Shown: piece after piece, positions 1 to 64,000 of the stretch
Numbering within the stretch: the stretch's first letter is position 1
Layout of the letters: each line of letters begins with the position of its first letter
NCBI GenBank assembly: GCA_001938485.1
Contig: MQRK01183776.1
Coordinates: 13,592 to 77,591 of the forward strand
Origin: Girardia tigrina
Taxonomy: Eukaryota
Direction of reading: 5' to 3'
Length of the DNA: 64,000 bases
The notes under the pieces: generated by a model
What the model was told of the DNA's origin: nothing
Database searches by the model: none
What the model saw: only the letters and a program-made list of their open reading frames with translations
Position numbers and translations under genes: made by a program

Positions 1-59
1 ATATATATATATATTATGTAATTTTGGCGAGCACAATTTGCACCAACTTCCGTCGTTGG

Positions 60-516
60 AACGGGAATAATAAAGAAACAGATCGAACATAAAATGTATT
101 GACACATAACACGTAAACACGATCCGAATCGGCAGAATAGAGACGTCTATCGGCATAATCATCGAGATGGATATTTGCGTATTGTCTGGGCATATTTGAG
201 TTGATGATTGAGAGTTTGTTGATGTTGCTGACTTTTATTGTGGTTTGTGTCATGGTTAATTCCGTTTTTTATTCTGTTCGCCAATCTGCTTCAGTTAAAC
301 AAAAACAATACAATCTTTAAAATCATCATAGAATTCTTTCACAGCGTTTCGAAAATAACTTTTTGCCAAATAAAAATTGACGTATCGAATAATTATTTCC
401 GTCAGAGATATTTATTTGATTTCGTCAATTGATTCACCAGATTTTTTCAACTCTGTAATTCCCGGATGAGAGTGTTTGTTGATATCTTGAATAAAAACAA
501 TTTCGGAGTGATCAAC
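60..516 (-). pseudogene. Possible plastin/fimbrin (calponin-homology domain) pseudogene fragment
   Basis: Minus frame after acceptor tttcag reads DINKHSHPGITELKKSGESIDEIK*ISLTEIIIRYVNFYLAKSYFRNAVKEFYDDFKDCIVFV*LKQI. This resembles plastin [24 protein letters not shown]...INNFSADIKDS..LLNQI. Internal stops present. Confidence 0.45.
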
Positions 517-1618
517 CTGAAATACGTGTATAACGGTAACAAAATGGCAATTTTAGAGTTCGTTTGGCAAATAATAAAAATCGTTTTAGAAATAGAAATA
601 GAAATCGATTTTAGAAACTAGCAAAACTTCTTCATTCCGATTATTACTGTTATTATTTTATCTATATGAAAAATAACATCGAAACACTTATCATCCTCTT
701 GTATTCACTTAAACTACTTTTTATAATTAATGTACAGTTTGATTTGAATGTTTAAATATCTAAACTTCAATATTCTACTTTACTTAGAACGGAGTTGTTC
801 AAATTGCGATACATTAATCGGTTGGTACCATTCCTCGGTTACCATTCTTCGATACAATTGAAGGTTTTATCAGATTTATCCACTTGGTGATCGGTTCCGT
901 TTCCGTCGACGGTTAGTTCGATCGGCCGATCGATTTGCCCCTTATCGGACAAGAAGACGATATCATAACACATCGTTCAAAACACAAAATTATAGAGATT
1001 TATTTTATTTCGTTTAAAAAATTGTACCATCAACTATTATTTAAACCATTGTGTGATCAAGTATTATTTAAACAAACTGTAATGTTTTTTTTGTTTCCTA
1101 TTCGATCACTACAATCAGTTAAGTTTTGGATCTCTAATACATAAATCGTCGAACGCAACAATAATATATATTTCAAGTCATCTTAGTACAGAGAATCTTC
1201 AATAAAGGTAGAAGAAATATTGCTGTACAAAATAAGCATTGCCAGAGGGACCGAAAATATCAAAATCTTATCATTCTCCTTATTTGATTTAAGAATTATT
1301 GGAAGAAAAGGACTGATCAAAATTATTCTTTTGGCAGATTGCATTTTTAGTTATCGTTAGTATATTTCGTTGTTTTGTTTATACTTACTTCAAAAACTCA
1401 GGATTCGTTTTCTGTGAACACGAGCATTTCTACCGAGTTTTATTGGTTACATTAACTATGATTATTATTATCAAAAATTATTGCTATTTATGTTGTTTTC
1501 AAAGAAGATTCAGCAATCGACTTACCTCGATTAGTTAGTCTTCTAAATGATTAAAGCTTGATTTTGAGTTTTAAAATCAGGAATAAAGGAATTATTTTGT
1601 TTTTTTCATGTTAATAAT

Positions 1619-1956
1619 CAGTACCGGATTATCAATTTGGCAAAGTAGGCAACTCCATAGTGAACCTGCGAATCGTGAGGCTGAGAGCTGATCTTTTGTT
1701 TAAAAATTGTCGATGCCGCCGTGGATGAAAATCGCACGGCGTCGGTGTCTGATAACATCATACCAACATTTAGGCTACTAACCGCTGCGCTACTGACAGT
1801 GAAATAAAAAATAGGCTTAACTACTAACAGACATTAAGAAAGCACTTGACGATTTAATTCGCAAAAAATTGCTATATGGATCTAGTACTCTCGTCGGGAC
1901 CTCGTTCCCTAAAATTTGACTCACTATGTGTCTCTAATGCGCTTAATCCGGCACTG
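1619..1956. mobile_element. Non-autonomous hAT-type MITE
   Basis: TIRs CAGTACCGGATTA / TAATCCGGCACTG; 8-bp TSD TTAATAAT at 1611-1618 and 1957-1964. Confidence 0.85.
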
Positions 1957-2279
1957 TTAATAATTCAAACCAAAAACTAAAGATGGGTATCTGTTTGAAG
2001 TTATTTTCAAATTTCGATGAAGAAATGGAACTTGTCACTCAGAGTTACTTTTTTTTACTTGTCACTCGGAGTTACTTTTTTTAATTACTTAAATGATACA
2101 ATTATAATTTATTTTTACAAAAAATAAATAATTAATAATTTCAAAAAAGTCAACATTCTGATGATTAACAGTATTTCTTATTCTTATTAAGTTAACATTT
2201 AAAAAAATAAAAAAATCTTTGTTTATAACATGTTTTTTTGCTCTTTGCAAAATTGTTCATAAACATTCTTCTTGGAATA

Positions 2280-3144
2280 TTATTTAAAATGTCCGATTTC
2301 AAAAATAAGAGATTCACTTCCATTTTTAAAACAAGATTCGTTCATTTCTATCCAGAAGCTTGGTTTGCAGGGTCCCAAAGAATTAAATTCCAGATGAACT
2401 CGTGCATTTTGTAACATATTTTCAGGTTCAGCGGCACTTTTGATTCTCATGTCAAAATTTATCGACAACGGAAATTTGATATTTTTTTCCTTTATAATAC
2501 GTTTATTGTGAGAGTTTTCAAGTAATACGAAACAGATTTGCACGGGCTCCGTGAATAGAAACTTTACAATATTAAATTGCATTTTTAGTTCGTGATAATT
2601 TCCAGGAAGAGAAAACGATTTAAACCAAAACCACGTAATTTCTCCTTCACACAATTCTTTCCAAGTTTTTTTTCTGTCGACATCTTTTAGTTCCTCACAG
2701 GACTGAGTATCTCTTAAGTAGCTGTCCTTATAAATATCATATATAAATTTTCCATCTTTTTCATTTTTGTCAGGAATCTGAACTTCTAAAATATAAAAAA
2801 ACAGTGGTTTAAAACTTTCAATTTTATGACATTAACAAAATACTTTAATGAGATTTGATAAATCACCTTGCCTGTTTAAGCATGGTGAATGATACACAAG
2901 TAATAATGTTTCTGAATCAATCTTATCATAACTTAGGCACAATTGAAAATATTAAAGCCATCTTAATTTTAAATTTTGATTAGAAAACATGTTTCGCCAC
3001 TTTTGAGGAATCCTCATAAATATTGTCGCTACGGTAATAATAACGCTATTATGAACACCAATTTGACTTTTCGTATTTTTACTAACATAACAAGTTTGAT
3101 TGTCCTCAAGGCAATCTTTGTCAAAGGTTTCGTATGATTGGATT
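2280..3144 (-). CDS. Putative 3' exons (3144-3001, 2931-2867, 2785-2280) of an uncharacterised gene
   Basis: Three phase-compatible GT-AG exons give a stop-free frame (...IPQNYDKIDSETLLLVYHSPCLNRQEVQIPDKNEKDGK...EIGHFK*), including a 506-nt open exon in AT-rich DNA. No family recognised; one donor is weak. Confidence 0.4.
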
Positions 3145-5177
3145 CTAACTAATTGATTACTGACTTTAATCTTATTGTTTTTAGCAAATGGAGATATAAA
3201 TAATTTGTTAAAATATTTACTTAAAATTTATTGGTTAAAAATTAAAATGATTATTAATTAATTAAAAAATATTAATTTGATTTATTTATTCAAAAATTGT
3301 AAATAAAATTAATTAACTTATTTAAAGTTATACAATTATTTTAAATTATAAATAAATTTAAACATTACATATTTTTAGATAATAAGAATTAAATTATTAA
3401 TCATCCATCTGGGTAGGAGAGACAATTCCAAATCAACATTATTAAGAAAATTTAGACAAGTCTCGTTTGAATTTTTATTACAATCCCATTTAGAGTCATT
3501 ATGACTCTCAGAAAGTCTTTCATTATTTGTCATCATTCTAATTGGTTTTCTTATTTCTATTTTTAGTCATGATTATTCGAACAATTTTTCTAAGTCATTT
3601 TTTAAAATATTTAACTTTTAAAAATTATTAATTAAAAATAATAATTTTTGCCATTTCTCAATAAATCCAAAAATAATAAAAATGTTATCAGATAATTAAA
3701 AATGCATCTAATTTAAATTTTACTAAAAAATATTAAACTTAATTTTAATTGTTAAATTAAAAAATATGAATTTATAAAATGATTATTTTAATTATGTTCG
3801 AATAGTCACTCACTTTTAATTTAAATACAAAATACCAATTTCCATCTGGGTGGTAGAATCACCATTCTAAATTCAACATACTTAAATCAACTTACAACAT
3901 CAATACATTTACACATTCAAACAATTTAAGATATTCCTCACAAACATACAACATTCAAACACAAAACATCAAACATTCAAAATATTCCACACAAACGCAA
4001 AACTATTTTTATATGAAAAATGACAATAGGTAATTTACAAAAGATATTATTAATAAATTCTAAAAATAGAGTTCACATTAACTTTGCATCATTATTTTAA
4101 ATGTATTTATTCACTAATCCATTCCCCGGCTGATATAATTTTTTATCATAATTGTTAAATATAATTTTTTAAAGTGCGAGATGATAATGAATGTCCGTGT
4201 ATTTTGCCACTACTATTCAACTGAATGAACAACATGTCAATCTGTAAATAAAGTCCGTTTTCGGCCATAGTTAGAGCTTTTTATAAAATTTTTATCTAAT
4301 TGTACATCCTCATTAACGTCTTTTTGCTTCTTTAAACTCTAAGGAAATGCTAATTACACGCCTTTGCAAAAAGATACTAACATAATGTCACTGTAAATTA
4401 ATTTATCTTATTATTATGCATGAGTTTCATACTTTTGAAAATGAAAGTGAATAATAAACACTCGGATTTCAAAAAAATAATCTCCAAACATGAAATTTAG
4501 ACAAAAAAATAATCTTTGGAGTTAAAACACGACATGAATCAGCAAGAATTCGATTTTTTACTAAAATCTTTAAAGAATTAAAAAAATATACTTTAATCTG
4601 AACTCTTTGGTCTGAGAAACATTTTATCGTACTAAGTGAGTTGATGAAATTCACAACATTAAAATGTGTTGGGATTAGACAAATTTTCAATACCTAAATC
4701 TAGAACAACCGAGAATATTTTGTTACTACAACAACCGTTTGCGTCAATTGACACAGATGGCTTATTTATTAAATCTAAAAGGATTTCAATTGAAATATAT
4801 GCTCCGAGGCAAATCAATAAATTTAAACTTATTATCTTATCATAGAAATGTGGTTCTCCTTCTTATCACATAATAAACTGGTAATTTCACTTCATTCAAT
4901 GTATTGAATAAATGATATAGGTAAAAATTAACCATTTTCCTTGTTGATTGTATTGTCAATTTTTAGGAAAATTGCAACGAATTTTAGTGCCTTTTATAAT
5001 GAAGCTAGTGTCCCCGTCTTCTTAAACCTTGTTCTCATCAGAGATGAACCTAATCTTGAAAAGAATTACAAATAAGATTGATTTAAAAATGATTTAAGTC
5101 AATCAACATAATTTGATGTGATAGATATATTGGGTGCTAAATCTCAAACTAAAATGATATTAAAATTATCATCTACT

Positions 5178-6200
5178 AAAAATATATTAACACAATATAT
5201 TTTGACGGATCAACCGTCATCTTCAGTTTACTTATTAATAATTAAATTCATCTGTATATAAATGAAAAATAACGATTGTGTTATTGATTGCAGGAAAACA
5301 CGCTAATCCGAAATTCTCAATAAACTGGTTGAGACTGCTAATTGAACATTGATTTCAGGACAAAGTAACTTAATTACAATGCTTCACACGACACCCTCTC
5401 CTAGGACTATCAAAATGCTTATACAGAATCTTGAAATTATCAATATTAATATCACATTTACATTTTTTCATGTGTTCTGCAATATTGCTCTTGCTCTCTT
5501 TTCGAACATGTTCTTGAATTCGTTTACAGATATGACAGACAGTCTCTCCAATTTATGTGACATCGCATCCTTTACATTTATATTCATAAACAAATTCAAA
5601 ACAAAGTTTTAAAAGTGTAATTTTAACATTTTTTAAATTTAATTCATTGCTAATTGCTTTTATATATTTTTACATCCTTCAGAATAAGGTACACTTAATC
5701 AATATTTAGGGATATTATTAATAATTAGTGATACGCCCATTTCTCTATTAGAACCATCAGGAGAAGCAAAACTCTGATTTTATGAATTATCTTTCAAAAG
5801 TATATTATCCACTGTTTCCTTTAATAGTTTTTCACGAAACAAATTTAGAATAACAATTCTGATTTAACAAGGAACTTAGTTTATTAACTCTTTCTACTGA
5901 TTTTAAAAAGTTGAAGACAAGGACCAAGAACAATAAAATTAAAAGTCTAATTATGTTACTTTTATATTTCGGTTCACAAAAACTGTTCGGTGAAATATAT
6001 AAACATATATCATTTTGCTTCCTATAAATTCCAGTCTCATAATTAAGGAATTTTCTTTCAACCAAAAGATCGAGAAATAGTAAGACTTCATTCATTTTAT
6101 TTCAACTGTAAAATCAACATTTTAATATAATGAATTCATAAATTTTTAAAATGGAAGTACATAACCTTGATTTTTAAAAATTAGAATCATATTTATTAAG
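5178..6200 (-). mobile_element. Degraded Penelope-like element (RT C-terminus + GIY-YIG endonuclease + 3' hammerhead)
   Basis: FLDLLVERK..YETGIYRK; IGETVCHICKRIQEH...SNIAEH; homologous to the 54-55.6 kb copy. Confidence 0.85.
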
Positions 6201-6739
6201 AACATTAATTTAATTTTCATTACATTTATTTGCATCACAATTTGAATTGTTACTAGAACAATTCTCCGTAAAACTTGCGTAGCTCGACATCGTTCTTGAT
6301 TGATAATTTTTTAATAATATTCTTTAACATCTTTGCTATCCATTTAAAATAAAATGACTAATTCCGATTCTAAGATTTATTAATTATAACATAATATCCA
6401 TAATCTCGACTATTTAATGGAGAAAATAGTGATGTTATAATGAATCACATTTTCAAAGCCTTTTCATTGGTTTACACTCTCAAACACACACATACTATCA
6501 ACATACATTCAGCATACATTTAACATACATTCAGCATACATTCAACATCATACAAGTAACCCATTTTATTGTATCATCACAACTGACTTTACACAATCAA
6601 TTTCATCAGCAATTACATAATAATTATTACGCAATTAATCTTATTTATTTATATTAGTAACAAATAATATTTATTATGTAACTATTCCTACTCACAGTCT
6701 TATTATTCGAACAAATTTAAATTACAATTTAATTATTAC

Positions 6740-7092
6740 AAAAATAATTTATACTTTAAATTAAAATAATACTGATAATGGGTGCAATATTGTCGAACAT
6801 AATTTAAAATGTAAAATGAAAATCGGAGAAAATGATTTTCAAATTCTGTGTAATCGATTAAAAAATTACTGGGAGAGAGTAACGTGTGAGGCTTTATTAA
6901 TAAGATCCACGGATCCAAAAATTAATATTCAAGTTTCACACTCAACTTCTCTGTTAAACATTTTCAAATAGAGCCTTTAATACATAATTGTTTGCATATT
7001 CACCTTTCTCATATATAAGCTGCAAAAAACCAGTGTTAATTTAGTCTGAAGATGGCGGGTAATCCGCCGAAATTAATTACAAAAATAAATTT
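6740..7092 (+). mobile_element. Penelope-like 3' fragment
   Basis: Reads ILCNRLKNYWERVTCEALLIRSTDPKINIQ (cf. KKYWERVSCEALFIRSCDLKINVQ at 55.4 kb), followed by a hammerhead core. Confidence 0.75.
7046..7092 (+). ncRNA. Minimal hammerhead ribozyme (Penelope type)
   Basis: CTGAAGA - stem II GGCGG/CCGCC - GAAA - AT-rich imperfect stem III. Confidence 0.7.
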
Positions 7093-7379
7093 TGAAAATG
7101 GTGTTAATTTTTTAATAAAGAATACAAATTGCCATTATTTTTTACATTCCTTATTAAATTAAAATAAATTTTATTTATTTTAAGAAAATTATTATTAAAA
7201 TATTATTTATGAAATATTAATGTAATTTTAAAATTGGTTGTTTAAATTTCAATAATTGATTAAATAATCCGACGTTTTAAAATATTTAAAATATATATCT
7301 TCCATCTGGTTTGGAGAAACACAATCCTAAAACAACATACCAAACAACATACACTAAGCACCATTCAAAAATATTCCTC

Positions 7380-7560
7380 ACAATATTATCAATATATCTT
7401 TGATATACGAAAAGTTGATTCCAATCTAACAATTTAATTTTATTTTCAATCATTGAAAGAAAAATAGAAGCTAACTTTGGTGCTAACGGTGAACCCGCAA
7501 ACACATCAGTTTACTTATGTCACTCATTTTTGAAAAGGAAATGAATATTTGATGTTGCAA
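7380..7560 (-). mobile_element. Penelope-like RT fragment
   Basis: GSPLAPKLASIFLSMIE...YQRYID. Confidence 0.75.
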
Positions 7561-9840
7561 AACCTAATAGTTCACAAAAACCAACCTCGTCAATATTATT
7601 ATGTTCTGATTGATAATATTTCCACAAATCACCACACGAATTCAATCTGTCAACCAAAGAAAGATTTGCAAATAAACTATGTTATAAAAAACGTAAAATT
7701 CACCTTCGCACTGTACTTTACAATTATAATTTTTTTAATAAAAACTTTTCATCCAAATTGAAGCTTATCAATAAAAAGATATTATTCAAATAATAAAAAA
7801 TAAGGGTATTTTATTTTTAAGAATAAAAAGACGTCATTTAAAGAAAAATGTTTTATTTTATTGACAATTAATTTTGTCATGGTCATATAAAGAAGGAATG
7901 ATGGATTAAAATTCTCCTTACACCGTCAAGCAGTGAATATCCAATCAATGAATTATTGTGTCCTCTTGAACCCAATCAATATTTGTTGCACGTTAATCTT
8001 AGGGTTTATGGATCTGAAATAAAGAACTTCACAATATTTATGAAGCTGAGTACAAAGAATTTAAAAATTATAAATTATATAAACTATTTATTTCTTTACA
8101 TGGCGTCTTTTTGTTTTTAAAAAGATATTCTTTCAAAATACACCGTAATAATATCTATAAATTTAGAAACAAATCACATACAATTAGAAAAACATGACCA
8201 AATTTCTTCGTCACTAACTTTTTGAAGTTGACTTTACGTCAATTGACTCACCTCCGTTGCTCTAGTTCTAGGTATAAACTGGAGTTTAACACCAAATATT
8301 AGAACTTATGTTCTTTTTATCTTTAAATTTTAATATCCAAGTATATCTTCATACGCTCATTTTCGACTAAGATTGAAATATTTGTTCTTTCTTTATACGG
8401 AATCTGACGACGTTCTCGTACAACATTATCATATCATCATTATTTTTATATATAAACTGCAAACTAATGTTAATTTAGTCAGAAAAATGGTGTTCGAAAT
8501 TTTTAAATAATTATACTTTTTTATAATTTAATAAATTATTATTACATTAAATATGGTAAACTCTTCTTTCAACTCTGATAGCATCTTATTAAAATTAAAA
8601 TTTTTATTTGGAAACATTTTCTTATAACATCTTCGATGAACGATCATCTTTTAAACTAACTGGATTATTGCATAAACCATAAAAACAAATTTAATTACAT
8701 TCTATCAAACAAATATATATTTATACTTTTTTATTGAAACATCGTCTGATGTAACAGAAAAAATATAATAAAGCAGTACAAATAAATTAACAAATTAATT
8801 TAAAAAAATATTTCATACCGTTTTCTGATGCCATAGTCGCAAATAACATCCAGTCTTATAAAGATTAAACATTTTGTATCATCTAATTAACATACATAAT
8901 CACTGTAACTAAGGCACAGTATTTAAGGTGTCATGGTGCGATGTTAACTGACACAATGAAGTACTACACAATGATGATGATCAGATCATAAACGTCATTG
9001 TAGATTGTTAATAGGTCAAAACCTAGAGGAAACCACATTTATTGGCGAAAAATAAAATTTCTTTTGTTTGAAGACAAAGGTTCTGCACTAAAATATATTT
9101 AATAGCAATAAACTACAAACACACATATCGGTTATGTACCGAATAAGAGATGAGTCAAAGGTTAACTCTGTTCTCGACCCCGTAATAGTTACATAATACA
9201 AATTTAGAAATATTCGAAATTTGTTGATTATGTAATATTTTATTTAATTAATTTAAATTTGATGTATTCGTATAATTGATAATCTTAATAATGGTTGGCG
9301 AAAAATTAATGTTGTAAAAATATTTCAGTTATATTTCATTATTTATCAAGTTTTGTTAAAATTTGAATAACATATCTGAGGGTTACCTTTTTTATAAGAG
9401 AAATAAACGATGAAGAATTATTACACTCTTTCTACACTAAATGTTCGGGATTCAATTATCTTTATTTATTGTTATTAATTATATATATATANNNNNNNNN
9501 NNNNNNNNNNNNNNNNNNNNNNNNNNNNNNNNNNNNNNNNNNNNNNNNNNNNNNNNNNNNNNNNNNNNNNNNNNNNNNNNNNNNNNNNNNNNNNNNNNNN
9601 NNNNNNNNNNNNNNNNNNNNNNNNNNNNNNNNNNNNNNNNNNNNNNNNNNNNNNNNNNNNNNNNNNNNNNNNNNNNNNNNNNNNNNNNNNNNNNNNNNNN
9701 NNNNNNNNNNNNNNNNNNNNNNNNNNNNNNNNNNNNNNNNNNNNNNNNNNNNNNNNNNNNNNNNNNNNNNNNNGAAAATTGCAAAATAATAAATTTTACT
9801 CACAAATAAATAAAAATTGTAATAACTTTCTAACCACACA

Positions 9841-9941
9841 ATTAATTAACGCAGCAATTAACGAAAAAAAAATAAATAAATAAATGTAACCCAATTAACG
9901 CAGCAATTAACGAAAAATAAATAAATAAATAAATGTAACCC
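9841..9941. repeat. ~50-bp tandem duplication
   Basis: AATTAACGCAGCAATTAACGAAAAA..TAAATAAATAAATGTAACCC occurs twice. Confidence 0.85.
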
Positions 9942-11119
9942 GTTCCTCAATGAAAACATTTATTCAAGTTTACAACATTATTGTACAAATACTCGGTAAG
10001 TAATTATCATTGTCTTAATTGTGTCGATTATTAATATCGATTTATTTTTAGTTTAAAAAAAAATATTATTATTGTATTAATAATTTTACCAACAAACACG
10101 CAGCATCAGCGTTGGTTTGCCACAGGAGAAATGATAAAAGTCGGCAGTCATAATCAGTCGAGGTTATAGTCATGCTAATGTGACACAATAAAACCATAAG
10201 AACATCTAGTCATTTACGTTAAATTTTTACATCAGTAATTAGCGTTTATCTTGAGATAATTTGAAGAAATTCGATTTAAGATTCCTGTAAATTTTTCTCT
10301 TTGTGTTCTTCTAGAGTTTCTTTTGAATCAGAAGTGATAGATTGTTCAGAGATTTCTTCTGAAGGAACAATAAAATTCATGTCAGGATATTCAACTGGAG
10401 TTCTTGGTGTCGTCTTGATCGGTTGACTTGCATTTGCACCCAGGTTACTCTCTAAAGGCACGTCATCGACTTCATTTACTGGCGTTTCTTCAGCTTCATC
10501 ATTATTCGCTTTTTTGGGTTATTTTCTTTACTTCATTTATCAACACTGCCAATTCGGATCGTGTAGTTTTAAAGGTTTCATTGAGTTCTTCATTTAACAC
10601 TTGTTGTCCATGCCCAAAATTTAATGACTTAATATAGGAATGTTCTTTATTATTTTGATACATGATTTCAGACATTTCTTGCTCTTTGGGTTCTTGAACA
10701 AAAAGTAGATGATCTTCATTTGATAGCATTCCTTTTCCGTTTGCTCCTTTATTTTGCGTCATAAATAATAGTTTAGCTAACCAATTATTTATCAGTTTTT
10801 TAATTATAAGATGAATCAGTTTAGAAAAATCATACCAAAAAAGAATCACAACATAAATCCATCATGCATCACATTCATCTCATGCAAGAAAATTTATGTA
10901 CAAAAAATAAAAAACAGCTAATGAAACCAAGACTTTGTACAAGAACACAAGCAAAACCACGTCCAAATCAAAGATAATTCAGAGAGAAGACTGGTGAGAG
11001 AAGTACCCACTACAGGGATTATTCAAATTGGTTTGTGTTTCTTTTCTTATGATGAACGTTTTGTAAAAATTTTAGTTTGAAATTAATTGTTTAATGGGTT
11101 TTTTAAAATAAGATTAATG

Positions 11120-11769
11120 CGCAAACATGTACCTTTTCTTTTTAATGATGAATGGTACATTCAGGAAGACGGTGTCGCAATGGGTTCCCCATTAGCACCA
11201 ACTTTGGCATCAATATTTATGAAGTCGCTTGAGGATAAAATGAATGNATACCCTGGTGAAAAACCTGTGTTGTACAAGAGATATGTGGATGATGTCTTTT
11301 TGATTTTCAGAAATCAATCCCTCATAGAACCATTCCTAACATTCATGAATGGTCTTCATCCGAATATTAAATTTACTACAGAATTGGAAGTAGATAATAA
11401 ACTTCTCTTTCTGGACATTCTTGTCACTAGGATGAATGGAGGCTATAAAACTGAATTATTCAGAAAGGCAACAGATAAAGGTCTTTACACAACACCACAG
11501 AGTTTTTGTGAGGAAAAATACAGAGAGGGTATGATCAAAGGGCTTGTTCATAGAGTTTGGAGTTTGTCGTCCAGTTTTGAAATTGCAAAGCAGGGTTTAA
11601 ATATTCATAGAAGGCGCTTAAAGGACAATATGTATACAAACAAGCAAATGGAACACAACATTAAGGTAACATTAGACAAATTATGTACAGATGCACGAGT
11701 TAAAAAACAATTAAAACAAGAAAATACTGAAGAATACAAACAAATCATTAAAATTCCATATTCTGAAGG
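11120..11769 (+). mobile_element. Penelope-like reverse transcriptase, open frame up to the assembly gap
   Basis: [20 protein letters not shown]...LYKRYVDDVF...HPNIKFTTE...FLDI...FRKAT. Confidence 0.92.
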
Positions 11770-14689
11770 NNNNNNNNNNNNNNNNNNNNNNNNNNNNNNN
11801 NNNNNNNNNNNNNNNNNNNNNNNNNNNNNNNNNNNNNNNNNNNNNNNNNNNNNNNNNNNNNNNNNNNNNNNNNNNNNNNNNNNNNNNNNNNNNNNNNNNN
11901 NNNNNNNNNNNNNNNNNNNNNNNNNNNNNNNNNNNNNNNNNNNNNNNNNNNNNNNNNNNNNNNNNNNNNNNNNNNNNNNNNNNNNNNNNNNNNNNNNNNN
12001 NNNNNNNNNNNNNNNNNNNNNNNNNNNNNNNNNNNNNNNNNNNNNNNNNNNNNNNNNNNNNNNNNNNNNNNNNNNNNNNNNNNNNNNNNNNNNNNNNNNN
12101 NNNNNNNNNNNNNNNNNNNNNNNNNNNNNNNNNNNNNNNNNNNNNNNNNNNNNNNNNNNNNNNNNNNNNNNNNNNNNNNNNNNNNNNNNNNNNNNNNNNN
12201 NNNNNNNNNNNNNNNNNNNNNNNNNNNNNNNNNNNNNNNNNNNNNNNNNNNNNNNNNNNNNNNNNNNNNNNNNNNNNNNNNNNNNNNNNNNNNNNNNNNN
12301 NNNNNNNNNNNNNNNNNNNNNNNNNNNNNNNNNNNNNNNNNNNNNNNNNNNNNNNNNNNNNNNNNNNNNNNNNNNNNNNNNNNNNNNNNNNNNNNNNNNN
12401 NNNNNNNNNNNNNNNNNNNNNNNNNNNNNNNNNNNNNNNNNNNNNNNNNNNNNNNNNNNNNNNNNNNNNNNNNNNNNTATATATATATATATATGTTAAT
12501 ATATGTAAAGTTTAATATATGCGTAATCTTAAGATATATAATTTAATATAAGCGACAGCCGATCTCCAGCGCCAAAACACGGCTTACTTCCCAGACCACG
12601 ACCAACGAAAAAACAATTCGCCAGACCTCCCGCATAGCCGCCGAACGAGGAATCGATCGGAGATACTCTCGGTCGATCATCCGAAAGCAATTGCTGACGA
12701 TTCACATTTAAGTCAAAACACTATCTGCTACTAAAATTTGTAGATAAAAATTATGCATCTCCATTATGGATCTTCCTTATGGACATCAAGATTTTGTGGC
12801 TTCATAGGAACCTGCAAAACCTCATTTTTTTGACCGCTGTACCATCACCCTCATCGAATTTTTATTCAACATTTTCACTTGACAAACGTTTGTTGAAAAT
12901 ATCTTAGGGCTGAGTAAATTTTTCTTGTACAACCCTCAAAACAATATTCACCAAAACATTTTATTTATATCATCTATATGATTTTAAATAAAATCCTTAA
13001 TCTATCTTTAATTCAAATCAAAAGACAAAGTTTATTTTAGAAAGATAATATTTTATATCGATTTACAACAAGTAAAATTTTTACAAATTGATTAGAAAAT
13101 ATATATGTATCCCCTTACTTATGCCCAGTTACGTTAAAGGTCTGGTTCTCATCCAGAGCCTTTAGTATTTTAGGTACGGTTTTATCCCAATTATAAATAA
13201 ATATAGAAATAAAATTAATTACGAATAACGTTTGAAATTATCAATATAAATAAAGATTAACAATTTTAAACGTTTATAAATTATAGTAACCTCAATACTG
13301 TTATGTCACTCGAAACAATTCATTCTTCTTCACCAATAGATAAAAATTCTCTTCAACTAATAATTATCCTATCCCTTCGATAAATCAAATAATAATAAAT
13401 AATCTCTCCTTCCTCAGCCTTGACGAATTGAATCAATAATTAATGACATCTTCGTACAAAAACTTCTTTAGGTTAATTAGACAATAAGTAACGTTGCCTA
13501 CGTGTAAAATTTCTCTTCATCCTTCGGTTAATTTGAGCAATAATAATTTTCGTCTGGCAAAAATCTCGACCATCTAAATGATTTTAAAATTTTCTCCAAT
13601 TTCTATTTTACTTACCTAATGATTTTAAATTTTTCTCACTAATACTATATTAGTGTTTTCTTTTATACTTTATTGATTTCTTGTAGGCTGTACCTACGTT
13701 TTCTATTTTTTTGCTCGATTTGCATTTTTCTTGTTGGTCTAGATTTGGCCTTTGAATTTAAAATTTAAATTATTTCTTGTCTTTTTTTCTTTTTTTTTCT
13801 TGTCTTTTCCTTCTTATTTTTTAAATAATAATATTACCTTTTTAATGTAAATAATAATATTATATTAATAATTATCACGCACTAAAGTAAATAATAATCC
13901 ATATTATTTACTAAAAATAAAAAATAAACTTATTTTCACAAAATATATTAAAATAAACAAAAAATTAAAACAAATATTTACATATTCAATAACATATCCA
14001 AACACTTTGATTTACGAATGAAATTTACTAATGACATTTCAGCAGTTTCCTTTTCTCTAAACCTCATTTATATTTTTATTCTTTAATATTGTTTAAAAAT
14101 TTATTAAATTTATAAAAGATTCCATACAATTAAAAAAATATTTAAGATTTCATATTACAACCATGAACAAGTTTGAATAAAGTAAAATTTCAATAAAGTG
14201 ATAGAATATGATGATTAAAATTAGGATAAAATTTAGGATAATAATTTAAACGAAATCAATTAAGGAGTTGGAAAAATAAAAATGTATTTAATGAAAATTT
14301 GTTTGAAAATGTATATTTGTTTTATTAATACATTTTTGTGTTAAATATGAATGTGAGGAATAATTTGGAATGTTGTAAGTTTGTTGTTTGTATGCTGTTT
14401 AGATTTGTGACTCTCCTACTCAGATGGGATTGATATGTTTATTGATTGATTATTTGAATCTAATGAAATTAATTTAATGACATTAATTTTAAGTACTAAT
14501 TAATTGAAGTTTTATAATTGTGAATTTTAATAATGTTTTTAGTAAACGATTTTAACTTATTAAATTTAATATATTTTAAAAATTAATGTTTATTTAAAAA
14601 AATACACAATGCCTTTTTATCCAATAATATTAAAATTATAAGAAATTAAAAGTAAATATTAAAAAATTTCCCATTCATTGTTTTTTTAG

Positions 14690-15038
14690 AATAAAAATTT
14701 TGACTTTATAGCATTTGGTTGCCCTAGTTATTAGTAATAACATATTGAACATTATCTGTTAGTAGCATTTTTGTTATTGCCATTTCTGACATTTCAGAAT
14801 CCGAATTAATTATTAGCAACATCACAATCAAAGAAAGATGCTCTCTGAGAATTGTTGTGAAGAATCTGTTTGTGATGTCAATAAATGTTTACATTCAAAT
14901 TGTGATGTTGCTAATAATTAATTCGGATTCTGAAATGTCAGTTAACGGCAATAACATAAATGCTACTAACAGATAATGTTCAATATGTTATTACTAATAA
15001 CTAGGGCAACCAAATGCTATAAAGTCAAAATTTTTATT
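14690..15038. repeat. Long inverted repeat (~139-bp arms, ~70-bp spacer)
   Basis: 14690-14828 is the near-exact reverse complement of 14899-15038. Confidence 0.9.
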
Positions 15039-15879
15039 TTCAACAAATATCGCTCGAGAAACAGTTTTGACGAGGTTTTTTTAAGACTACCTTCTGCAGC
15101 TTTTTTAGTCTTATAAAGTCAAAATTCTGCCCTATAAGTAAAAAAGTCAAAATTTTCAAAATATCAAATTAATAATATATTACTTTTCAATTTTTAATAA
15201 CTAATTATAAATTTAAATGTAAATTTTAATATTTTAAATAAATATTTTTTGTTTAAATATTATTTAATTTAATTTTTATTTTTTCAATATTAGAGATTCT
15301 TGGAACATCGTCAGAATTATTACTCTGAGTTATTTCAGGCTTCAAAACTTTTATTATGCAACACACAAAAAATGTTTAAATCTGATATTTAAACAAACTT
15401 ATTATTTTTTTGAGAAACAATTTGTTTTATAAATCTTACACCAGTATAAATAAAAATACTTATAAATATTCATATTTGATTTGATTTTATTACTTTTATA
15501 AATTAATTTTTAAAATCATTCCACATATAAAAATTATACATTTTAATTTTTATATTATAATTGAAACTCAATTTTTTTTAATTATTAACAATTTAATTAG
15601 ATCTTCATAATTTTAGTAATTTACTGTTTCAAACGTTATACATTTATTTATATATAAATTTTAATTTGTACATATTTCATTTAACCTTCTTTCAAAAATT
15701 TTCCTAGCATTTTTAATTTCTTACATTCAATATTGTGGCAAAAACGTAATAGTTACTGATATACTAAGTATTTTTAAATTTTTATTCTCATTTTCACCAT
15801 ACATAATTTTAATTTTTAATTTAATTTAGTGACAAAAGCTGAAAATGGTTTTAAAGAAAAGGTAAAAGCTGCTGTTTTG

Positions 15880-16522
15880 AAAAGTTCAAATAATTTTACA
15901 GTTATTGGTCAAGATAAACTATTCTACAAACTTTGCAAAGTTTAAGGTTTGCTGGACAAAACAATTTTTTATTGATTCACACCAGAATTCAATGAAACAT
16001 CTCCGGTGTGCTCGAGGCTTACTGTTCAACCAAAAATCTCACTAGAGAATATGAATCAGCAATTGCTTTGCAAATCACTGAAGCATTTTAAAGTGTGGGC
16101 ATTCCACTTCAAAAATTAAAGAATGAAAACATGTCTAGCTTTTAATTCAATGAACAATTCACTCCCTTCTGAAACGCATTGCAGAGATCAAATTAATTTC
16201 ATTTTTGAAGAAATGATTCAGGAAACCAAATTGATGCTACTGGGAGAAAGCATTTATCTTTTTTTATGTAACCATCATTAAAGGTATGAATATTAGTCAG
16301 TTTCTTGTTGGATTGTTAAAAAATCTGGAGCTCAATTCTCTTATACAATCAACCTTGTTCCATAAATCTCTGACTGTTTGTGATGTTTCTATTGAAATTT
16401 ACCAAATTATCAGAGACTTTGCTATTGATAGAGATAATTTTTGTCTTTTGCTAAGAGATTCTACAAGATATATGGTTTTTGCTGGAAATGTATTAAAAAT
16501 ATTATATGATATAATATTTTAA
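15880..16522 (+). mobile_element. hAT-family (CGGBP1-like) transposase relic
   Basis: AF*SVGIPLQKLKN and FCLLLRDSTRYMVFAGNVLKILY resemble the DIPLxKL and LLxxDAAxYMxKAG motifs; many stops. Confidence 0.55.
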
Positions 16523-17101
16523 TGAATTTCCAGCAAAAAACCAAAACATCTCTTTTTATTGCAGTTTAAACATTTGATGATAATCGTAAAACGTTTAATG
16601 CAAAAAACCATAGTAACCTGCAACTATTTAATTGCAAAATGGCATTGTTTAATTTTTTGTATGGAATTTTCTTTTCTAGAAAAGATTGAAATATTTACTA
16701 AGAACATAATACATTTTTTAAAAATGTATTTGTAATTTTATCTTATATAAAAGTTAACAAAAAATTCTGTTGGCAAAGTTGTCTCCTACCCGCATAAAGA
16801 AAAGATGAAAATTTTTTTGATTTATTAGTAATTTAATATTTACATGTAAAATCTCTTTGAGGTACCACTGTCTCACTTAAAAATATTTATTTATCTCTTC
16901 AAGAATTTTGTTTAAATCAATCACCGAATACAAATCATTCATCGAAAATTTGAATTTACAAATTCTATTTTAAAATAGCTCTAATTCGTCGTATTAGTTT
17001 ACAGGTTGTTTGAATATTTAATTTATCGGCAAATGTTTTCCATCAAATGTTCTCCAAATTAACGAAATATTCAGATTTTTATCGGTCGATGTTTCGGTTC
17101 A

Positions 17102-17451
17102 ATGGATAAACAACATTCAAATATTTCCAGTTGCTTAACATTTGATAATAAGGCGCTGAGATCGCTGCCGATCGATCCGGAGACGTCTAATTTCACGCGC
17201 CAAGTCAGCGGCGCGTGTTTCAGTCTCGTCAGACCCGATCCGGTCTCAAATCCGAAATTGATTTCGTTTTCGACGAGCGCTCTTGAGCTGATCGGACTGC
17301 GGGAACTCGCGGAGGACCGCGAGGCGCTTGAGGAGCTCTCGGAGTACCTGTGTGGCAACCGGCTGTTTAAGGGCAGTCAGCCGGCCGCGCACTGCTATTG
17401 CGGGCACCAGTTTGGGAACTTTGCCGGGCAACTGGGGGACGGCGCTGCGAT
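17102..17451 (+). CDS. SELENOO: Selenoprotein O (pseudokinase-fold AMPylase), exon 1
   Basis: Translates to MDKQHSNISSCLTFDNKALRSLPIDPE...HCYCGHQFGNFAGQLGDGAA, containing the SelO/YdiU motif YCGHQFGxFAGQLGDG. Donor GTGAGT at 17452 (phase 2). The true start may lie upstream. Confidence 0.95.
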
Positions 17452-17527
17452 GTGAGTGACTCCTGTGTTGTCATTGCTATTATTAATATTATTTATTATT
17501 ATTTAGTAACTGTCCATTAATCATTAA

Positions 17528-19205
17528 GGTACGACTATTATACTGCCCCCACATATTATGTAATCTGTGTAGATTTATATATTCTTCAAGATTAATTATT
17601 TATTTAATTACTTTATTTAATAAATTAATAATAATTAATTAAATTTATTTTAAGTAATTAATTGATTTAATTCATTGAATAAATAAATTTAAATTAAATA
17701 AATTTTAATTAATTATTTATTTTTTTATTAATTTAATTTAATAATTAATTTTTTCTTTAAGATTAATTATTTATTTAATTACTTTATTTAATAAATTAAT
17801 AATAATTATTTTATTTGAAGTAATTAATTAATTTAATTCNNNNNNNNNNNNNNNNNNNNNNNNNNNNNNNNNNNNNNNNNNNNNNNNNNNNNNNNNNNNN
17901 NNNNNNNNNNNNNNNNNNNNNNNNNNNNNNNNNNNNNNNNNNNNNNNNNNNNNNNNNNNNNNNNNNNNNNNNNNNNNNNNNNNNNNNNNNNNNNNNNNNN
18001 NNNNNNNNNNNNNNNNNNNNNNNNNNNNNNNNNNNNNNNNNNNNNNNNNNNNNNNNNNNNNNNNNNNNNNNNNNNNNNNNNNNNNNNNNNNNNNNNNNNN
18101 NNNNNNNNNNNNNNNNNNNNNNNNNNNNNNNNNNNNNNNNNNNNNNNNNNNNNNNNNNNNNNNNNNNNNNNNNNNNNNNNNNNNNNNNNNNNNNNNNNNN
18201 NNNNNNNNNNNNNNNNNNNNNNNNNNNNNNNNNNNNNNNNNNNNNNNNNNNNNNNNNNNNNNNNNNNNNNNNNNNNNNNNNNNNNNNNNNNNNNNNNNNN
18301 NNNNNNNNNNNNNNNNNNNNNNNNNNNNNNNNNNNNNNNNNNNNNNNNNNNNNNNNNNNNNNNNNNNNNNNNNNNNNNNNNNNNNNNNNNNNNNNNNNNN
18401 NNNNNNNNNNNNNNNNNNNNNNNNNNNNNNNNNNNNNNNNNNNNNNNNNNNNNNNNNNNNNNNNNNNNNNNNNNNNNNNNAATTAATTTATTCTTTAAGA
18501 TTAATTATTTATTTAATTACTTTATTTAATAAATTAATAATAATTATTTAAATTTATTTGAAGTAATTAATTAATTTAATTCATTGATTAAATAAATTTT
18601 AATTAATTAATTATTTTAATTAATTATTTATTTTTTTTATTAATTTAATTTAATAATTAATTTATTATTTCAGATTAATTATTTATTTAATTACATTATT
18701 TAATAAATTAATAATAATTAATTTAATTTATTTTAATTAATTAATTTAATTTTTTGAATAAATAAATTTTAATTAATTTAATTCATTGAATAAATAAATT
18801 TGAATTAATTAATTATTNNNNNNNNNNNNNNNNNNNNNNNNNNNNNNNNNNNNNNNNNNNNNNNNNNNNNNNNNNNNNNNNNNNNNNNNNNNNNNNNNNN
18901 NNNNNNNNNNNNNNNNNNNNNNNNNNNNNNNNNNNNNNNNNNNNNNATGAATAAAAAGTAAATTAAGTAAAGAATAAATTAATTATTGAATGAATAAATT
19001 ATTTAATTTATTATTTATTTTATTCAATAAATTAGTAAATTTGATTTGATTTAATTTCAATCAATTAATAATTAATTATTTCATTTTTTATTAATTAATT
19101 AACAATTTTATTCATCCATTCCACCAGTTATTCCACTAATTCGAAACGAAATTATATAATCTATATAGATTACATAATATATGGGGGCAGTATAACATTC
19201 GTTCC
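17528..19205. mobile_element. Merlin-like non-autonomous DNA transposon filled with AT-rich tandem repeat (SelO intron 1)
   Basis: ~50-bp imperfect TIRs starting GG (GGTACGACTATTATACTGCCCCCA.. / ..TGGGGGCAGTATAACATTCGTTCC); 8-bp TSD ATCATTAA at 17520-17527 and 19206-19213. Confidence 0.75.
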
Positions 19206-19244
19206 ATCATTAATGCTTCATTATGTCCGATTATATAATAATAA

Positions 19245-19421
<177 letters not shown>

Positions 19422-19451
19422 TAAACAATTGTCTCCCTCCAATAATCGCAG

Positions 19452-19597
19452 GCCATGCACCATTTGAATATTCCCACGACACGCGCGGGCAGTTTAGTCA
19501 CATCGGACACTTTGATCGATCGCGACATCTTCTATGACGGTCATCCGATTATGGAGAAATGCAGTGTCGTTCTTCGTATATCCCCAACGTTTATTCG
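19452..19597 (+). CDS. SELENOO: SelO exon 3
   Basis: Follows a 51-nt GT-AG intron; AMHHLNIPTTRAGSLVTSDTLIDRDIFYDGHPIMEKCSVVLRISPTFIR; donor at 19598. Confidence 0.95.
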
Positions 19598-19639
19598 GTA
19601 CTTCTGGCGACATATTATCGATTATTTAATCATTTAAAG

Positions 19640-19763
19640 TTTCGGATCATTTGAAATCTGCAAATCTTTGGATCTCTCCACTCAAAGACAGGGGCCGAGT
19701 TTCGGGAATCGGGACATTCTGGTCACCTTGCTGAACTATGTTGTCGAGACGTTTTATCCGCAG
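19640..19763 (+). CDS. SELENOO: SelO exon 4
   Basis: Follows a 42-nt intron; completes R-FGSFE: FGSFEICKSLDLSTQRQGPSFGNRDILVTLLNYVVETFYPQ; donor at 19764. Confidence 0.93.
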
Positions 19764-20130
19764 GTTTGATCTGGATTATATTTGTGATAACTAATTAAAA
19801 AAATCCGATTTGTTGGGTGCTTGATCAAGATTATTGGATCTCGAGAAACTGTGCGTGCACATTAAACTTTGTTTCGTCGACATCGTCTGGACTCGCGTGT
19901 GTAGTGACCCAGTCAATTATCATATATGAATTATATATAGTAAATTATATATAAATATAAAATTATATAGTTAAAACCAATCGATAAATTGATCAAGAAA
20001 TAATAATTAATTAATTACACTTGAATTTGGTCATATAATCCTACTACAGCCTCATCCAAATTATTCCTTCCTATTTAAAAGTTCTTATCTGGATTGTGAA
20101 CACTAGAAGACATTACAATAATTCCAAGTA

Positions 20131-20436
20131 TTAGGTGTACAAGTATGAAATGCGGATTAAATTTTGAAAAGAAATACGTTAAAAACAAAAGAACGATAAA
20201 AAAAGCTTTATTCAAAATATGCTCCATTACTAATGATACATTTGTCCCATCTGTATCTCAAATTGTGGATACCTCGCCAGTAAAAGTCTTCCTTTTTTTC
20301 CATGAACCATTCATCGACCATTTTTGCACATTTTCGTAAGAATCAAAGCGCTGCAGAGCAAGTGCGTGACCCATCGATGCAAACAAATGGTAATCTGAAG
20401 GAGCCAAGTCTGGTGAATAAGCCGCATGAGGTAAAA
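20131..20436 (-). mobile_element. mariner 3' end
   Basis: TA + TIR TTAGGTGTACAA; LPHAAYSPDLAPSDYHLF; truncated by the gap. Confidence 0.9.
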
Positions 20437-21889
20437 NNNNNNNNNNNNNNNNNNNNNNNNNNNNNNNNNNNNNNNNNNNNNNNNNNNNNNNNNNNNNNNN
20501 NNNNNNNNNNNNNNNNNNNNNNNNNNNNNNNNNNNNNNNNNNNNNNNNNNNNNNNNNNNNNNNNNNNNNNNNNNNNNNNNNNNNNNNNNNNNNNNNNNNN
20601 NNNNNNNNNNNNNNNNNNNNNNNNNNNNNNNNNNNNNNNNNNNNNNNNNNNNNNNNNNNNNNNNNNNNNNNNNNNNNNNNNNNNNNNNNNNNNNNNNNNN
20701 NNNNNNNNNNNNNNNNNNNNNNNNNNNNNNNNNNNNNNNNNNNNNNNNNNNNNNNNNNNNNNNNNNNNNNNNNNNNNNNNNNNNNNNNNNNNNNNNNNNN
20801 NNNNNNNNNNNNNNNNNNNNNNNNNNNNNNNNNNNNNNNNNNNNNNNNNNNNNNNNNNNNNNNNNNNNNNNNNNNNNNNNNNNNNNNNNNNNNNNNNNNN
20901 NNNNNNNNNNNNNNNNNNNNNNNNNNNNNNNNNNNNNNNNNNNNNNNNNNNNNNNNNNNNNNNNNNNNNNNNNNNNNNNNNNNNNNNNNNNNNNNNNNNN
21001 NNNNNNNNNNNNNNNNNNNNNNNNNNNNNNNNNNNNNNNNNNNNNNNNNNNNNNNNNNNNNNNNNNNNNNNNNNNNNNNNNNNNNNNNNNNNNNNNNNNN
21101 NNNNNNNNNNNNNNNNNNNNNNNNNNNNNNNNNNNNNNNNNNNNNNNNNNNNNNNNNNNNNNNNNNNNNNNNNNNNNNNNNNNNNNNNNNNNNNNNNNNN
21201 NNNNNNNNNNNNNNNNNNNNNNNNNNNNNNNNNNNNNNNNNNNNNNNNNNNNNNNNNNNNNNNNNNNNNNNNNNNNNNNNNNNNNNNNNNNNNNNNNNNN
21301 NNNNNNNNNNNNNNNNNNNNNNNNNNNNNNNNNNNNNNNNNNNNNNNNNNNNNNNNNNNNNNNNNNNNATATATATATATATATATATATATAACCGTTG
21401 GGATAGACTTTCAAAGATTTGCTCCGATTTTATATTACGAATATCCAACTATTTGTAAATCTGTGAGTATTTGTTGTACGAATTGAAAAGTTAATTGTTT
21501 AACGAGATTTGTATTTGTATTATTTGTTGATCTTATATTTTTCGAGATCATTCTAAACAGGTTCCTCAAACAATATTTAGTTTGGTAAACCTGTTTAGTT
21601 CTATCTTTTTCTATAGTAAAAAATAACTGATTCATTTCCTTAGAGACTGAGGGACGAATCCTTTATTTTTTTCATCTATCATTATTCTTTTTCCAAATAC
21701 TTCGATTCTTTAAGACATGATCGGCGATGTTCGAGCAACAGATCTCCCGCGAGTCGTCCGCTCTCTTATAATCGCGATTGACGTAAATTACGTCTTCATT
21801 TATTATTATGGCATTTTTTAAAGCAGCGGATTTTTCATTTTGATTTCATTGAATAGAGGAAAATTATTTCTGTTGTAATCACTTTTTCG

Positions 21890-22005
21890 TAGGGATGTGC
21901 CGGGATCCGGTTCAAATCCGGCCGGAGCCGGTTTTCGGCCTTTTTACCAAATCCGGCTCCGACTCCGGCCATAATTTGGCCGGTTTTGTACCGGATTTTG
22001 TAAGG
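21890..22005. mobile_element. hAT-like terminus with CCGG-rich subterminal repeats
   Basis: TAGGGATGTGCC followed by many (A/T)CCGG motifs; no partner TIR found. Confidence 0.5.
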
Positions 22006-22049
22006 GTATACAGATGTACAAATTTTAGAAGGAATGAAGTCAAATTTAG

Positions 22050-23940
22050 ATATTTTTCGGGTTTTTTCCTAAAATTTACATCATCTAGATACCATACAAT
22101 GCCTTCACAGTGTCTGAGGATGTTCGTCATTACCCTCATGAATGCTACTGGGGCATTTGCTAGACCGAATGGAAGTCGCTTGTATCTGAATTAGCCCAAG
22201 TGCGTAATGAAAGCTGTTAAATCTCTCTTCTTTTCTGATGGGTAGTTGATGGTATGCTGAAGTTAGATCCACTTTGAGAATATCTGAGCTCCGTACAGCT
22301 TGTTATGAATCTCTTCCTGAGTGGGTATTGGAAACTGATCGATTTTGATGTGTTGGTTAATCTTCCTGTAATCGACACACAGTCTAATCCCGTTCTTCTT
22401 GTTCGCTATCACTATTGGTGATACAAATGCGGATTATTCGATTGACTCGATGACATCTTGTGCAATCAGTTTCCTAATCTCTTCAGTGACAGGTAACTCC
22501 AAGTTAAAAGGAAGTCTTCTGACTTTTTGCATGATGGAATCGGGTGCACCTTCTTTCAGTTGTTTTGATACTTCTTGGTTCGACATCGATATTAGTTTAT
22601 CTGTCATGAAATCCTTCTCCGTTGCATCGTTATTAATAGCTGCTATTTCTGGGGTAATAGCTATTCGTATTGTTATTATTGCGTCCCTTCCTAAAATTAC
22701 ATTATTTGCCTCGTATATTAAAAAATCAATTTTTTCTGTTCTTCCCTTGTATGTTATCACTAGGTTCTGTAGCCATCCTTTTATTGGAATTGGTGATGAA
22801 TCGAAATTCGAGCATCTGATGTTAGAGACCTTTTTATTTCGTCACAGAAATATCTTTTTTAAATCCTGGGGAAGAATTCAAATTTCGGAGCTTGTATTAA
22901 TGAGTATCTTCATTGTGGTCGTTTATCCTGACTCTCTTTGAATCACAAAATCCACCATTGGTCTCTCAATTCTCCGTAGTATGCTGCGTGGCATATGATT
23001 AATGTTGGCAATAACAACCGCCGCCAATTGTTGATGTTTCGCTTCTTTTTCAGACCGTTGCAAAGTGTCCCTTTTCGGAGAAGTTTGGGAAATCTACTTT
23101 GCGTTTCTTTGATCCGCATCGGTAGCATTCCATGTTCTGTCTCTCCGGTCCTCTGTATTCCGGCCATTTTTTTCCAAATGTCGCCGAACATGATAACAGT
23201 TTATCTAGTGATATAGTGCACTCAGAAATATATTTCGGTCGTCGCATTCCTCTCTGGTGCTGTGCTGATGAACTTTGCAACAAGTAATTCGTACTTTTTT
23301 TCAACATATTGGAAGTTATCCAGCAGTTTCTGGAGAATAGTTGCATACTCATCGGTTGATCCTGTATATTTTGTATTGAAGAACTCGATCCTATCCAAAT
23401 TTCATTTTTTTTGAATATCTGTTTGTAAGAAAGTTAACTATTTTTGAAAAATCTTTGAGGTCTACTCTGGCCACTCCTGAAATTGTGACTTCGTAAACCG
23501 GAAGATCCAAATTTGTCAGCAAATCATCGGCCATTCTCTCTTCCCAGAGTCCAGCTAGGCTGCAGACTAGCTCGAACTGTCCAAGCCGAACTTGAAAATC
23601 GACTTGGTTGTGAAATTTTTCAGGCATTGATATGGAAATTGATCCTGATTCTGGAAGTAACGTCGGCTTTCTCTTCATCCTCGTCGCAAATTGTAAAATC
23701 GTATCAAGAAACTAAAATCAAAATGCAAACACCATTAATTAAACATTTAATTTTAAGTGACAATTTAATTAGTAAAACAAATATATTTTCTTAGGATTAA
23801 TTTAATCTCTGAATACTCATTAATTAAATCATTTCTCGATACTACAAATAGATAAATATTAAATAATAATAACAAATAATAACCGGAAGATAAAATATAA
23901 TCAAAACTAATTAAGTATGTAATACGTGATAATATAGCAC
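22050..23940 (-). mobile_element. Degraded Gypsy LTR retrotransposon (LTR end, PBS, gag, RT)
   Basis: LTR end ..TTACA at 23692; decayed tRNA-Ser-type PBS tGCGACGAGGAT; RT motifs RLCVDYRKIN, VRRLPF, WYLDDV. Outer LTR boundary uncertain. Confidence 0.85.
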
Positions 23941-24228
23941 ACAGGCACAATCTCAAGGGTTTCAAAAAATATGAATTGACGAATTTCACAAAAAATGAAC
24001 AAAAACAACTGATTGTGAAATTTTATCTGGCTCAACCATTCAGAGCGAATCATTTCATTCATTTGCTCACAAACTCGGCAACTGAACAACAATCGGCAAA
24101 AATGAATTAACAACACTGACTCGATAAGTCATCGTTAATTAATCCATTGTTCTTTAAATGAACAAAGATCGAAATTAATTTTTTAAATTTTCTTTACCAA
24201 TTTAATTTTAGATTTTCATTTATACATC

Positions 24229-25716
24229 TGTAGCAACAACACAATGAACAGCGCGCAAGTTATATTTGAAATTAAAATCCGAATCGGCAAACAACCGATT
24301 TAAACAAATACATCACACGCCCCCCTGCCTTCAAGGCATATTCACTGCATCAGCAAGGAGGCAAGCCAACTTAATTTGCGGTCCTTAGACCGCACCCCGA
24401 GTCCCCGAGTTCGGTCTGTTCCCGAATTTCAACTCGGCTCCCGCGGTAGCCAAAAAATTGTATAGTGACAGCCTCGTGACCTCCGGCATTGCAGTCTCAC
24501 TCGCAGCTGTTTCTTCGCTCGCTTCAGCAGTGCGCTCCCCTGCACCACAACCAGATTGGTTGCCTCGCCTGGCTCCTGCTGCTCGTCTGCCAGTACCATC
24601 AGTTACATTGCAGGGTGTTCCCCGTCGCACAGCACGGTCGTTGTGTCCAACATGATGACCGACTTGCCGATATGATTAACTAGGTTCTTCTTCATCACGT
24701 GCAGCTCGAATCGCGCAGCTCCTCCTAGGTCATCCCTTGTCTCCTTGATCGTCCGGTTGAGCTTGTCCCTCAGCTGCCGCAATTAGCTCATCAGAAGACA
24801 GCCTCTAATGTTGCCGCCAGCCGGTTCTGCCCGAGCATTTCTTGTCAAATTCTCTCGTCCACTCAGTTTTCAACATCTTCCTGCCCGCGTATTCAACTAA
24901 TAGGCTTGAATATGAGTCCGTAAATGATCGTCAGTTCTCGATGCCGTCTCAAATCCCCTCGATCGCCCGCGCGTCCCGCAATCAGCTTTTCAATCGCCCG
25001 CGCCTCTCTTGATCTGCTTCTCGATCACCCGCCTTCTTTTGATCTGCTTCTCGATCGCCCGCACCTCTCACGATCCGCTTCTCGATTGCCTCGCCGTTTT
25101 TTCCTAACGACGACTTGATGCACACGACCCAATCGTGCAGCTGCGCATTTTCGATTTTATCCGTGTCCGCCTCGTCCACGAACACGAGCCTCCGGTCACT
25201 ATCTACTATCCCGAGCGCTTTCACTGCGCACAACAGCTGCCCAAATCCCAGCCGGCCGAGAATTCTGCTATCGAACTCCATCTTCTCGACCACCTCGAGC
25301 CTCATGCGGAGTGTTCAATTGTCCCCGACCCGAAATCGTGATGTCCCTCTGATCCATATTTGACGAAATTGTCGATATCGTCGCGATCTGTATTGGGTGC
25401 CACCACCGGTCTTGACATCGGCCACCAGACTTCCAACCGCTATGATCACTTCCCGCCGGAAAGCAATCGGATTGGTGAATCTGCCGATCTTGTAGAATTT
25501 TCGTCTTTCGACAGCACATCAATCGGTCCCTGAAAGCTGAAATTGCCGCCCCTCCGCATCGTCATTGGCTTTGATATCACTTTCTTGGCGCTGCTCACTG
25601 TCAACATTGGTTGTTGCCGCGATAGCTTGTAGCAACAACACAATGAACAGCGCGCAAGTTATATTTGAAATTAAAATCCAAATCGGCAAACAACCGATTT
25701 AAACAAATACATCACA
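24229..25716 (-). mobile_element. Small non-autonomous LTR element (TRIM-like), 1488 bp, 89-bp LTRs
   Basis: LTRs 24229-24317 and 25628-25716 (TG..CA, one mismatch); 5-bp TSD ACATC; PPT GGCAGGGGGGCG next to the 3' LTR; GC-rich interior without RT. Confidence 0.93.
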
Positions 25717-28700
25717 ACATCTTTATATAAATATTTCAGTGATTGTCATTCGACAAAATATAACAGGAAAAAATGCCCATTTGAATCGTCTTTGGGCAAG
25801 AAGAGAGGAGAATTTATAAATAAATATAACAATAAATAATTTATAATTTCAATTTCGAAACAATTATTATTAAAGTGTCTCAAATGTATCTATTTTGTTC
25901 ATTGGTGTAAATGTACATTTTTATTTTTTTATGTATGTGTTATTAATTTCTTTGTGTAACATTTCTCTGTCACCAGTGACAATCACCATAACAACCAAAA
26001 AATGCGAATCTGATACATCACTCGAAAAAAGTATAAAGTCGAATGATGTAGATCGAAGTAAACAAAAATTTTAAGTAAGCTGGAGCTAAAAACGAACATC
26101 TAGCATCTGCTATTCCAAATAATATTGGAGATGAATCTGTTCGCACACTTCATGATTACGTCAATGGTAATAGCTCCAAAGATTGTAGTAAGACTGTGAA
26201 GCCAGAAAGAAAAACGAAAGCCTTTAATGGAAGCAAGAAATAAGATTTATAAATATTACAACATGGATTTAAAAAAAATCGATAAATCAGAATTAATATA
26301 AATTTCGCGATTAGTTATCGCTAACAAAATCTGGTCAAGCGTAAACAAAAAAAACAACAATCCTCCCAACGACAATCGGTGCATCAACCTTGACAACCTC
26401 AGATAATCAACCGATCAATTCAATGTATATCTTCGTTTTGGACAATACTCCCCATCATCCCTAGTTTGGTGAATAATTATATTGTTTACGAAATCGTAAT
26501 AATCATTACGACTTACATTTTTTTAACAATATAGTTATTTTGTACGTTGGTTTGTTTTTTTTGGTATTTTTAGATTGCTAAGCTCATTTAACTTACTTGT
26601 TAGATTAGCTTAGTAATTCTTCCCTGTATAGATTGATTCATAGTCACTATCGTTCATCTGATAGGTGAGTCATTCTATAATTGGTATTAAATCATAAACA
26701 TTGTAAGACAATGTTGAGTTGGGGCATTGTACCGTTGCTGCCAACTGTTCTGGACGTCGATCCCTGCATCGAGGCAGGAGAAAACTTGGTTGTTATTATA
26801 CTCATATTTAAGAAAAACAATGTAAAAACTCGAATATCCGTTTTATTTCGGTTGTCAACCATTTATCTTTACAGCACATTTAAATTTTTTTGAGTAGATT
26901 TTTTGTGTTAATTAGTTCACTTAAACAATTTTCTTTATTTTGACATTAAACTTTTTGCTTGTTCATTGTTTTCGGTTCACTTTTCTTTTTTCTTATACTT
27001 TCATTTTTTTTAATTAACAACAAGGTTTCATTGGTAATGAAAATTATTATTTATTAATTTAGAAATTTGCAAAAGTGAAAAAAATATATTAATATCAAAA
27101 TTTGTTAATTTTGGTTTTACTTTTGTGAATTAATTTTTTTGAGAAATATTTAACAAGTTCATTATGTGCTATTCGGTGGTCACTACATACAAGAACTAAG
27201 ATTGTTTTTGCAAAAAGTGAAAGCCATCTGCTTCTACACATTTCTCTTTCCGTTAAGACAGCTGTTTAATTTCATCAAAATACCAATCATAGGATCTACA
27301 GTCCAACAATTGATGAAACCATATCTTGAAATATTTCTGTACTTTAAAAAATCTTGCAGAAAAAGTGGCCTTCAGTCTAAATGGATAGTGATCTGAACAT
27401 GATAGGTTTTGGTTAGTAGAAATATAATCGCTCGTGTAATTAAAATTATTATATATTCCGAATATTCATCGTATCCCATAAAAAGTATACAACAAGACAT
27501 TTTTACGAATCATATAGATTTATAAATGTTAGAAATCTATAGAAAATTCTGGGTTAAACATGTATTAAAATTTATTTTTTATATAAAAAAAATTTAATCA
27601 TTTTATTAGAGTTTGTCATTATGAGTAATAATTTTTAATATGTAATTACCATCCTCCACAATATCAAGGACCGGTCACTTAATAATCTAGATATTGAAGG
27701 GGCTTCCTTACACTTATTGCTCATTTCGTGGAATTGGCTTCTATCTCATGAGCTGATATCATCCCTTTCAGAATTTCTGTCTGCAATGCAATCATTGGAA
27801 TCTATTTATAATCGTTTTTGATTGTTGGATCACTCAAAGGCTGGATAATATCTCTTTCATATTTATTTATATAATGAGTTTTTTATACTCATATCAACAT
27901 TTATATTTACCAAATTTATATTTACATGTACTCATGTTTATATTAAATGTGGACCAGTCCAAGCTGAAAGATCATACTCATGAACATATTAAATGTAAAT
28001 ATATTATACAAATCGTATATTAAATAAAAATGTATTATATATTTTATATAAATCATATATTAAATGAAAATTTAAAAATTTTATAATAATGATGAAATAA
28101 GTAATCGCGTAGCGATCAAATTAATATTTGAATTACAATTAAAAATAAAAATAAAAACTAATATTAACGAGATTCCGATCTGCAATAATTATTATCGTTC
28201 CACATAGAAATAATTACCAAAACAAAATATTCACACAAGATTATTTATCATCAACATTTCCAAGGACTACTATTTATCCAATAACGGAAAAAATAAGTTA
28301 ACCTAAGTTGTAATTATTATCAATTCAATGTAAAAACAGAAAGCACATGAATTAATTTTTTTATGAAGCTAATTAAAAGATCCAAATCACTCTCAAGAGT
28401 TTACTAGTTATCTTACAATCACGAAATCAAGTAATTCAAACTCTCATTCCTTTTCCTATGATTCAATATTTCGACTTTCTTTTTTTCTATCTGTTGTCTC
28501 GTTTAGAATAGTTTTAATAATAAACTTCATATTAGTTATATATTTTCTTATTTTTACAACATAAGTGAGTCTATTGAGTCAGTTACCGAATTCGTCGGCT
28601 CCTTTAATAAAATTGTCTTTTGACCATCATTTATCCATTAATTACTTATCCCATTAACTAAATAATTTGCTTATCCAATTATCCCTTCTCTAAACCATCA

Positions 28701-29440
28701 CCCTCATATTCAACATTGGTTTTTCACTGTCCGATTAATGTTTAGATATGTGCTTTATTATTCAATTGTCACCAAGCTCCCCTGCGAATGCAGACTTCAA
28801 TGAATTGATTGCATACGGCCCCGATCACGTTTCTATGTATTTTTAACTTATAGAAATACTCTCACCAATTCTGAAAGAATTTTTCTCTTCGAGAAAATAC
28901 TCATCCTTCCAGATGTAATTTAAGAGGAATTTTCTTATTTATATTTATCTTAACTTTCATTCCACTGCCGCTTATCCAATATCATCGGCAGTCGAAACTT
29001 TGCATGAAACATCAAGTTATGGCTCCCTGATCCATACTAAAAAAATTTTAACCAATCGTATTTTTAGATTTCGATTTGATTGCCTTAATGATTCAATTTC
29101 TCTCGCACATCAAATTTTCTCTATATTACGAAGCCTTGTTAAATTTTCCAGATATTTAGAATTTGTCTCATTGTGGAACTTCTGTAAGCAGCTCCATTAT
29201 CAGAGAAGAAACGTTTGGGTGGTCTAAATTCTGAATATAAAATTTCTACGTACTAACTAATTTAATCCTCAAATGCACTACGTAATTTTTTACAAGTTAA
29301 TCGCAGAATGGGATCGTGCGAGAGTCGGTGCAGCCTTGTGGTGCCGATGGGAGGTCTATGAGTCGTAATGAGACTAAGATTTGGAGCACCTTATAAATAT
29401 TACACTGGGTTCCGTTTTCGGAATATACATAATAATTCAG

Positions 29441-29746
29441 CTAGTATAGATTTCTGGCAATCACGTTTCTCATATTACTGTTTTCTTCGTGTTTTGGGTT
29501 GGAAACACCACCAGTGTTGTCACCACTTCCCCCTGGAAATTCCTTGAAAAGACTAGAATCATCATGGCCAACTCCATTTTTAGCATATACTGCATCATTG
29601 GCATTTTCTGGATCATTAAATTCAATAAACACAACTGGTGATTGCTTCCCATATTTTATATCGTAATCGAAAATTTTACCATATTTATAAATTAAATCAT
29701 AAAATTGTCGATTTCGAATATCCAGAGAAAATTTTCCATCGTTCAT
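29441..29746 (-). pseudogene. SRSF1/SRSF9-like (ASF/SF2) RRM1 decayed copy
   Basis: DIRNRQFYDLIYKYGKI..DIKYGKQSPVVFIEFNDPENANDAVYAKNG....LFKEFPGG aligns by eye with SRSF1 [38 protein letters not shown]...LRVEFPR; RNP motifs degraded. Confidence 0.75.
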
Positions 29747-30449
29747 TTTCCTCTAGCTTAAATCACCCGAATCAGACATGACAAGTTCAAAAGATAAATT
29801 CATTTTCAATAATAATTATTTTTCCGAAACCGAAAGTCAAATCAAAACAAGTCAATTTTCAATAATTTTTAATTTTTGTAAACCAAAGCCAATTTTCAAC
29901 ACTTCCACCAAATTTCGCAATTTTAAACAAACAACAAAACCAACCTTATTTTCAATTTCCTTTATCAAACAAATTTCATTATTGAAATTCACACAAATAA
30001 ATTTACAAATTGATGAGTTTTTTAAAATAAAATCACACATTTTACTAACTTCTCTTTTTTTCCATAAAAAGTTACACTCAAAACTAAATAAAATTCCAAA
30101 CACAAATATCAATTAAGATAAAATTTTCATAAATAACAGATGAAATAGCAAAGATCAAGATTTACAAATTATTATTGATATACTTGAACGTTTTTTAAGT
30201 CTGGGTTGACTTCAATACCCAAGCTCCCCAGGGGCCGAAAGCCCCCTACTAAACTCGTCAAAACACAAGTTCAGAACCTTATTGCTGATCTAGGCAACAT
30301 CGTTAAAATAAATCCCGTCGCTATAGAGTTGATACCACAGTTGATAATATTACTTGATGATATGTCACTGATGGGTCTTGGAAGATCTTATTAAATTAAT
30401 TAAAAAATTTATTAACTTGATCCAACTTAACTGAGCTAATCTCATATTT

Positions 30450-31200
30450 TTCTCTTAATAGTTAACTTGTTCTGTCGAGCATAAAGTAACAAATATCATG
30501 GAATTGTCCACACAGTTTAAAACGGGAAGATTGTCGGAGCCATCGAGCTTGCGCAAGTGCTTCTGCAAGTCGGTAAGTCGATCAAATAAATACATTATTC
30601 CATCGAGTCTCACAGTAACGTTTTACAACACCCTAATACACTCCACTAGAATATTGAAAGCTGTTTTTATGAATTCGACGTTGTTAAGGGCTTTGCGGAT
30701 AATTAGGTACATCACGTGGGCCGCTCACCAAAGGGAATGGACAGTGGATTGCTTTTGAAAAACCCGTTCTATGGCAGCAACCATGCGTCTGGCATTGTCT
30801 GTAACGGTGATTCGAAAGTTGTCCAGCTCAGTGAGAACATCAAGGACGCTTTGCTAAATAGATACCAATGTTGTGTCAGTTTACATGAAACTGCGTATAA
30901 TATAGGTTTAGATGGTTCAAGAGAGAAGAGCAAAATAATAGTCATATGTTTCTTACTGTTTCACAACTTTTTCCATTCATCAGGGCCTGACCCAACCTTA
31001 GATCATAACTCGTCGACGAGTGTCTCATCGTCCGATCGATGGCACATCGATTCCTCTGTGTTTGTAGTGATCCTCGAGAGAAAGAGACGAGCCATTGGGT
31101 CCCATTTTCCACTGTCGTATTCCACCAAATCGTCTTTGATAGCGATAGCAACGTGGTGAAGATTACTGCAGACATTACCACGATTTATGGTTGGTAAACC
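30450..31200 (-). mobile_element. hAT (Ac/ZBED-like) transposase relic
   Basis: VTDNARRMVAAI...W*AAHVMYLII (TDNA, CxxH) and ETRWN motifs with stops and frameshifts. Confidence 0.65.
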
Positions 31201-32486
31201 TAAACATTGTGAAATAACAGGGTTCTCGGATAATTGGAGAGGCAGAATGTGTTGACTGCATGCTAGTGTTAATACACATTTCTGAGCAGCGGAGAAGTAA
31301 AAGTGACACTTCTTTGGTGAAGGGGCTATAAATCTTGTCTACACCAGAGTTGGTTGGTTTGATTTCATTTTATTCTTTTCCTTTGTTTGTGACACCTTTG
31401 GATGTTTGCTATCTTACACTGCAGGCACCGGTTTTTTGCAGGTTTTACTTGAATTTTTCACGACACATCTTGCAGGAGGTTGAAGCACATTAGATATGAA
31501 TGTCGTAGAAATGTGAGTAGGTGACACTATTGGGATGCGAGCAAATTGCTTCCGCCTCGGATATCTTCTCTATATTTTTCTTATAAATTTGCGATTTGTT
31601 TTTTTTAAAAAAACTCTAAAATTCGACGACAGATTTAAAAAATAAAGCGTCTAAACAAATGCTATTATAAAAAGGGTTTACATAACACTTTAGTTAATTC
31701 TAAAATTTAAAATTTTTGGTAGAAAAATATTTGAGATGTTCTTTAACATATTTTATATTTATTTTAATGTTTTTGGATTATAAGTTTTTTAAATAATTAA
31801 AGTAGTAAATAAAGTATTTATTAATTTTTAAAATAATTTGTTAAAATTTAAGGTATTTTATGTTAATTTACATCCACTAAGAATTCTAAAAAATTTCTGT
31901 GATTTAATACTGACTCCCAATTTATTACTTTTAATCAAAAAAAATAATATTTTAATAAATTATAATTTTCATATAATTTAAACCATTTTAACAATTTTAT
32001 AAAGTATTCAAATTATATAAAGTATTCAAATCAAATGTATTGAGGTTATCTAGTGTTTTATGTATTAAATAAAATAAAACTCAAATGATTTTACAAACTT
32101 TATTCTTTATGTACATTTGTTACAATTAATAGAGTAAAACAGAAATATTATTTTTATTTGGCTCCTGGCCGATTTTATAATTACAGAGAATCTTTGCCAT
32201 TACCCGAGATTGATTATTTTCACAGGTTAACGCTGTACTCTTTCAGTACAAATAAAAAAATATATATTATAACAATATTTCTTTTTAATTATTATTATTA
32301 CTCAGCCAGCAACTTGGCTTCTTTTCTTTTTGTAAATATTTTTCTTTTCTTATTTAATTTAACTCTTTTAACTAAATTTGGTTAAACTTTTCAATTTAAT
32401 CAGTCTTTTCCTTATTTTCTTTTCTCGCTCTATTTGTGCGTTGACTTCAAACTTTATTAATAATATTTGCATGTATTTGTTTATAT

Positions 32487-32700
32487 CAGAGGTTCCCAAA
32501 CTTTTTGGCCTACCGCCCCCTTTCCAGAAAAAATATTACTTAGCGCCCCCTGAAAATTAATTTCTTCTTCTTTCTTTTATACTATCACCGCCCCCTTACA
32601 GATATTCATCGCCCCCAAATGCCGTCTGTGGCCATCACCGCCCCTCTGGATTGCTGCAGCGCCCACAAGGGGGCGGTAGCGCCCACTTTGGGAACCACTG
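32487..32700. mobile_element. hAT-Charlie-type MITE, 214 bp
   Basis: TIRs CAGAGGTTCCCAAA / TTTGGGAACCACTG; 8-bp TSD GTTTATAT; internal CGCCCCC repeats. Confidence 0.92.
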
Positions 32701-33073
32701 GTTTATATGAAACGTAAACTGATAAGTCTGTTGATAGATAATTGAAATAATAATTATTGTCTAATTGAAATCGGTCTAGATGTACCGAATTAATTAATAG
32801 TGAGAATTTTAGTCAAATTCTTTTGACCTTTTATATTAATTTAAAATATTTTTATTGATAATATATATAAAAATAATTAACTTTTCTTTATTTTTGTTTA
32901 TTTTCTTCTTATCTTTAATTCGACTTATTTATATAAGAAATATAATTTTACTCGTTTTGACATAAATATTGCATTTATGAAGATAAAAATATTAATTAAT
33001 TATTTTATAAATTAAAACAAAATACATAAAATATAAATTTTAAAATATTATCTCAACAATAATTAATATATTC

Positions 33074-33120
33074 AAATTACTGATGATGATATATGAAACA
33101 ACGAAACATGTTCAATAATT
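33074..33120 (+). ncRNA. Degenerate minimal hammerhead motif
   Basis: AATTA-CTGATGA...GAAACATGTT..TAATT; palindromic stem III, weak stem II. Confidence 0.4.
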
Positions 33121-33158
33121 ACTTAACACAAGCTTTAATCAATTAATATTTTTACTAC

Positions 33159-33159
<1 letters not shown>

Positions 33160-33201
<42 letters not shown>
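33160..33201. repeat. (TA)n microsatellite
   Basis: Direct observation; further (TA)n tracts at ~39313, ~63301 and beside several gaps. Confidence 0.95.
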
Positions 33202-33202
<1 letters not shown>

Positions 33203-34075
33203 TCAACCCCAACCCTTCTATCGCCTTTCACATTCCTTTAAGTTATATGTTTGTATATAAATATAATATAATATATAATCTGTTATTTATATATATAATG
33301 TGAAATGCTAAAGCTCTTATATATCTTGGGCCATTCTTTGCGTCAGGCACCAAAGAACGGGCGGTAAATTTCCTTACGGGCGACGGGCTCGGGAGCGTGC
33401 CGGACTCAACCCTAGATTATAACTCGTCGGCGAGTGTCTCATCGTCCGATCGATGGCACATTGATTCCTCTGTGTTTGTAGTGATCCTCGAGAGAAAGAA
33501 ACGATTTTTTATAATGAATATTCCATTTAAACTGCCATAGTTTTTAGTTTTTTCTTTTATTTCAGCGACAGTTTTGATTTTTAATATTTATTTTATTGTG
33601 ATAATTGATCGATTTTCATAAATAAATTACTATTTTACGAATTTATATTCTTACTCTCCGAATTCATCACATTAATTATCGATGAAATAATTTAAATTCC
33701 TTTCCGACAAAATTTTTTAATTAGCGTTTTAAAATTATTAATTCGAAATTTAATTTCACTATTTTCGTCCATTTGGTTTCCGGAAAAAAATTCACATTTT
33801 TATTGAAATGAAGGAATTCGAGTTAAACGATTTTAATATCTATTAATTTCAAGGTAAAATCACAAAAAAACAATTTTTATTTTTAAGTTGCCGCAATAAC
33901 AAATTTTCTCCAAAGTCAACATTTTAAATCCATTTTTTGTATAATCACGTTCAATTTTTTTACAATTCAAAAATTTGCCAATTTACAAAAAAAATCATGC
34001 GTTTAAACTACTCGAAATTAGTTTTTTTATTTCATTAATTATCATTAAAATAATTCTTTTTTAATTATTTAAATA

Positions 34076-35140
34076 CAGTAGCCTCTGATTTATTTGAATT
34101 TTTGGGGATTTGAAAAATGGTCAAAACTTATGAAAATGTTTGAAAAATGCCATTTAATCATTTGGGAAAAAATGAAACACATTTTTTACTAAACTTTATT
34201 GCAAGACAAAGGATCATCTAATTTTGTTTGTTTGGAAGCATTTTATTTTTCTATGTTATTAATTTTCTTAATTTTGTTCAAGGGTTGAAATAAATCAATA
34301 TCACTATTTTCCGTGCACATAAGGAAATTCCCCAATGTATTATCGCCTTGTTTTTTAATGTAGTTTCTTTTTTATCTTCTTTGTTGTTACGTCTTCAACC
34401 ACATTTACATGACTGATATTTTCAATAGCTATTGCAACAATCTGATCCGGGGTAATTGGTTCTTCAATTAGGGAAGGATTAACGTTACAGATTTCATCAA
34501 AAGATGAGCCTGTGTTGAAAAGATCTTGTAATTCATTGACTTTTAAAATATTCATGACTCTTAGCTGTGGTTAAAGCAGATGGTAATTAATTCCTTGGCA
34601 ATCAAATCCCATGTCTCTGATATAAAATGAATTACTTCACATAGAGTAACACTTTTAATTAAAAAATTTTTTAGCATTTATCTAATAGAATTCCTCAAGC
34701 CCTTTTTGTAAAACGATTTGTAAATTTTTTTTATTCATTGAACAAGTGGCTACCAATATAGATGTTGAATTGGGAGGTAGATATTGCACTTTAACATTTT
34801 TTAATACTATAATGGGATTAAGATTGGCACGGCGTATTGTCTACTAGTAAAACAATTTCTCTCATTCTTCTTAGCATTCGGCTATCAAATTTCTGAAGTC
34901 AGGAGTTTAATATCTTGCTGTTCATTCAGACTGATCTATTAGAGTCATAAATAACAGGAAGACTTTTTACATTTTTGAAATATCTATGTTTCTTAGGTTT
35001 TCCAATAATAAGTGATGGTAATTTATCAGACCCGGTATAATTTACCGCAAAAAGAGTTATTTTGTTTTTAGAATTTTTAAAAAAATTACATCTGTCATAT
35101 TTAGTAGTTAATGTTCTATCTAGTAAAAGTTCAAAAAGTA
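34076..35140 (-). mobile_element. Tigger/pogo-like transposase relic
   Basis: TA+CAGTA terminus; KNKITLFAVNYTGSDKLPSLIIGKPKKHRYFKNVKSLPVIY (DDE_1/CENP-B-like) and LLVDN. Confidence 0.8.
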
Positions 35141-36314
35141 ATCCTTGGTGACAGAGCGGGCACAGCGCTATTACAGAAATATGATGTTGACTGGAGAGCC
35201 ATGGGTTAAGTATAATAATTGGAATGATTACAACATCCAACAATCAAAACGGCTTTCGATTAGGAATTTCTGATAAAATTTCTTAAAATCATACTCGACA
35301 AAGCACCACAACAATGCAACCTTGTCAACAAATAATCCCTATTGTCGATTCCTTCATCAATAAAAATTGTATTAAATGAATTTGTCGATGTGATCATTCG
35401 AGCAATATTACAATACAAGCAATATTACATTACCATCACTAATATAATTTATCACAAATTTTAATCTAGGCACGGGATAATTGAAATTTTTTCGACGATT
35501 TAGTGTTCCAATATTATTCGATTGTTTGCGCAACATTCAAACCTTTGAACAACGACAAATTCGATCCAAAATAACTTTTCCCACTACCGATATCGACACA
35601 GTATCAATGTCATATAACTCACAAACTGCTCCTTCGTTCGATTTCAAACGAATTTTTCTCAGTAATCAAGACGGCGTCATGTGATAATCGATAAACGCTT
35701 CATTGATGCATTTTTCTTTCACGACACAAAGAATTCTAACGGTGAAAACCGAGCACAAAAATTGATAAATTTCTCTAAATCATAATCGACCAATCCGGAG
35801 TCGTTTACCGATTGACAATAGCATTGATTGGATCGATTTATCGCGACCCATTCAAATCCAGATTAACCATAATCGATGATTCACATTCAGGGATTTTGTC
35901 GCAATGATTCACGTAAATCGTGAGAATTTACGAGGCAATTGAGTTCCATTTGAATTCGATCGGGAATGAAATTCTTCCATAAATCGTTGACGAGAAAATC
36001 GTTTGAATTAGCGTTTATTAATTTAATAGAACCATGTAAAATTTCAATAAATTCATAATTATTTGCCGGTTGAAATTATGACTAAAATTTTTTTGTTAAT
36101 TTATTCTAATTTGCAAAATAAATTATTTCGGAATAATTTTTGAAATCCTCGAATAAAAAGAATAAGTCAAGTATTCAATTTTCAAATATTTATTTCACAA
36201 AAAATTGATTGATTCGAATAAACAAAATAAAAAACAATTCGTAATCTCATACAAATTAAAAAAAAATGATCAAAGAAATCAACCATTGACTAATCACAAA
36301 AGGAATCAATTCCT

Positions 36315-36885
36315 ACAATATGACTTGGGATTTCGCCGCCTCCGTTGCGATATGGTGGCTGTATCCTCCTGGAGCTCTGCTAAAAAGGCCTTTTTAATAA
36401 AAAAATATTGGGGGGCTTCTCCCTGGCATATAAAAGTCGTGAGCTTCCAAAGTACCGCGACGAATTCGTCGATTGACTCGCCTTGCTAAAGGTTTCGATT
36501 CCGGCACTCCTCAGAGCCGGCTCTTGGATCCGGTTCGAAAGTGACCGATAGTGCCACTTTAATTGATTCATAATCTTCTTGGTCTTTTGTCGAACGCGTG
36601 GCCCTCCACCAGCCGCGGGATCACTCCTGATTTATCGACTCCACAGACGGATATCGATGCCTTAAATTTCCTTACCAACGTGCTGAAATTTTCGGATCCA
36701 TCAAAAATGCGAACCGCGTCCGTGAATTTTATCCTGTTCATGCTGCGATAGCTTGTTATTTTAGAAAATCTCATAAAATGATAACTTAGGAACTAACACG
36801 CAATTTATTTATTTAAATTTAACTCAATATCGGGAAACAACCAATTTAAACAAACGAATTAATATTAGACAAATAATTAATTACA
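36315..36885 (-). mobile_element. LTR retrotransposon 5' fragment (LTR, atypical PBS, gag start)
   Basis: LTR end ..TAACA at 36754, then AGCTATCGCAGC and ATG (MNRIKFTDAVRIFDGSENF..). The LTR shares ATCGG-AAACAACC-ATTTAAACAAA with the 89-bp LTR. Confidence 0.7.
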
Positions 36886-38199
36886 CTGTCGTGGATCGAT
36901 TCTAAAACTCTTTTTCTTTAGAAAATCCAAATAATCTTTGAAATTTTCATCATTTTTAAATTGATTCGAAGACATAATTTAATTAGAATAATTTCAAATT
37001 TAGTGAAATTAGATATCGATTATTTAAACAAAAATTAATGACAAAACAATCCTGTTTCATCAGCATTGTATATTTGTTCAGGAGAGTATTTAGCAAACAT
37101 TTTAGGTTATCTCTCATGAATCTTATAAAATTCCAAAATTGTATCTGGTAGCTCTGGATGTTTTCCTTTTGCCATTTTCAACCTACTACTTCTCCAATTT
37201 GACTCTGTTATTTTCTTTTTTTCTTTTCCAATTAGTAATGATTGTATCACTTAAATCATAATCGGCAGCTTTATCTTTCTATGTCTTCACTTTATCTTCA
37301 AGTAATTTGAGAACTAAAATGTATTACAAATAACCACGCACAAATTTTTAAAATACAAGTTTATCAACAATGGATGGATCAAGATTGGAACGACTTTTAC
37401 CTAACAAATGTCCTGCTTAGCTGAATGCCGATTCGGAAGAAACACTCTGCGGGAATGGACAAATCGGCCAATTAAACAGAAACCTAACTCTCCCAGTCTT
37501 TTTATTTATATTGTCAAATTCTTACTCCATAAATTTCCACGTTTTACTGGTGCAACATGTTCCATTTTGCTTTTTGCGATATTGAAAAGCCATAACTTAG
37601 CTTGGTTTAAAAAATAATCACTCACTAAATTGAACTGTTTAATAAATTGAATTACAATATTTTAATGATACTTTACCATTCGAACAAAGATTTTCTTCTA
37701 GTTTACTAAAGAAAATTTCTGTTTCTTGGAAAATAATTTCAAATATTCAAACAACAACAAATCGATCAGTAAAAATAATTCAATCATTAAAACGTCAAAA
37801 TTCGCAGTATAATTTTATATATTAAAACACGCTTTTACACGAATTATCAAAAGACGCGATAGGCCGCCTTGGAGATACTGATGCTGTTACCGCGGGTCAA
37901 ATTTTTATTTACAGTTGATTTTTGTTTACACTAAAACGTAAGAAGTGATCCTTTTTTGTGTTTGAAATCGCCTTTAATTCTTGCAACCAATTTTCTACTT
38001 TTACTTCCAAATCTTTATCCTTTTCTATGGCATTCCACTTTTGAACCACTTCTTGACAAATCTTTCTGCTCTGCCTAGGATATGTCAGCACATACGCTTC
38101 AATAAGTACATTTTTTATCCATCATTAATTTGCCGCAATCAAAAAATTAATTAAAATAAATAAATTAAAAATGTTTCTAATTTCTATTTATATTATCCC

Positions 38200-38540
38200 T
38201 TAAAACCTTTTCATTTTGTAAAAAAATAATTATAGAAATGTAGTCTCTACCATGTTCTATTTACACTAGAATTATGAAACAAGATGTAAATTAAAGAGAA
38301 AAATATTCTATATTATTATGCCTGATGAATGAATAGTTTATAAGCAACTTGCTCAAGATGAGAATTAGATATTCTTAAATGTTAAACATAAATTATATTT
38401 TGTAGATCCGATATTTCAAGCAGAAAGTCAATGTATTGAATCATATTGGGCTCAATCTAAATATAGAATTAAAATAAAAAATGAGTTTATGGTGATTTAA
38501 ATGAATTTATATTTAAAGATAATGTTGCACCTGGAAATTA
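38200..38540 (+). mobile_element. Merlin/ISXO2-like transposase relic
   Basis: VKHKLYFVDPIFQAESQCIESYWAQSK resembles the ISXO2 motif VNHS..FVDP.TG.HTQ.IESxW. Confidence 0.65.
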
Positions 38541-41500
38541 ATTTTTTTTATAATTTTGTAATCATGTTTATTTTTTACTACATTGGTTAAAAAAATGATC
38601 CACATGCGCTATATTGCTTTCTGCTAGAACTTACAAAAATATGCTGAGTTTACAAATTAAATTAATTGCAGGTCGTTAGCGTGTACAGAGCGGAGCGAAT
38701 TCCGGCTTTTAAAGCTTAATTAATAAATTTATAAATAATGGATTATTAGGAGAAATCGATTTTTGCATAAAAATGGCTATTTATTTTAATAGTAAATTTT
38801 AATTAATTTGTGTGTTCTCATCAAGATTACACCTTTAAACTCAATCGAACCACAAGAAATAGATGAAATTTTTGTGGCATATAAATATAAGAATGTGCTA
38901 ATAAAAGCACAGTATAAAAATGAATTTATTTATAATCTTTAAATTACGTTTGTTAATTCGATTCATCAGATTTGAAATAGTTGTAAATTTAAACAAATAT
39001 TTTTGTTATCATTTTATTTTGAAAAAATTTTTTTAATATTATATAGAAAACTATTTTTACGAAAATATACATGAATTATAAAACATGTTTAGTAAAAAAA
39101 CTTATCCAAGAAATCTTTTTGAAAATCATTTGTTTTCTCAATGTTAGTCATGACAGATTACTAAAACAAATGATTATAATGTGGAAAAAATAGATTTTTA
39201 TGAATTAGATAATTTATTAAACACAAAAAATAAAACTAAATCTAAATTTTTATTTCATTTTCCATAAATGTATATATGCCCACAATTATATTTATTTATA
39301 TTAAAATCGGCATATATATATATATATATATATATAAACACGATTTTATTTTATTACAAAAATCAATGAAATAATTCCGATCAATCATTCCTGATTAAAA
39401 CTCAGTTGAATTAAAATTTTCCATATAATTATCGAAACAAGAATTTGGATAATTTTAAAATCTGGAATTTTTTTTATTAAATAATTTCGTTACAAAAATA
39501 CTTTAAATTCCACATCAACATTTCCACAGATTCCAGTCAAGAAAATTCGAATTAAATTCCCTATCCTAAATGATATCCAATACTTTTTCTTTTTTACAAA
39601 ATTACCAATCAACGAAATCTAATAATTAAAAGATACGAAACACGAAAAATAATTACAAAAATAGCGCCAACAACTCAAATACAGATACTTTCTTTGACAA
39701 TTTTCTATTACTATTTACAAGCATTTATATTACGTCAATATTCGGTTTCCTGCAATCGATTTACTTCCGCAACAAGTATATTTTGATTTTCATTAATATT
39801 GCCATAATCCTACGATTTTTGTTTCATATATCAATCAAGTCATAATATTCCGCAATTTGTTATCTATTTGACCACACATTTTGAAAATATAGATATAAAT
39901 ATCGCCTATTGTTTTCTTTTCAATACAAAACGAATCCACTATCACTAATCTCACGAAATTTTTTTTCCTGTTCATCTTGTCTATAAAACGATACAGACAT
40001 TTCCTCTATACCTAAATTTCGCTAACATATAACGAACTTAGCATTAACTACTGTAGATTATCGGACACCCGCCATACTAGTTATCTGGGATTTAGTCGTT
40101 TTGTTAAATTTGATTAATTAATATATATTTTATAATTCAATTTTTTATTATACTACATTGTATGCGAATCGAAATATAGTCTATTTGGCATAATAATCTT
40201 ATATATAATCCGCCACAGTATACTAATCAATTTCCTAAAATGCTAGTTTTTTCTTTGTCATATTAAAAGGTATATCGACAAAATTATTTTTCGTTTTCTT
40301 ATTTAAAGTAATTTGGACAGATTGTAAATTGTTAATTCTCAATTTCTTATGAATTATAAACTTTGCATAGAATTTATAATTTAGGACATCCAGAATGTCT
40401 TACTTATCTTGCTTTACCATTTTATGTTCTTTTACAAAGTATTAGTTTTATGAACAGTATTAGTATAATTAGGCAATACTAAAGTATTTTAAAGTTCCCT
40501 AGGATTTTAATGCGTCATCATAGATTTTCAAAATTCAGATCACTAAAAAAATCTTAGCACTCACAAAATTATCTGTTAGGTTGTCAGTTGACGTTGACGT
40601 ACTGGGTCGATAAACGTCATTGTAGTTGATCAGTTACAAGGGCGAAATGGAGGCGACAATGTAATAAGAAACGACACCGAACTGTCTTGGGAAGTATATC
40701 TCGGATCCTCTCTGGACAACACTTTCCTTTACCTATAACAAACCGAAAACAATGCAAATTTATTTAAGAATATACCAATTTTGGATGGCTCATGAAACCA
40801 TACACTTGGACCACCATCCAGGCCCTCAGATAACTCTTTCTGAACATTGAAAACAGGTCGCATTCCCGACAAACGGGAAACCTTCGGTGCACGGTAATCA
40901 AAAATGTTAAACAATTCAATAACGTTCGATGACATCGACAGCAGTCCTTATTTTGCAGAAGCAATTTCATCTCTTGTGACATTTTATCTGCCATATATTT
41001 TATTGCTTTTGATTTATTTAAACTACAGCTTTGTTATTTTTCATTTTATTTACTATTTACTTAATTGTTTTTTCGAATTATCTGTAAATGTTACTTGTAA
41101 TAAAAATCGTTTATTTAAAAATTTTTTTTGTTTTTTTACATTTGATTTAAATAGATTTGAAATTTCAAGTTACTTTGTTAAATTTCAATATCAATTTAAT
41201 TTGATAGTATTATTGAAATTCGGTGTGGTTTATTTATTTTATTCACTACATTGTCAAATTATAAATATTCATGAAAAGTGATTTTTAATCAATAAAAATA
41301 TTATCTGATGAAGCTCGATATGGTTGAATGGCCAATCAGAGTGTTGGAGCGCTTTAAGTAACTTACCGAGACATCAATAATATTCAACTATTAAGTGGTT
41401 CGCCTTCTCTAAAATATATCCTTTAATTTGGAAGATCGAAGTATGTGCATCATTTCGATGTGACGTCATATTTCACAAATCCCCCTCCCCCTTCTGCGTG

Positions 41501-43730
41501 ACGTAATTTATGATCAAACCTAAATCGCTAAACATTTAAACGTCTTAACAAACGTAAGCGTTTAAACGCTAAATGTGTCCACCTCTAATAAATAATTATT
41601 TAAAACGGTATATATTTTTAAACAACATTTAATTATTTGAATTTTTAATAATAATATTCAAATAACTAAAACAATTAAATAACTTAGCTTCATTCAAATA
41701 ACCCAGCTAAATTTTAATATTTTCTTCAAATAATTAAGAGTTTAAATAACTCAACTTTAAAATAACTAAAAAATTACTTTATGGGAGTTGCGGGTCTGTG
41801 CGATGAAACCCTGAGAATACTTTGTCAAGATAATTGTTTTACCGTTAGTGGGTGGCGTTTTGACAAGGGTATCGGGGCCGCCACCTGGCCCAAGGTGATC
41901 GGAAACCAATGGAGTCCCCTGGAATGACTTTGTTACTCCTTGACCGTTGATTCTGGTGATCTTATCGAAATTAACAACAATAATTCGTTTGGAATTATGT
42001 TTCGATTTAGATTTAATCGATGGAGTTTCGCAAGCGGGCGTCAAAAATCGACCTGATCAAATCAACGATACTTTGACATTGTCGAACAATTCTTTCCGGG
42101 AAAAATCGGATGAGTTTTCTTTGATAAAACGATAATAATTGAAAAACACGGACACAAAATGGTTGTCAATCATTGTATATTTATCAATTCAATTTATTTA
42201 CAAAAAATAAGTGATTCAGTAAAACAAATGGTGTAAAAAACTGAATATTTTTATTTCTTTTTTTCTAAAATAATTAATTATAAATAAATATATAATGTTT
42301 TTATGAGATACAGAAATAATCTTATATATATTTGAATAAGTTGATTTTGGGGGTCACTATAACTACTGTATATTTTTTTAAAGGTGTTAGATTTTGAATT
42401 ATTGCCGATGCCACCTTTGGACGCACCAGGGCGCATAGGATCGCGTCACACGTGATGATCGTCATGCGCGAGATTAGTATCAAACACACTTTCGTTAGTC
42501 TAGACTTGACCACCTCGCAGCGACTCAACAATCCTCGGTAATTTTATATCAGGGTACCTATTCGTCGGAAAACAGTACTCCTCGAAAACCGATTTAGCAA
42601 ATTGAAAATAATTTTTGAGAATCGTGTTAATGTCATGATTGTTCCGGTCAACGTCTCAAGTCACTCGTCTCGATAGGCGCCAGTTCGCATCACAATGCAC
42701 AAAAATTTATACAAGCACCACGCTCATATCGGCTATTATTTCTCGCACATTTGCAGTCAATCTCACAAACGTTCGATGATCATCATCGTGAATTATCGTC
42801 TTTCCTTGTTGCAAAATCATGACGAAAACATTGTCCAACTCAACAAATTCGAATATATCGGGATATTCGAAGTTGTATTTCCCATCGATCACGGCCGAGA
42901 GAATCAAAAGACCAAATATTTTGGTGTAGTATTTTCACTCGACAGTCGATCCGTATTTACGCATATTTTTTAATGACAAATACATTTATATACAATTATT
43001 CAAATAGGCCGTTAACTTCGTTCAAATTTTTATTTTTTAATCACAGTTTTTTTCTAGATACACAGAACATCGCTTTATTTGAAACATTTAAACAAACTGT
43101 AGGTCATCACAATTCCATTTTTCACTATATAAATATATTAAGAAATTTTAATTTTAACATTTTCAATTTATAAATATATATATACATATAATTTAATTCT
43201 ATGATTTTTAATCGACAATTAAAATCGAATCAGGAATAAAGGATAATTGAATTTTTTAAATGCATTTTTTAATGAAATGCATTTTAAGAGTCTAAATCAA
43301 ATTTTAAAAATAATAATTGCGATAGTGTGCTCGATATCCAATGTCAAAAATATTAATATTAAATATTCTTCCGCACAGTAGGCATTTCATAGAGATGGAA
43401 GATGCTCAGGGATCCGCAGACGAAACCGGATAGAGATACAGGAAGAAGAAATACCAATGGACTTCATACTACACATGGATGAACCCGACAGTATGGAGGA
43501 GCCCCAAATCGATGCAGTAGTGGAGAACTTCGATCCGGTAGTCCTCGACAAGGTACTCAACTCGAGACGTAAACAGAGTTGAGCAACTTGAAAAAGAGAA
43601 CAATTACTTCTCCTCTGATGATGAATCGTTAGAATATGAAGTATAAAATATAAGGTATAGGACACATAGATAGGAGGAAACGATCACCCAAACCAATGGT
43701 GCCGAGGAGTCCACATGAAAAGAAACCCAG

Positions 43731-44733
43731 TGTAGTGACCTACTCTTTTATATAGGATATAATTCCTATAATAAAATTAAATTGATTTTGTTAATTGATG
43801 GATTAAGTTGTAATAACAGTTTATTTTGAATAAATATTTATTATTATTCTCTGGAATTTTTACAAAAAGTGGGGATATCCAAAGAAGAAAAATCCTTCAC
43901 AATTAACAAAATCAATTTATTTTATTATATAAAATAGTAGGATAGGCAGTTGTACAATTCTGTAGTAAAAAAGTAATAAATAAAATTTGTATCTAAAAAA
44001 AATCAATGAATAAATCAAGAAATTAATTAACATTACAATAACTAATTACCGAATTACCGACGACTTATAATGGGAATTTTTGTTCGGTTTCGCGGTTGTG
44101 ATTAATGTACGGTTTATTTTTTTAAGAGTTGTTAAAAATTTTGTTTTTTTGATCAACTTAGTTTTTTTGTCATACGATAATTATTTCTAATTGTAAAAGC
44201 TGCGAATAAACTAATTTAATTTATTCACTATTAAATTCTTTGCTTTTACAAAGTGGTGTCAGAAGTAGGATTATTTAGTTAACAAGTCAAAAGACAAATC
44301 GGAAAAACTACAAGAAGCAAATAGATAGGCAGTGTATAACGCAGGATTAAAAGATATCGAATTTTGGTTGGGTGAAGTTGAGCATTCGTTGTCTAGTCCT
44401 GATTATGGCAAAGATTCTGCTTCTGTTGACAGTTTACTGTCTAAGCATCTAGTATTAGGAACTGACATTCACGCTCACGAAGACCGTATAAGAGATCTGA
44501 ATGAAAGAGCTGATGAATTTATTGAATCTGGTACATCCCACTTCTGACACCAATTGTGAAGGATTTTTCTTCTTTGGATATCCCCACTTTTTGTAAAAGT
44601 TCCAGAGAATAATAATAAATATTTATTCAAAATAAACTGTTATTACAACTTAACTGTTAAATCCATCAATTAACAAAATCAATTTAATTTTATTATAGGA
44701 ATTATATCCTATATAAAAGAGTAGGTCACTACA
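43731..44733. mobile_element. Chimeric LTR-derived integrant with inverted LTRs carrying an alpha-spectrin fragment
   Basis: 43731-43901 is the reverse complement of 44555-44733 (8-bp indel); TG..CA ends; 5-bp TSD CCCAG; two inward PBS-Leu copies. Confidence 0.9.
44260..44533 (+). pseudogene. Alpha-spectrin repeat fragment
   Basis: DYLVNKSKDKSEKLQEANR*AVYNAGLKDIEFWLGEVEHSLSSPDYGKDSASVDSLLSKHLVLGTDIHAHEDRIRDLNERADEFIESG resembles SPTAN1 [76 protein letters not shown]; TAG at 44326-44328. Confidence 0.92.
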
Positions 44734-45232
44734 CCCAGTAAAAACCATGGCACAGCTAACCAGCCTTACGGATTTATATAGGACAGACCAAGTAATTTTT
44801 CCCACAGAAAAAAAATTCCAGTAAACATTAGAATGAAGTTACTGAAGGAACCGATAAAACTTGTGACCACAATTCAATCTTTTTATTTATATTAATATTC
44901 CTCATCCTATTCGGTCGTTTGATAAATCTCCACTTGATTTTGATTATTTGATATTCGGAAGAATTCCAATATAACGAATTCGATATTGTTGATGCATTTT
45001 CCATTTTGCAAGATTTTTGACAGATATTTCCAATTTATGATAATTGTTCTTCCTTCAGGTTCGATCGAACAATGTCCTTAAAATGTATTTTGAAATGGAG
45101 GAGTTTTGATTTTAATAAAAAACGTTCTTTCTTTTTGAAACTATTCTTTAAATTTCTTTTTATTTTATTTATTTTAAATATTTCCAATATAAACCAGAAA
45201 ATGAATTTCAATTCTTTACAAATTAATTACAG

Positions 45233-45351
45233 ATTTGGACCAAAAGGAATTCGAATGATTTAGAAGATTGTTATTTGGAATTTTATAAAGAAATCGTTAG
45301 ATTGACGGCTGTGATGGTTGCCAAATGGCAAGCCGTAGGATTCTGTCACGG
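45233..45351 (+). CDS. SELENOO: SelO exon 5 (after a ~25.5-kb intron)
   Basis: Acceptor ttacag; IWTKRNSNDLEDCYLEFYKEIVRLTAVMVAKWQAVGFCHG (WQxVGFCHG motif); donor GTAAAG at 45352. Phases agree with exons 4 and 6. Not in the ORF track. Confidence 0.93.
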
Positions 45352-45921
45352 GTAAAGATTAGTTTGATATAAATTTTTGTCATTAATTATTAGATTTATT
45401 TTACTTTAGTTCATATTTTTAAATTTTTCTAACTTATTTTCTAAAGTAAATTATTGAAAAAATTATCGACAATAAAATCAAATGTCATTTTTCATTAAAT
45501 TAATTAAAAAACAGATCGATTTCACCATTTTGGCATCCTCTGTGTTTTATTACATTTTATTATACTGAGGAAACAACATCTAAAAATATCCCACAAAATT
45601 TACTAATTATTTTTTGAATTTGATTAATATCTCATCTATGAATACAAATCACTGAAATTGTGATAATATATCTTACTTACCGTATTAGAGGTTCTTGGAA
45701 GATCGTCGCATATACAACACAACAAATATTTAAATCTAATATATAATTGATATATATAATAGTATATTTCTATTTATTTTTTATAATATTAATTTAGTTT
45801 TACATCATCGTACTCTAATTGTACCTGAATTTTTTTGTAAAAAGTTACTTTTACAAAACTTGATTTCACAGATAAAACAGGCTGATATCCAAAGCAGCTC
45901 GCACGTAGAAAAATATACATA

Positions 45922-46667
45922 CAGGCATACCTCGATTAACGCTACCCCTTTTAGCGCTGTTTCGTTATAGCGCTCTTTTGATTTTATGAAAAAAAAATAA
46001 TTTTAACTTCAAAATATTTGAAGGTGAACGACAGTCCGAAGTGTCTTCCAGCCTAGGGTTGGCTGGATCAACTATTAGAACCATTCTTAAAAATTCCGAT
46101 AACATTAAGAAATCCATTTGTATAACAACTTCATTATCTGCCAAGAAAGTAACACGCACAAGAAATACTCAAAAATGTTTGGAACATAATCTAGGGATAA
46201 TCCAAAATGCCTTAGAAGATTTAAGTGAAAATGATCCCAATTTTGAAAGGTCCTGCGCTATAAAACGAGGAGTAATGAACCCTTTATCACCCTACATGGA
46301 AATTTTAAAAGAAAAAAGAAAACTGTTTAAGCAAACAAGCTTACCCACATTTTTTTAAAAAAATAGTTAAATATGAATTTACGCCTTTATTTTGTGATAT
46401 GTATTAATATATTTTTTGTTTTTATTGAAATTGATTTGTTATATTGAATTCTAATTTATTTTCTAATTTTTAAATGAAGTATAAATGAAATAAAAATTTT
46501 ATTTCAAAATAAAATACCATCTTTTTTATTTTTCACTTCAAAGTACCAAAAAAATTGGTTAGGAACGTAACCCCATATTTTAGTGTAAATAGCACCTCTT
46601 TTGACGCTGTTTCTGTAAACGCTCAATTTTCAGGAACGCAATATGAGCGCTAAACGAGGTATGCCTG
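45922..46667 (+). mobile_element. Internally deleted Tigger element, 746 bp
   Basis: TIRs CAGGCATACCTCG.TTA / TAAACGAGGTATGCCTG. The ORF joins the N-terminal HTH (GLAGSTIRTILKN) to the C-terminal DPNFERS...KQTSLPTFF with no DDE domain. Confidence 0.9.
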
Positions 46668-47166
46668 TGTTGGGACCCGTGAGTTTTTCCTTCGCGTCAG
46701 CCCCGGGCCTATTCATTGCACCGGCACCGAGGCAGGCAAAGGAAAAACTCCCTAAATAAAAAAAAACAACAAAAAATAAAACATTATAATGATAATTTNN
46801 NNNNNNNNNNNNNNNNNNNNNNNNNNNNNNNNNNNNNNNNNNNNNNNNNTCGTGTCGATTTGGATATTTTCTCATGAGAAAATCGGTGTCCTGATTTTCT
46901 TAGTCTTGTCTTGGCCTGGAAATTCGCCATCCTCGGGTGGTTACTGTTGAATGAAATTTTGATTTTTTTTTATAACCGTGAGAATTGTCCGGTTATGGGG
47001 TTTGTGAAATTTTTTGTAAAGGAAAACAGTATATATTCGTCCGATTTTATACACCTGTCAGTGATTTATTTGCATTGAATAAATTTTTTTTTTAAAAAAA
47101 GAGTTTCTTATTAGGTAATTTTATTTTCGCTTCTAAAATGATGGAGGTTGGGGGAAACATCACCAA

Positions 47167-47412
47167 GACTGCCGATCTGTCGATAGATAACGGCAGGTGC
47201 TTATAGTGCCTGCCGAGACTATTGACGATNNNNNNNNNNNNNNNNNNNNNNNNNNNNNNNNNNNNNNNNNNNNNNNNNNNNNNNNNNNNNNNNNNNNNNN
47301 NNNNNNNNNNNNNNNNNNNNNNNNNNNNNNNNNNNNNNNNNNNNNNNNNNNNNNNNCGATCTGTCGATAGATAACGGCAGGTGCTTATAGTGCCTGCCGA
47401 GACTATTGACGA
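47167..47412. repeat. ~60-bp tandem repeat flanking a gap
   Basis: CGATCTGTCGATAGATAACGGCAGGTGCTTATAGTGCCTGCCGAGACTATTGACGAT occurs on both sides of the N-run. Confidence 0.7.
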
Positions 47413-47539
47413 TTTTGGAGGTTGAGGAAGTCCTCGTCGAGTCTCGTTCCTATAAGAGAATTCGTTTCTCTCAGCCTCTATCACCCCTTTTATTTTTTTT
47501 TCTTTTCTTCTTCCTTTAATTATAATCCACTCATCGCCA

Positions 47540-48310
47540 TTGTTCAGTATGGATAAAAGATTTAATGAAGACAGAGATCACCAAGAAGAATTAAAGCAAG
47601 AGTTGCGGAAGTTAAAAAGTGAAGGTGAAAGAATCCGTGCTGAATTGGCAATGAAGACAATGGAATTCGAAGAATATCGAAGGAACTCAGTCCCCCTCTC
47701 AGTTCATAAGCCAGTTGTTGAGAAACTTCTGCTCTCNCACCAAAGAAATAAATCCTTGCAGATGGAAGTTGATGAAGCAAAGATCCAACAAAACGTTCGC
47801 AAATATCATCAAAAGATTGTTGAGAAGGTGTCAAGTGATCAACCTGAGGTTATAATAAAAGCGGCAGCCAAGATCGAAACAAAAAAGGCAAGTCAGATGG
47901 ATGCGAACCCTGGTTCTTCAATCTATGGGACAATTACTAAAGAGGATATAGTCTCAACGTCCTCTGGTCCACTTAGCAGGGCTCAGAAACGACGGGAGCA
48001 AAGAAAAAGAAAGGCCCAATTACATGAGCAGGCCAAAGTCGAGCTCCAGAAGATTCATGATGGTGGGCATTCTGATACTACTAACAGCAAGGACGAAGTT
48101 CGCTCAACTCCAACAATGTCTTTTTTAAGTAATGAAAATGTCTTAGTTCGATTGTTACCTCCTGTCAACAATNNNNNNNNNNNNGTCAACAGACAGAAGT
48201 GGTTGAGTCTAGAATCAAAATATGAAGACCAAAAGGAGAAGAGACACCGTCTCCAATTTAGATCCATCACCACCGGACAAGGAGAAGAATACGTAAACCT
48301 GACCGATTGA
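47540..48310 (+). CDS. Coiled-coil/basic ORF, probably retroelement ORF1/gag-like
   Basis: 256-codon intronless frame rich in E/K/Q with basic stretch RAQKRREQRKRK; no motif recognised. Confidence 0.35.
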   Translation: MFSMDKRFNEDRDHQEELKQELRKLKSEGERIRAELAMKTMEFEEYRRNSVPLSVHKPVVEKLLLXHQRNKSLQMEVDEAKIQQNVRKYHQKIVEKVSSDQPEVIIKAAAKIETKKASQMDANPGSSIYGTITKEDIVSTSSGPLSRAQKRREQRKRKAQLHEQAKVELQKIHDGGHSDTTNSKDEVRSTPTMSFLSNENVLVRLLPPVNNXXXXVNRQKWLSLESKYEDQKEKRHRLQFRSITTGQGEEYVNLTD

Positions 48311-49322
48311 GACGATTGATGACGATGAGTGGAACATTTTACCTTCTTGTTGTGATTTCATAGAAATAAATTATATGATTTTGATTCATATTCCTTGTCT
48401 TGTAAATAATTAAATTAATGAGATTTAGGAGTAAATTGATAACGAAATAGAACACACAGACATTTGAATTCATAGTTAACATTTTGTTTTAAAAAGAAAA
48501 AAATAATATAATCTCCCCCCTAGGGGAATACTTCGTGTGAACCCAAGATGTATCTGATTATTTTCACTGGCGAGATTATAGGGCCAGATGAATATAGTTG
48601 GGTACGATATGGATCTCTTAGAAGTGTCAGTTAGAGATACTTGGCGGAGAGCCATATCAAAATAATATGTTGGATAAAAGGGGTTTGTTCCCTTATTAAT
48701 TTGAAGTGGCATGATTTATACATATATATAAACAAAATCTAGTTAAAAAATCTAGATCAGGAAAATCATCAAATCTAACACCTGTACATAGTTTGTGTTT
48801 TCCAGACATAAGCATTCTAATATTATGTGTACACATGTACACATATGATTATGAGTACATTCATGTAGTTATTACGTGACTTTATAATTTAAAAATAGTA
48901 TATTGTATTTTATGAATATACTTAACTTATTTGTTTTTGTTGATATTTGGTTGCATAAATATGAATTGGACAACGGAGACTATTAATTTCTTTATAGCCA
49001 CATAAGTGTAGAAAAATATGAAAGCTACGAAAATTCATAAGTTATTTGCTACTGCATGGAGTGAGGAAAATATTATCAATCTATCATAAGTGCAAACCGT
49101 AGCCAAGAAATTCAAGATTAGAAGAAGAACGCAATTTCTAAGAAAAGATGGCTCTGGTTGATCATTAGAGGTGCGTGTTGCTTACAGCGTCAATTTGGTA
49201 TTAGCATTGGTGCATCATGATACAAGTATATTAGTTAAATTGTTGAATATAATACACAGTCATTTTTCCTGTGATTGGAGTATAGATTTTCCATTTCTGA
49301 GAACTTATCATTCTTATGTTTT

Positions 49323-49568
49323 GAAATACATATTCCGGCACATTTAAAAAATAAGAGTTAATAAAATATTTCGATTATATTACTCTTCAACATTCATTAA
49401 ATAAGTGATACTTTAGAAATGAAAATTGTACTGAAACATATTTTATATTATATTATATGTCAGTACAATTTTCCTTAATAAAGTATCATTAATTTAATGA
49501 TTATTGAGGAGTAATATATTCGAAATATTTTATTAAGTCATATTTTGATGTTTCGGAATATGTATTTC
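49323..49568. repeat. Imperfect ~245-bp palindrome (MITE-like)
   Basis: GAAATACATATTCCG...GAAAATTGTACTGA mirrored by TCAGTACAATTTTC...CGGAATATGTATTTC. Confidence 0.75.
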
Positions 49569-49779
49569 CAGGTACCCATACTTCTCATTATTTTGTGTAG
49601 ATTTTGAATGTACCAAAAGATTTCAGTTTTACCAACTATATAAACACAAAGAACATTTAAGTAATACATAGAAATATCACTTTTCTCATTCAAATTAAAA
49701 ATAGATTTTCATTAGATGTTTACGATATATTTATTTTTAATTTACTGTGTATACATAATAACCTTTATGCAATTTTTAG

Positions 49780-50056
49780 GGTGTTAAACACAGATAATAT
49801 GAGCATTGTTGGAGTGACTATTGATTATGGACCATTTGGTTTCATGGATCGATTTGACCCTTCTTTTATTTGCAATGCCTCTGATACCGGTGGCAGGTAT
49901 TCATATGAAAATCAACCGTCTATTTGTAAGTGGAATTGCTTGAAATTAGCAGAGGCTCTAAAGGATTTGATCCCGCTGGATAAGAGTAAGAGTATCTTAG
50001 AATCCACTTTTGATGCAGCTTATAAAAATCAATATTTAACTCTTATGTCAATGAAG
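49780..50056 (+). CDS. SELENOO: SelO exon 6 (catalytic loop)
   Basis: [27 protein letters not shown]...[15 protein letters not shown]; HGVLNTDN and DYGP motifs intact; donor at 50057. Confidence 0.96.
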
Positions 50057-50106
50057 GTTATTTATTTGTCATAAGTCAAAACAAAAATGAACTTTGATTT
50101 TTAAAG

Positions 50107-50324
50107 ATAGGCTTGAAATTAAACGAAAGCTCTGAGGAATTAATTACAAATCTTTTGGAAACTATGCATAACACTGGTGCTGACTATACCAACACATTTC
50201 TGGCTTTGGAAACGATTGTCGAAGAATTCGGTAAAAAGTTTCAAGTTAAATATGAATCGCTGTTAAATCAAACAGCTTCACTTTATGAAATAAAGAAGGC
50301 GTTTATTCCAAAAATTTCAAAAGA
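50107..50324 (+). CDS. SELENOO: SelO exon 7
   Basis: Follows a 50-nt intron; IGLKLNESSEELITNLLETMHNTGADYTNTF...AFIPKISK; donor GTAAGA at 50325. Confidence 0.92.
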
Positions 50325-53099
50325 GTAAGAATATACTTATGATGTTTAAATATTTGTTGCATTTCTATTTTTATTCATGTTTTACAAAACGTTGTATTAA
50401 TACAACCATTTTACATATATTTCCTTGGAAATTCTTTAAAATAAATGATTGATTTCCCATAATGAAGAAATGTATGTCTAAAAAAGTCATTTTAAGTGCA
50501 AAACTTTGTATCACGAGTCTTTCTGGACTTGAAAGAATTAAAATGATTCTAAATTTAACATTGTAAAGGAATGTTGTGCCTTATAAGAAGTGATCCTGCC
50601 ATAGAATACATCCGTGGTTCTCAATCTTTATGAAATTGGGGAGTACTAAACTTTAAAATTTATTCCTACGGAACACTTACAATAACACATTACCTTTAAA
50701 GCAGGGGTGGCAAACCTTTTCGGATTCTAGAAAGCAATAAAAACTAGAGTATTGCTCAGAAAAATAACACCTCTTCAAAATATTTTCTTTTATAAAAGAA
50801 TAAAGTACCAGATGAACGTAAACAATTTTATTTACAAATAATTCAAAATTGCAATACTTAAAAATTTAATAAAAACATATTTTTGTTGGGTATTTGAATT
50901 AAAACTCGGTTTTATCTTTGTTTATATTAAATTTCTAATCTGACTCCAAAACGACTAAAAGGTTTCTTCCAACAATAATATATGAAGAATGAACACATCA
51001 TTTTAATACACTTTATTTGCAAATGACAACTTGAGCACAAAATTAAATCGAAACTATAACAATAAATCAATATTTTGAAGCACACTCAACCAGCACAAAC
51101 CAATATCAATTTAGAACGAGCAATATCTGAAATTTATGATTAAATTTTTCTCCTTTACAGGATACTAAATTTGTTAAGTAAACAAAAATTAAATAAAGAA
51201 AGATTACCGTAAATCATAATCAAGTTTAAAGATTTAATGAGATCCGTAAGTATAATTTTGTCCGTAATTTTTGTTGTGAATATGACTGAAATAATTATTG
51301 TTTATATACTAGTTTTTAAATAACCTTGAAAATTAGTTTGCTAAAATAATTCTAAAAATATTTACAAATATTCTACAAATTTTATCAAAATAACAATTAT
51401 GATAAACAAATTATTAATTTTAACCAGAGAATTATTTTTAATTTTTCTATTAGATTTTAAAATTTTAATTTATATTTTTCTGAACCCCAACATTATGTTA
51501 TAATTTATATATATAATAATAAATTTTTTTGTTGGGAGCGTTGTTGAGTTCATAAAATTTTTGAATTTACAATCTTATCAAATTAATAATTAAACAATTA
51601 CATTCCGTAAAATATTGTTATAGATATGTTAAAATAAGATTTTCAGAAATTTAATGTAAAAATTAATTTATGTAAGAAATAAAATAAATTTTACGGTAGG
51701 TTTATTAAAAGATTTATACAAAGATTTATTACAAAGTAAATAAGTTAATTACAATTTTAATAAAAATATTTAATTGCAATAAAATCAAACGTAATATAAA
51801 ATTTAATATTTTATTTGCGAAAAGAAAGTAAACTAAACTATTTTTTGTAACTTTATTTACACGATTAAATCGAAGTAAATAAAAAATGTTATTATAATTT
51901 TCTTTTGGAAATTTTTTTTGGAATCAAAATATAATTGTTAAACAATTAAATCGACTTAAATGAAAATGCGATTTTAATTTTATTTTGGAAAACGTAATTA
52001 TTAATGGAAATATAATTTTATTTTTTATATAAAAAAAGGTAATTTAAAAGTTGTTAAATTAAACGAAATTGCGATTTTAAATTCTATTTTCAAAACATTA
52101 TTTTACTAAATCGGAAAGTAATTTTTAAAACTATTATGAAAGCGAAATGAAAAATGCTATTGTATACAATTAGGAAATTTAATTGAGAAGCAGGTAAATT
52201 TAAAGGTACAATAAAATTGAAATTTAATATAAGACGCAACAAAATCTTTGTGACAAAATTTTAATTCACTTTATAATTTTTTTATTAAAAAAAAGTACAG
52301 GATTTTAATTCGTAAAAAATACAATAACCATATTTATATTTATATCAATTCTTATTTATAATGGTTTGTGTAAAAAGAAAGTGCAAAAGTTCCTCGGAAA
52401 TATTTGTTTAAAAAAACTCAAAATGTGGTAGAAAATAAAGTTTTGTGTTAATGTCAACGTCTTTTGATCAAGAACTCAAGACATATTTTATAATTTAAAT
52501 GAAGTAAATGGTGACTAGAATATTTTGTATGGTTAACTGTACCACTCGGTGTAGTATATTACAAATTACATCATTGACATTTGCTGATTACATTTCCATT
52601 ATTTTACATTGTACTGATTTTCCTTTTGCGACAATTTTTAATTCTGTATTTCATTTTATTTGTGGAACGCTTGATGTATCTTCGCGGAACACCAGTATTC
52701 CGCGGAGCACGGTTTTCAAATCACGGGAATACAATGTGATTGTTTTTACAAGGGGCAAAACTAAAAAAAAATGTTTTTGGAAAGCGTCTAAAACAGTGAT
52801 TCTCCACGTGGGCGATATCGCCTCCAGGGGACGTTTTCTATTTTCCATGGGGTGCTGTGAGGGCCAGGGGCGTTATTGGGAAGAAAAGTTCCGAATTATT
52901 GACCAATAATTTATTTCCTATATCATATGATGTGGATCAGTCAGACGAGTAACTTAAAAATATCTTCTGTAATACATAAAAGTCAAAATTTGGTTTTACC
53001 ATCTGTTGGTGTGAGAGCGGTCGCGGGGTCCATGGGTTGAGTAATCGGTGTTTCCGAGACAAGGGGGACGGAAAAACCAATCTTACTGCATTCGCCTGC

Positions 53100-53400
53100 C
53101 GATCATCAATCTCGTCTCCGTGGAAGAATGGTTTGCGGGTGATCATCTCAGTAAATCTATACGCCATATTCCACACATCTACTGCCCAAGAGTATCGCTC
53201 TGACCCTATTAAGATCTCGGGTGTCCGATACCACAATGTAAAGAGCCTTCATCGGTACACCAAAGGTCTTAGCGAGTCCATAGTCTGAAAATTACATAAT
53301 CGTGCTAGTTGAATTGAGGAACAGATTTTGTGATTTAAGATCTCTGTAACCCGGCGTAAGTGACAAAACAATAGTCCCTGTAAAATTTGTTAATCAAAGT
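53100..53400 (-). pseudogene. CDK1/CDK2-like pseudogene, subdomains VI-X
   Basis: QILQGLLFCHLRRV / [27 protein letters not shown] / [23 protein letters not shown]...[11 protein letters not shown], with frameshifts. Confidence 0.88.
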
Positions 53401-53650
53401 GTAGTGACCACAATTTATTACATATCCATCGTAAAATTTTTCCTACACTAATAAAATTTTATCGTTGATTAAATTTATAAATAAAACTAAAACTAAAATC
53501 AAAATTATCAAATTTCAAATTTAATTAATTTTATCAATTGTAATTTTTTTAATTACCACTAATAAGTAAAATTTTATCGGTGTTAAAATTTATAAAAAAT
53601 CAAAACCTGGTAACTAAATAAAAAAAATAAAGTTAATGAAAATATCATTT

Positions 53651-53701
53651 AAAAATATATTTTAAGATAATATATTTCGACGGTTTAACCGTCATCATCA
53701 G
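53651..53701 (-). ncRNA. Minimal hammerhead ribozyme in the inverted Penelope repeat
   Basis: Minus strand reads CTGATGA-T-GACGG-TTAAA-CCGTC-GAAA-TATATT..AATATA-TT. Confidence 0.75.
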
Positions 53702-55567
53702 ATCACTGATTATGTTCTTTATTATTACTTTTATATAAGAAATGAATGATTATGTAATCACTTACGTAAGTCTAATCAAAAACTCTTAAGAAATTAGTTG
53801 AGAGTGCTGTTTGAACATTGATTTTTGGATCACATGATCTTATGAATAATGCTTCACATGACTCTCTCTCCCAATAATTTTTAAAATGCTTGCACAAAAT
53901 TTTAAAATCATTTATGTTCACATTACATTTACACGTTTTTTTATGCTCAGCAATATTACTCTTTCCCCTATTTGATGGATGGACAATTTACGAAGACATT
54001 TTACGATGGACATTACAAAGGATATTTTTGACTGACTTCATGTGTCTGGTTCTCAACCAGTAAAATTATACGGCCTTCCTAAAATACATAAAGATGGAGT
54101 TCCAATGCGACCGGTTCTATCTATGATCCGTACGTCTCAGTACAATATTGCTAAATATCTAGATACGAAGATAAAGTCTTTCATTCCTAATGATTTTATT
54201 TGTAAGGACAGTTTTGAGTTTGTGAATTCCAGTGCTTATTTTGAAATACGAACTGAAAATGATTTTATGGTTTCCTTTGATGTATCGAGTCTATTTACTA
54301 ATGTTCCGTTACAGGAAACCATCGAATTATGATGTGAACTTTGGTGTAAGAATAATCTGGACAATTCTGATTTAGATGAAGTTGCTTTTCGAAAACTCTT
54401 AACATTTGCTACTTCAAATGTCCATTTTCTATTTAATGGTGAATGGTATAAACAAATAGATGGGGTTGCAATGGGTTCACCATTGGCTCCAACGTTAGCC
54501 TCTATATTTCTTTCTTCCATTGAAGAAAAAATAGAATTGTTTTTGGGGAAAAAGCCACTACTTTATAAGAGATATGTGGATGATATCTTTCTAGTCTTTG
54601 AATCTCGAGAACATGTGTTTCCTTTTCTAGATGACATGAATTCGATTCATCCAAATATAATCTTTACAGTAGAACAGGAAATAAATGGAAAATTACCATT
54701 CCTTGATTTGTTAATTGAAAGGAAAAATGATCATTATGAAACTGAAATATATCGAAAGAAAACTGATATTGGTTTTTACACCTCCATAAACAGTTTTTGT
54801 GAGTTTAAATATAAAAGGAATATGATCAAAGGTTTGTTATACCACTCTTAGTCTCTTTCTTCTACGTTTTCAAAATCTATTAAAAGTATTGATACATTGA
54901 GCAAGTTATTGAATAATAGCGGTTACTCTAAGTCCATCTTAGACAGACTCATTCGTGAGACTGTAGATAAAATAATCGAAAAAGAAAAATCAAAAATGAA
55001 CAAATTAATAGTTTAAACATTGAAAACTGCTTTACACCTGGGTATACTCTAAGTTTACCTTACTCCGAGGGTTTTAAACATCTCAAGAATTCGATCTTGA
55101 AATCAACAAATAACATTTTAAATTTAAAAATTATTTTTCAATCATTTAAAGTTGAGAATATGTTTTGCAATAAATCACATACTCCTTTGCGATTGTATTC
55201 GGACATTGTTTATCAATACACATGTTATGGGTGCAATGCCACATACATCGGAGAGACTGCCCGTCATCTCTTCAAACGAGTCCAAGAACACAGTCAAAAA
55301 GGAGGAAAGAGTAATATTGCTGAGCATAAAAAAACGTGTAAATGTAATGTGAACATAAATGATTTTAAAATTTTGTGCAAGCATTTTAAAAAGTATTGGG
55401 AGAGAGTGTCATGTGAAGCATTGTTCATAAGATCATGTGATCTAAAAATCAATGTTCAAACAGCACTCTCAACTAATTTCTTAAGAGTTTTTGATTAGAC
55501 TTACGTAAGTGATTACATAATCATTCATTTCTTATATAAAAGCAATAAAAAGAACATAATCAGTGAT

Positions 55568-55616
55568 CTGATGATGACGGTTAAACTGTCGAAATATATT
55601 ATCCTAAAATATATTT
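55568..55616 (+). ncRNA. Minimal hammerhead ribozyme at the Penelope 3' end
   Basis: CTGATGA-T-GACGG/CTGTC-GAAA-TATATT/AATATA-TT. Confidence 0.75.
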
Positions 55617-56099
55617 TTTAAAGGCGTTTATTTCTTTATAATAAAAAATTGCTATCTTTTTTCAAGTTTATTAATGAAAATATGTTGTTTAAATATGTAT
55701 GATTTAAAATAAAATTTTCTTATCGGCTTGAAAACGTGATATTTTCCCTGCCTTTTTTTTATCGATTATTCTTTGCGGTAAATTCTATAATCGTATAGAA
55801 ACCGTAAAAAAAGATAAGAAAAAATTCAACTGACGGCGAAACACCTGGGGGACGATTGGCAACGAAAATCGCTCGTAAATTCCCCCCATCGCCCGATGGC
55901 GTCAAAACGCCGAATCGACGTCGTTCTGAAACTCTATGGCAAGATGGCGACCCCCATAGCATCCCAATGCCATCCGACACCGGTAATTTATCGTTATTGT
56001 CGAACCGTTTCTCCGGAGTCAAATTCAAGGGTCACTGGTTGGTGATTGGACCCGTTGAGTTCCCATCGAGACGGCGCAATGTCCCCTTTACACAAAAAA

Positions 56100-56260
56100 T
56101 TTCACAACCATAGCGTCCATATTGGACTCCAGATTATCGAGACACCGCCGCAGATCCATATTTAGATACTCAAATACGAGAAGCAATTTCTTGTTTTCTT
56201 TGTAAACGACTCCGTAAGCGACTTCTCTAATCTTTTCAATTTTAATGAAATCAAAATTGA
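56100..56260 (-). pseudogene. CDK1-like pseudogene, N-terminal piece
   Basis: DFIKIEKIREVAYGVVYK|ENKKLLLVFEYLNMDLRRCLD, cf. CDK1 DYTKIEKIGEGTYGVVYK and LYLIFEFLSMDLKKYLD. Confidence 0.82.
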
Positions 56261-56590
56261 TTTTTTCAATTGTTAGAAATGATAACTTTGTAAATAATTC
56301 TTTCAGGAATGTTTTTTTTCAGATTTTCATGTGACTTCGACTAGACGCTATATACTTACTTAAGTATATTACTAAATTACTAATTGTTTTATTGTGAATA
56401 ATCCATTAAATTTTGAATTCTAATCAAGAGGATTTTAAAATTATTTTTGATGGAGAATTTGTTTAGGTAGTATATTTGTTTTTGATTAAAATATTGATGT
56501 TTTTGTGGAAAAAACACCCTGTAGTGTTAGATAAATTGATTTTAAAGTTTATTGACTAGCTTAGCACAATGATCTTCTTAAATCATCACG

Positions 56591-57855
56591 TGTGTAGTGC
56601 GCCCATTAAATACCCGGAATGAAGGTTGATTAATATATTCAATTATGGGTATTTTTGTGATATATTCCTTGAGTATTATTGGTAACTGAAATACGATTTG
56701 TTTTACTGTAACATCTGCATGTGGTCTAATTTTTGCAGACATTCAATTTTTCTTCATAATCTTGTTTTTTTTCGTGTGGAATTTTGTAGTGTAATAAAGT
56801 TTTAATTTTTGAAAAGTTTTCGGCGAAGAAAATTATTGAGGAGTTTAAGAATGTATATTAAGATGAAAGCTCATCTAAAACTACTATTATTGACTGAATT
56901 GCATAATTTAAGCATGGTAGAGAGAGTGTTTTTGATGAGGAAAGTACCGGAATACGTTTGGAGATTGGCAAAAACATTGAATAAAAATTAAAGAATGTTG
57001 TCCAATTTGACAGACGCATCACAAAAAGAATGCTCTGCTACAGTCTGAATATGAGCAAATGAAGTTTGCATTCCTTAATAAAGTCTATGGGTCTGTGAAA
57101 ACTTTCTTCACTTCCACGTTTCCTAATAAGTGAAATGTGAGAAAAGAGACTCAGTTCGTTTCAGGCACATCTCATGACAGTGGAACAAGTTGGATATTAT
57201 TTTCTTCGAAACATCGTGACAGCTGACAAAACACCGCTCTCTCTCTCTCTATCTACCGGACACTAAACAGGAATCCAATGAGTGGAAATTCCTTAATGAA
57301 ACGAACACAAAGAAGTTACGAGCATCAACTTGCCACCTTAAATCTCTTATGATTACGATTTTTTGGGATTTTCATGGTGTGGTTTCAATAGTTTCTTTGG
57401 CAAGGATGTGAAAATGAACTCCTGTTACTATGTCGACTAGCCCAGAAAGCCAGGAATTCCAGACGAAAATCTCGACGAAAATCCCTAATACACAGAAGCG
57501 ATTACAAGTGAAATTAAGAAGGTGGGTTTCCAGAGCAACTTACACCCTCCCTATCCACCGAACCTTGGTCTGAGGGATTTTTATTTATTCATACATCTCA
57601 AAAAACACTTAAGAGGTAGACATTTCACCTCAACATCAGAAGTAAAAGAGATGGTGCAATAATTTCTGGATAATCAACCACCATTTTCTATATATACGAC
57701 AAAGCCTTCTTGGAGCTGGTGAGACACTGGAAAAAGTGTGTACAGAATAGTGAGTCCTAAACGGACAAATTAATACCAACCAATGTTGGTTAAAAAATTA
57801 TTCATGTGTGATATCCTTTGTACTTCATTCGGGTATTTAAATGGCACACCATGCA
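56591..57855 (+). mobile_element. Old near full-length mariner relic
   Basis: Imperfect TIRs (..CCATTAAATACCCGGAATGAAG / CTTCATTCGGGTATTTAAATGG..); IVTADKT, IFWDFHG and HPPYPPNLGLRDFYLF motifs. Confidence 0.8.
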
Positions 57856-59288
57856 TTAAAGGCGGTCGATAATTAGAGAATACATTAGTTCTTTAATAGA
57901 AGCTATGAAGGGTGTACTCATCAAATGTACTTGTATTGGTTTATTGTTACCTATTGTAATACTGTGACTAAGTGTCTTGCAATTATAATCAAGTCAAGAA
58001 TATATTAGTAAAATCTGGTTTTGGTATGGTTATAGTGTGTAATAATGGGCTTATGTTTCACGATTAAATGCAATTTTAGGTGAAGAAAATTCCCTGATTA
58101 ATCCAATAAACTTAAAAATTAATCAAAGAATTTTCCCTGTCAGAACAACAAAAATGAATATCACTTATTACTTAAATATATATTTCAAATTTAACACAAC
58201 TGAATAAAAGTTGAACAGGACTCAAACTCTAATTGGTAAAGTTTTAAAATCTAATAATAAAAAAATACTTAGTTGGATCTTCCAAAGCACCAAAAATTAA
58301 TTACGTCCAAATTCTTAGACCAATTCAGATAAATAATCAAATGTCTTTTTATTTTTCTTTTTCTTTGTTAAACTTTGTATCAGCAGGAAACAAATACTCG
58401 TCAAATTAATCCTAGTCAAATTCAAAATTATAATTTCTGAATATCCCGTAGGGATATTGATTATTTTATAGATTTTTTTAAGCATTTAAATTTTTATAAT
58501 TAAATATTTCATTACCATTTTACCAAAAAAACCTGAACTTCCTTTTCTTTTTATAAAAATAAGCAAAAAATATATCAACAAAAAATAAACGAATAAAAAA
58601 ACATCACTAATATAATATATATTAGTGAAAAAAATATATCGAATTCTTGAGATGTTTAAAACCCTCGGAGTAAGGTAAACTTAAAGTATCCCCAGGTGTA
58701 AAGCAGTTTTCACTAATATATAATATAATAAAAACATCTCTAAAACCAATGTCGTTAAAACCAATGTCATAAAAACCCAATGTCACAACAAATGTCACTC
58801 ACACATTCCATAATAGCATTGATTTTACTTTCGATAATATCGTTACTTTTACTTCTGATAATACTGACACAGGGACGAAAGAAAATCCAAATAAATCTAT
58901 TAATTAAATAACTTAACCACATCCACACTCCCACAAATTAATCAAAGTAACTCAAATGCTCATTCTTGTCTCTTAAAAAAATCCATTCTTCTTTTTTGTA
59001 TGGCCTTTACAGTACTCATCCTTGATATACATTGATATCGTAATCTATGAGATTCGTTTTACGCATCTATTACATCAAAATATTTTCCATAATAAAACTG
59101 TTTATTTTTTGTGTTTGAAATCTTCGAGAAAGTTAATTAAAAAATATATATATATTTTGCTTTTTAAATGTTATTTTGATTTAAATTCATTGTTTCAAGA
59201 TAGCATATTGATATATTAAAGATATTTTTAGTTTATTATTGTTATTGATTATTATTTTTCTTAAACATTTACCATATTAACTTATCAG

Positions 59289-59403
59289 AGATCGGGCTTT
59301 CTTTTGGAGGTTATGTAACAATAATAGAGAAAATCTGATTGCTATGGGTGGTCAGTTCATTCTTGATGAAGAAAAGAAAGAAACGCGTTTAGAGGAAATC
59401 AAG
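59289..59403 (+). CDS. SELENOO: SelO exon 8
   Basis: Acceptor cttatcag, phase-compatible with exon 7; DRAFFWRLCNNNRENLIAMGGQFILDEEKKETRLEEIK; donor at 59404. Poorly conserved region. Confidence 0.8.
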
Positions 59404-59446
59404 GTTATTATCGGCTATGATTCGCGAAGTTAATTAAATTAAATAG

Positions 59447-59749
59447 AATTGGACTGAGCAAGACAAAAAAACTCATGATTTAGAGACATGGCGAGTATGG
59501 ATGGAAAAATATTTAGTAAAGTTACAAGATTATTGGAATACCTTTGAAAGTAAAGAGACCGGCTGTAAAGATTCTTTAGAGAAGATGCAGAAAAATAATC
59601 CCAGAATTGTATTAAGAAATTACTTGGCTGAAATTGCGATTAAAACAGCTGAAAGCGGAGACTTTTCTGTCAGCCAGAAACTATTAGAGAAACTCCAAAA
59701 CCCTTTTAGTAATATCGAGTTTCATAATCGAAATGAACTCATCTCTTCG
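59447..59749 (+). CDS. SELENOO: SelO exon 9
   Basis: Follows a 43-nt intron; NWTEQDKKTHDLETWRVWMEKY...MQKNNPRIVLRNYLAEIAIKTAESGDFS...LQNPF (NP..VLRNY motif); donor at 59750. Confidence 0.93.
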
Positions 59750-59796
59750 GTAAAATATTATGCATACAAATAATCGCGTGATGATGTTGTTATTAG

Positions 59797-59874
59797 TTTA
59801 AAGAACAGAAAATTAACGTTTGCGAAAGACCACCGAATTGGGCTTGTGATCTAAAAGTTACTTGATCGTCATAG
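59797..59874 (+). CDS. SELENOO: SelO last exon with selenocysteine codon (TGA 59863-59865)
   Basis: Follows a 47-nt intron; FKEQKINVCERPPNWACDLKVT(TGA)SS(TAG), matching the SelO C-terminus PP.WA..L.VT-U-SS. Summed exons = 1869 nt = 622 aa + stop. Confidence 0.93.
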
Positions 59875-59924
59875 ACGAAGAAAGAGTACGAATTCTTTCT
59901 GGATGTCCCAAACAATCAAAATCC

Positions 59925-59994
59925 GCATTGAATTATGAATGACGTTTCATTTTGAAAAACTTTCCGAAGTTAAAAATGAAATCGATGTCAATGC
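59925..59994 (+). promoter_or_regulatory. Type II SECIS element in the SelO 3' UTR
   Basis: Helix I GCATTGA/TCAATGC; core A-TGAC (59939-59943) opposite CGAT (59983-59986); helix II GTTTCATTTT/AAAATGAAAT; unpaired AAA; apical mini-stem AACTT-TCCG-AAGTT. Confidence 0.92.
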
Positions 59995-60181
59995 AGCTTT
60001 TGATTAAATGAGATGACAATTTATTTTTCTACAATTACAATTTGTTAATCCCTTTTGTCAGTTTTGAAATGTTGACTTCTTTTGCTTATTACATCTCTAA
60101 TCAAGTGTTTCTATTGCAAAACAAAGCGGAGCTTAATCCAATGAAATGTAAAGTTTCAGTTTTATAATCCATCGTAAAATA

Positions 60182-61395
60182 TTGGGTTGGCCTAAAAATC
60201 ATTGCGTTTTTAAGTACGTCCTAATAAACAGCTTGACAATATAAAACTATGTGATAAAATTTAAATTCAATTATATATTCTAAAACCTCAATTTTCAGAC
60301 TATGTTTATACAAAATATTAATTGCTTTTGTTTTAATTGATTACTTTACCGTCAATTCGAAATGGAAAATCAAAATGAGCATATTCGTCATGTTTTGTTG
60401 CATTATTTTCGCAAAGGGAAAACCGCTGTGCAAGCTCATAAGAAGATATGTTTTGTATNNNNNNNNNNNNNNNNNNNNNNNNNNNNNNNNNNNNNNNNNN
60501 NNNNNNNNNNNNNNNNNNNNNNNNNNNNNNNNNNNNNNNNNNNNNNNNNNNNNNNNNNNNNNNNNNNNNNNNNNNNNNNNNNNNNNNNNNNNNNNNNNNN
60601 NNNNNNNNNNNNNNNNNNNNNNNNNNNNNNNNNNNNNNNNNNNNNNNNNNNNNNNNNNNNNNNNNNNNNNNNNNNNNNNNNNNNNNNNNNNGGTTACCAC
60701 ATGAACTGAAAGAAATTCATTTGGTGAAACGTATAGACATTTACGATTCCCTTTTGAAGCGAGAACAAAGTGATCCATTTTTGAAGCGCTTGATTACGGG
60801 TGACGAAAAAATGATTGTTTACACCAATGTGAAACGCCGACGATCATGGTCAAAACGTGGTGAGCCTGTCAAAACGACCCCAAAAAGCAGAAATTCACCA
60901 AAAGAAGGTTATGCTTTCCGTCTGGTGGGAATTTAAAGGAATTGTGTTTTTTGAACTCCTTCCGAGGAATGAAACCATCAATTCAGACAGATATTGTGAT
61001 CAGCTGGAGAAATCGGCTCATTCAATTCAACAGGAACGTCCTGAATTGATAAATCGAAAAGGAGTTGTAATTCAGCGTGTAATTCAGGTTTTGCCGCACC
61101 CACCGTATTCTCCAGACTTGGTCCCATCGGATTTTCACCTATTTAGATCACTGCAGAATTCCTTAAACAGAAAAACATTCGCCAGTGATGATGACATCAA
61201 ATCGTTCTTAGACGGCTTTTTTGCTGACAAGGGCAAAGGTTTTTATGAATCAGGAATAATGAAGCGACCGGAAAGGTGGAAGAAAGTGATTGAAAATAAT
61301 GGACAGTATACCGTGTAAAATTATTTGTGCATCCATGTCATTTTTTGATAATAAATATTTTAGTAAAAAACGCAATGACTTTTTGGCCAACCCAA
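60182..61395 (+). mobile_element. mariner element, defective
   Basis: TIRs TTGGGTTGGCC.AAAA.TCATTGCGTTTTT with TA TSDs; LITGDEK, KKVMLSVWW, HPPYSPDLVPSDFHLF. Frameshift, and the HDNA (second Asp) segment is deleted. Confidence 0.95.
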
Positions 61396-61859
61396 TACAC
61401 TACTCTACATATCAGAAATCACTGAGCAGAGATATGTGTTTTCTGAGTCCGTTTTTGGCGCCGATTACGAAAATGAGATCCAAATTGTCTCACCAGATCT
61501 AATTTTTTAGATATGCGTATAGGCATTAATTTCGAAATTATCGAAAATTTCATTGAGTAAAGTCTGTCGCTCAAAACAGTTAAGATCATCAGGAGTCTTA
61601 GTAAAGTTAAGATATGAGGGGAGCGGACTGGAGTGCAACCTGGAGTATGTGTTGGAGGATGATGAGATTATTCAGCCTCCCCAAAGTGAATGTTTGTGTT
61701 TAACATGCGTAAAATTGACCTAATAATGAATCAACACAGTTTGTCATATGATGTTACATGGATGGAGTCGCACACACCTTCACTTTCTGCAGTGTAAGCT
61801 GTAGTAGTCTTACTATATGTAAAAATAACAAATTTGTTTCTCAATTCACTAGGGCCCAA

Positions 61860-62130
61860 ATCTGTTATTTTTACTATTATAAAATAACCAAGTTTAAATA
61901 AGAAGTTTATTTATACCGGTTGCATAAAATTCTGGCTTTCTGAAGGCGATGAAATCGTTGAAGGCAGTTTTAGCATACCTTTGATTTTTGAAGTATTTCA
62001 CCAGGAAGAAAATGTCAAAATGTTTGAAAAAGTGATAATCAGTAGGCGAGAGGTAAGCTGAGTATGGTGGATTACTCAAAGTTTCGTAACCAAGTTTGTT
62101 CAACAGTCGCATTGTCAGACGTGGCAACGG
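61860..62130 (-). mobile_element. mariner 3' fragment
   Basis: LNKLGYETLSNPPYSAYLSPTDYHFFKHFD...PEFYATGINKL. Confidence 0.85.
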
Positions 62131-62176
62131 TAAACCCCCTGAAGGGAGGTGGGACAGAACTTTCATCTTTCCCCTA

Positions 62177-62368
62177 TTAATTGGAGATTCCGAATTCTAA
62201 TTTCATTTTTTTTAATGCAAATCTGAAACAATTATCTTTTACATCCCGTTCAGAGGACGCTTACCTGAGATGGATTAGACTTTCAAATAGACATCTAAAT
62301 GCGCAAGCATACCTTGTAAAAACATATTTTCCTAAATACAAAATGGTCTTCATAATAGCTTCCAAAAT
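62177..62368 (-). CDS. Putative last two exons (62368-62265, 62222-62177) of a convergent gene
   Basis: Acceptor ttttctag; ILEAIMKTILYLGKYVFTRYACAFRCLFESLIHLR; 42-nt GTAAGC..TTTCAG intron; FALKKMKLEFGISN*. No homology recognised. Confidence 0.4.
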
Positions 62369-63298
62369 CTAGAAAATAAAATAACGAATTAAATAATTTA
62401 AAAGTATATTAACAATTACACTAACCGTCATCTGACTTGTCCTGGATTAGCAGGTTTGCAGACCTAAAAGAAAATTCACCTCGAGTTAGCAGACTGTAAT
62501 CATAAAAATAATAGAACGTGAATAATCATGAATCACTTACTTACATGATGTATTCAAGTTGTGAGACTAATATAGAAAGCTAACGATATCAACACAACAC
62601 TTTGTATTTAGAACAAGCATGAGAAATAGGCATCATTTCTCAAAATAATTTCCTTGTGCCTAGACATATTTTTTCCAACGAATGAGGTTTTGAAGGTGTA
62701 TTTGAAGAATTCTTGAGGATTTTCTCCAGTCGTTTCTACTTATCCTCTGACATCCATTTGTAATCCATTTGCTGCAGTCAATTTCTGATTTGTTTGTTCC
62801 ATCCTTATGTTATTTATTTTTTTTAATATTCCTTCCGTCATAACATTCAACGCTGCTCCCGTGTCCAGTTTCTATGTTTTCCAATCTATACTCGGTGGGC
62901 CTTGTAATTGGAATATTTTCACAATTATTTTAAACACACCCAATGAAATTACATTCACAACGTGACCCAATTGGTCAATTCAAATTGAAATGAAACAAAA
63001 TTCATTTGAAATGTGAATTTAATTCACACTAAAAAAATTGTTAATTTGTTTAACTGAGTTGCCTAGCAACTCAAGGCCAACGTTTTGAATTTATATAATT
63101 TGAATGTCTCTGAAAATTGATTCAACACAGAAAGATTTTAAAGATAAAGAGTTTGTTTGATAAAGACATAACAGACGAAGAACTTTGGTTGGAAAATTGA
63201 GATCATAAAAATTTAAATGAGACAGATCGACTCATAAAGCGGCAATCATCACAAAACCATATGAAAGTGATGATCATATACATTTATTTATATATATA

Positions 63299-63342
<44 letters not shown>

Positions 63343-63519
63343 ATTATTTAATTCAATTAAATCTTATTTAATTTTTTATTTCTTTTTTATTTTAATTACT
63401 TATTTAATTATTTAATTTTATTTTTATTAGTTTAATTAATTTTTTTTATTTAAATTACAAATAAAAGGTTTAAGGCTATCGCAGCGCGACCACTATATAT
63501 AATTTATATGATCTGGTTC

Positions 63520-64000
63520 ATGCCTATGAAAACTTACTCCAATGCCCAGATCGGGTCCTCGTCGTCTTGGCACGATTCGTTTTTTTCTGTATGTTCTCGT
63601 TCTTCTCGGTTATTCTTCCTTCTCCATCATGACGATCTGTCTTCCTCTTTCGAATCCATTTCTATAGTCGTCTGAGTTCCGGTTTCCTAAGCTTTTCGTT
63701 TGTGCATTTGAGAATTGTCGGCTATCTCTTTAGGTTCTCCTTTGATAATTCGTTCTTCCTTGATATCGTATATTCAAATTCGTGTAACATTCATCAGCTC
63801 TATGTCCTGGATTGTTACATCTTCAACATCTTACCTTCCTGCATTCGCGTCGCACGTGACCTTTGCCTCTACATACATGGCATGTGATCTTCCTCTGACG
63901 TTTACAATCGTGACTTTTATGTCCTCCTTCCTTACAGTTCCAACATGTGATGTGTTTCTGCATAGAAGATTGTCTTCCAAAAGAATCTCCTTTCTTCGTC
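63520..64000 (-). mobile_element. Retrotransposon gag C-terminus with three CCHC zinc knuckles
   Basis: CWNCKEGGHKSHDC..CHVCRGKGHVRREC..C*RCNNPGHRADEC; internal stops; runs off the window. Confidence 0.8.

Follow-up and report, generated by a model that had tools for sequence, protein, structure and literature searches.

Three ways of priming reverse transcription in LTR retrotransposons are listed in the available sections of PMC6317226 and PMC10886601, namely, by a whole tRNA, by a half-tRNA (in Copia only), or by self-priming. The half-tRNA systems (Drosophila copia, yeast Ty5, Osser, Bryco, Bianca, and the fungal Helenus/Copia elements) resemble the locus described here in relying on a 3'-truncated tRNA, as we propose below, and in lacking a TGG; their tRNA is cut in the anticodon stem or loop (ca. 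40 nt), and the primer-binding site (PBS) pairs with an internal stretch (PMC6317226 and PMC10886601, same sections). In Tf1/Tf2/Tj1 and sushi, too, the partner of a short PBS is the extreme 5' end of an RNA, and a cut makes the primer (PMC4600332, in excerpt). The elements from Girardia tigrina considered here carry, immediately after the 5' LTR, 12 bases that are the exact complement of nucleotides (nt) 1 to 12 of a host tRNA, and on this complementarity a 12-nt 5' tRNA fragment is the likely minus-strand primer, with a probability that we put at roughly 0.8.

Two LTR elements in a SelO intron

The window, i.e., the whole stretch of DNA that was analyzed, comprises 64,000 nt of contig MQRK01183776.1 (positions 13,592 to 77,591, forward strand). 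It contains a SelO gene (17063-59773, plus strand, with exons at ca. 17063, 49661, and 59447), and the two LTR elements lie within a single intron of this gene, between exons. Their features, in window coordinates, are as follows.

24224..24228, plus strand: left TSD, ACATC, 5 bp
24229..24317, minus strand: 3' LTR, 89 bp, one difference from the 5' LTR
24318..24329, minus strand: G-rich PPT, GGCAGGGGGGCG, adjoining the 3' LTR and also present in family copies
24330..25615, minus strand: internal region of a non-autonomous family
25582..25657, minus strand: predicted U5-leader stem in which 9 of the 12 PBS bases are looped out, z -5.85, family-specific
25616..25627, minus strand: PBS AGCTATCGCGGC, complementary to nt 1 to 12 of tRNA-Phe(GAA) of the host, with no gap to the 5' LTR
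25628..25716, minus strand: 5' LTR, 89 bp, TG..CA
25717..25721, plus strand: right TSD, ACATC, 5 bp
36426..36741, minus strand: broken gag remnant of the same lineage in two frames, matching the lineage gag profile
36742..36753, minus strand: PBS AGCTATCGCAGC, differing from the Phe match at one base, in a second family, which codes for gag
36754..36885, minus strand: 5' LTR of the second element, with a putative far boundary

The element at 24229-25716, a non-autonomous LTR retrotransposon of 1.5 kb, has no detectable gag or pol; it has a pair of TG..CA LTRs (99% identity over 89 bp), a PBS, a PPT, a TSD, and dispersed copies. Its internal region (24330..25615) matched none of the gag, RT, or RH profiles of the lineage described below, and the two ORFs tested from the element had no match in Pfam. 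The first-pass annotation, made from the bare sequence, had placed a 12-mer directly after the 5' LTR, and reading the minus strand confirmed it: AGCTATCGCGGC runs from 25627 to 25616 with no spacer after the LTR end ..TACA. Within the 64-kb window the 12-mer has two exact matches, and five when up to two mismatches are allowed versus 1.05 expected; the remaining three of these were not found to be LTR junctions. The stretch GGCTATCGCAGC at 63474-63485, with one mismatch and no LTR end before it, is probably unrelated.

The window family has 63 genome matches in all. Among the best 25 of them, 19 loci have the 5' LTR, and the PBS was recognizable in all 19 (exact in 8, with one change in 6, with two in 3, and with more in 2), while a perfect 5-bp TSD flanks 9 of the 15 two-LTR copies, the window copy included. 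The U5-leader stem, which had been proposed to loop out most of the 12-mer, is real in the window element and even longer than claimed (z -5.85), but it is not lineage-wide. As a lineage feature the stem was rejected, with a mean z of 0.05 (n = 92) and values below -2 in only 3 of the 92.

The element at 36742 had been described as a diverged relative of the first. It does carry the site at the same position, with AGCTATCGCAGC read on the minus strand from 36753 to 36742 after the LTR end ..AACA, but it belongs to another, gag-coding family, and the gag ATG comes directly behind its PBS. The LTRs of the two elements are 82% alike over 56 nt, and no partner LTR of the second was found within the window. 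Its GCAGC form of the site had been read as the imprint of a second tRNA; most likely it is point decay instead. The same form appears in 11 of the first 100 Phe-type junction matches (see below) and in one copy of the window family.

Other mobile or copied sequences lie nearby. A remnant of a different, classical-looking gypsy with an RVT_1 match (21853-23711, minus strand) is found beside the first element. An RT fragment flanked by inverted repeats (255 and 73 nt) at 53648-55621, which we take to be Penelope-like, has a similar RT at 11087-11770. Single-exon RRM and protein-kinase fragments (29441-29752 and 52937-53248, both on the minus strand), antisense within SelO introns, are possibly processed copies, and Mariner-type transposase remnants occupy 60258-62196 (Transposase_1 match at 60833-61315).

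The site in the host genome and the tRNAs that it matches

A search of the AT-rich host genome (1.43 Gb) with ACA followed by the Phe-type 12-mer gave 910 matches, compared to none in the control. In all 30 matches sampled, an AT-rich stretch ending in ACA leads into the 12-mer, behind which the sequence diverges at once between families, often starting with a gag ATG. As this sample was chosen by motif, 40 further loci were chosen by the DUF7047 domain instead (top of the list). An LTR pair was present in 12 of these 40, and 11 of the 12 carried the site or a decayed form of it (8 to 12 of 12 bases), the twelfth having an interrupted LTR. A TGG at the PBS, the absence of which had been pointed out for the window elements, was found in none of these 12 own-genome loci. 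The motif scan was positive in 12 of the 40 lineage loci versus 0 of 20 classical-gypsy control loci, which had no LTR pair within 10 kb, their own PBS thus being unseen. One occurrence, AGCTATCCGGGC, lies inside the RT coding sequence of one family with no LTR context and was taken as coincidence.

A host tRNA that starts with the predicted 12-mer does exist. It is tRNA-Phe(GAA), seen as overlapping gene pieces. The complement of the PBS followed by CAG has four matches in the genome, which are 5' pieces of tRNA-Phe(GAA) genes, and the overlapping 3' pieces hold the GAA anticodon arm and the acceptor strand TCGCGGC, which pairs with GCCGCGA. Three pattern searches of the assembly and an Rfam scan of 63 candidates recovered no intact tRNA-Phe gene, only interrupted pieces. 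The tRNA-Phe flank together with nt 1 to 14 has a very high read depth in one of four sequencing runs and no spanning contig, and this depth suggests a collapsed multicopy gene; the tRNA-Phe sequence used here was assembled from the overlapping gene pieces and the read depth in one run. The pieces themselves (L001-L004, L055-L057, L193-L200, and L202-L207) are mostly interrupted genes with flanks in common, the interruptions falling around the D-arm and anticodon stem, and an RT-like frame is found at the end of L207, within the sequence that separates a 5' piece from a 3' piece. These interrupted genes look like targets of a tRNA-Phe-gene-targeting non-LTR retrotransposon.

The list of host tRNAs had led to a prediction of Lys and Ile sites before the genome was searched, and the Lys-TTT and Ile-AAT genes are intact in the assembly. 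With a pattern that covered Lys-TTT, elongator Met, and Thr, there were 2,273 genome matches (control, 7), and 94 of the first 100 were the exact complement of Lys-TTT nt 1 to 12. All 24 sampled Lys-type matches look like LTR-end/PBS junctions; 15 of them gave a match with the gag profile of the lineage and 2 with that for RT. A broader tRNA pattern showed no overall enrichment (522 matches versus 758 in the control), and the complement of Ile-AAT nt 1 to 12, with 12 occurrences among the first 100 of the 522, was the only 12-mer standing out; behind one Ile-AAT-type site (L348) there are lineage gag and RT profile matches. The tRNA for Tyr was outside all patterns used, and no match to a Met-type PBS family was obtained in the host genome.

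The first-pass proposal that the complement fits tRNA positions 1 to 12 therefore holds exactly for Phe, Lys-TTT, and Ile-AAT, three host tRNA 5' ends each matched at 12 of 12. None of the 28 distinct intact host tRNA sequences, an incomplete tRNA set, fully matches the Phe-type primer, and among them the best tRNA-internal or 3' match of the PBS away from position 1 was 8 of 12. With the exact matches all at nt 1 to 12, the site is not of the half-tRNA type, as had been argued, and no match to a tRNA 3' end rose above 8 of 12 within the same set. Conservation ends after 12 nt, also as claimed (1.8 to 2.0 bits at PBS position 12 and 0.4 to 0.5 at position 13), i.e., it stops opposite tRNA G1. 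In one subfamily, L261 keeps only 10 of 12 matches and L251 keeps 9 (the first 9 to 10 PBS bases, ..GCG followed by TG), which suggests that shorter pairing may suffice.

Pairing of the PBS with the element's own 5' end, as in Tf1, would be in keeping with a PBS length of 12, near the 11 of Tf1, and with the U5-leader stem of the window family. However, the PBS forms at best 5 to 8 of 12 pairs with the element's own LTR in 14 of 14 elements, the own-LTR duplex reaches -4 to -11 versus -19 to -23 kcal/mol, and the site stays fixed among families whose LTRs are unrelated. In the window LTR itself the complement is absent (best, 7 of 12 pairs), as had been noted, and Tf1-type self-priming is unsupported. 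A chance or coding-related motif would be the other way to do without a tRNA, and chance is excluded by the three exact tRNA matches. We assign next to no probability to either.

The lineage that carries the site

The PBS complementary to the tRNA front end marks one compact PR-RT-RH-IN lineage (DUF7047). Its elements are ca. 4 kb long, with TG..CA LTRs, mostly 5-bp TSDs, the order PR-RT-DUF7047-RH-IN, and a gag of the CCHC type (CX2CX4HX4C), the ATG of which is usually 0 to 26 nt behind the PBS. A pol alignment of 57 proteins led to 78 metagenome loci (from the best 80 of 155), and 49 of these protein-chosen loci contain the PBS motif, compared to 1 in antisense and 1.26 per shuffle; in four of them (L134, L137, L141, and L145) an LTR pair ends at the motif. 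Where a gag start and upstream sequence were available (53 loci), 51 carry such a 12-mer (42 at up to 150 nt, 4 at a greater upstream distance, 3 following a mutated LTR end, and 2 in the form CGCTACCGAGGC), while L138 has a partial site and L171 no recognizable one; the motif and gag profile behind these counts were drawn up after seeing the loci, and several contigs are near-duplicates. The site is, in short, conserved across the family, a condition on which the original proposal depended, in the window-family copies, the domain-chosen loci of the host genome, and the metagenome loci. In the leader between PBS and gag of L176 (1845-1945), a tRNA-like segment with a run of T behind it was seen, which ARAGORN did not call.

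Except in two CGCTA cases, the first five PBS bases are fixed in the metagenome loci, and those facing the tRNA acceptor strand vary with host-type changes. For 26 of the 49 variants the PBS corresponds to nt 1 to 12 of a verified tRNA (AGCTATTTCGGC in 12 loci, AGCTAGCCGGGC in 2, the host-type Phe site in 11, and Lys-TTT in 1), the other 23 being without a verified counterpart. In the excerpts at hand, AGCTATTTCGGC ends a Drosophila tRNA-Phe 5' probe (PMC7038984) and AGCTAGCCGGGC a human Lys-CUU probe (PMC8599901); the literature searched gave nothing useful on tRNAs matching the remaining 23. Since CGCTACCGAGGC fits the elongator-Met pattern GCCTCG-N-TAGCG, tRNA nt 12 appears to be paired. 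Of the primer length of ca. 10 to 12 nt first suggested, 12 is likelier than 10, with PBS base 1 changed from A to C, as an elongator-Met-type G12 requires, in two elements, on which this base-12 covariation is based. Named members of the lineage come from a bryozoan (Watersipora subatra), a crab (Petrolisthes cinctipes), and two cephalopods (Octopus sinensis and Argonauta hians), with more distant ones in a sponge, Sycon ciliatum (PBS positions unread), and no relatives were found in viral contigs.

The RT of the lineage falls on a long branch apart from the classical gypsies of the host (SH-aLRT 100) in a quick tree of 110 rows that has those gypsies alone as outgroup and no named reference sequences. 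Grouping the eight own-genome Phe-type elements as one clade was rejected (AU, P = 0.0003, on a quick tree of 42 rows chosen after the first tree), and therefore the site follows the host tRNA. Such host tracking may come from selection alone, because the PBS of Ty1 and Ty3 is inherited and not recopied from the primer (PMC7472051, in excerpt).

All 57 proteins compared have the same catalytic residues in RT and RNase H, the acidic ones of RNase H included, and the RT core is an ordinary YxDD. The latter bears on whether the intact tRNA could prime uncut through the 2'-OH at nt 12, with a branched RNA-DNA product like that of retrons. The same pairing would fit and a nuclease would be unneeded, but the ordinary RT core speaks against it, and to our knowledge no LTR element primes from a tRNA 2'-OH, so that we regard this route as highly improbable. 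Among 43 RNase H domains, Pfam found RVT_3 in 42, RNase_H in 38, and the gypsy RT_RNaseH (PF17917) in 2, and the gypsy-type domain (PF17917/PF17919) is rare in the lineage. The predicted RNase H model (pLDDT 90) was closest in a fold search to archaeal-type RNases HI (4e19, Z 17.1, rmsd 1.9, 124 aligned; 3aly, Z 15.1, rmsd 2.3, 123 aligned; 3u3g, Z 15.0, rmsd 2.3, 125 aligned), with which Foldseek agrees, a likeness of fold that is no demonstration of function; foamy virus (13.1), CaMV (12.4), and Ty3 (9.4, only 90 aligned) scored lower. A classical gypsy RNase H was seen elsewhere (G000:C249044:28300-28614) in an open frame of 4,142 aa, which points to a giant element.

There is a single RNase H in the lineage, with a Ser conserved three residues before the invariant Asn (read with no reference alignment), a position at which the aRNH (Tat-type) RNase H presumably has Arg. 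The integrase scored best against a betaretroviral integrase in the PDB. The thumb and RNase H motifs resemble, as we take it, those of BEL/Pao, and none of the 20 pol proteins had a match to a BEL-specific Pfam domain (e.g., PF05380). The elements may form a lineage of their own at the superfamily level.

A proposed primer and its place among known systems

The site is real and lineage-wide, and it very probably represents a new priming variant. As an inference from sequence, priming by a short 5' tRNA fragment, already suggested in the first-pass annotation, is supported. The element RNA would invade the 5' strand of the tRNA (acceptor strand plus U8-U12), a cut in the D-stem would separate nt 12 of the tRNA from nt 13, and RT would extend the new 3'-OH straight into the terminal ACA of the LTR; the window element would borrow the machinery of its autonomous relatives. 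Co-folding predicts invasion of the intact Lys tRNA by the PBS (-45.5 versus -38.5 kcal/mol, a gain of ca. 7), calculated on unmodified tRNA with tertiary structure ignored. The CAG at tRNA nt 13 to 15 cannot pair with the ACA of the LTR, and therefore a longer fragment could not prime as is.

Given priming by such a fragment, the lead for the cutter is the element's own RNase H, which would act in trans on the RNA duplex, a possibility to which we give about even odds. It is favored because of the analogy with Tf1, which primes in cis with its own 5' end and in the priming of which RNase H reportedly has a role (Levin, in 1996), and because double-stranded RNA is among the substrates of Sulfolobus-type RNase HI. 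The same 12-nt primer could also be made by a host nuclease, as an existing short 5' fragment or by RNase P-like hyperprocessing, and then be packaged; this is a sub-variant of fragment priming, not an alternative to it, and we consider it rather unlikely. A host-nuclease origin and packaging have been proposed for the copia half-tRNA. The primers seen have G1 and U8-A9-G10-C11-U12 in common, which a host enzyme could possibly read, and that a cut tRNA is able to prime is known from the half-tRNA systems (PMC6317226 and PMC10886601, available sections). However, the cut would have one and the same position in the Phe, Lys, and Ile tRNAs, precisely where the PBS duplex stops, which an enzyme that measures the duplex would explain simply, and no sites for the Ala, Cys, and Thr tRNAs, which have the same TAGCT, were found among the first 100 of the 522 broader-pattern matches.

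A different role for the same pairing would be to anchor an intact tRNA by its 5' strand, for packaging, dimerization, or translation control at the gag ATG, while its 3' end primes elsewhere, like the bipartite Ty3-type sites. The short distance from the site to the gag ATG (usually 0 to 26 nt) fits an anchor, as does the freeing of the tRNA 3' strand by invasion in co-folding. Yet there was no exact TGG-N-acceptor site in 95 junction regions (6 had a one-mismatch match, scattered), a site flush with the LTR end has a position defined by priming, and the site has been retained in the non-coding window family (recognizable in 19 of 19 copies with a 5' LTR, 8 of them exact), so that an anchor is very unlikely. 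Returning to the 12-nt fragment as primer, the fullest version, in which a pan-metazoan, unnamed lineage apart from classical Ty3/gypsy unzips the tRNA 5' strand and its own archaeal-type RNase H cuts after nt 12, giving a Tf1-like primer in trans and a fourth priming mode, is tentative, and we would rate it somewhat below an even chance.

The priming mode is probably undescribed so far. As the first-pass annotation had supposed, no description was found in the open literature searched, a scope that leaves subscription journals, Repbase Reports, and GyDB outside. The PBS strings turned up mainly in tRNA probes, no paper on DUF7047 was found, and the available parts of PMC4558846, PMC5006619, PMC8556966, PMC6238403, PMC4402516, PMC4408406, bioRxiv 2023.10.26.564294, and PMC12440569 contain nothing similar, nor did the motif match in the accessible supplements of PMC6238403 and PMC8556966. 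The site marks an abundant lineage, with >3,000 junction matches in the host genome alone, and PBS searches by tRNA 3' ends (e.g., bioRxiv 2023.10.26.564294, in excerpt) would score it as being without a PBS. One prediction is that the tRNA fragments that could feed these elements, or block them, are those from the 5' side and not those from the 3' side.

The lineage differs from half-tRNA systems in a PBS that pairs with nt 1 to 12, up to the mature 5' end, in a proposed cut within the D-stem, in matching the tRNAs for Phe, Lys, and Ile, and in arranging its domains as PR-RT-RH-IN and not, like Copia, with IN before RT. The difference from Tf1 and sushi is that the partner is a host tRNA in trans and not the own transcript, with no LTR complementarity, no chromodomain match, and no lineage-wide U5 stem. 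With Ty3/gypsy (Metaviridae) the elements have in common TG..CA LTRs, a PPT, a 5-bp TSD, a CCHC gag, and PR-RT-RH-IN, but they have no TGG or 3'-end match, their RNase H is rarely of the gypsy type, and their RT forms a long branch. Among tRNA-primed elements, those of the mdg3 type have a PBS for a tRNA-Leu lacking 5 nt. Troyka is likewise a metazoan LTR lineage with gypsy domain order apart from Metaviridae, but it has CG..CG ends, a 3-bp TSD, and CX2CX8-10HX4C (PMC12440569, in excerpt), whereas the lineage has TG..CA, 5 bp, and CX2CX4HX4C. The aRNH-bearing (Tat type) elements carry an extra archaeal-type RNase H beside the gypsy one (PMC4408406, in excerpt), while the lineage has one. A 12-nt 5' fragment would be a fourth LTR priming mode, bridging tRNA priming and the self-priming of Tf1, and if true, the origin of self-priming becomes testable.

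Follow-up and report, generated by a model that had tools for sequence, protein, structure and literature searches.

In animals, LTR-mediated retroposition generates partial mRNA copies whose junctions show a median microsimilarity of 6 bp and occasionally contain short de novo inserts, and earlier work on yeast Ty1 and on retroviral transduction is cited in the same study (PMC5131818). During the regular replication of LTR retrotransposons, the second strand transfer depends on the homology of the primer-binding site (PBS) (PMC6894440). Long inverted termini are a hallmark of the Ginger transposons, which occur in an aphid and other animals, combine TGTNR termini with terminal inverted repeats (TIRs) of 40-270 bp and are flanked by 4-bp duplications, or by 5-bp ones in TDD-4/5; Bao, Kapitonov and Jurka (2010) speculated that these TIRs arose from two oppositely oriented LTRs (PMC2836005). 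Inverted long terminal repeats are also described for DIRS-type retrotransposons (PMC3950715, PMC7192593), and Pack-MULE or Pack-TIR elements carry a host gene fragment between TIRs (PMC8277862).

The locus analyzed here is an insertion of ~1 kb in an AT-rich animal genome, located at positions 43726-44738 of a 64,000-nt window of the Girardia tigrina contig MQRK01183776.1 (GCA_001938485.1, positions 13,592-77,591), in which a fragment of an alpha-spectrin gene is enclosed by LTRs in inverted orientation. It resembles the chimeras of Tan et al. (2016; PMC5131818), which likewise contain a partial, host mRNA-derived fragment within LTR-retrotransposon sequence, display 5-7-nt microsimilarity junctions and occasional untemplated inserts, and combine several templates per product. 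However, the switches in these chimeras occur inside the element coding region and during minus-strand synthesis, whereas both cargo junctions of the cassette lie at the tip of a PBS. Moreover, the chimeras keep direct 5' and 3' LTRs, whereas the LTRs of the cassette are inverted, stem from two or three families and enclose no internal element sequence. With a canonical 5' LTR plus PBS or plus-strand strong-stop DNA (PMC6894440), the cassette has in common a TG...CA repeat that is followed after 2-3 nt by an 18-nt tRNA complement, as well as a duplication of 5 bp, but it lacks a direct partner LTR, a polypurine tract and gag/pol, and its two units face each other. Its arms of 174 and 182 nt with TGTAG termini form TIRs similar to those of Ginger elements. 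The animal groups of Ginger, by contrast, generate 4-bp duplications at specific targets (CCGG/CCGT or AT-rich), neither of which fits the 5-bp CCCAG, and they encode an integrase-like transposase, whereas the cassette has no coding capacity and contains a tRNA PBS inside the arm boundary. The gene fragment between inverted repeats is also reminiscent of Pack-MULE or Pack-TIR elements, but these have DNA-transposon TIRs and capture their cargo at the DNA level, whereas the cassette has LTRs with primer sites and junctions that indicate reverse transcription. Finally, the inverted termini recall DIRS-type elements, although the cassette differs from them by its 5-bp duplication, its PBS and the absence of a recombinase ORF. 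DIRS elements, which employ a tyrosine recombinase, lack both a target duplication and a tRNA PBS. Our literature search retrieved no precedent for inverted-LTR insertions with duplications, and the topology is rare, with only this one locus known so far.

Architecture of the insertion

The elements of the cassette are listed in Table 1 in their order along the window. Re-inspection of the sequence bore out every coordinate of the original prediction, along with its description of a 5-bp target-site duplication, an inverted LTR-A pair, a second LTR-like segment from another family and an alpha-spectrin coding fragment as the cargo.

Table 1. Elements of the inverted-LTR cassette, with positions in the 64,000-nt window
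Feature	Position	Strand	Remark
Target-site duplication, left copy (CCCAG)	43726-43730		Direct repeat of 44734-44738
LTR-A, left copy	43731-43904	+	~99% identity to inverted right copy; TGTAGTG terminus
A', initial ~57 nt of a diverged relative of LTR-A, inverted	43900-43956	-	30/31 identity over first stretch
4-nt filler ATTC between facing termini of A' and LTR-B	43957-43960		Template not identified
LTR-B-like segment, 290 nt	43961-44250	+	TGTAGT...TACA
PBS copy after LTR-B, 18 nt	44254-44271	+	One base differs from right PBS; tRNA match in literature
Cargo, 263-bp alpha-spectrin repeat fragment	44272-44534	+	Pfam PF00435, E=5.4e-14
PBS copy of right LTR-A, 18 nt	44535-44552	-	Exact complement of tRNA-Leu(CAA) 3' end
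LTR-A, right copy, inverted	44555-44733	-	Inverted-repeat match to left copy
Target-site duplication, right copy (CCCAG)	44734-44738		Direct repeat of left copy

The two CCCAG copies have the same orientation and fall within the 4-6-bp range typical of LTR-retrotransposon target-site duplications. This pentamer occurs in the window with a frequency of 2.5e-4 per position, and the probability that two random 5-mers coincide is 2.6e-3. Each copy is directly abutted by the TGTAGTG outer end of one of the two LTR-A arms, which lie on opposite strands, measure 174 nt (43731-43904, +) and 182 nt (44552-44733, -), and are ~99% identical, differing by one substitution and one 8-nt indel. LTR-A contains TATA-like and AATAAA motifs and ends in CACA at its other side, thus showing the TG...CA boundaries of an LTR. 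In the left arm, LTR-A proper stops at position 43901, and the remaining bases are AT plus the initial T of a PBS, so that this arm holds just the first base of a tRNA-Leu(CAA) primer copy, whereas the other LTR units include all 18 nt. The outer ends of the cassette therefore consist of two identical U3 termini next to a 5-bp direct repeat, an arrangement compatible with a single integrase event. An inverted duplication or palindromic read artefact can be dismissed, because the flanks consist of a direct repeat followed by unique sequence.

LTR-B also has LTR-like boundaries and ends 3 nt ahead of the left 18-mer. It shares only its termini and the PBS with LTR-A, implying the involvement of at least two families. 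By contrast, the A' piece does not correspond to the short fold-back of LTR-A that had been proposed previously. After its nearly identical first stretch, it shows a gap of ~13-15 nt relative to LTR-A, more substitutions and a different, longer terminus. Its divergence from LTR-A thus far exceeds that between the two arms, which rules out a self-primed fold-back. LTR-A and A' are joined through a 5-nt overlap (CAATT), and the first PBS base is part of this overlap.

Searches of the 64-kb window with blastn (word size 9) revealed neither further copies of the flanks, the cargo or the LTR segments (LTR-A, A' and LTR-B) nor a paralogous empty site. Likewise, the window contains no gag/pol linked to LTR-A or LTR-B, so that the Gypsy label of the original prediction is a putative one. 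There is no integrase-like ORF near the cassette, and an ORF in the flank (43382-43579) has no homologue and no Pfam hit. A second long inverted repeat at 53.6-55.6 kb does not represent another case of this kind, as it shows neither TG...CA ends nor a clear duplication. The same window also harbors a mini-element of normal layout, with direct LTRs, TGTAGC...CACA termini and a duplication of 5 bp, indicating that integrases of such a kind have been active in the genome.

With its inverted LTR-A copies, the spectrin fragment as its sole coding content, and neither gag/pol nor a polypurine tract (purine tracts are absent from the inner LTR edges), the cassette is not a complete element and in this form is unable to complete an RNA cycle. 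Any transcript of it is predicted to fold into a hairpin of ~174 bp. The cassette is one decayed non-coding insertion, with no sign of a function.

The cargo is a colinear piece that matches the spectrin repeat with 53 bits (cut-off 29.9). Its closest available relative (P0023/L001) shows 91% amino acid and 78% nucleotide identity, with one in-frame stop and no frameshift in the cargo; a more distant relative (L003) has an SH3 domain between spectrin repeats. Protein searches did not yield the parental spectrin of the same species, with all relatives at or below 91% amino acid identity. The four relatives with an intron inside the cargo region (L002, L003, P0152 and P0153) are all more distant, and L001, apparently genomic DNA with intron-like flanks, has no intron there. 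On these sequences, an RNA origin of the cargo is a possibility.

Primer-binding sites and the proposed assembly of the cassette

The cargo is bordered by two 18-mers, of which the left one deviates from the right one by a single base. The right one is the complement of the 3'-terminal 18 nt of tRNA-Leu(CAA), including the CCA end, whose sequence is printed in one study (PMC10359600) and was used as a probe in another (PMC7997516), in agreement with the primer tRNA named in the original prediction. No other match with up to three mismatches exists in the 64 kb, and the number expected from 100 shuffles is zero. The window contains no tRNA genes and no Rfam hits at gathering level. Both 18-mers lie at the distance from an LTR that is usual for a PBS (0-5 nt), separated by 2 nt from LTR-A (44553-44554, outward of the right PBS) and by 3 nt from LTR-B (44251-44253). 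An LTR followed by an 18-nt tRNA primer copy is the composition of plus-strand strong-stop DNA. Both cargo junctions coincide precisely with the 18th base of the PBS, where the tRNA copy stops and where a free 3' end exists in plus-strand strong-stop DNA alone, in support of a strong-stop origin of the two units.

The boundaries of the cargo point in the same direction. The 459-nt coding stretch of L001 contains only two TGGGA sites, at positions 143 and 413, and the hexamer TGGGAT constitutes the 3' end of the PBS. The cargo aligns to positions 149-411, starting right after the first hexamer and ending 1 nt before the second site. With L001, at 78% nucleotide identity, standing in for the parental gene, the joint chance of both boundaries falling at TGGGA sites is ~6e-5. 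L001, L002 and L003 all retain the left site, which covers W-D codons, whereas the right one is present only in L001 among the relatives at 74-78% nucleotide identity. Judged on this closest relative, both fusion points thus show the microsimilarity typical of LTR-mediated retrocopies.

Collectively, these features lead us to favor, at slightly better than even odds (about 55%), the view that the cassette is a dead-end reverse-transcription product of an LTR retrotransposon that was integrated nonetheless. The reaction would have taken place in a particle also holding spectrin RNA or cDNA, together with strong-stop DNAs from two families with a common primer. These strong-stop DNAs could have docked on the antisense spectrin strand by pairing through the terminal 5-6 nt of the PBS (TGGGAT), for which the coding stretch is predicted to offer only two complementary sites. 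The LTR-B unit would then have been extended over 263 nt until it reached the docked LTR-A unit and switched to the 3' end of LTR-A, and the LTR-A unit would have been extended back. Past the end of LTR-B, the same strand may have gained four untemplated bases and a ~57-nt copy of a third, related LTR, before another switch, via the 5-nt overlap CAATT, onto a template comprising LTR-A plus PBS. The outcome would be a linear DNA with LTR-A at each end in inverted orientation, on whose two identical U3 ends an integrase could have acted to produce the CCCAG duplication. This path requires four template switches, and we infer both the order of events and the involvement of a single particle. The capture of a gene by strong-stop DNA, as originally proposed, is therefore well in line with the PBS, the junctions and the U3 ends, whereas the priming on opposite strands that was part of this proposal is not. 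The proposal would yield a cassette with LTR-B as its left end and leaves the outer left LTR-A and the A' piece unexplained.

Competing origins

Priming on opposite strands deserves closer consideration, since two strong-stop DNAs that started on the two strands of a double-stranded or RNA/DNA copy of spectrin and were then integrated would arrive at an LTR-B/cargo/LTR-A core of identical topology. A terminal match of 0-2 nt is possible at the right junction, and L001 shows a 7-nt upstream match of the PBS to the sense strand, although this match is missing in L002. However, the tip of the PBS pairs with at most 2 nt of the sense strand at the right boundary, which instead adjoins a sense-strand TGGGAT and thus allows perfect pairing on the antisense strand. 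As both boundaries, inferred from the relative, lie at sense-strand TGGGA(Y) sites, the docking of both units on the same antisense strand, followed by collision and a template switch, provides the better fit. Given that the outer left LTR-A and A' also remain unaccounted for, we regard the use of opposite strands as unlikely.

A similarly doubtful alternative is the concerted integration of two donors at CCCAG. Here, two incomplete cDNAs, an LTR-A unit joined to A' and a chimera of LTR-A, PBS, spectrin, PBS and LTR-B, would each have contributed one U3 end, with the host joining their inner ends. In this scenario, the additional LTR-A on the left requires no fourth template switch, and the LTR termini facing each other across the 4-nt filler resemble an end-joining scar between finished DNA ends. 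On the other hand, the chromosome break would need to stay held together until its repair, and the LTR-A/A' junction still demands a switch at 5 nt of microhomology.

It is also conceivable, but improbable, that the cassette belongs to a non-autonomous TIR family that moves as DNA by means of a retroelement- or Ginger-type integrase or transposase acting on TGTAG ends, with the LTR-derived structure having originated earlier and elsewhere. The long arms, the TGTAG termini and the 5-bp duplication are indeed similar to Ginger features (PMC2836005). However, the 64 kb contain neither a second copy nor a nearby integrase-like ORF, and the collections searched contain neither the cassette ORFs nor the junction pattern: three ORFs spanning the cassette junctions had no exact counterpart on record, and a 30-nt spectrin/PBS/LTR junction pattern had no match in JGI metagenome contigs. 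The tRNA PBS at LTR spacing in the arms indicates that such mobility would at most reflect a later life of an LTR-derived structure. An origin from DNA-transposon TIRs is ruled out by the presence of the same tRNA-complementary 18-mer, at LTR spacing, next to two repeats that are unrelated to each other.

Independent nested LTR insertions into a pre-existing spectrin pseudogene, followed by deletions and combined with a chance CCCAG match, or an assembly chimera, are more improbable still: while the window is full of transposon debris, contains 11 runs of N and owes its contiguity to one assembly, both deletions would have to stop at the 18th PBS base and at parental TGGGA sites (~6e-5), the 5-mer match has a p value of ~2.5e-4 to 2.6e-3, the arms are resolved as distinct copies between unique flanks with no N nearby, and ordinary LTR recombination is unable to set an inverted LTR against the right-hand duplication. 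An inversion by recombination between the LTRs of nested elements was excluded on paper for the same reason, as it cannot attain this combination.

Implications for LTR retrotransposons and their possible descendants

Errors in the transfer of plus-strand strong-stop DNA are known from cell-culture studies of retroviruses and Ty elements. Natural integrated products in which every junction is intact are, to our knowledge, rare. Under the favored reading as an integrated reverse-transcription product, the locus would record that the tip of the PBS is able to pick host sequence as a landing site, that strong-stop DNAs from different families with the same primer tRNA can meet in one reaction, and that a DNA with two U3 ends is still insertable with a normal duplication. 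It would thereby add to the ways in which LTR elements are known to capture exons (PMC5131818), and captures of this kind are predicted to have their boundaries where short stretches match the tip of the PBS. The locus would also provide a tangible case, open to checking, for the notion that the long TIRs of integrase-related DNA transposons could descend from LTRs (PMC2836005).

As a long shot, the cassette may even show an LTR-to-TIR conversion caught in nature, in which errors of reverse transcription created a DNA with two identical U3 ends that was accepted by a retroelement integrase. If true, it would represent an intermediate that has been proposed, but never observed, for the emergence of Ginger-like cut-and-paste transposons from LTR retrotransposons. 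Should more copies with their own duplications exist, the cassette would qualify as an LTR-derived element of the TIR type with host exons as its cargo.

Structure, setting and LTR families of the cassette

The cassette, an insertion of about 1 kb in which an alpha-spectrin fragment lies between inward-facing units of an LTR and a primer-binding site (PBS), shows the anatomy described in the original prediction, whose coordinates proved right to the base. The two copies of its outer repeat, LTR-A, are ~99% alike, with a single substitution and an indel of 8 nt between them. The flanks were each found once in the window, where CCCAG occurs at 2.5e-4 per position, and an empty-site query joining the two host flanks matched only the flanks themselves. 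Because the flanks are direct rather than inverted repeats, the structure can be neither an inverted duplication nor a palindromic read artefact. Exact look-up of the cassette ORFs and a search of JGI metagenome contigs for the junction pattern gave no further copies in the collections queried, and no homologue was found for an ORF in the cassette flank.

Features of the cassette (window positions)
Feature	Position	Strand	Remarks
Target duplication, left copy, CCCAG	43726-43730		
LTR-A, left	43731-43901	+	TGTAGTG start, ...CACA end; arm identity goes on to 43904
A', inverted LTR-A-like piece	43900-43956	-	
Filler	43957-43960		4 nt
LTR-B	43961-44250	+	TG...CA, 290 nt; then 3-nt spacer
PBS (18-mer), left	44254-44271	+	
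Cargo	44272-44534	+	263 bp
PBS (18-mer), right, inverted	44535-44552	-	then 2-nt spacer
LTR-A, right, inverted	44555-44733	-	
Target duplication, right copy, CCCAG	44734-44738		

The surrounding DNA is AT-rich and eukaryotic (GC 0.18-0.45 per 2 kb), contains 11 runs of N, the nearest at 46.8 kb, and yielded no tRNA genes. Transposon debris comprises a mariner-type transposase fragment (60857-61318; PF01359, E=5.5e-23), a weak RVT_1 fragment adjoining an N run (11087-11245) and a weak CENP-B_N-like HTH (45990-46355). A ~134-nt repeat family, tandem or interspersed, occupies a region of very low GC adjoining two N runs (17573-18817). In addition, there are an inverted repeat with 104-nt arms (95%) and 159 nt between them (14681-15047) and a near-palindrome whose 98-nt arms (85%) lie 3 nt apart (49348-49546).

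The assignment of the 18-mer as a PBS for tRNA-Leu(CAA) is supported: the last 18 nt of this tRNA (with CCA), as tabulated in PMC10359600, give exactly the 18-mer when reverse-complemented, and the tRNA-Leu(CAA) capture probe of PMC7997516 starts with the same sequence. Both of these tRNA sequences are mammalian, and the conservation of this tRNA suggests that the 18-mer also matches the tRNA-Leu(CAA) of the host species. Elsewhere in the 64-kb window, the 18-mer was not found even at three mismatches, and none was expected. What LTR-A and the inner LTR-B have in common is limited to the first six bases, the ...ACA terminus and the PBS; they represent two families using one primer. By contrast, the segment previously read as a fold-back of LTR-A is not a copy of it: its similarity to the first part of LTR-A is broken by indels and substitutions, and its terminus is longer and different, whereas the two arms are ~99% alike. 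We refer to this piece as A', a third, related LTR variant. At the junction, LTR-A and A' overlap by 5 nt (CAATT), the last T of which is the first PBS base, indicating that the template of the left LTR-A also bore a PBS.

The spectrin cargo and its boundaries

The cargo encodes a spectrin repeat (PF00435, E=5.4e-14) that corresponds to approximately residues 1620-1690 of the ~2,420-residue spectrins of its relatives, and it carries one in-frame stop and no frameshift. In one relative, L003 (Logan SRR31175833), an SH3 domain lies between spectrin repeats on a single contig, which marks the gene as alpha-spectrin. Exact ORF look-up and protein searches did not recover the parental alpha-spectrin of the host species. 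The closest sequence is L001, a 562-bp ENA metagenome contig (ERZ2272577) encoding protein P0023, with 91% protein and 78% DNA identity. The differing codons comprise 48 synonymous and 6 non-synonymous cases, which identifies L001 as a functional orthologue belonging to a different species. In four more distant relatives, an intron interrupts the cargo region; L001 has none there, its exon having intron-like sequence on either side. L002 (Logan SRR3143639) has two introns within the stretch that forms one exon in L001, and intron positions in alpha-spectrin thus vary among the related species L001, L002 and L003, so that the absence of introns alone is a weak sign of retro-origin for this gene.

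The cargo aligns without gaps to positions 149-411 of L001. In the 459-nt coding stretch of this contig there are just two TGGGA sites, at 143 and 413; the cargo starts directly after the hexamer at the first site and ends 1 base before the second, and the PBS itself has TGGGAT at its 3' end. The chance of random boundaries being placed in this way at both sites is ~6e-5. The left site corresponds to a W-D codon pair kept in L001, L002 and L003; the right one is present, among the relatives, in L001 only, and the codons preceding it are kept in the cargo itself. Since both sites lie in the sense strand, it is the antisense strand with which the tip of the PBS pairs in each case.

A possible route to the cassette

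Among replication intermediates, plus-strand strong-stop DNA alone has its end precisely behind the 18-nt copy of the tRNA. It normally serves to locate the complement of the PBS through base pairing (PMC6894440). We infer that the simplest path to the cassette core is the docking of both units on antisense spectrin cDNA, followed by a strand switch. The strong-stop DNA of family B and that of family A would each have docked by 5-6 nt. Extension of B through 263 nt would then have brought it up to the docked A, onto whose free 3' end it would have switched with an overlap of 0-2 nt, and A would have been extended back along the new strand. Docking on the same strand with a switch places the right boundary at a sense-strand TGGGAT, which the cassette carries in reverse-complemented form, whereas the docking on opposite strands proposed originally leaves this position without explanation.

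The outer left part calls for additional steps. The strand may have continued past the end of LTR-B, gaining four bases, ~57 nt of A' and then, via the CAATT overlap, LTR-A. Alternatively, two separate cDNAs, each with one U3 end, may have undergone one concerted integration, with the cell joining their inner ends, an idea that fits the 4 nt of filler where two LTR termini face each other. Stepwise switching and two-cDNA joining are indistinguishable here. Under either version, the DNA that was integrated carried identical U3 termini at its two ends and produced a normal 5-bp duplication.

Related elements and present function

The limited literature searched contained no precedent for an integrated, inverted LTR+PBS pair with a duplication, which is no proof of absence. 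DIRS elements share the inverted LTRs but are not known to generate a duplication, whereas the cassette has one. The closest documented process is LTR-mediated retroposition, which yields partial host transcripts inside LTR elements, multi-template chimeras and a median junction microsimilarity of 6 bp (PMC5131818). In that process, however, the LTRs keep their direct orientation and templates are switched internally, whereas in the cassette the LTRs are inverted and the switches lie at the PBS tip. Ginger transposons resemble the cassette in their long TIRs and TGTNR ends but differ in duplication length, target and coding capacity (PMC2836005).

The window also contains a miniature direct-LTR element (24224-25721 including its 5-bp duplication ACATC; element proper 24229-25716). 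Its 89-nt LTRs (24229-24317 and 25628-25716) are 99% identical and have TGTAGC...CACA termini similar to those of the cassette, indicating, together with the duplication, that such integrases have acted in the host genome. The 1.3-kb interior has a GC content of 0.54, compared with ~0.3 for the genome, and shows no Pfam match, nor does a TGG-type PBS follow the LTR; the element may represent an LTR cassette of the ordinary, direct type that carries cargo. Another inverted repeat of ~335 nt (53643-53975 and 55295-55627; 96% identity) surrounds 1.3 kb with a reverse-transcriptase fragment (RVT_1, 54471-54851). TG...CA ends and a clear duplication are both lacking, and the structure may be a retroelement bearing inverted terminal repeats, Penelope-like or of another type.

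Element genes and a polypurine tract are absent from the cassette, and its cargo is interrupted by a stop; most likely, the cassette has no function today. If transcribed, it is predicted to form a stem of ~174 bp together with a PBS stem, and it could feed small-RNA pathways.

Follow-up and report, generated by a model that had tools for sequence, protein, structure and literature searches.

How did a piece of a host coding sequence come to lie between two retrotransposon primer binding sites (PBS) that face each other, and did complementarity to the primer tRNA decide which messenger was taken? These questions are raised by a 1003-bp unit of Girardia tigrina, located at positions 43731–44733 of a stretch of 64,000 nucleotides (contig MQRK01183776.1 of assembly GCA_001938485.1; hereafter, the window), which is AT-rich. 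An earlier note on this DNA had proposed that the last 12 nt of the PBS match the parental alpha-spectrin mRNA, and that, if so, mRNAs complementary to the tRNA 3' end would be preferentially captured.

The unit contains, in order, an LTR, a second LTR-like segment, a PBS, a spectrin fragment, an inverted PBS, and an inverted LTR. Both U3 ends are directed outward and both PBS inward, and no internal open reading frame was seen there.

43726–43730, plus strand: left copy of the target site duplication, CCCAG; the identical 5-mer abuts both unit ends on the outside
43731–43901, plus strand: left copy of LTR-A, 171 bp, TGTAG...TCACA, U3 end outward; inverted match to 44555–44733
43900–43929, minus strand: fold-back copy of LTR-A bases 43767–43797 (96.8% over 31 columns, E 7e-7)
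43931–43949, plus strand: purine-rich tract (15/19 purines), a candidate polypurine tract judged by its sequence
43951–44250, plus strand: segment B, a candidate second LTR, 300 bp, TGTA...TACA, with AATAAA at 44205 and an uncertain 5' boundary
44254–44271, plus strand: left PBS, tRNA-Leu(CAA) type, an 18-mer with one G>A change at 44267
44272–44534, plus strand: captured alpha-spectrin coding fragment, 263 nt, sense, with an in-frame stop at 44326–44328
44535–44552, minus strand: right PBS, an exact 18-mer, overlapping the spectrin fragment by ~2 nt (AT)
44555–44733, minus strand: right copy of LTR-A, 179 bp, U3 end outward, with a 2-nt spacer to its PBS
44734–44738, plus strand: right copy of the target site duplication, CCCAG, the same 5-mer abutting the other end

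The CCCAG duplication would arise by chance with a probability of about 0.0004 at the local base composition. Together with TGTAG at both outer ends, it provides the hallmarks of integrase-mediated insertion, TG...CA termini and a target duplication of 4–6 bp, and, as two outward U3 ends and two inward PBS are enclosed by the flanking CCCAG copies, the 1003-bp unit was evidently inserted in one step. Its target is a GC-richer, coding-looking stretch with stops (43380–43730 and 44734–44860), in which none of the 10 frames searched had a Pfam match below E 0.1.

The two copies of LTR-A differ by one substitution and one 8-nt indel, and the left one carries AATAAA at 43770 and 43829. After this left copy come the spacer of the right copy, a single base of a PBS, and 30 nt that fold back as a copy of the LTR; this fold-back begins on a 5-nt overlap, CAATT, in which the LTR end is followed by the spacer (AT) and that PBS base. 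The two PBS 18-mers are alike at 17 of 18 bases; with up to 3 mismatches allowed, they are the only matches in the window, against an expectation of 0.00 (100 shuffles). They are separated from the LTR ends by 2 nt on the right and by 3 nt (AAG, after segment B) on the left, within the 0–3 nt rule, and the 18-mer is identical to bases 1–18 of a probe published for tRNA-Leu(CAA), directed at a mammalian tRNA (PMC7997516). A tRNA gene was also considered as the origin of the 18-mer and was discarded: none was found in the window, and Rfam returned only two matches, at E 0.74, far below threshold.

Segment B, present in one copy only within the window, is a candidate LTR on the grounds of its termini, the purine tract, and the PBS. 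Kinship with LTR-A was considered and rejected, as the local similarity near the LTR end does not rise above that of shuffled sequences (55/300 reach the score). A perfect 9-bp inverted repeat, TGTAAAAGC/GCTTTTACA, delimits the last 59 bp of segment B (44192–44250), with GAATAAA and TTTATTC forming a second pair further in; this portion could be a U5 hairpin or a true, very short LTR.

Inverted arms of 171 and 179 bp, TG termini, and a 5-bp duplication might equally describe a Ginger- or MITE-like element, non-autonomous and ending in long inverted repeats, that has picked up a gene fragment in the manner of a Pack element. We regard this as improbable: each arm runs from TG to CA, as an LTR does, the right arm carries internally CA, a 2-nt spacer, and the exact 18-nt PBS, and no second copy of the inverted unit was found within the window. 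The resemblance to Mag-lineage Ty3/gypsy elements points in the same direction. In two mosquito families, these are reported to have LTRs of 145–179 bp, a tRNA-Leu primer, and a 5-bp duplication (PMC3286476), and Mag is described as the largest clade in the flatworm Macrostomum (PMC12801592). The unit shares the short LTR (171–179 bp), the tRNA-Leu PBS, and the duplication length with this lineage; it holds no gag-pol sequence, the basis of an assignment by phylogeny. Inverted repeats can, besides, mislead assemblers, and the window contains 11 runs of N. Nevertheless, the unit is hardly likely to be an assembly artefact, given that positions 40000–46700 are free of N, that one substitution and an indel of 8 nt distinguish the arms, that a 5-bp duplication is present, and that the fragment has a stop codon of its own.

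The captured fragment is spectrin (PF00435, E 3.3e-13). The solved relatives that match it best are alpha-spectrins, and the nearest named protein matches are from Taenia and Schistosoma. It is identical at 84 of 88 residues to the closest relative found (P0001), and at 79 and 81 of 88 to two others (P0004 and P0023, respectively); searches of proteins, cluster representatives, and clusters yielded no named planarian spectrin and no relative closer than P0001. The parental codons used below are those inferred from the proteins of its relatives.

The fragment is a partial, internal coding piece with no poly(A), and each of its ends abuts a PBS. A resident spectrin exon struck by insertions was considered and set aside, because every tblastn match with E <0.1 falls in 44245–44541; the window thus has no other spectrin piece, and the unit is not an insertion into a resident gene. 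Five of the ten flatworm-like relatives stop after K-H-Q/E, as if at an intron. The fragment continues past that point, as do the other five (including the three closest) and two genomic loci, L001 and L002. An RNA origin of the captured fragment, as it may be read from these proteins, is not proven. The loci L001 and L002 come from a scan of bacterial and archaeal genomes, in which they were the two distant eukaryote-like spectrins (56% and 61%) out of 33 pattern matches. The two are animal-like alpha-spectrin genes (2001–3617 and 2001–4375, respectively) in contigs filed under two bacterial MAG records, to all appearances contaminants of eukaryotic origin, and their spectrin DNA served as an empirical null only.

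At the left junction, 44254–44271 followed by TAT TTA GTT AAC AAG reads in frame W-C-Q-K-stop-D-Y-L-V-N-K. The frame and the adjacency to Y-L-V-N-K claimed by the earlier note are confirmed, without the tryptophan: the left PBS has TAG, and W is obtained only via the other copy. The conserved spectrin Trp expected at this place is genuine, with W-x-x-L found in P0001. Immediately before Y-L-V-N-K, P0001 reads L-A-D-Q-W-D, and P0004 and P0023 read L-A-D-E-W-D. Among the orthologues examined (10 in alignment A1, together with P0002, P0020, L001, and L002), W-[D/E] is present in 14/14 (W-D in 8, W-E in 6), and neither Q-K-W nor K before the Trp occurs in any (0/14 each). Because of their shared ancestry, the 14 describe one junction and do not amount to 14 tests. 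The proposed parental reading, Q-K-W-D, is therefore right in its second half, W-D, and wrong in Q-K, where relatives have D-Q-W-D or D-E-W-D.

44266–44271, plus strand: left-junction microhomology, where the Trp-Asp codons of the parent coincide with the final 6 bases of the PBS

As Trp has a single codon, a host with W-D or W-E must have TGGGA here, and the overlap is confined to W-D because relatives have D-Q or D-E where the PBS reads Q-K. Codon enumeration gives an unbroken run of 5–8 nt and 7–9 matches in the last 12 nt; the spectrin DNA of L001 and L002 has a 7-nt run at this site. Provided that the host has W-D or W-E, the overlap in the inferred parent is at least 5 nt (TGGGA) and at most 8 nt, directly 5' of TATTTAGTT. 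This is about half the size of the 12-nt match first proposed; on the inferred parent codons, it nonetheless exceeds the 3 nt of identity at or below which that proposal was to be abandoned. The A at 44267 agrees neither with the PBS nor with the parent and probably reflects a later change or a copying error.

Is the W-D overlap a coincidence at a homology-free join? TGGGA is expected at this offset from a random breakpoint with a probability of about 0.001–0.002: 1.2–1.6 per 1000 for each junction in back-translated spectrin, where the null consists of random back-translations of P0001 (which contains the site itself) and of P0002 (which gives the lower value). When two junctions are allowed, P rises to about 0.003. 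In real spectrin DNA, TGGGA is also sparse, with 1 occurrence in 1617 nt and 6 in 2375 nt. Coincidence is very improbable on these figures, although only one event is at hand, the right join displays a machinery capable of joining with ~2 nt, and 4 of 29 Drosophila junctions are reported to be without microsimilarity (PMC5131818).

At the right junction, the window reads E-S-G and then T-S-H-F-stop, where P0001 has T-C-D and P0004 and P0023 have T-W-D. The overlap with the minus-strand PBS is ~2 nt (AT), which is reached by 6.5–8.6% of random joins (0.065–0.086) and is not significant. Just beyond this breakpoint, the parent's sense strand would have, judging from the relatives, TG(G/Y)GA(Y), which closely resembles the PBS end. 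TGnGA is expected there at 0.4–0.6% per site, a value to be read in light of its having been spotted post hoc, with about four orientations possible, and its polarity is wrong for priming by a PBS copy. That an mRNA held on tRNA bases 13–18 would fit this motif is speculation.

The strongest form of the earlier proposal was that of a cryptic PBS of at least 12 nt on the mRNA, primed by tRNA-Leu and leading to preferential capture. The in-frame W-D overlap is real, and the second motif beyond the right breakpoint could be counted in its favour; the proposal is nonetheless contradicted at this locus, and we give it very little credence. Priming by a tRNA copies the RNA 5' of the primer site, and the captured sequence is located 3' of W-D, on the wrong side for priming. 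Pairing with the tRNA CCA end would be limited to 1–4 of the first 9 PBS bases (over the L-A-D codons). A cryptic PBS is rejected for these two reasons, and Q-K-W is, in addition, absent from all the orthologues. The ATCCCAC-like match foreseen after GAATCTGGT is also absent, as relatives continue T-C-D or T-W-D rather than T-S-H.

As to preferential capture, matches of this size are common: a 5-mer match is expected in 56–70% and a 6-mer match in 25–32% of 2-kb mRNAs, and one or the other in 65–99% of 7.3-kb mRNAs. A match of 5–6 nt can therefore fix a breakpoint and hardly pick an mRNA. The microhomology determined the position of the join; there is no sign that it determined the mRNA, and a single event is incapable of showing selection by tRNA complementarity. 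In mosquito cells, recombination between virus and LTR sequences was judged not to be homology-driven (PMC6797480). What does fit the left-junction microhomology is the other role that had been suggested for it, that of a strand-transfer site.

A broader use of the same six bases can be imagined. A pair of inward-facing plus-strand primers (the tRNA-copy ends) would act on a co-packaged mRNA, with both breakpoints guided by the complement of tRNA bases 13–18, TGGGAT, which would be used directly at the left end and, at the right end, where relatives have a second site of this kind just beyond the piece, through tethering to the tRNA. That this constitutes a recurring route is, in our opinion, unlikely. 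If it were true, predictable internal mRNA pieces would be cut out and integrated between inverted LTRs, and convergent or hairpin transcription could yield silencing RNA against the parent gene.

We favour a simpler account: the unit 43731–44733 is probably a one-off aberrant product of reverse transcription, generated by a tRNA-Leu(CAA)-primed LTR retrotransposon in a VLP with co-packaged alpha-spectrin mRNA. The account starts from what can be read directly, namely the anatomy, both 18-nt boundaries, the target duplication, and, at protein-level resolution, the overlap of at least 5 nt. First, an LTR-A plus strand ending in the 18-nt PBS copy would have jumped to spectrin RNA on ~2 nt of pairing, and its extension into 263 nt of antisense cDNA would have created the right junction. 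Then, a second plus strand, composed of LTR-A, the short fold-back, segment B, and a PBS copy, would have annealed by its last 5–8 bases to the complement of the Trp-Asp codons on this cDNA, in place of the normal second strand transfer; filling in of both strands would have completed the left junction. Finally, integrase would have inserted the product via its two U3 ends, a step suggested by the 5-bp duplication and the intact TG ends. Both the G>A at 44267 and the fragment's in-frame stop may date from the copying or from later. A minus-strand switch from the mRNA onto the element RNA at the PBS would give an identical left join, and the sequence cannot discriminate between the two.

In retroviruses, plus-strand synthesis on the tRNA halts at the end of the 18-nt PBS, and both host–element joins of the unit sit exactly at this end. 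Like the left join, a third one in the unit, that of the fold-back, lies on a short overlap, of 5 nt. In Ty3, where the PBS copy is reported to be 12 nt long, plus strands of this type build up as dead-end products (PMC5371799). For Tf1 and HIV-1, cDNA 3' ends carrying the PBS copy in single-stranded form have been documented to pair with short matches in host sequence, and roughly half of the Tf1 cDNA retains a tail of this sort (PMC11042837).

Such tails also open the way to the main rival explanation, in which joining takes place at the DNA level: host repair (single-strand annealing or microhomology-mediated end joining) would tie the PBS cDNA tails to spectrin DNA or cDNA, with integration afterwards. 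Several microhomology joins within one unit are typical of repair synthesis as well, and intron loss of the fragment is not demonstrated. In Tf1 and HIV-1, PBS tails are moreover described as giving Rad52-dependent, integrase-independent insertion at short host matches (PMC11042837). However, the Tf1 match covers the first 5 PBS bases, and that of one HIV case the first 8, next to the LTR, and most of the HIV cases reported come without target duplication (PMC11042837). Here, the full 18-mer is kept, the match lies at the far PBS end, and a 5-bp duplication flanks the unit. We consider DNA-level joining unlikely, though not negligible, and retain the aberrant reverse transcription described above.

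Several known systems come close to this account. In Drosophila, overlaps were reported at 25/29 switch points between LTR and mRNA, with a median of 6 bp (Tan et al. 2016, PMC5131818). The unit resembles these retrocopies in being a partial mRNA copy with no poly(A), flanked by LTR-element sequences and with a left overlap near that median. According to the same source, host sequence takes the place of part of the internal ORFs in Drosophila, between 5' and 3' LTRs that are retained in direct orientation (PMC5131818). In contrast, the unit has its joins at PBS ends, its LTRs in inverted orientation, and nothing left of the element's interior. Neither the main text of that paper nor 8 of its supplement files contain the terms 'PBS', 'primer binding', or 'inverted', a finding that does not extend to its Data Set 1, which lists junctions and could hold PBS-adjacent cases (PMC5131818).

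A second parallel is the PBS-directed insertion of Tf1 and HIV-1, in which the DNA copy of the PBS at the cDNA 3' end pairs with a short host match (Li et al. 2022, PMC11042837). As presented there, the PBS copy pairs with chromosomal DNA, mostly through its LTR-proximal bases, and integrase is not involved. Unlike these insertions, the unit has its match at the distal end, contains a coding fragment moved to a new site, and is flanked by a 5-bp duplication.

Aberrant plus-strand transfer can join a strand to cellular sequence. A third parallel is this aberrant plus-strand (second) transfer in retroviruses and Ty elements, in which a U3-R-U5-PBS strand leaves its template and anneals elsewhere by its PBS end. 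The normal step and the dead-end plus strands are described in PMC5371799, and intermolecular transfer in PMC9278108. The difference is that, here, two such ends face each other across a host fragment and have become fixed in an animal genome. In the Pxyfem retrocopies of Plutella, too, a gene fragment lies between parts that come from two distinct LTR elements, and one of the switch points has a short overlap; these retrocopies are, for their part, multicopy and shown to make silencing RNAs (PMC9674220). Searches of literature titles and abstract openings found no description of a host fragment between two inward-facing PBS, which is weak evidence of novelty, as older virology is thinly covered there, and found no match for inverted LTRs, primer binding site, and target site duplication taken together.

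Short overlaps at LTR/mRNA junctions are thus already established, and the microhomology itself is ordinary. The locus displays a known mechanism in an unusual, well-preserved layout, and the microhomology first noticed is real, though modest, wrongly sized, and over-interpreted. The added value lies in the layout, with PBS ends inward, U3 ends outward, and a clean target duplication: the unit reads as the fossil of a failed second strand transfer that was still accepted by integrase. If such units recur, they can be counted as paired inward PBS motifs within about 1 kb, which pipelines based on direct LTRs miss, and it would become possible to test whether tRNA complementarity selects the breakpoint or the mRNA. 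A long stem is predicted for the unit transcript (-394.7 kcal/mol over 1003 nt, a value with no shuffle control), and small-RNA output is therefore a testable side effect.

The window contains a number of other mobile-element remains. A small GC-rich LTR element occupies 24229–25716, with two 89-bp direct repeats (99%, TGTAGC...TCACA) and a 5-bp duplication, ACATC (24224–24228 and 25717–25721), of the same length as the CCCAG of the unit; it has a G-rich purine tract on the minus strand and no TGG-type PBS at the expected place. At 53648–55621, a 329-bp inverted pair (96.7%) surrounds a reverse transcriptase fragment (RVT_1 at 54333–54848), perhaps in a Penelope-like layout; a diverged relative lies near 5146–7166, and a further reverse transcriptase at 11087–12496. 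Inverted repeats of 23 bp flank a CENP-B N-terminal domain fragment at 45921–46668, the remnant of a pogo/Tigger-like DNA transposon, and a Mariner-type transposase fragment is found at 60833–61315 (PF01359, E 5.7e-23). Finally, an exon-like piece of a SelO protein adenylyltransferase gene (49661–50071, E 3.9e-34) is adjoined by a 98-bp hairpin at 49348–49546.
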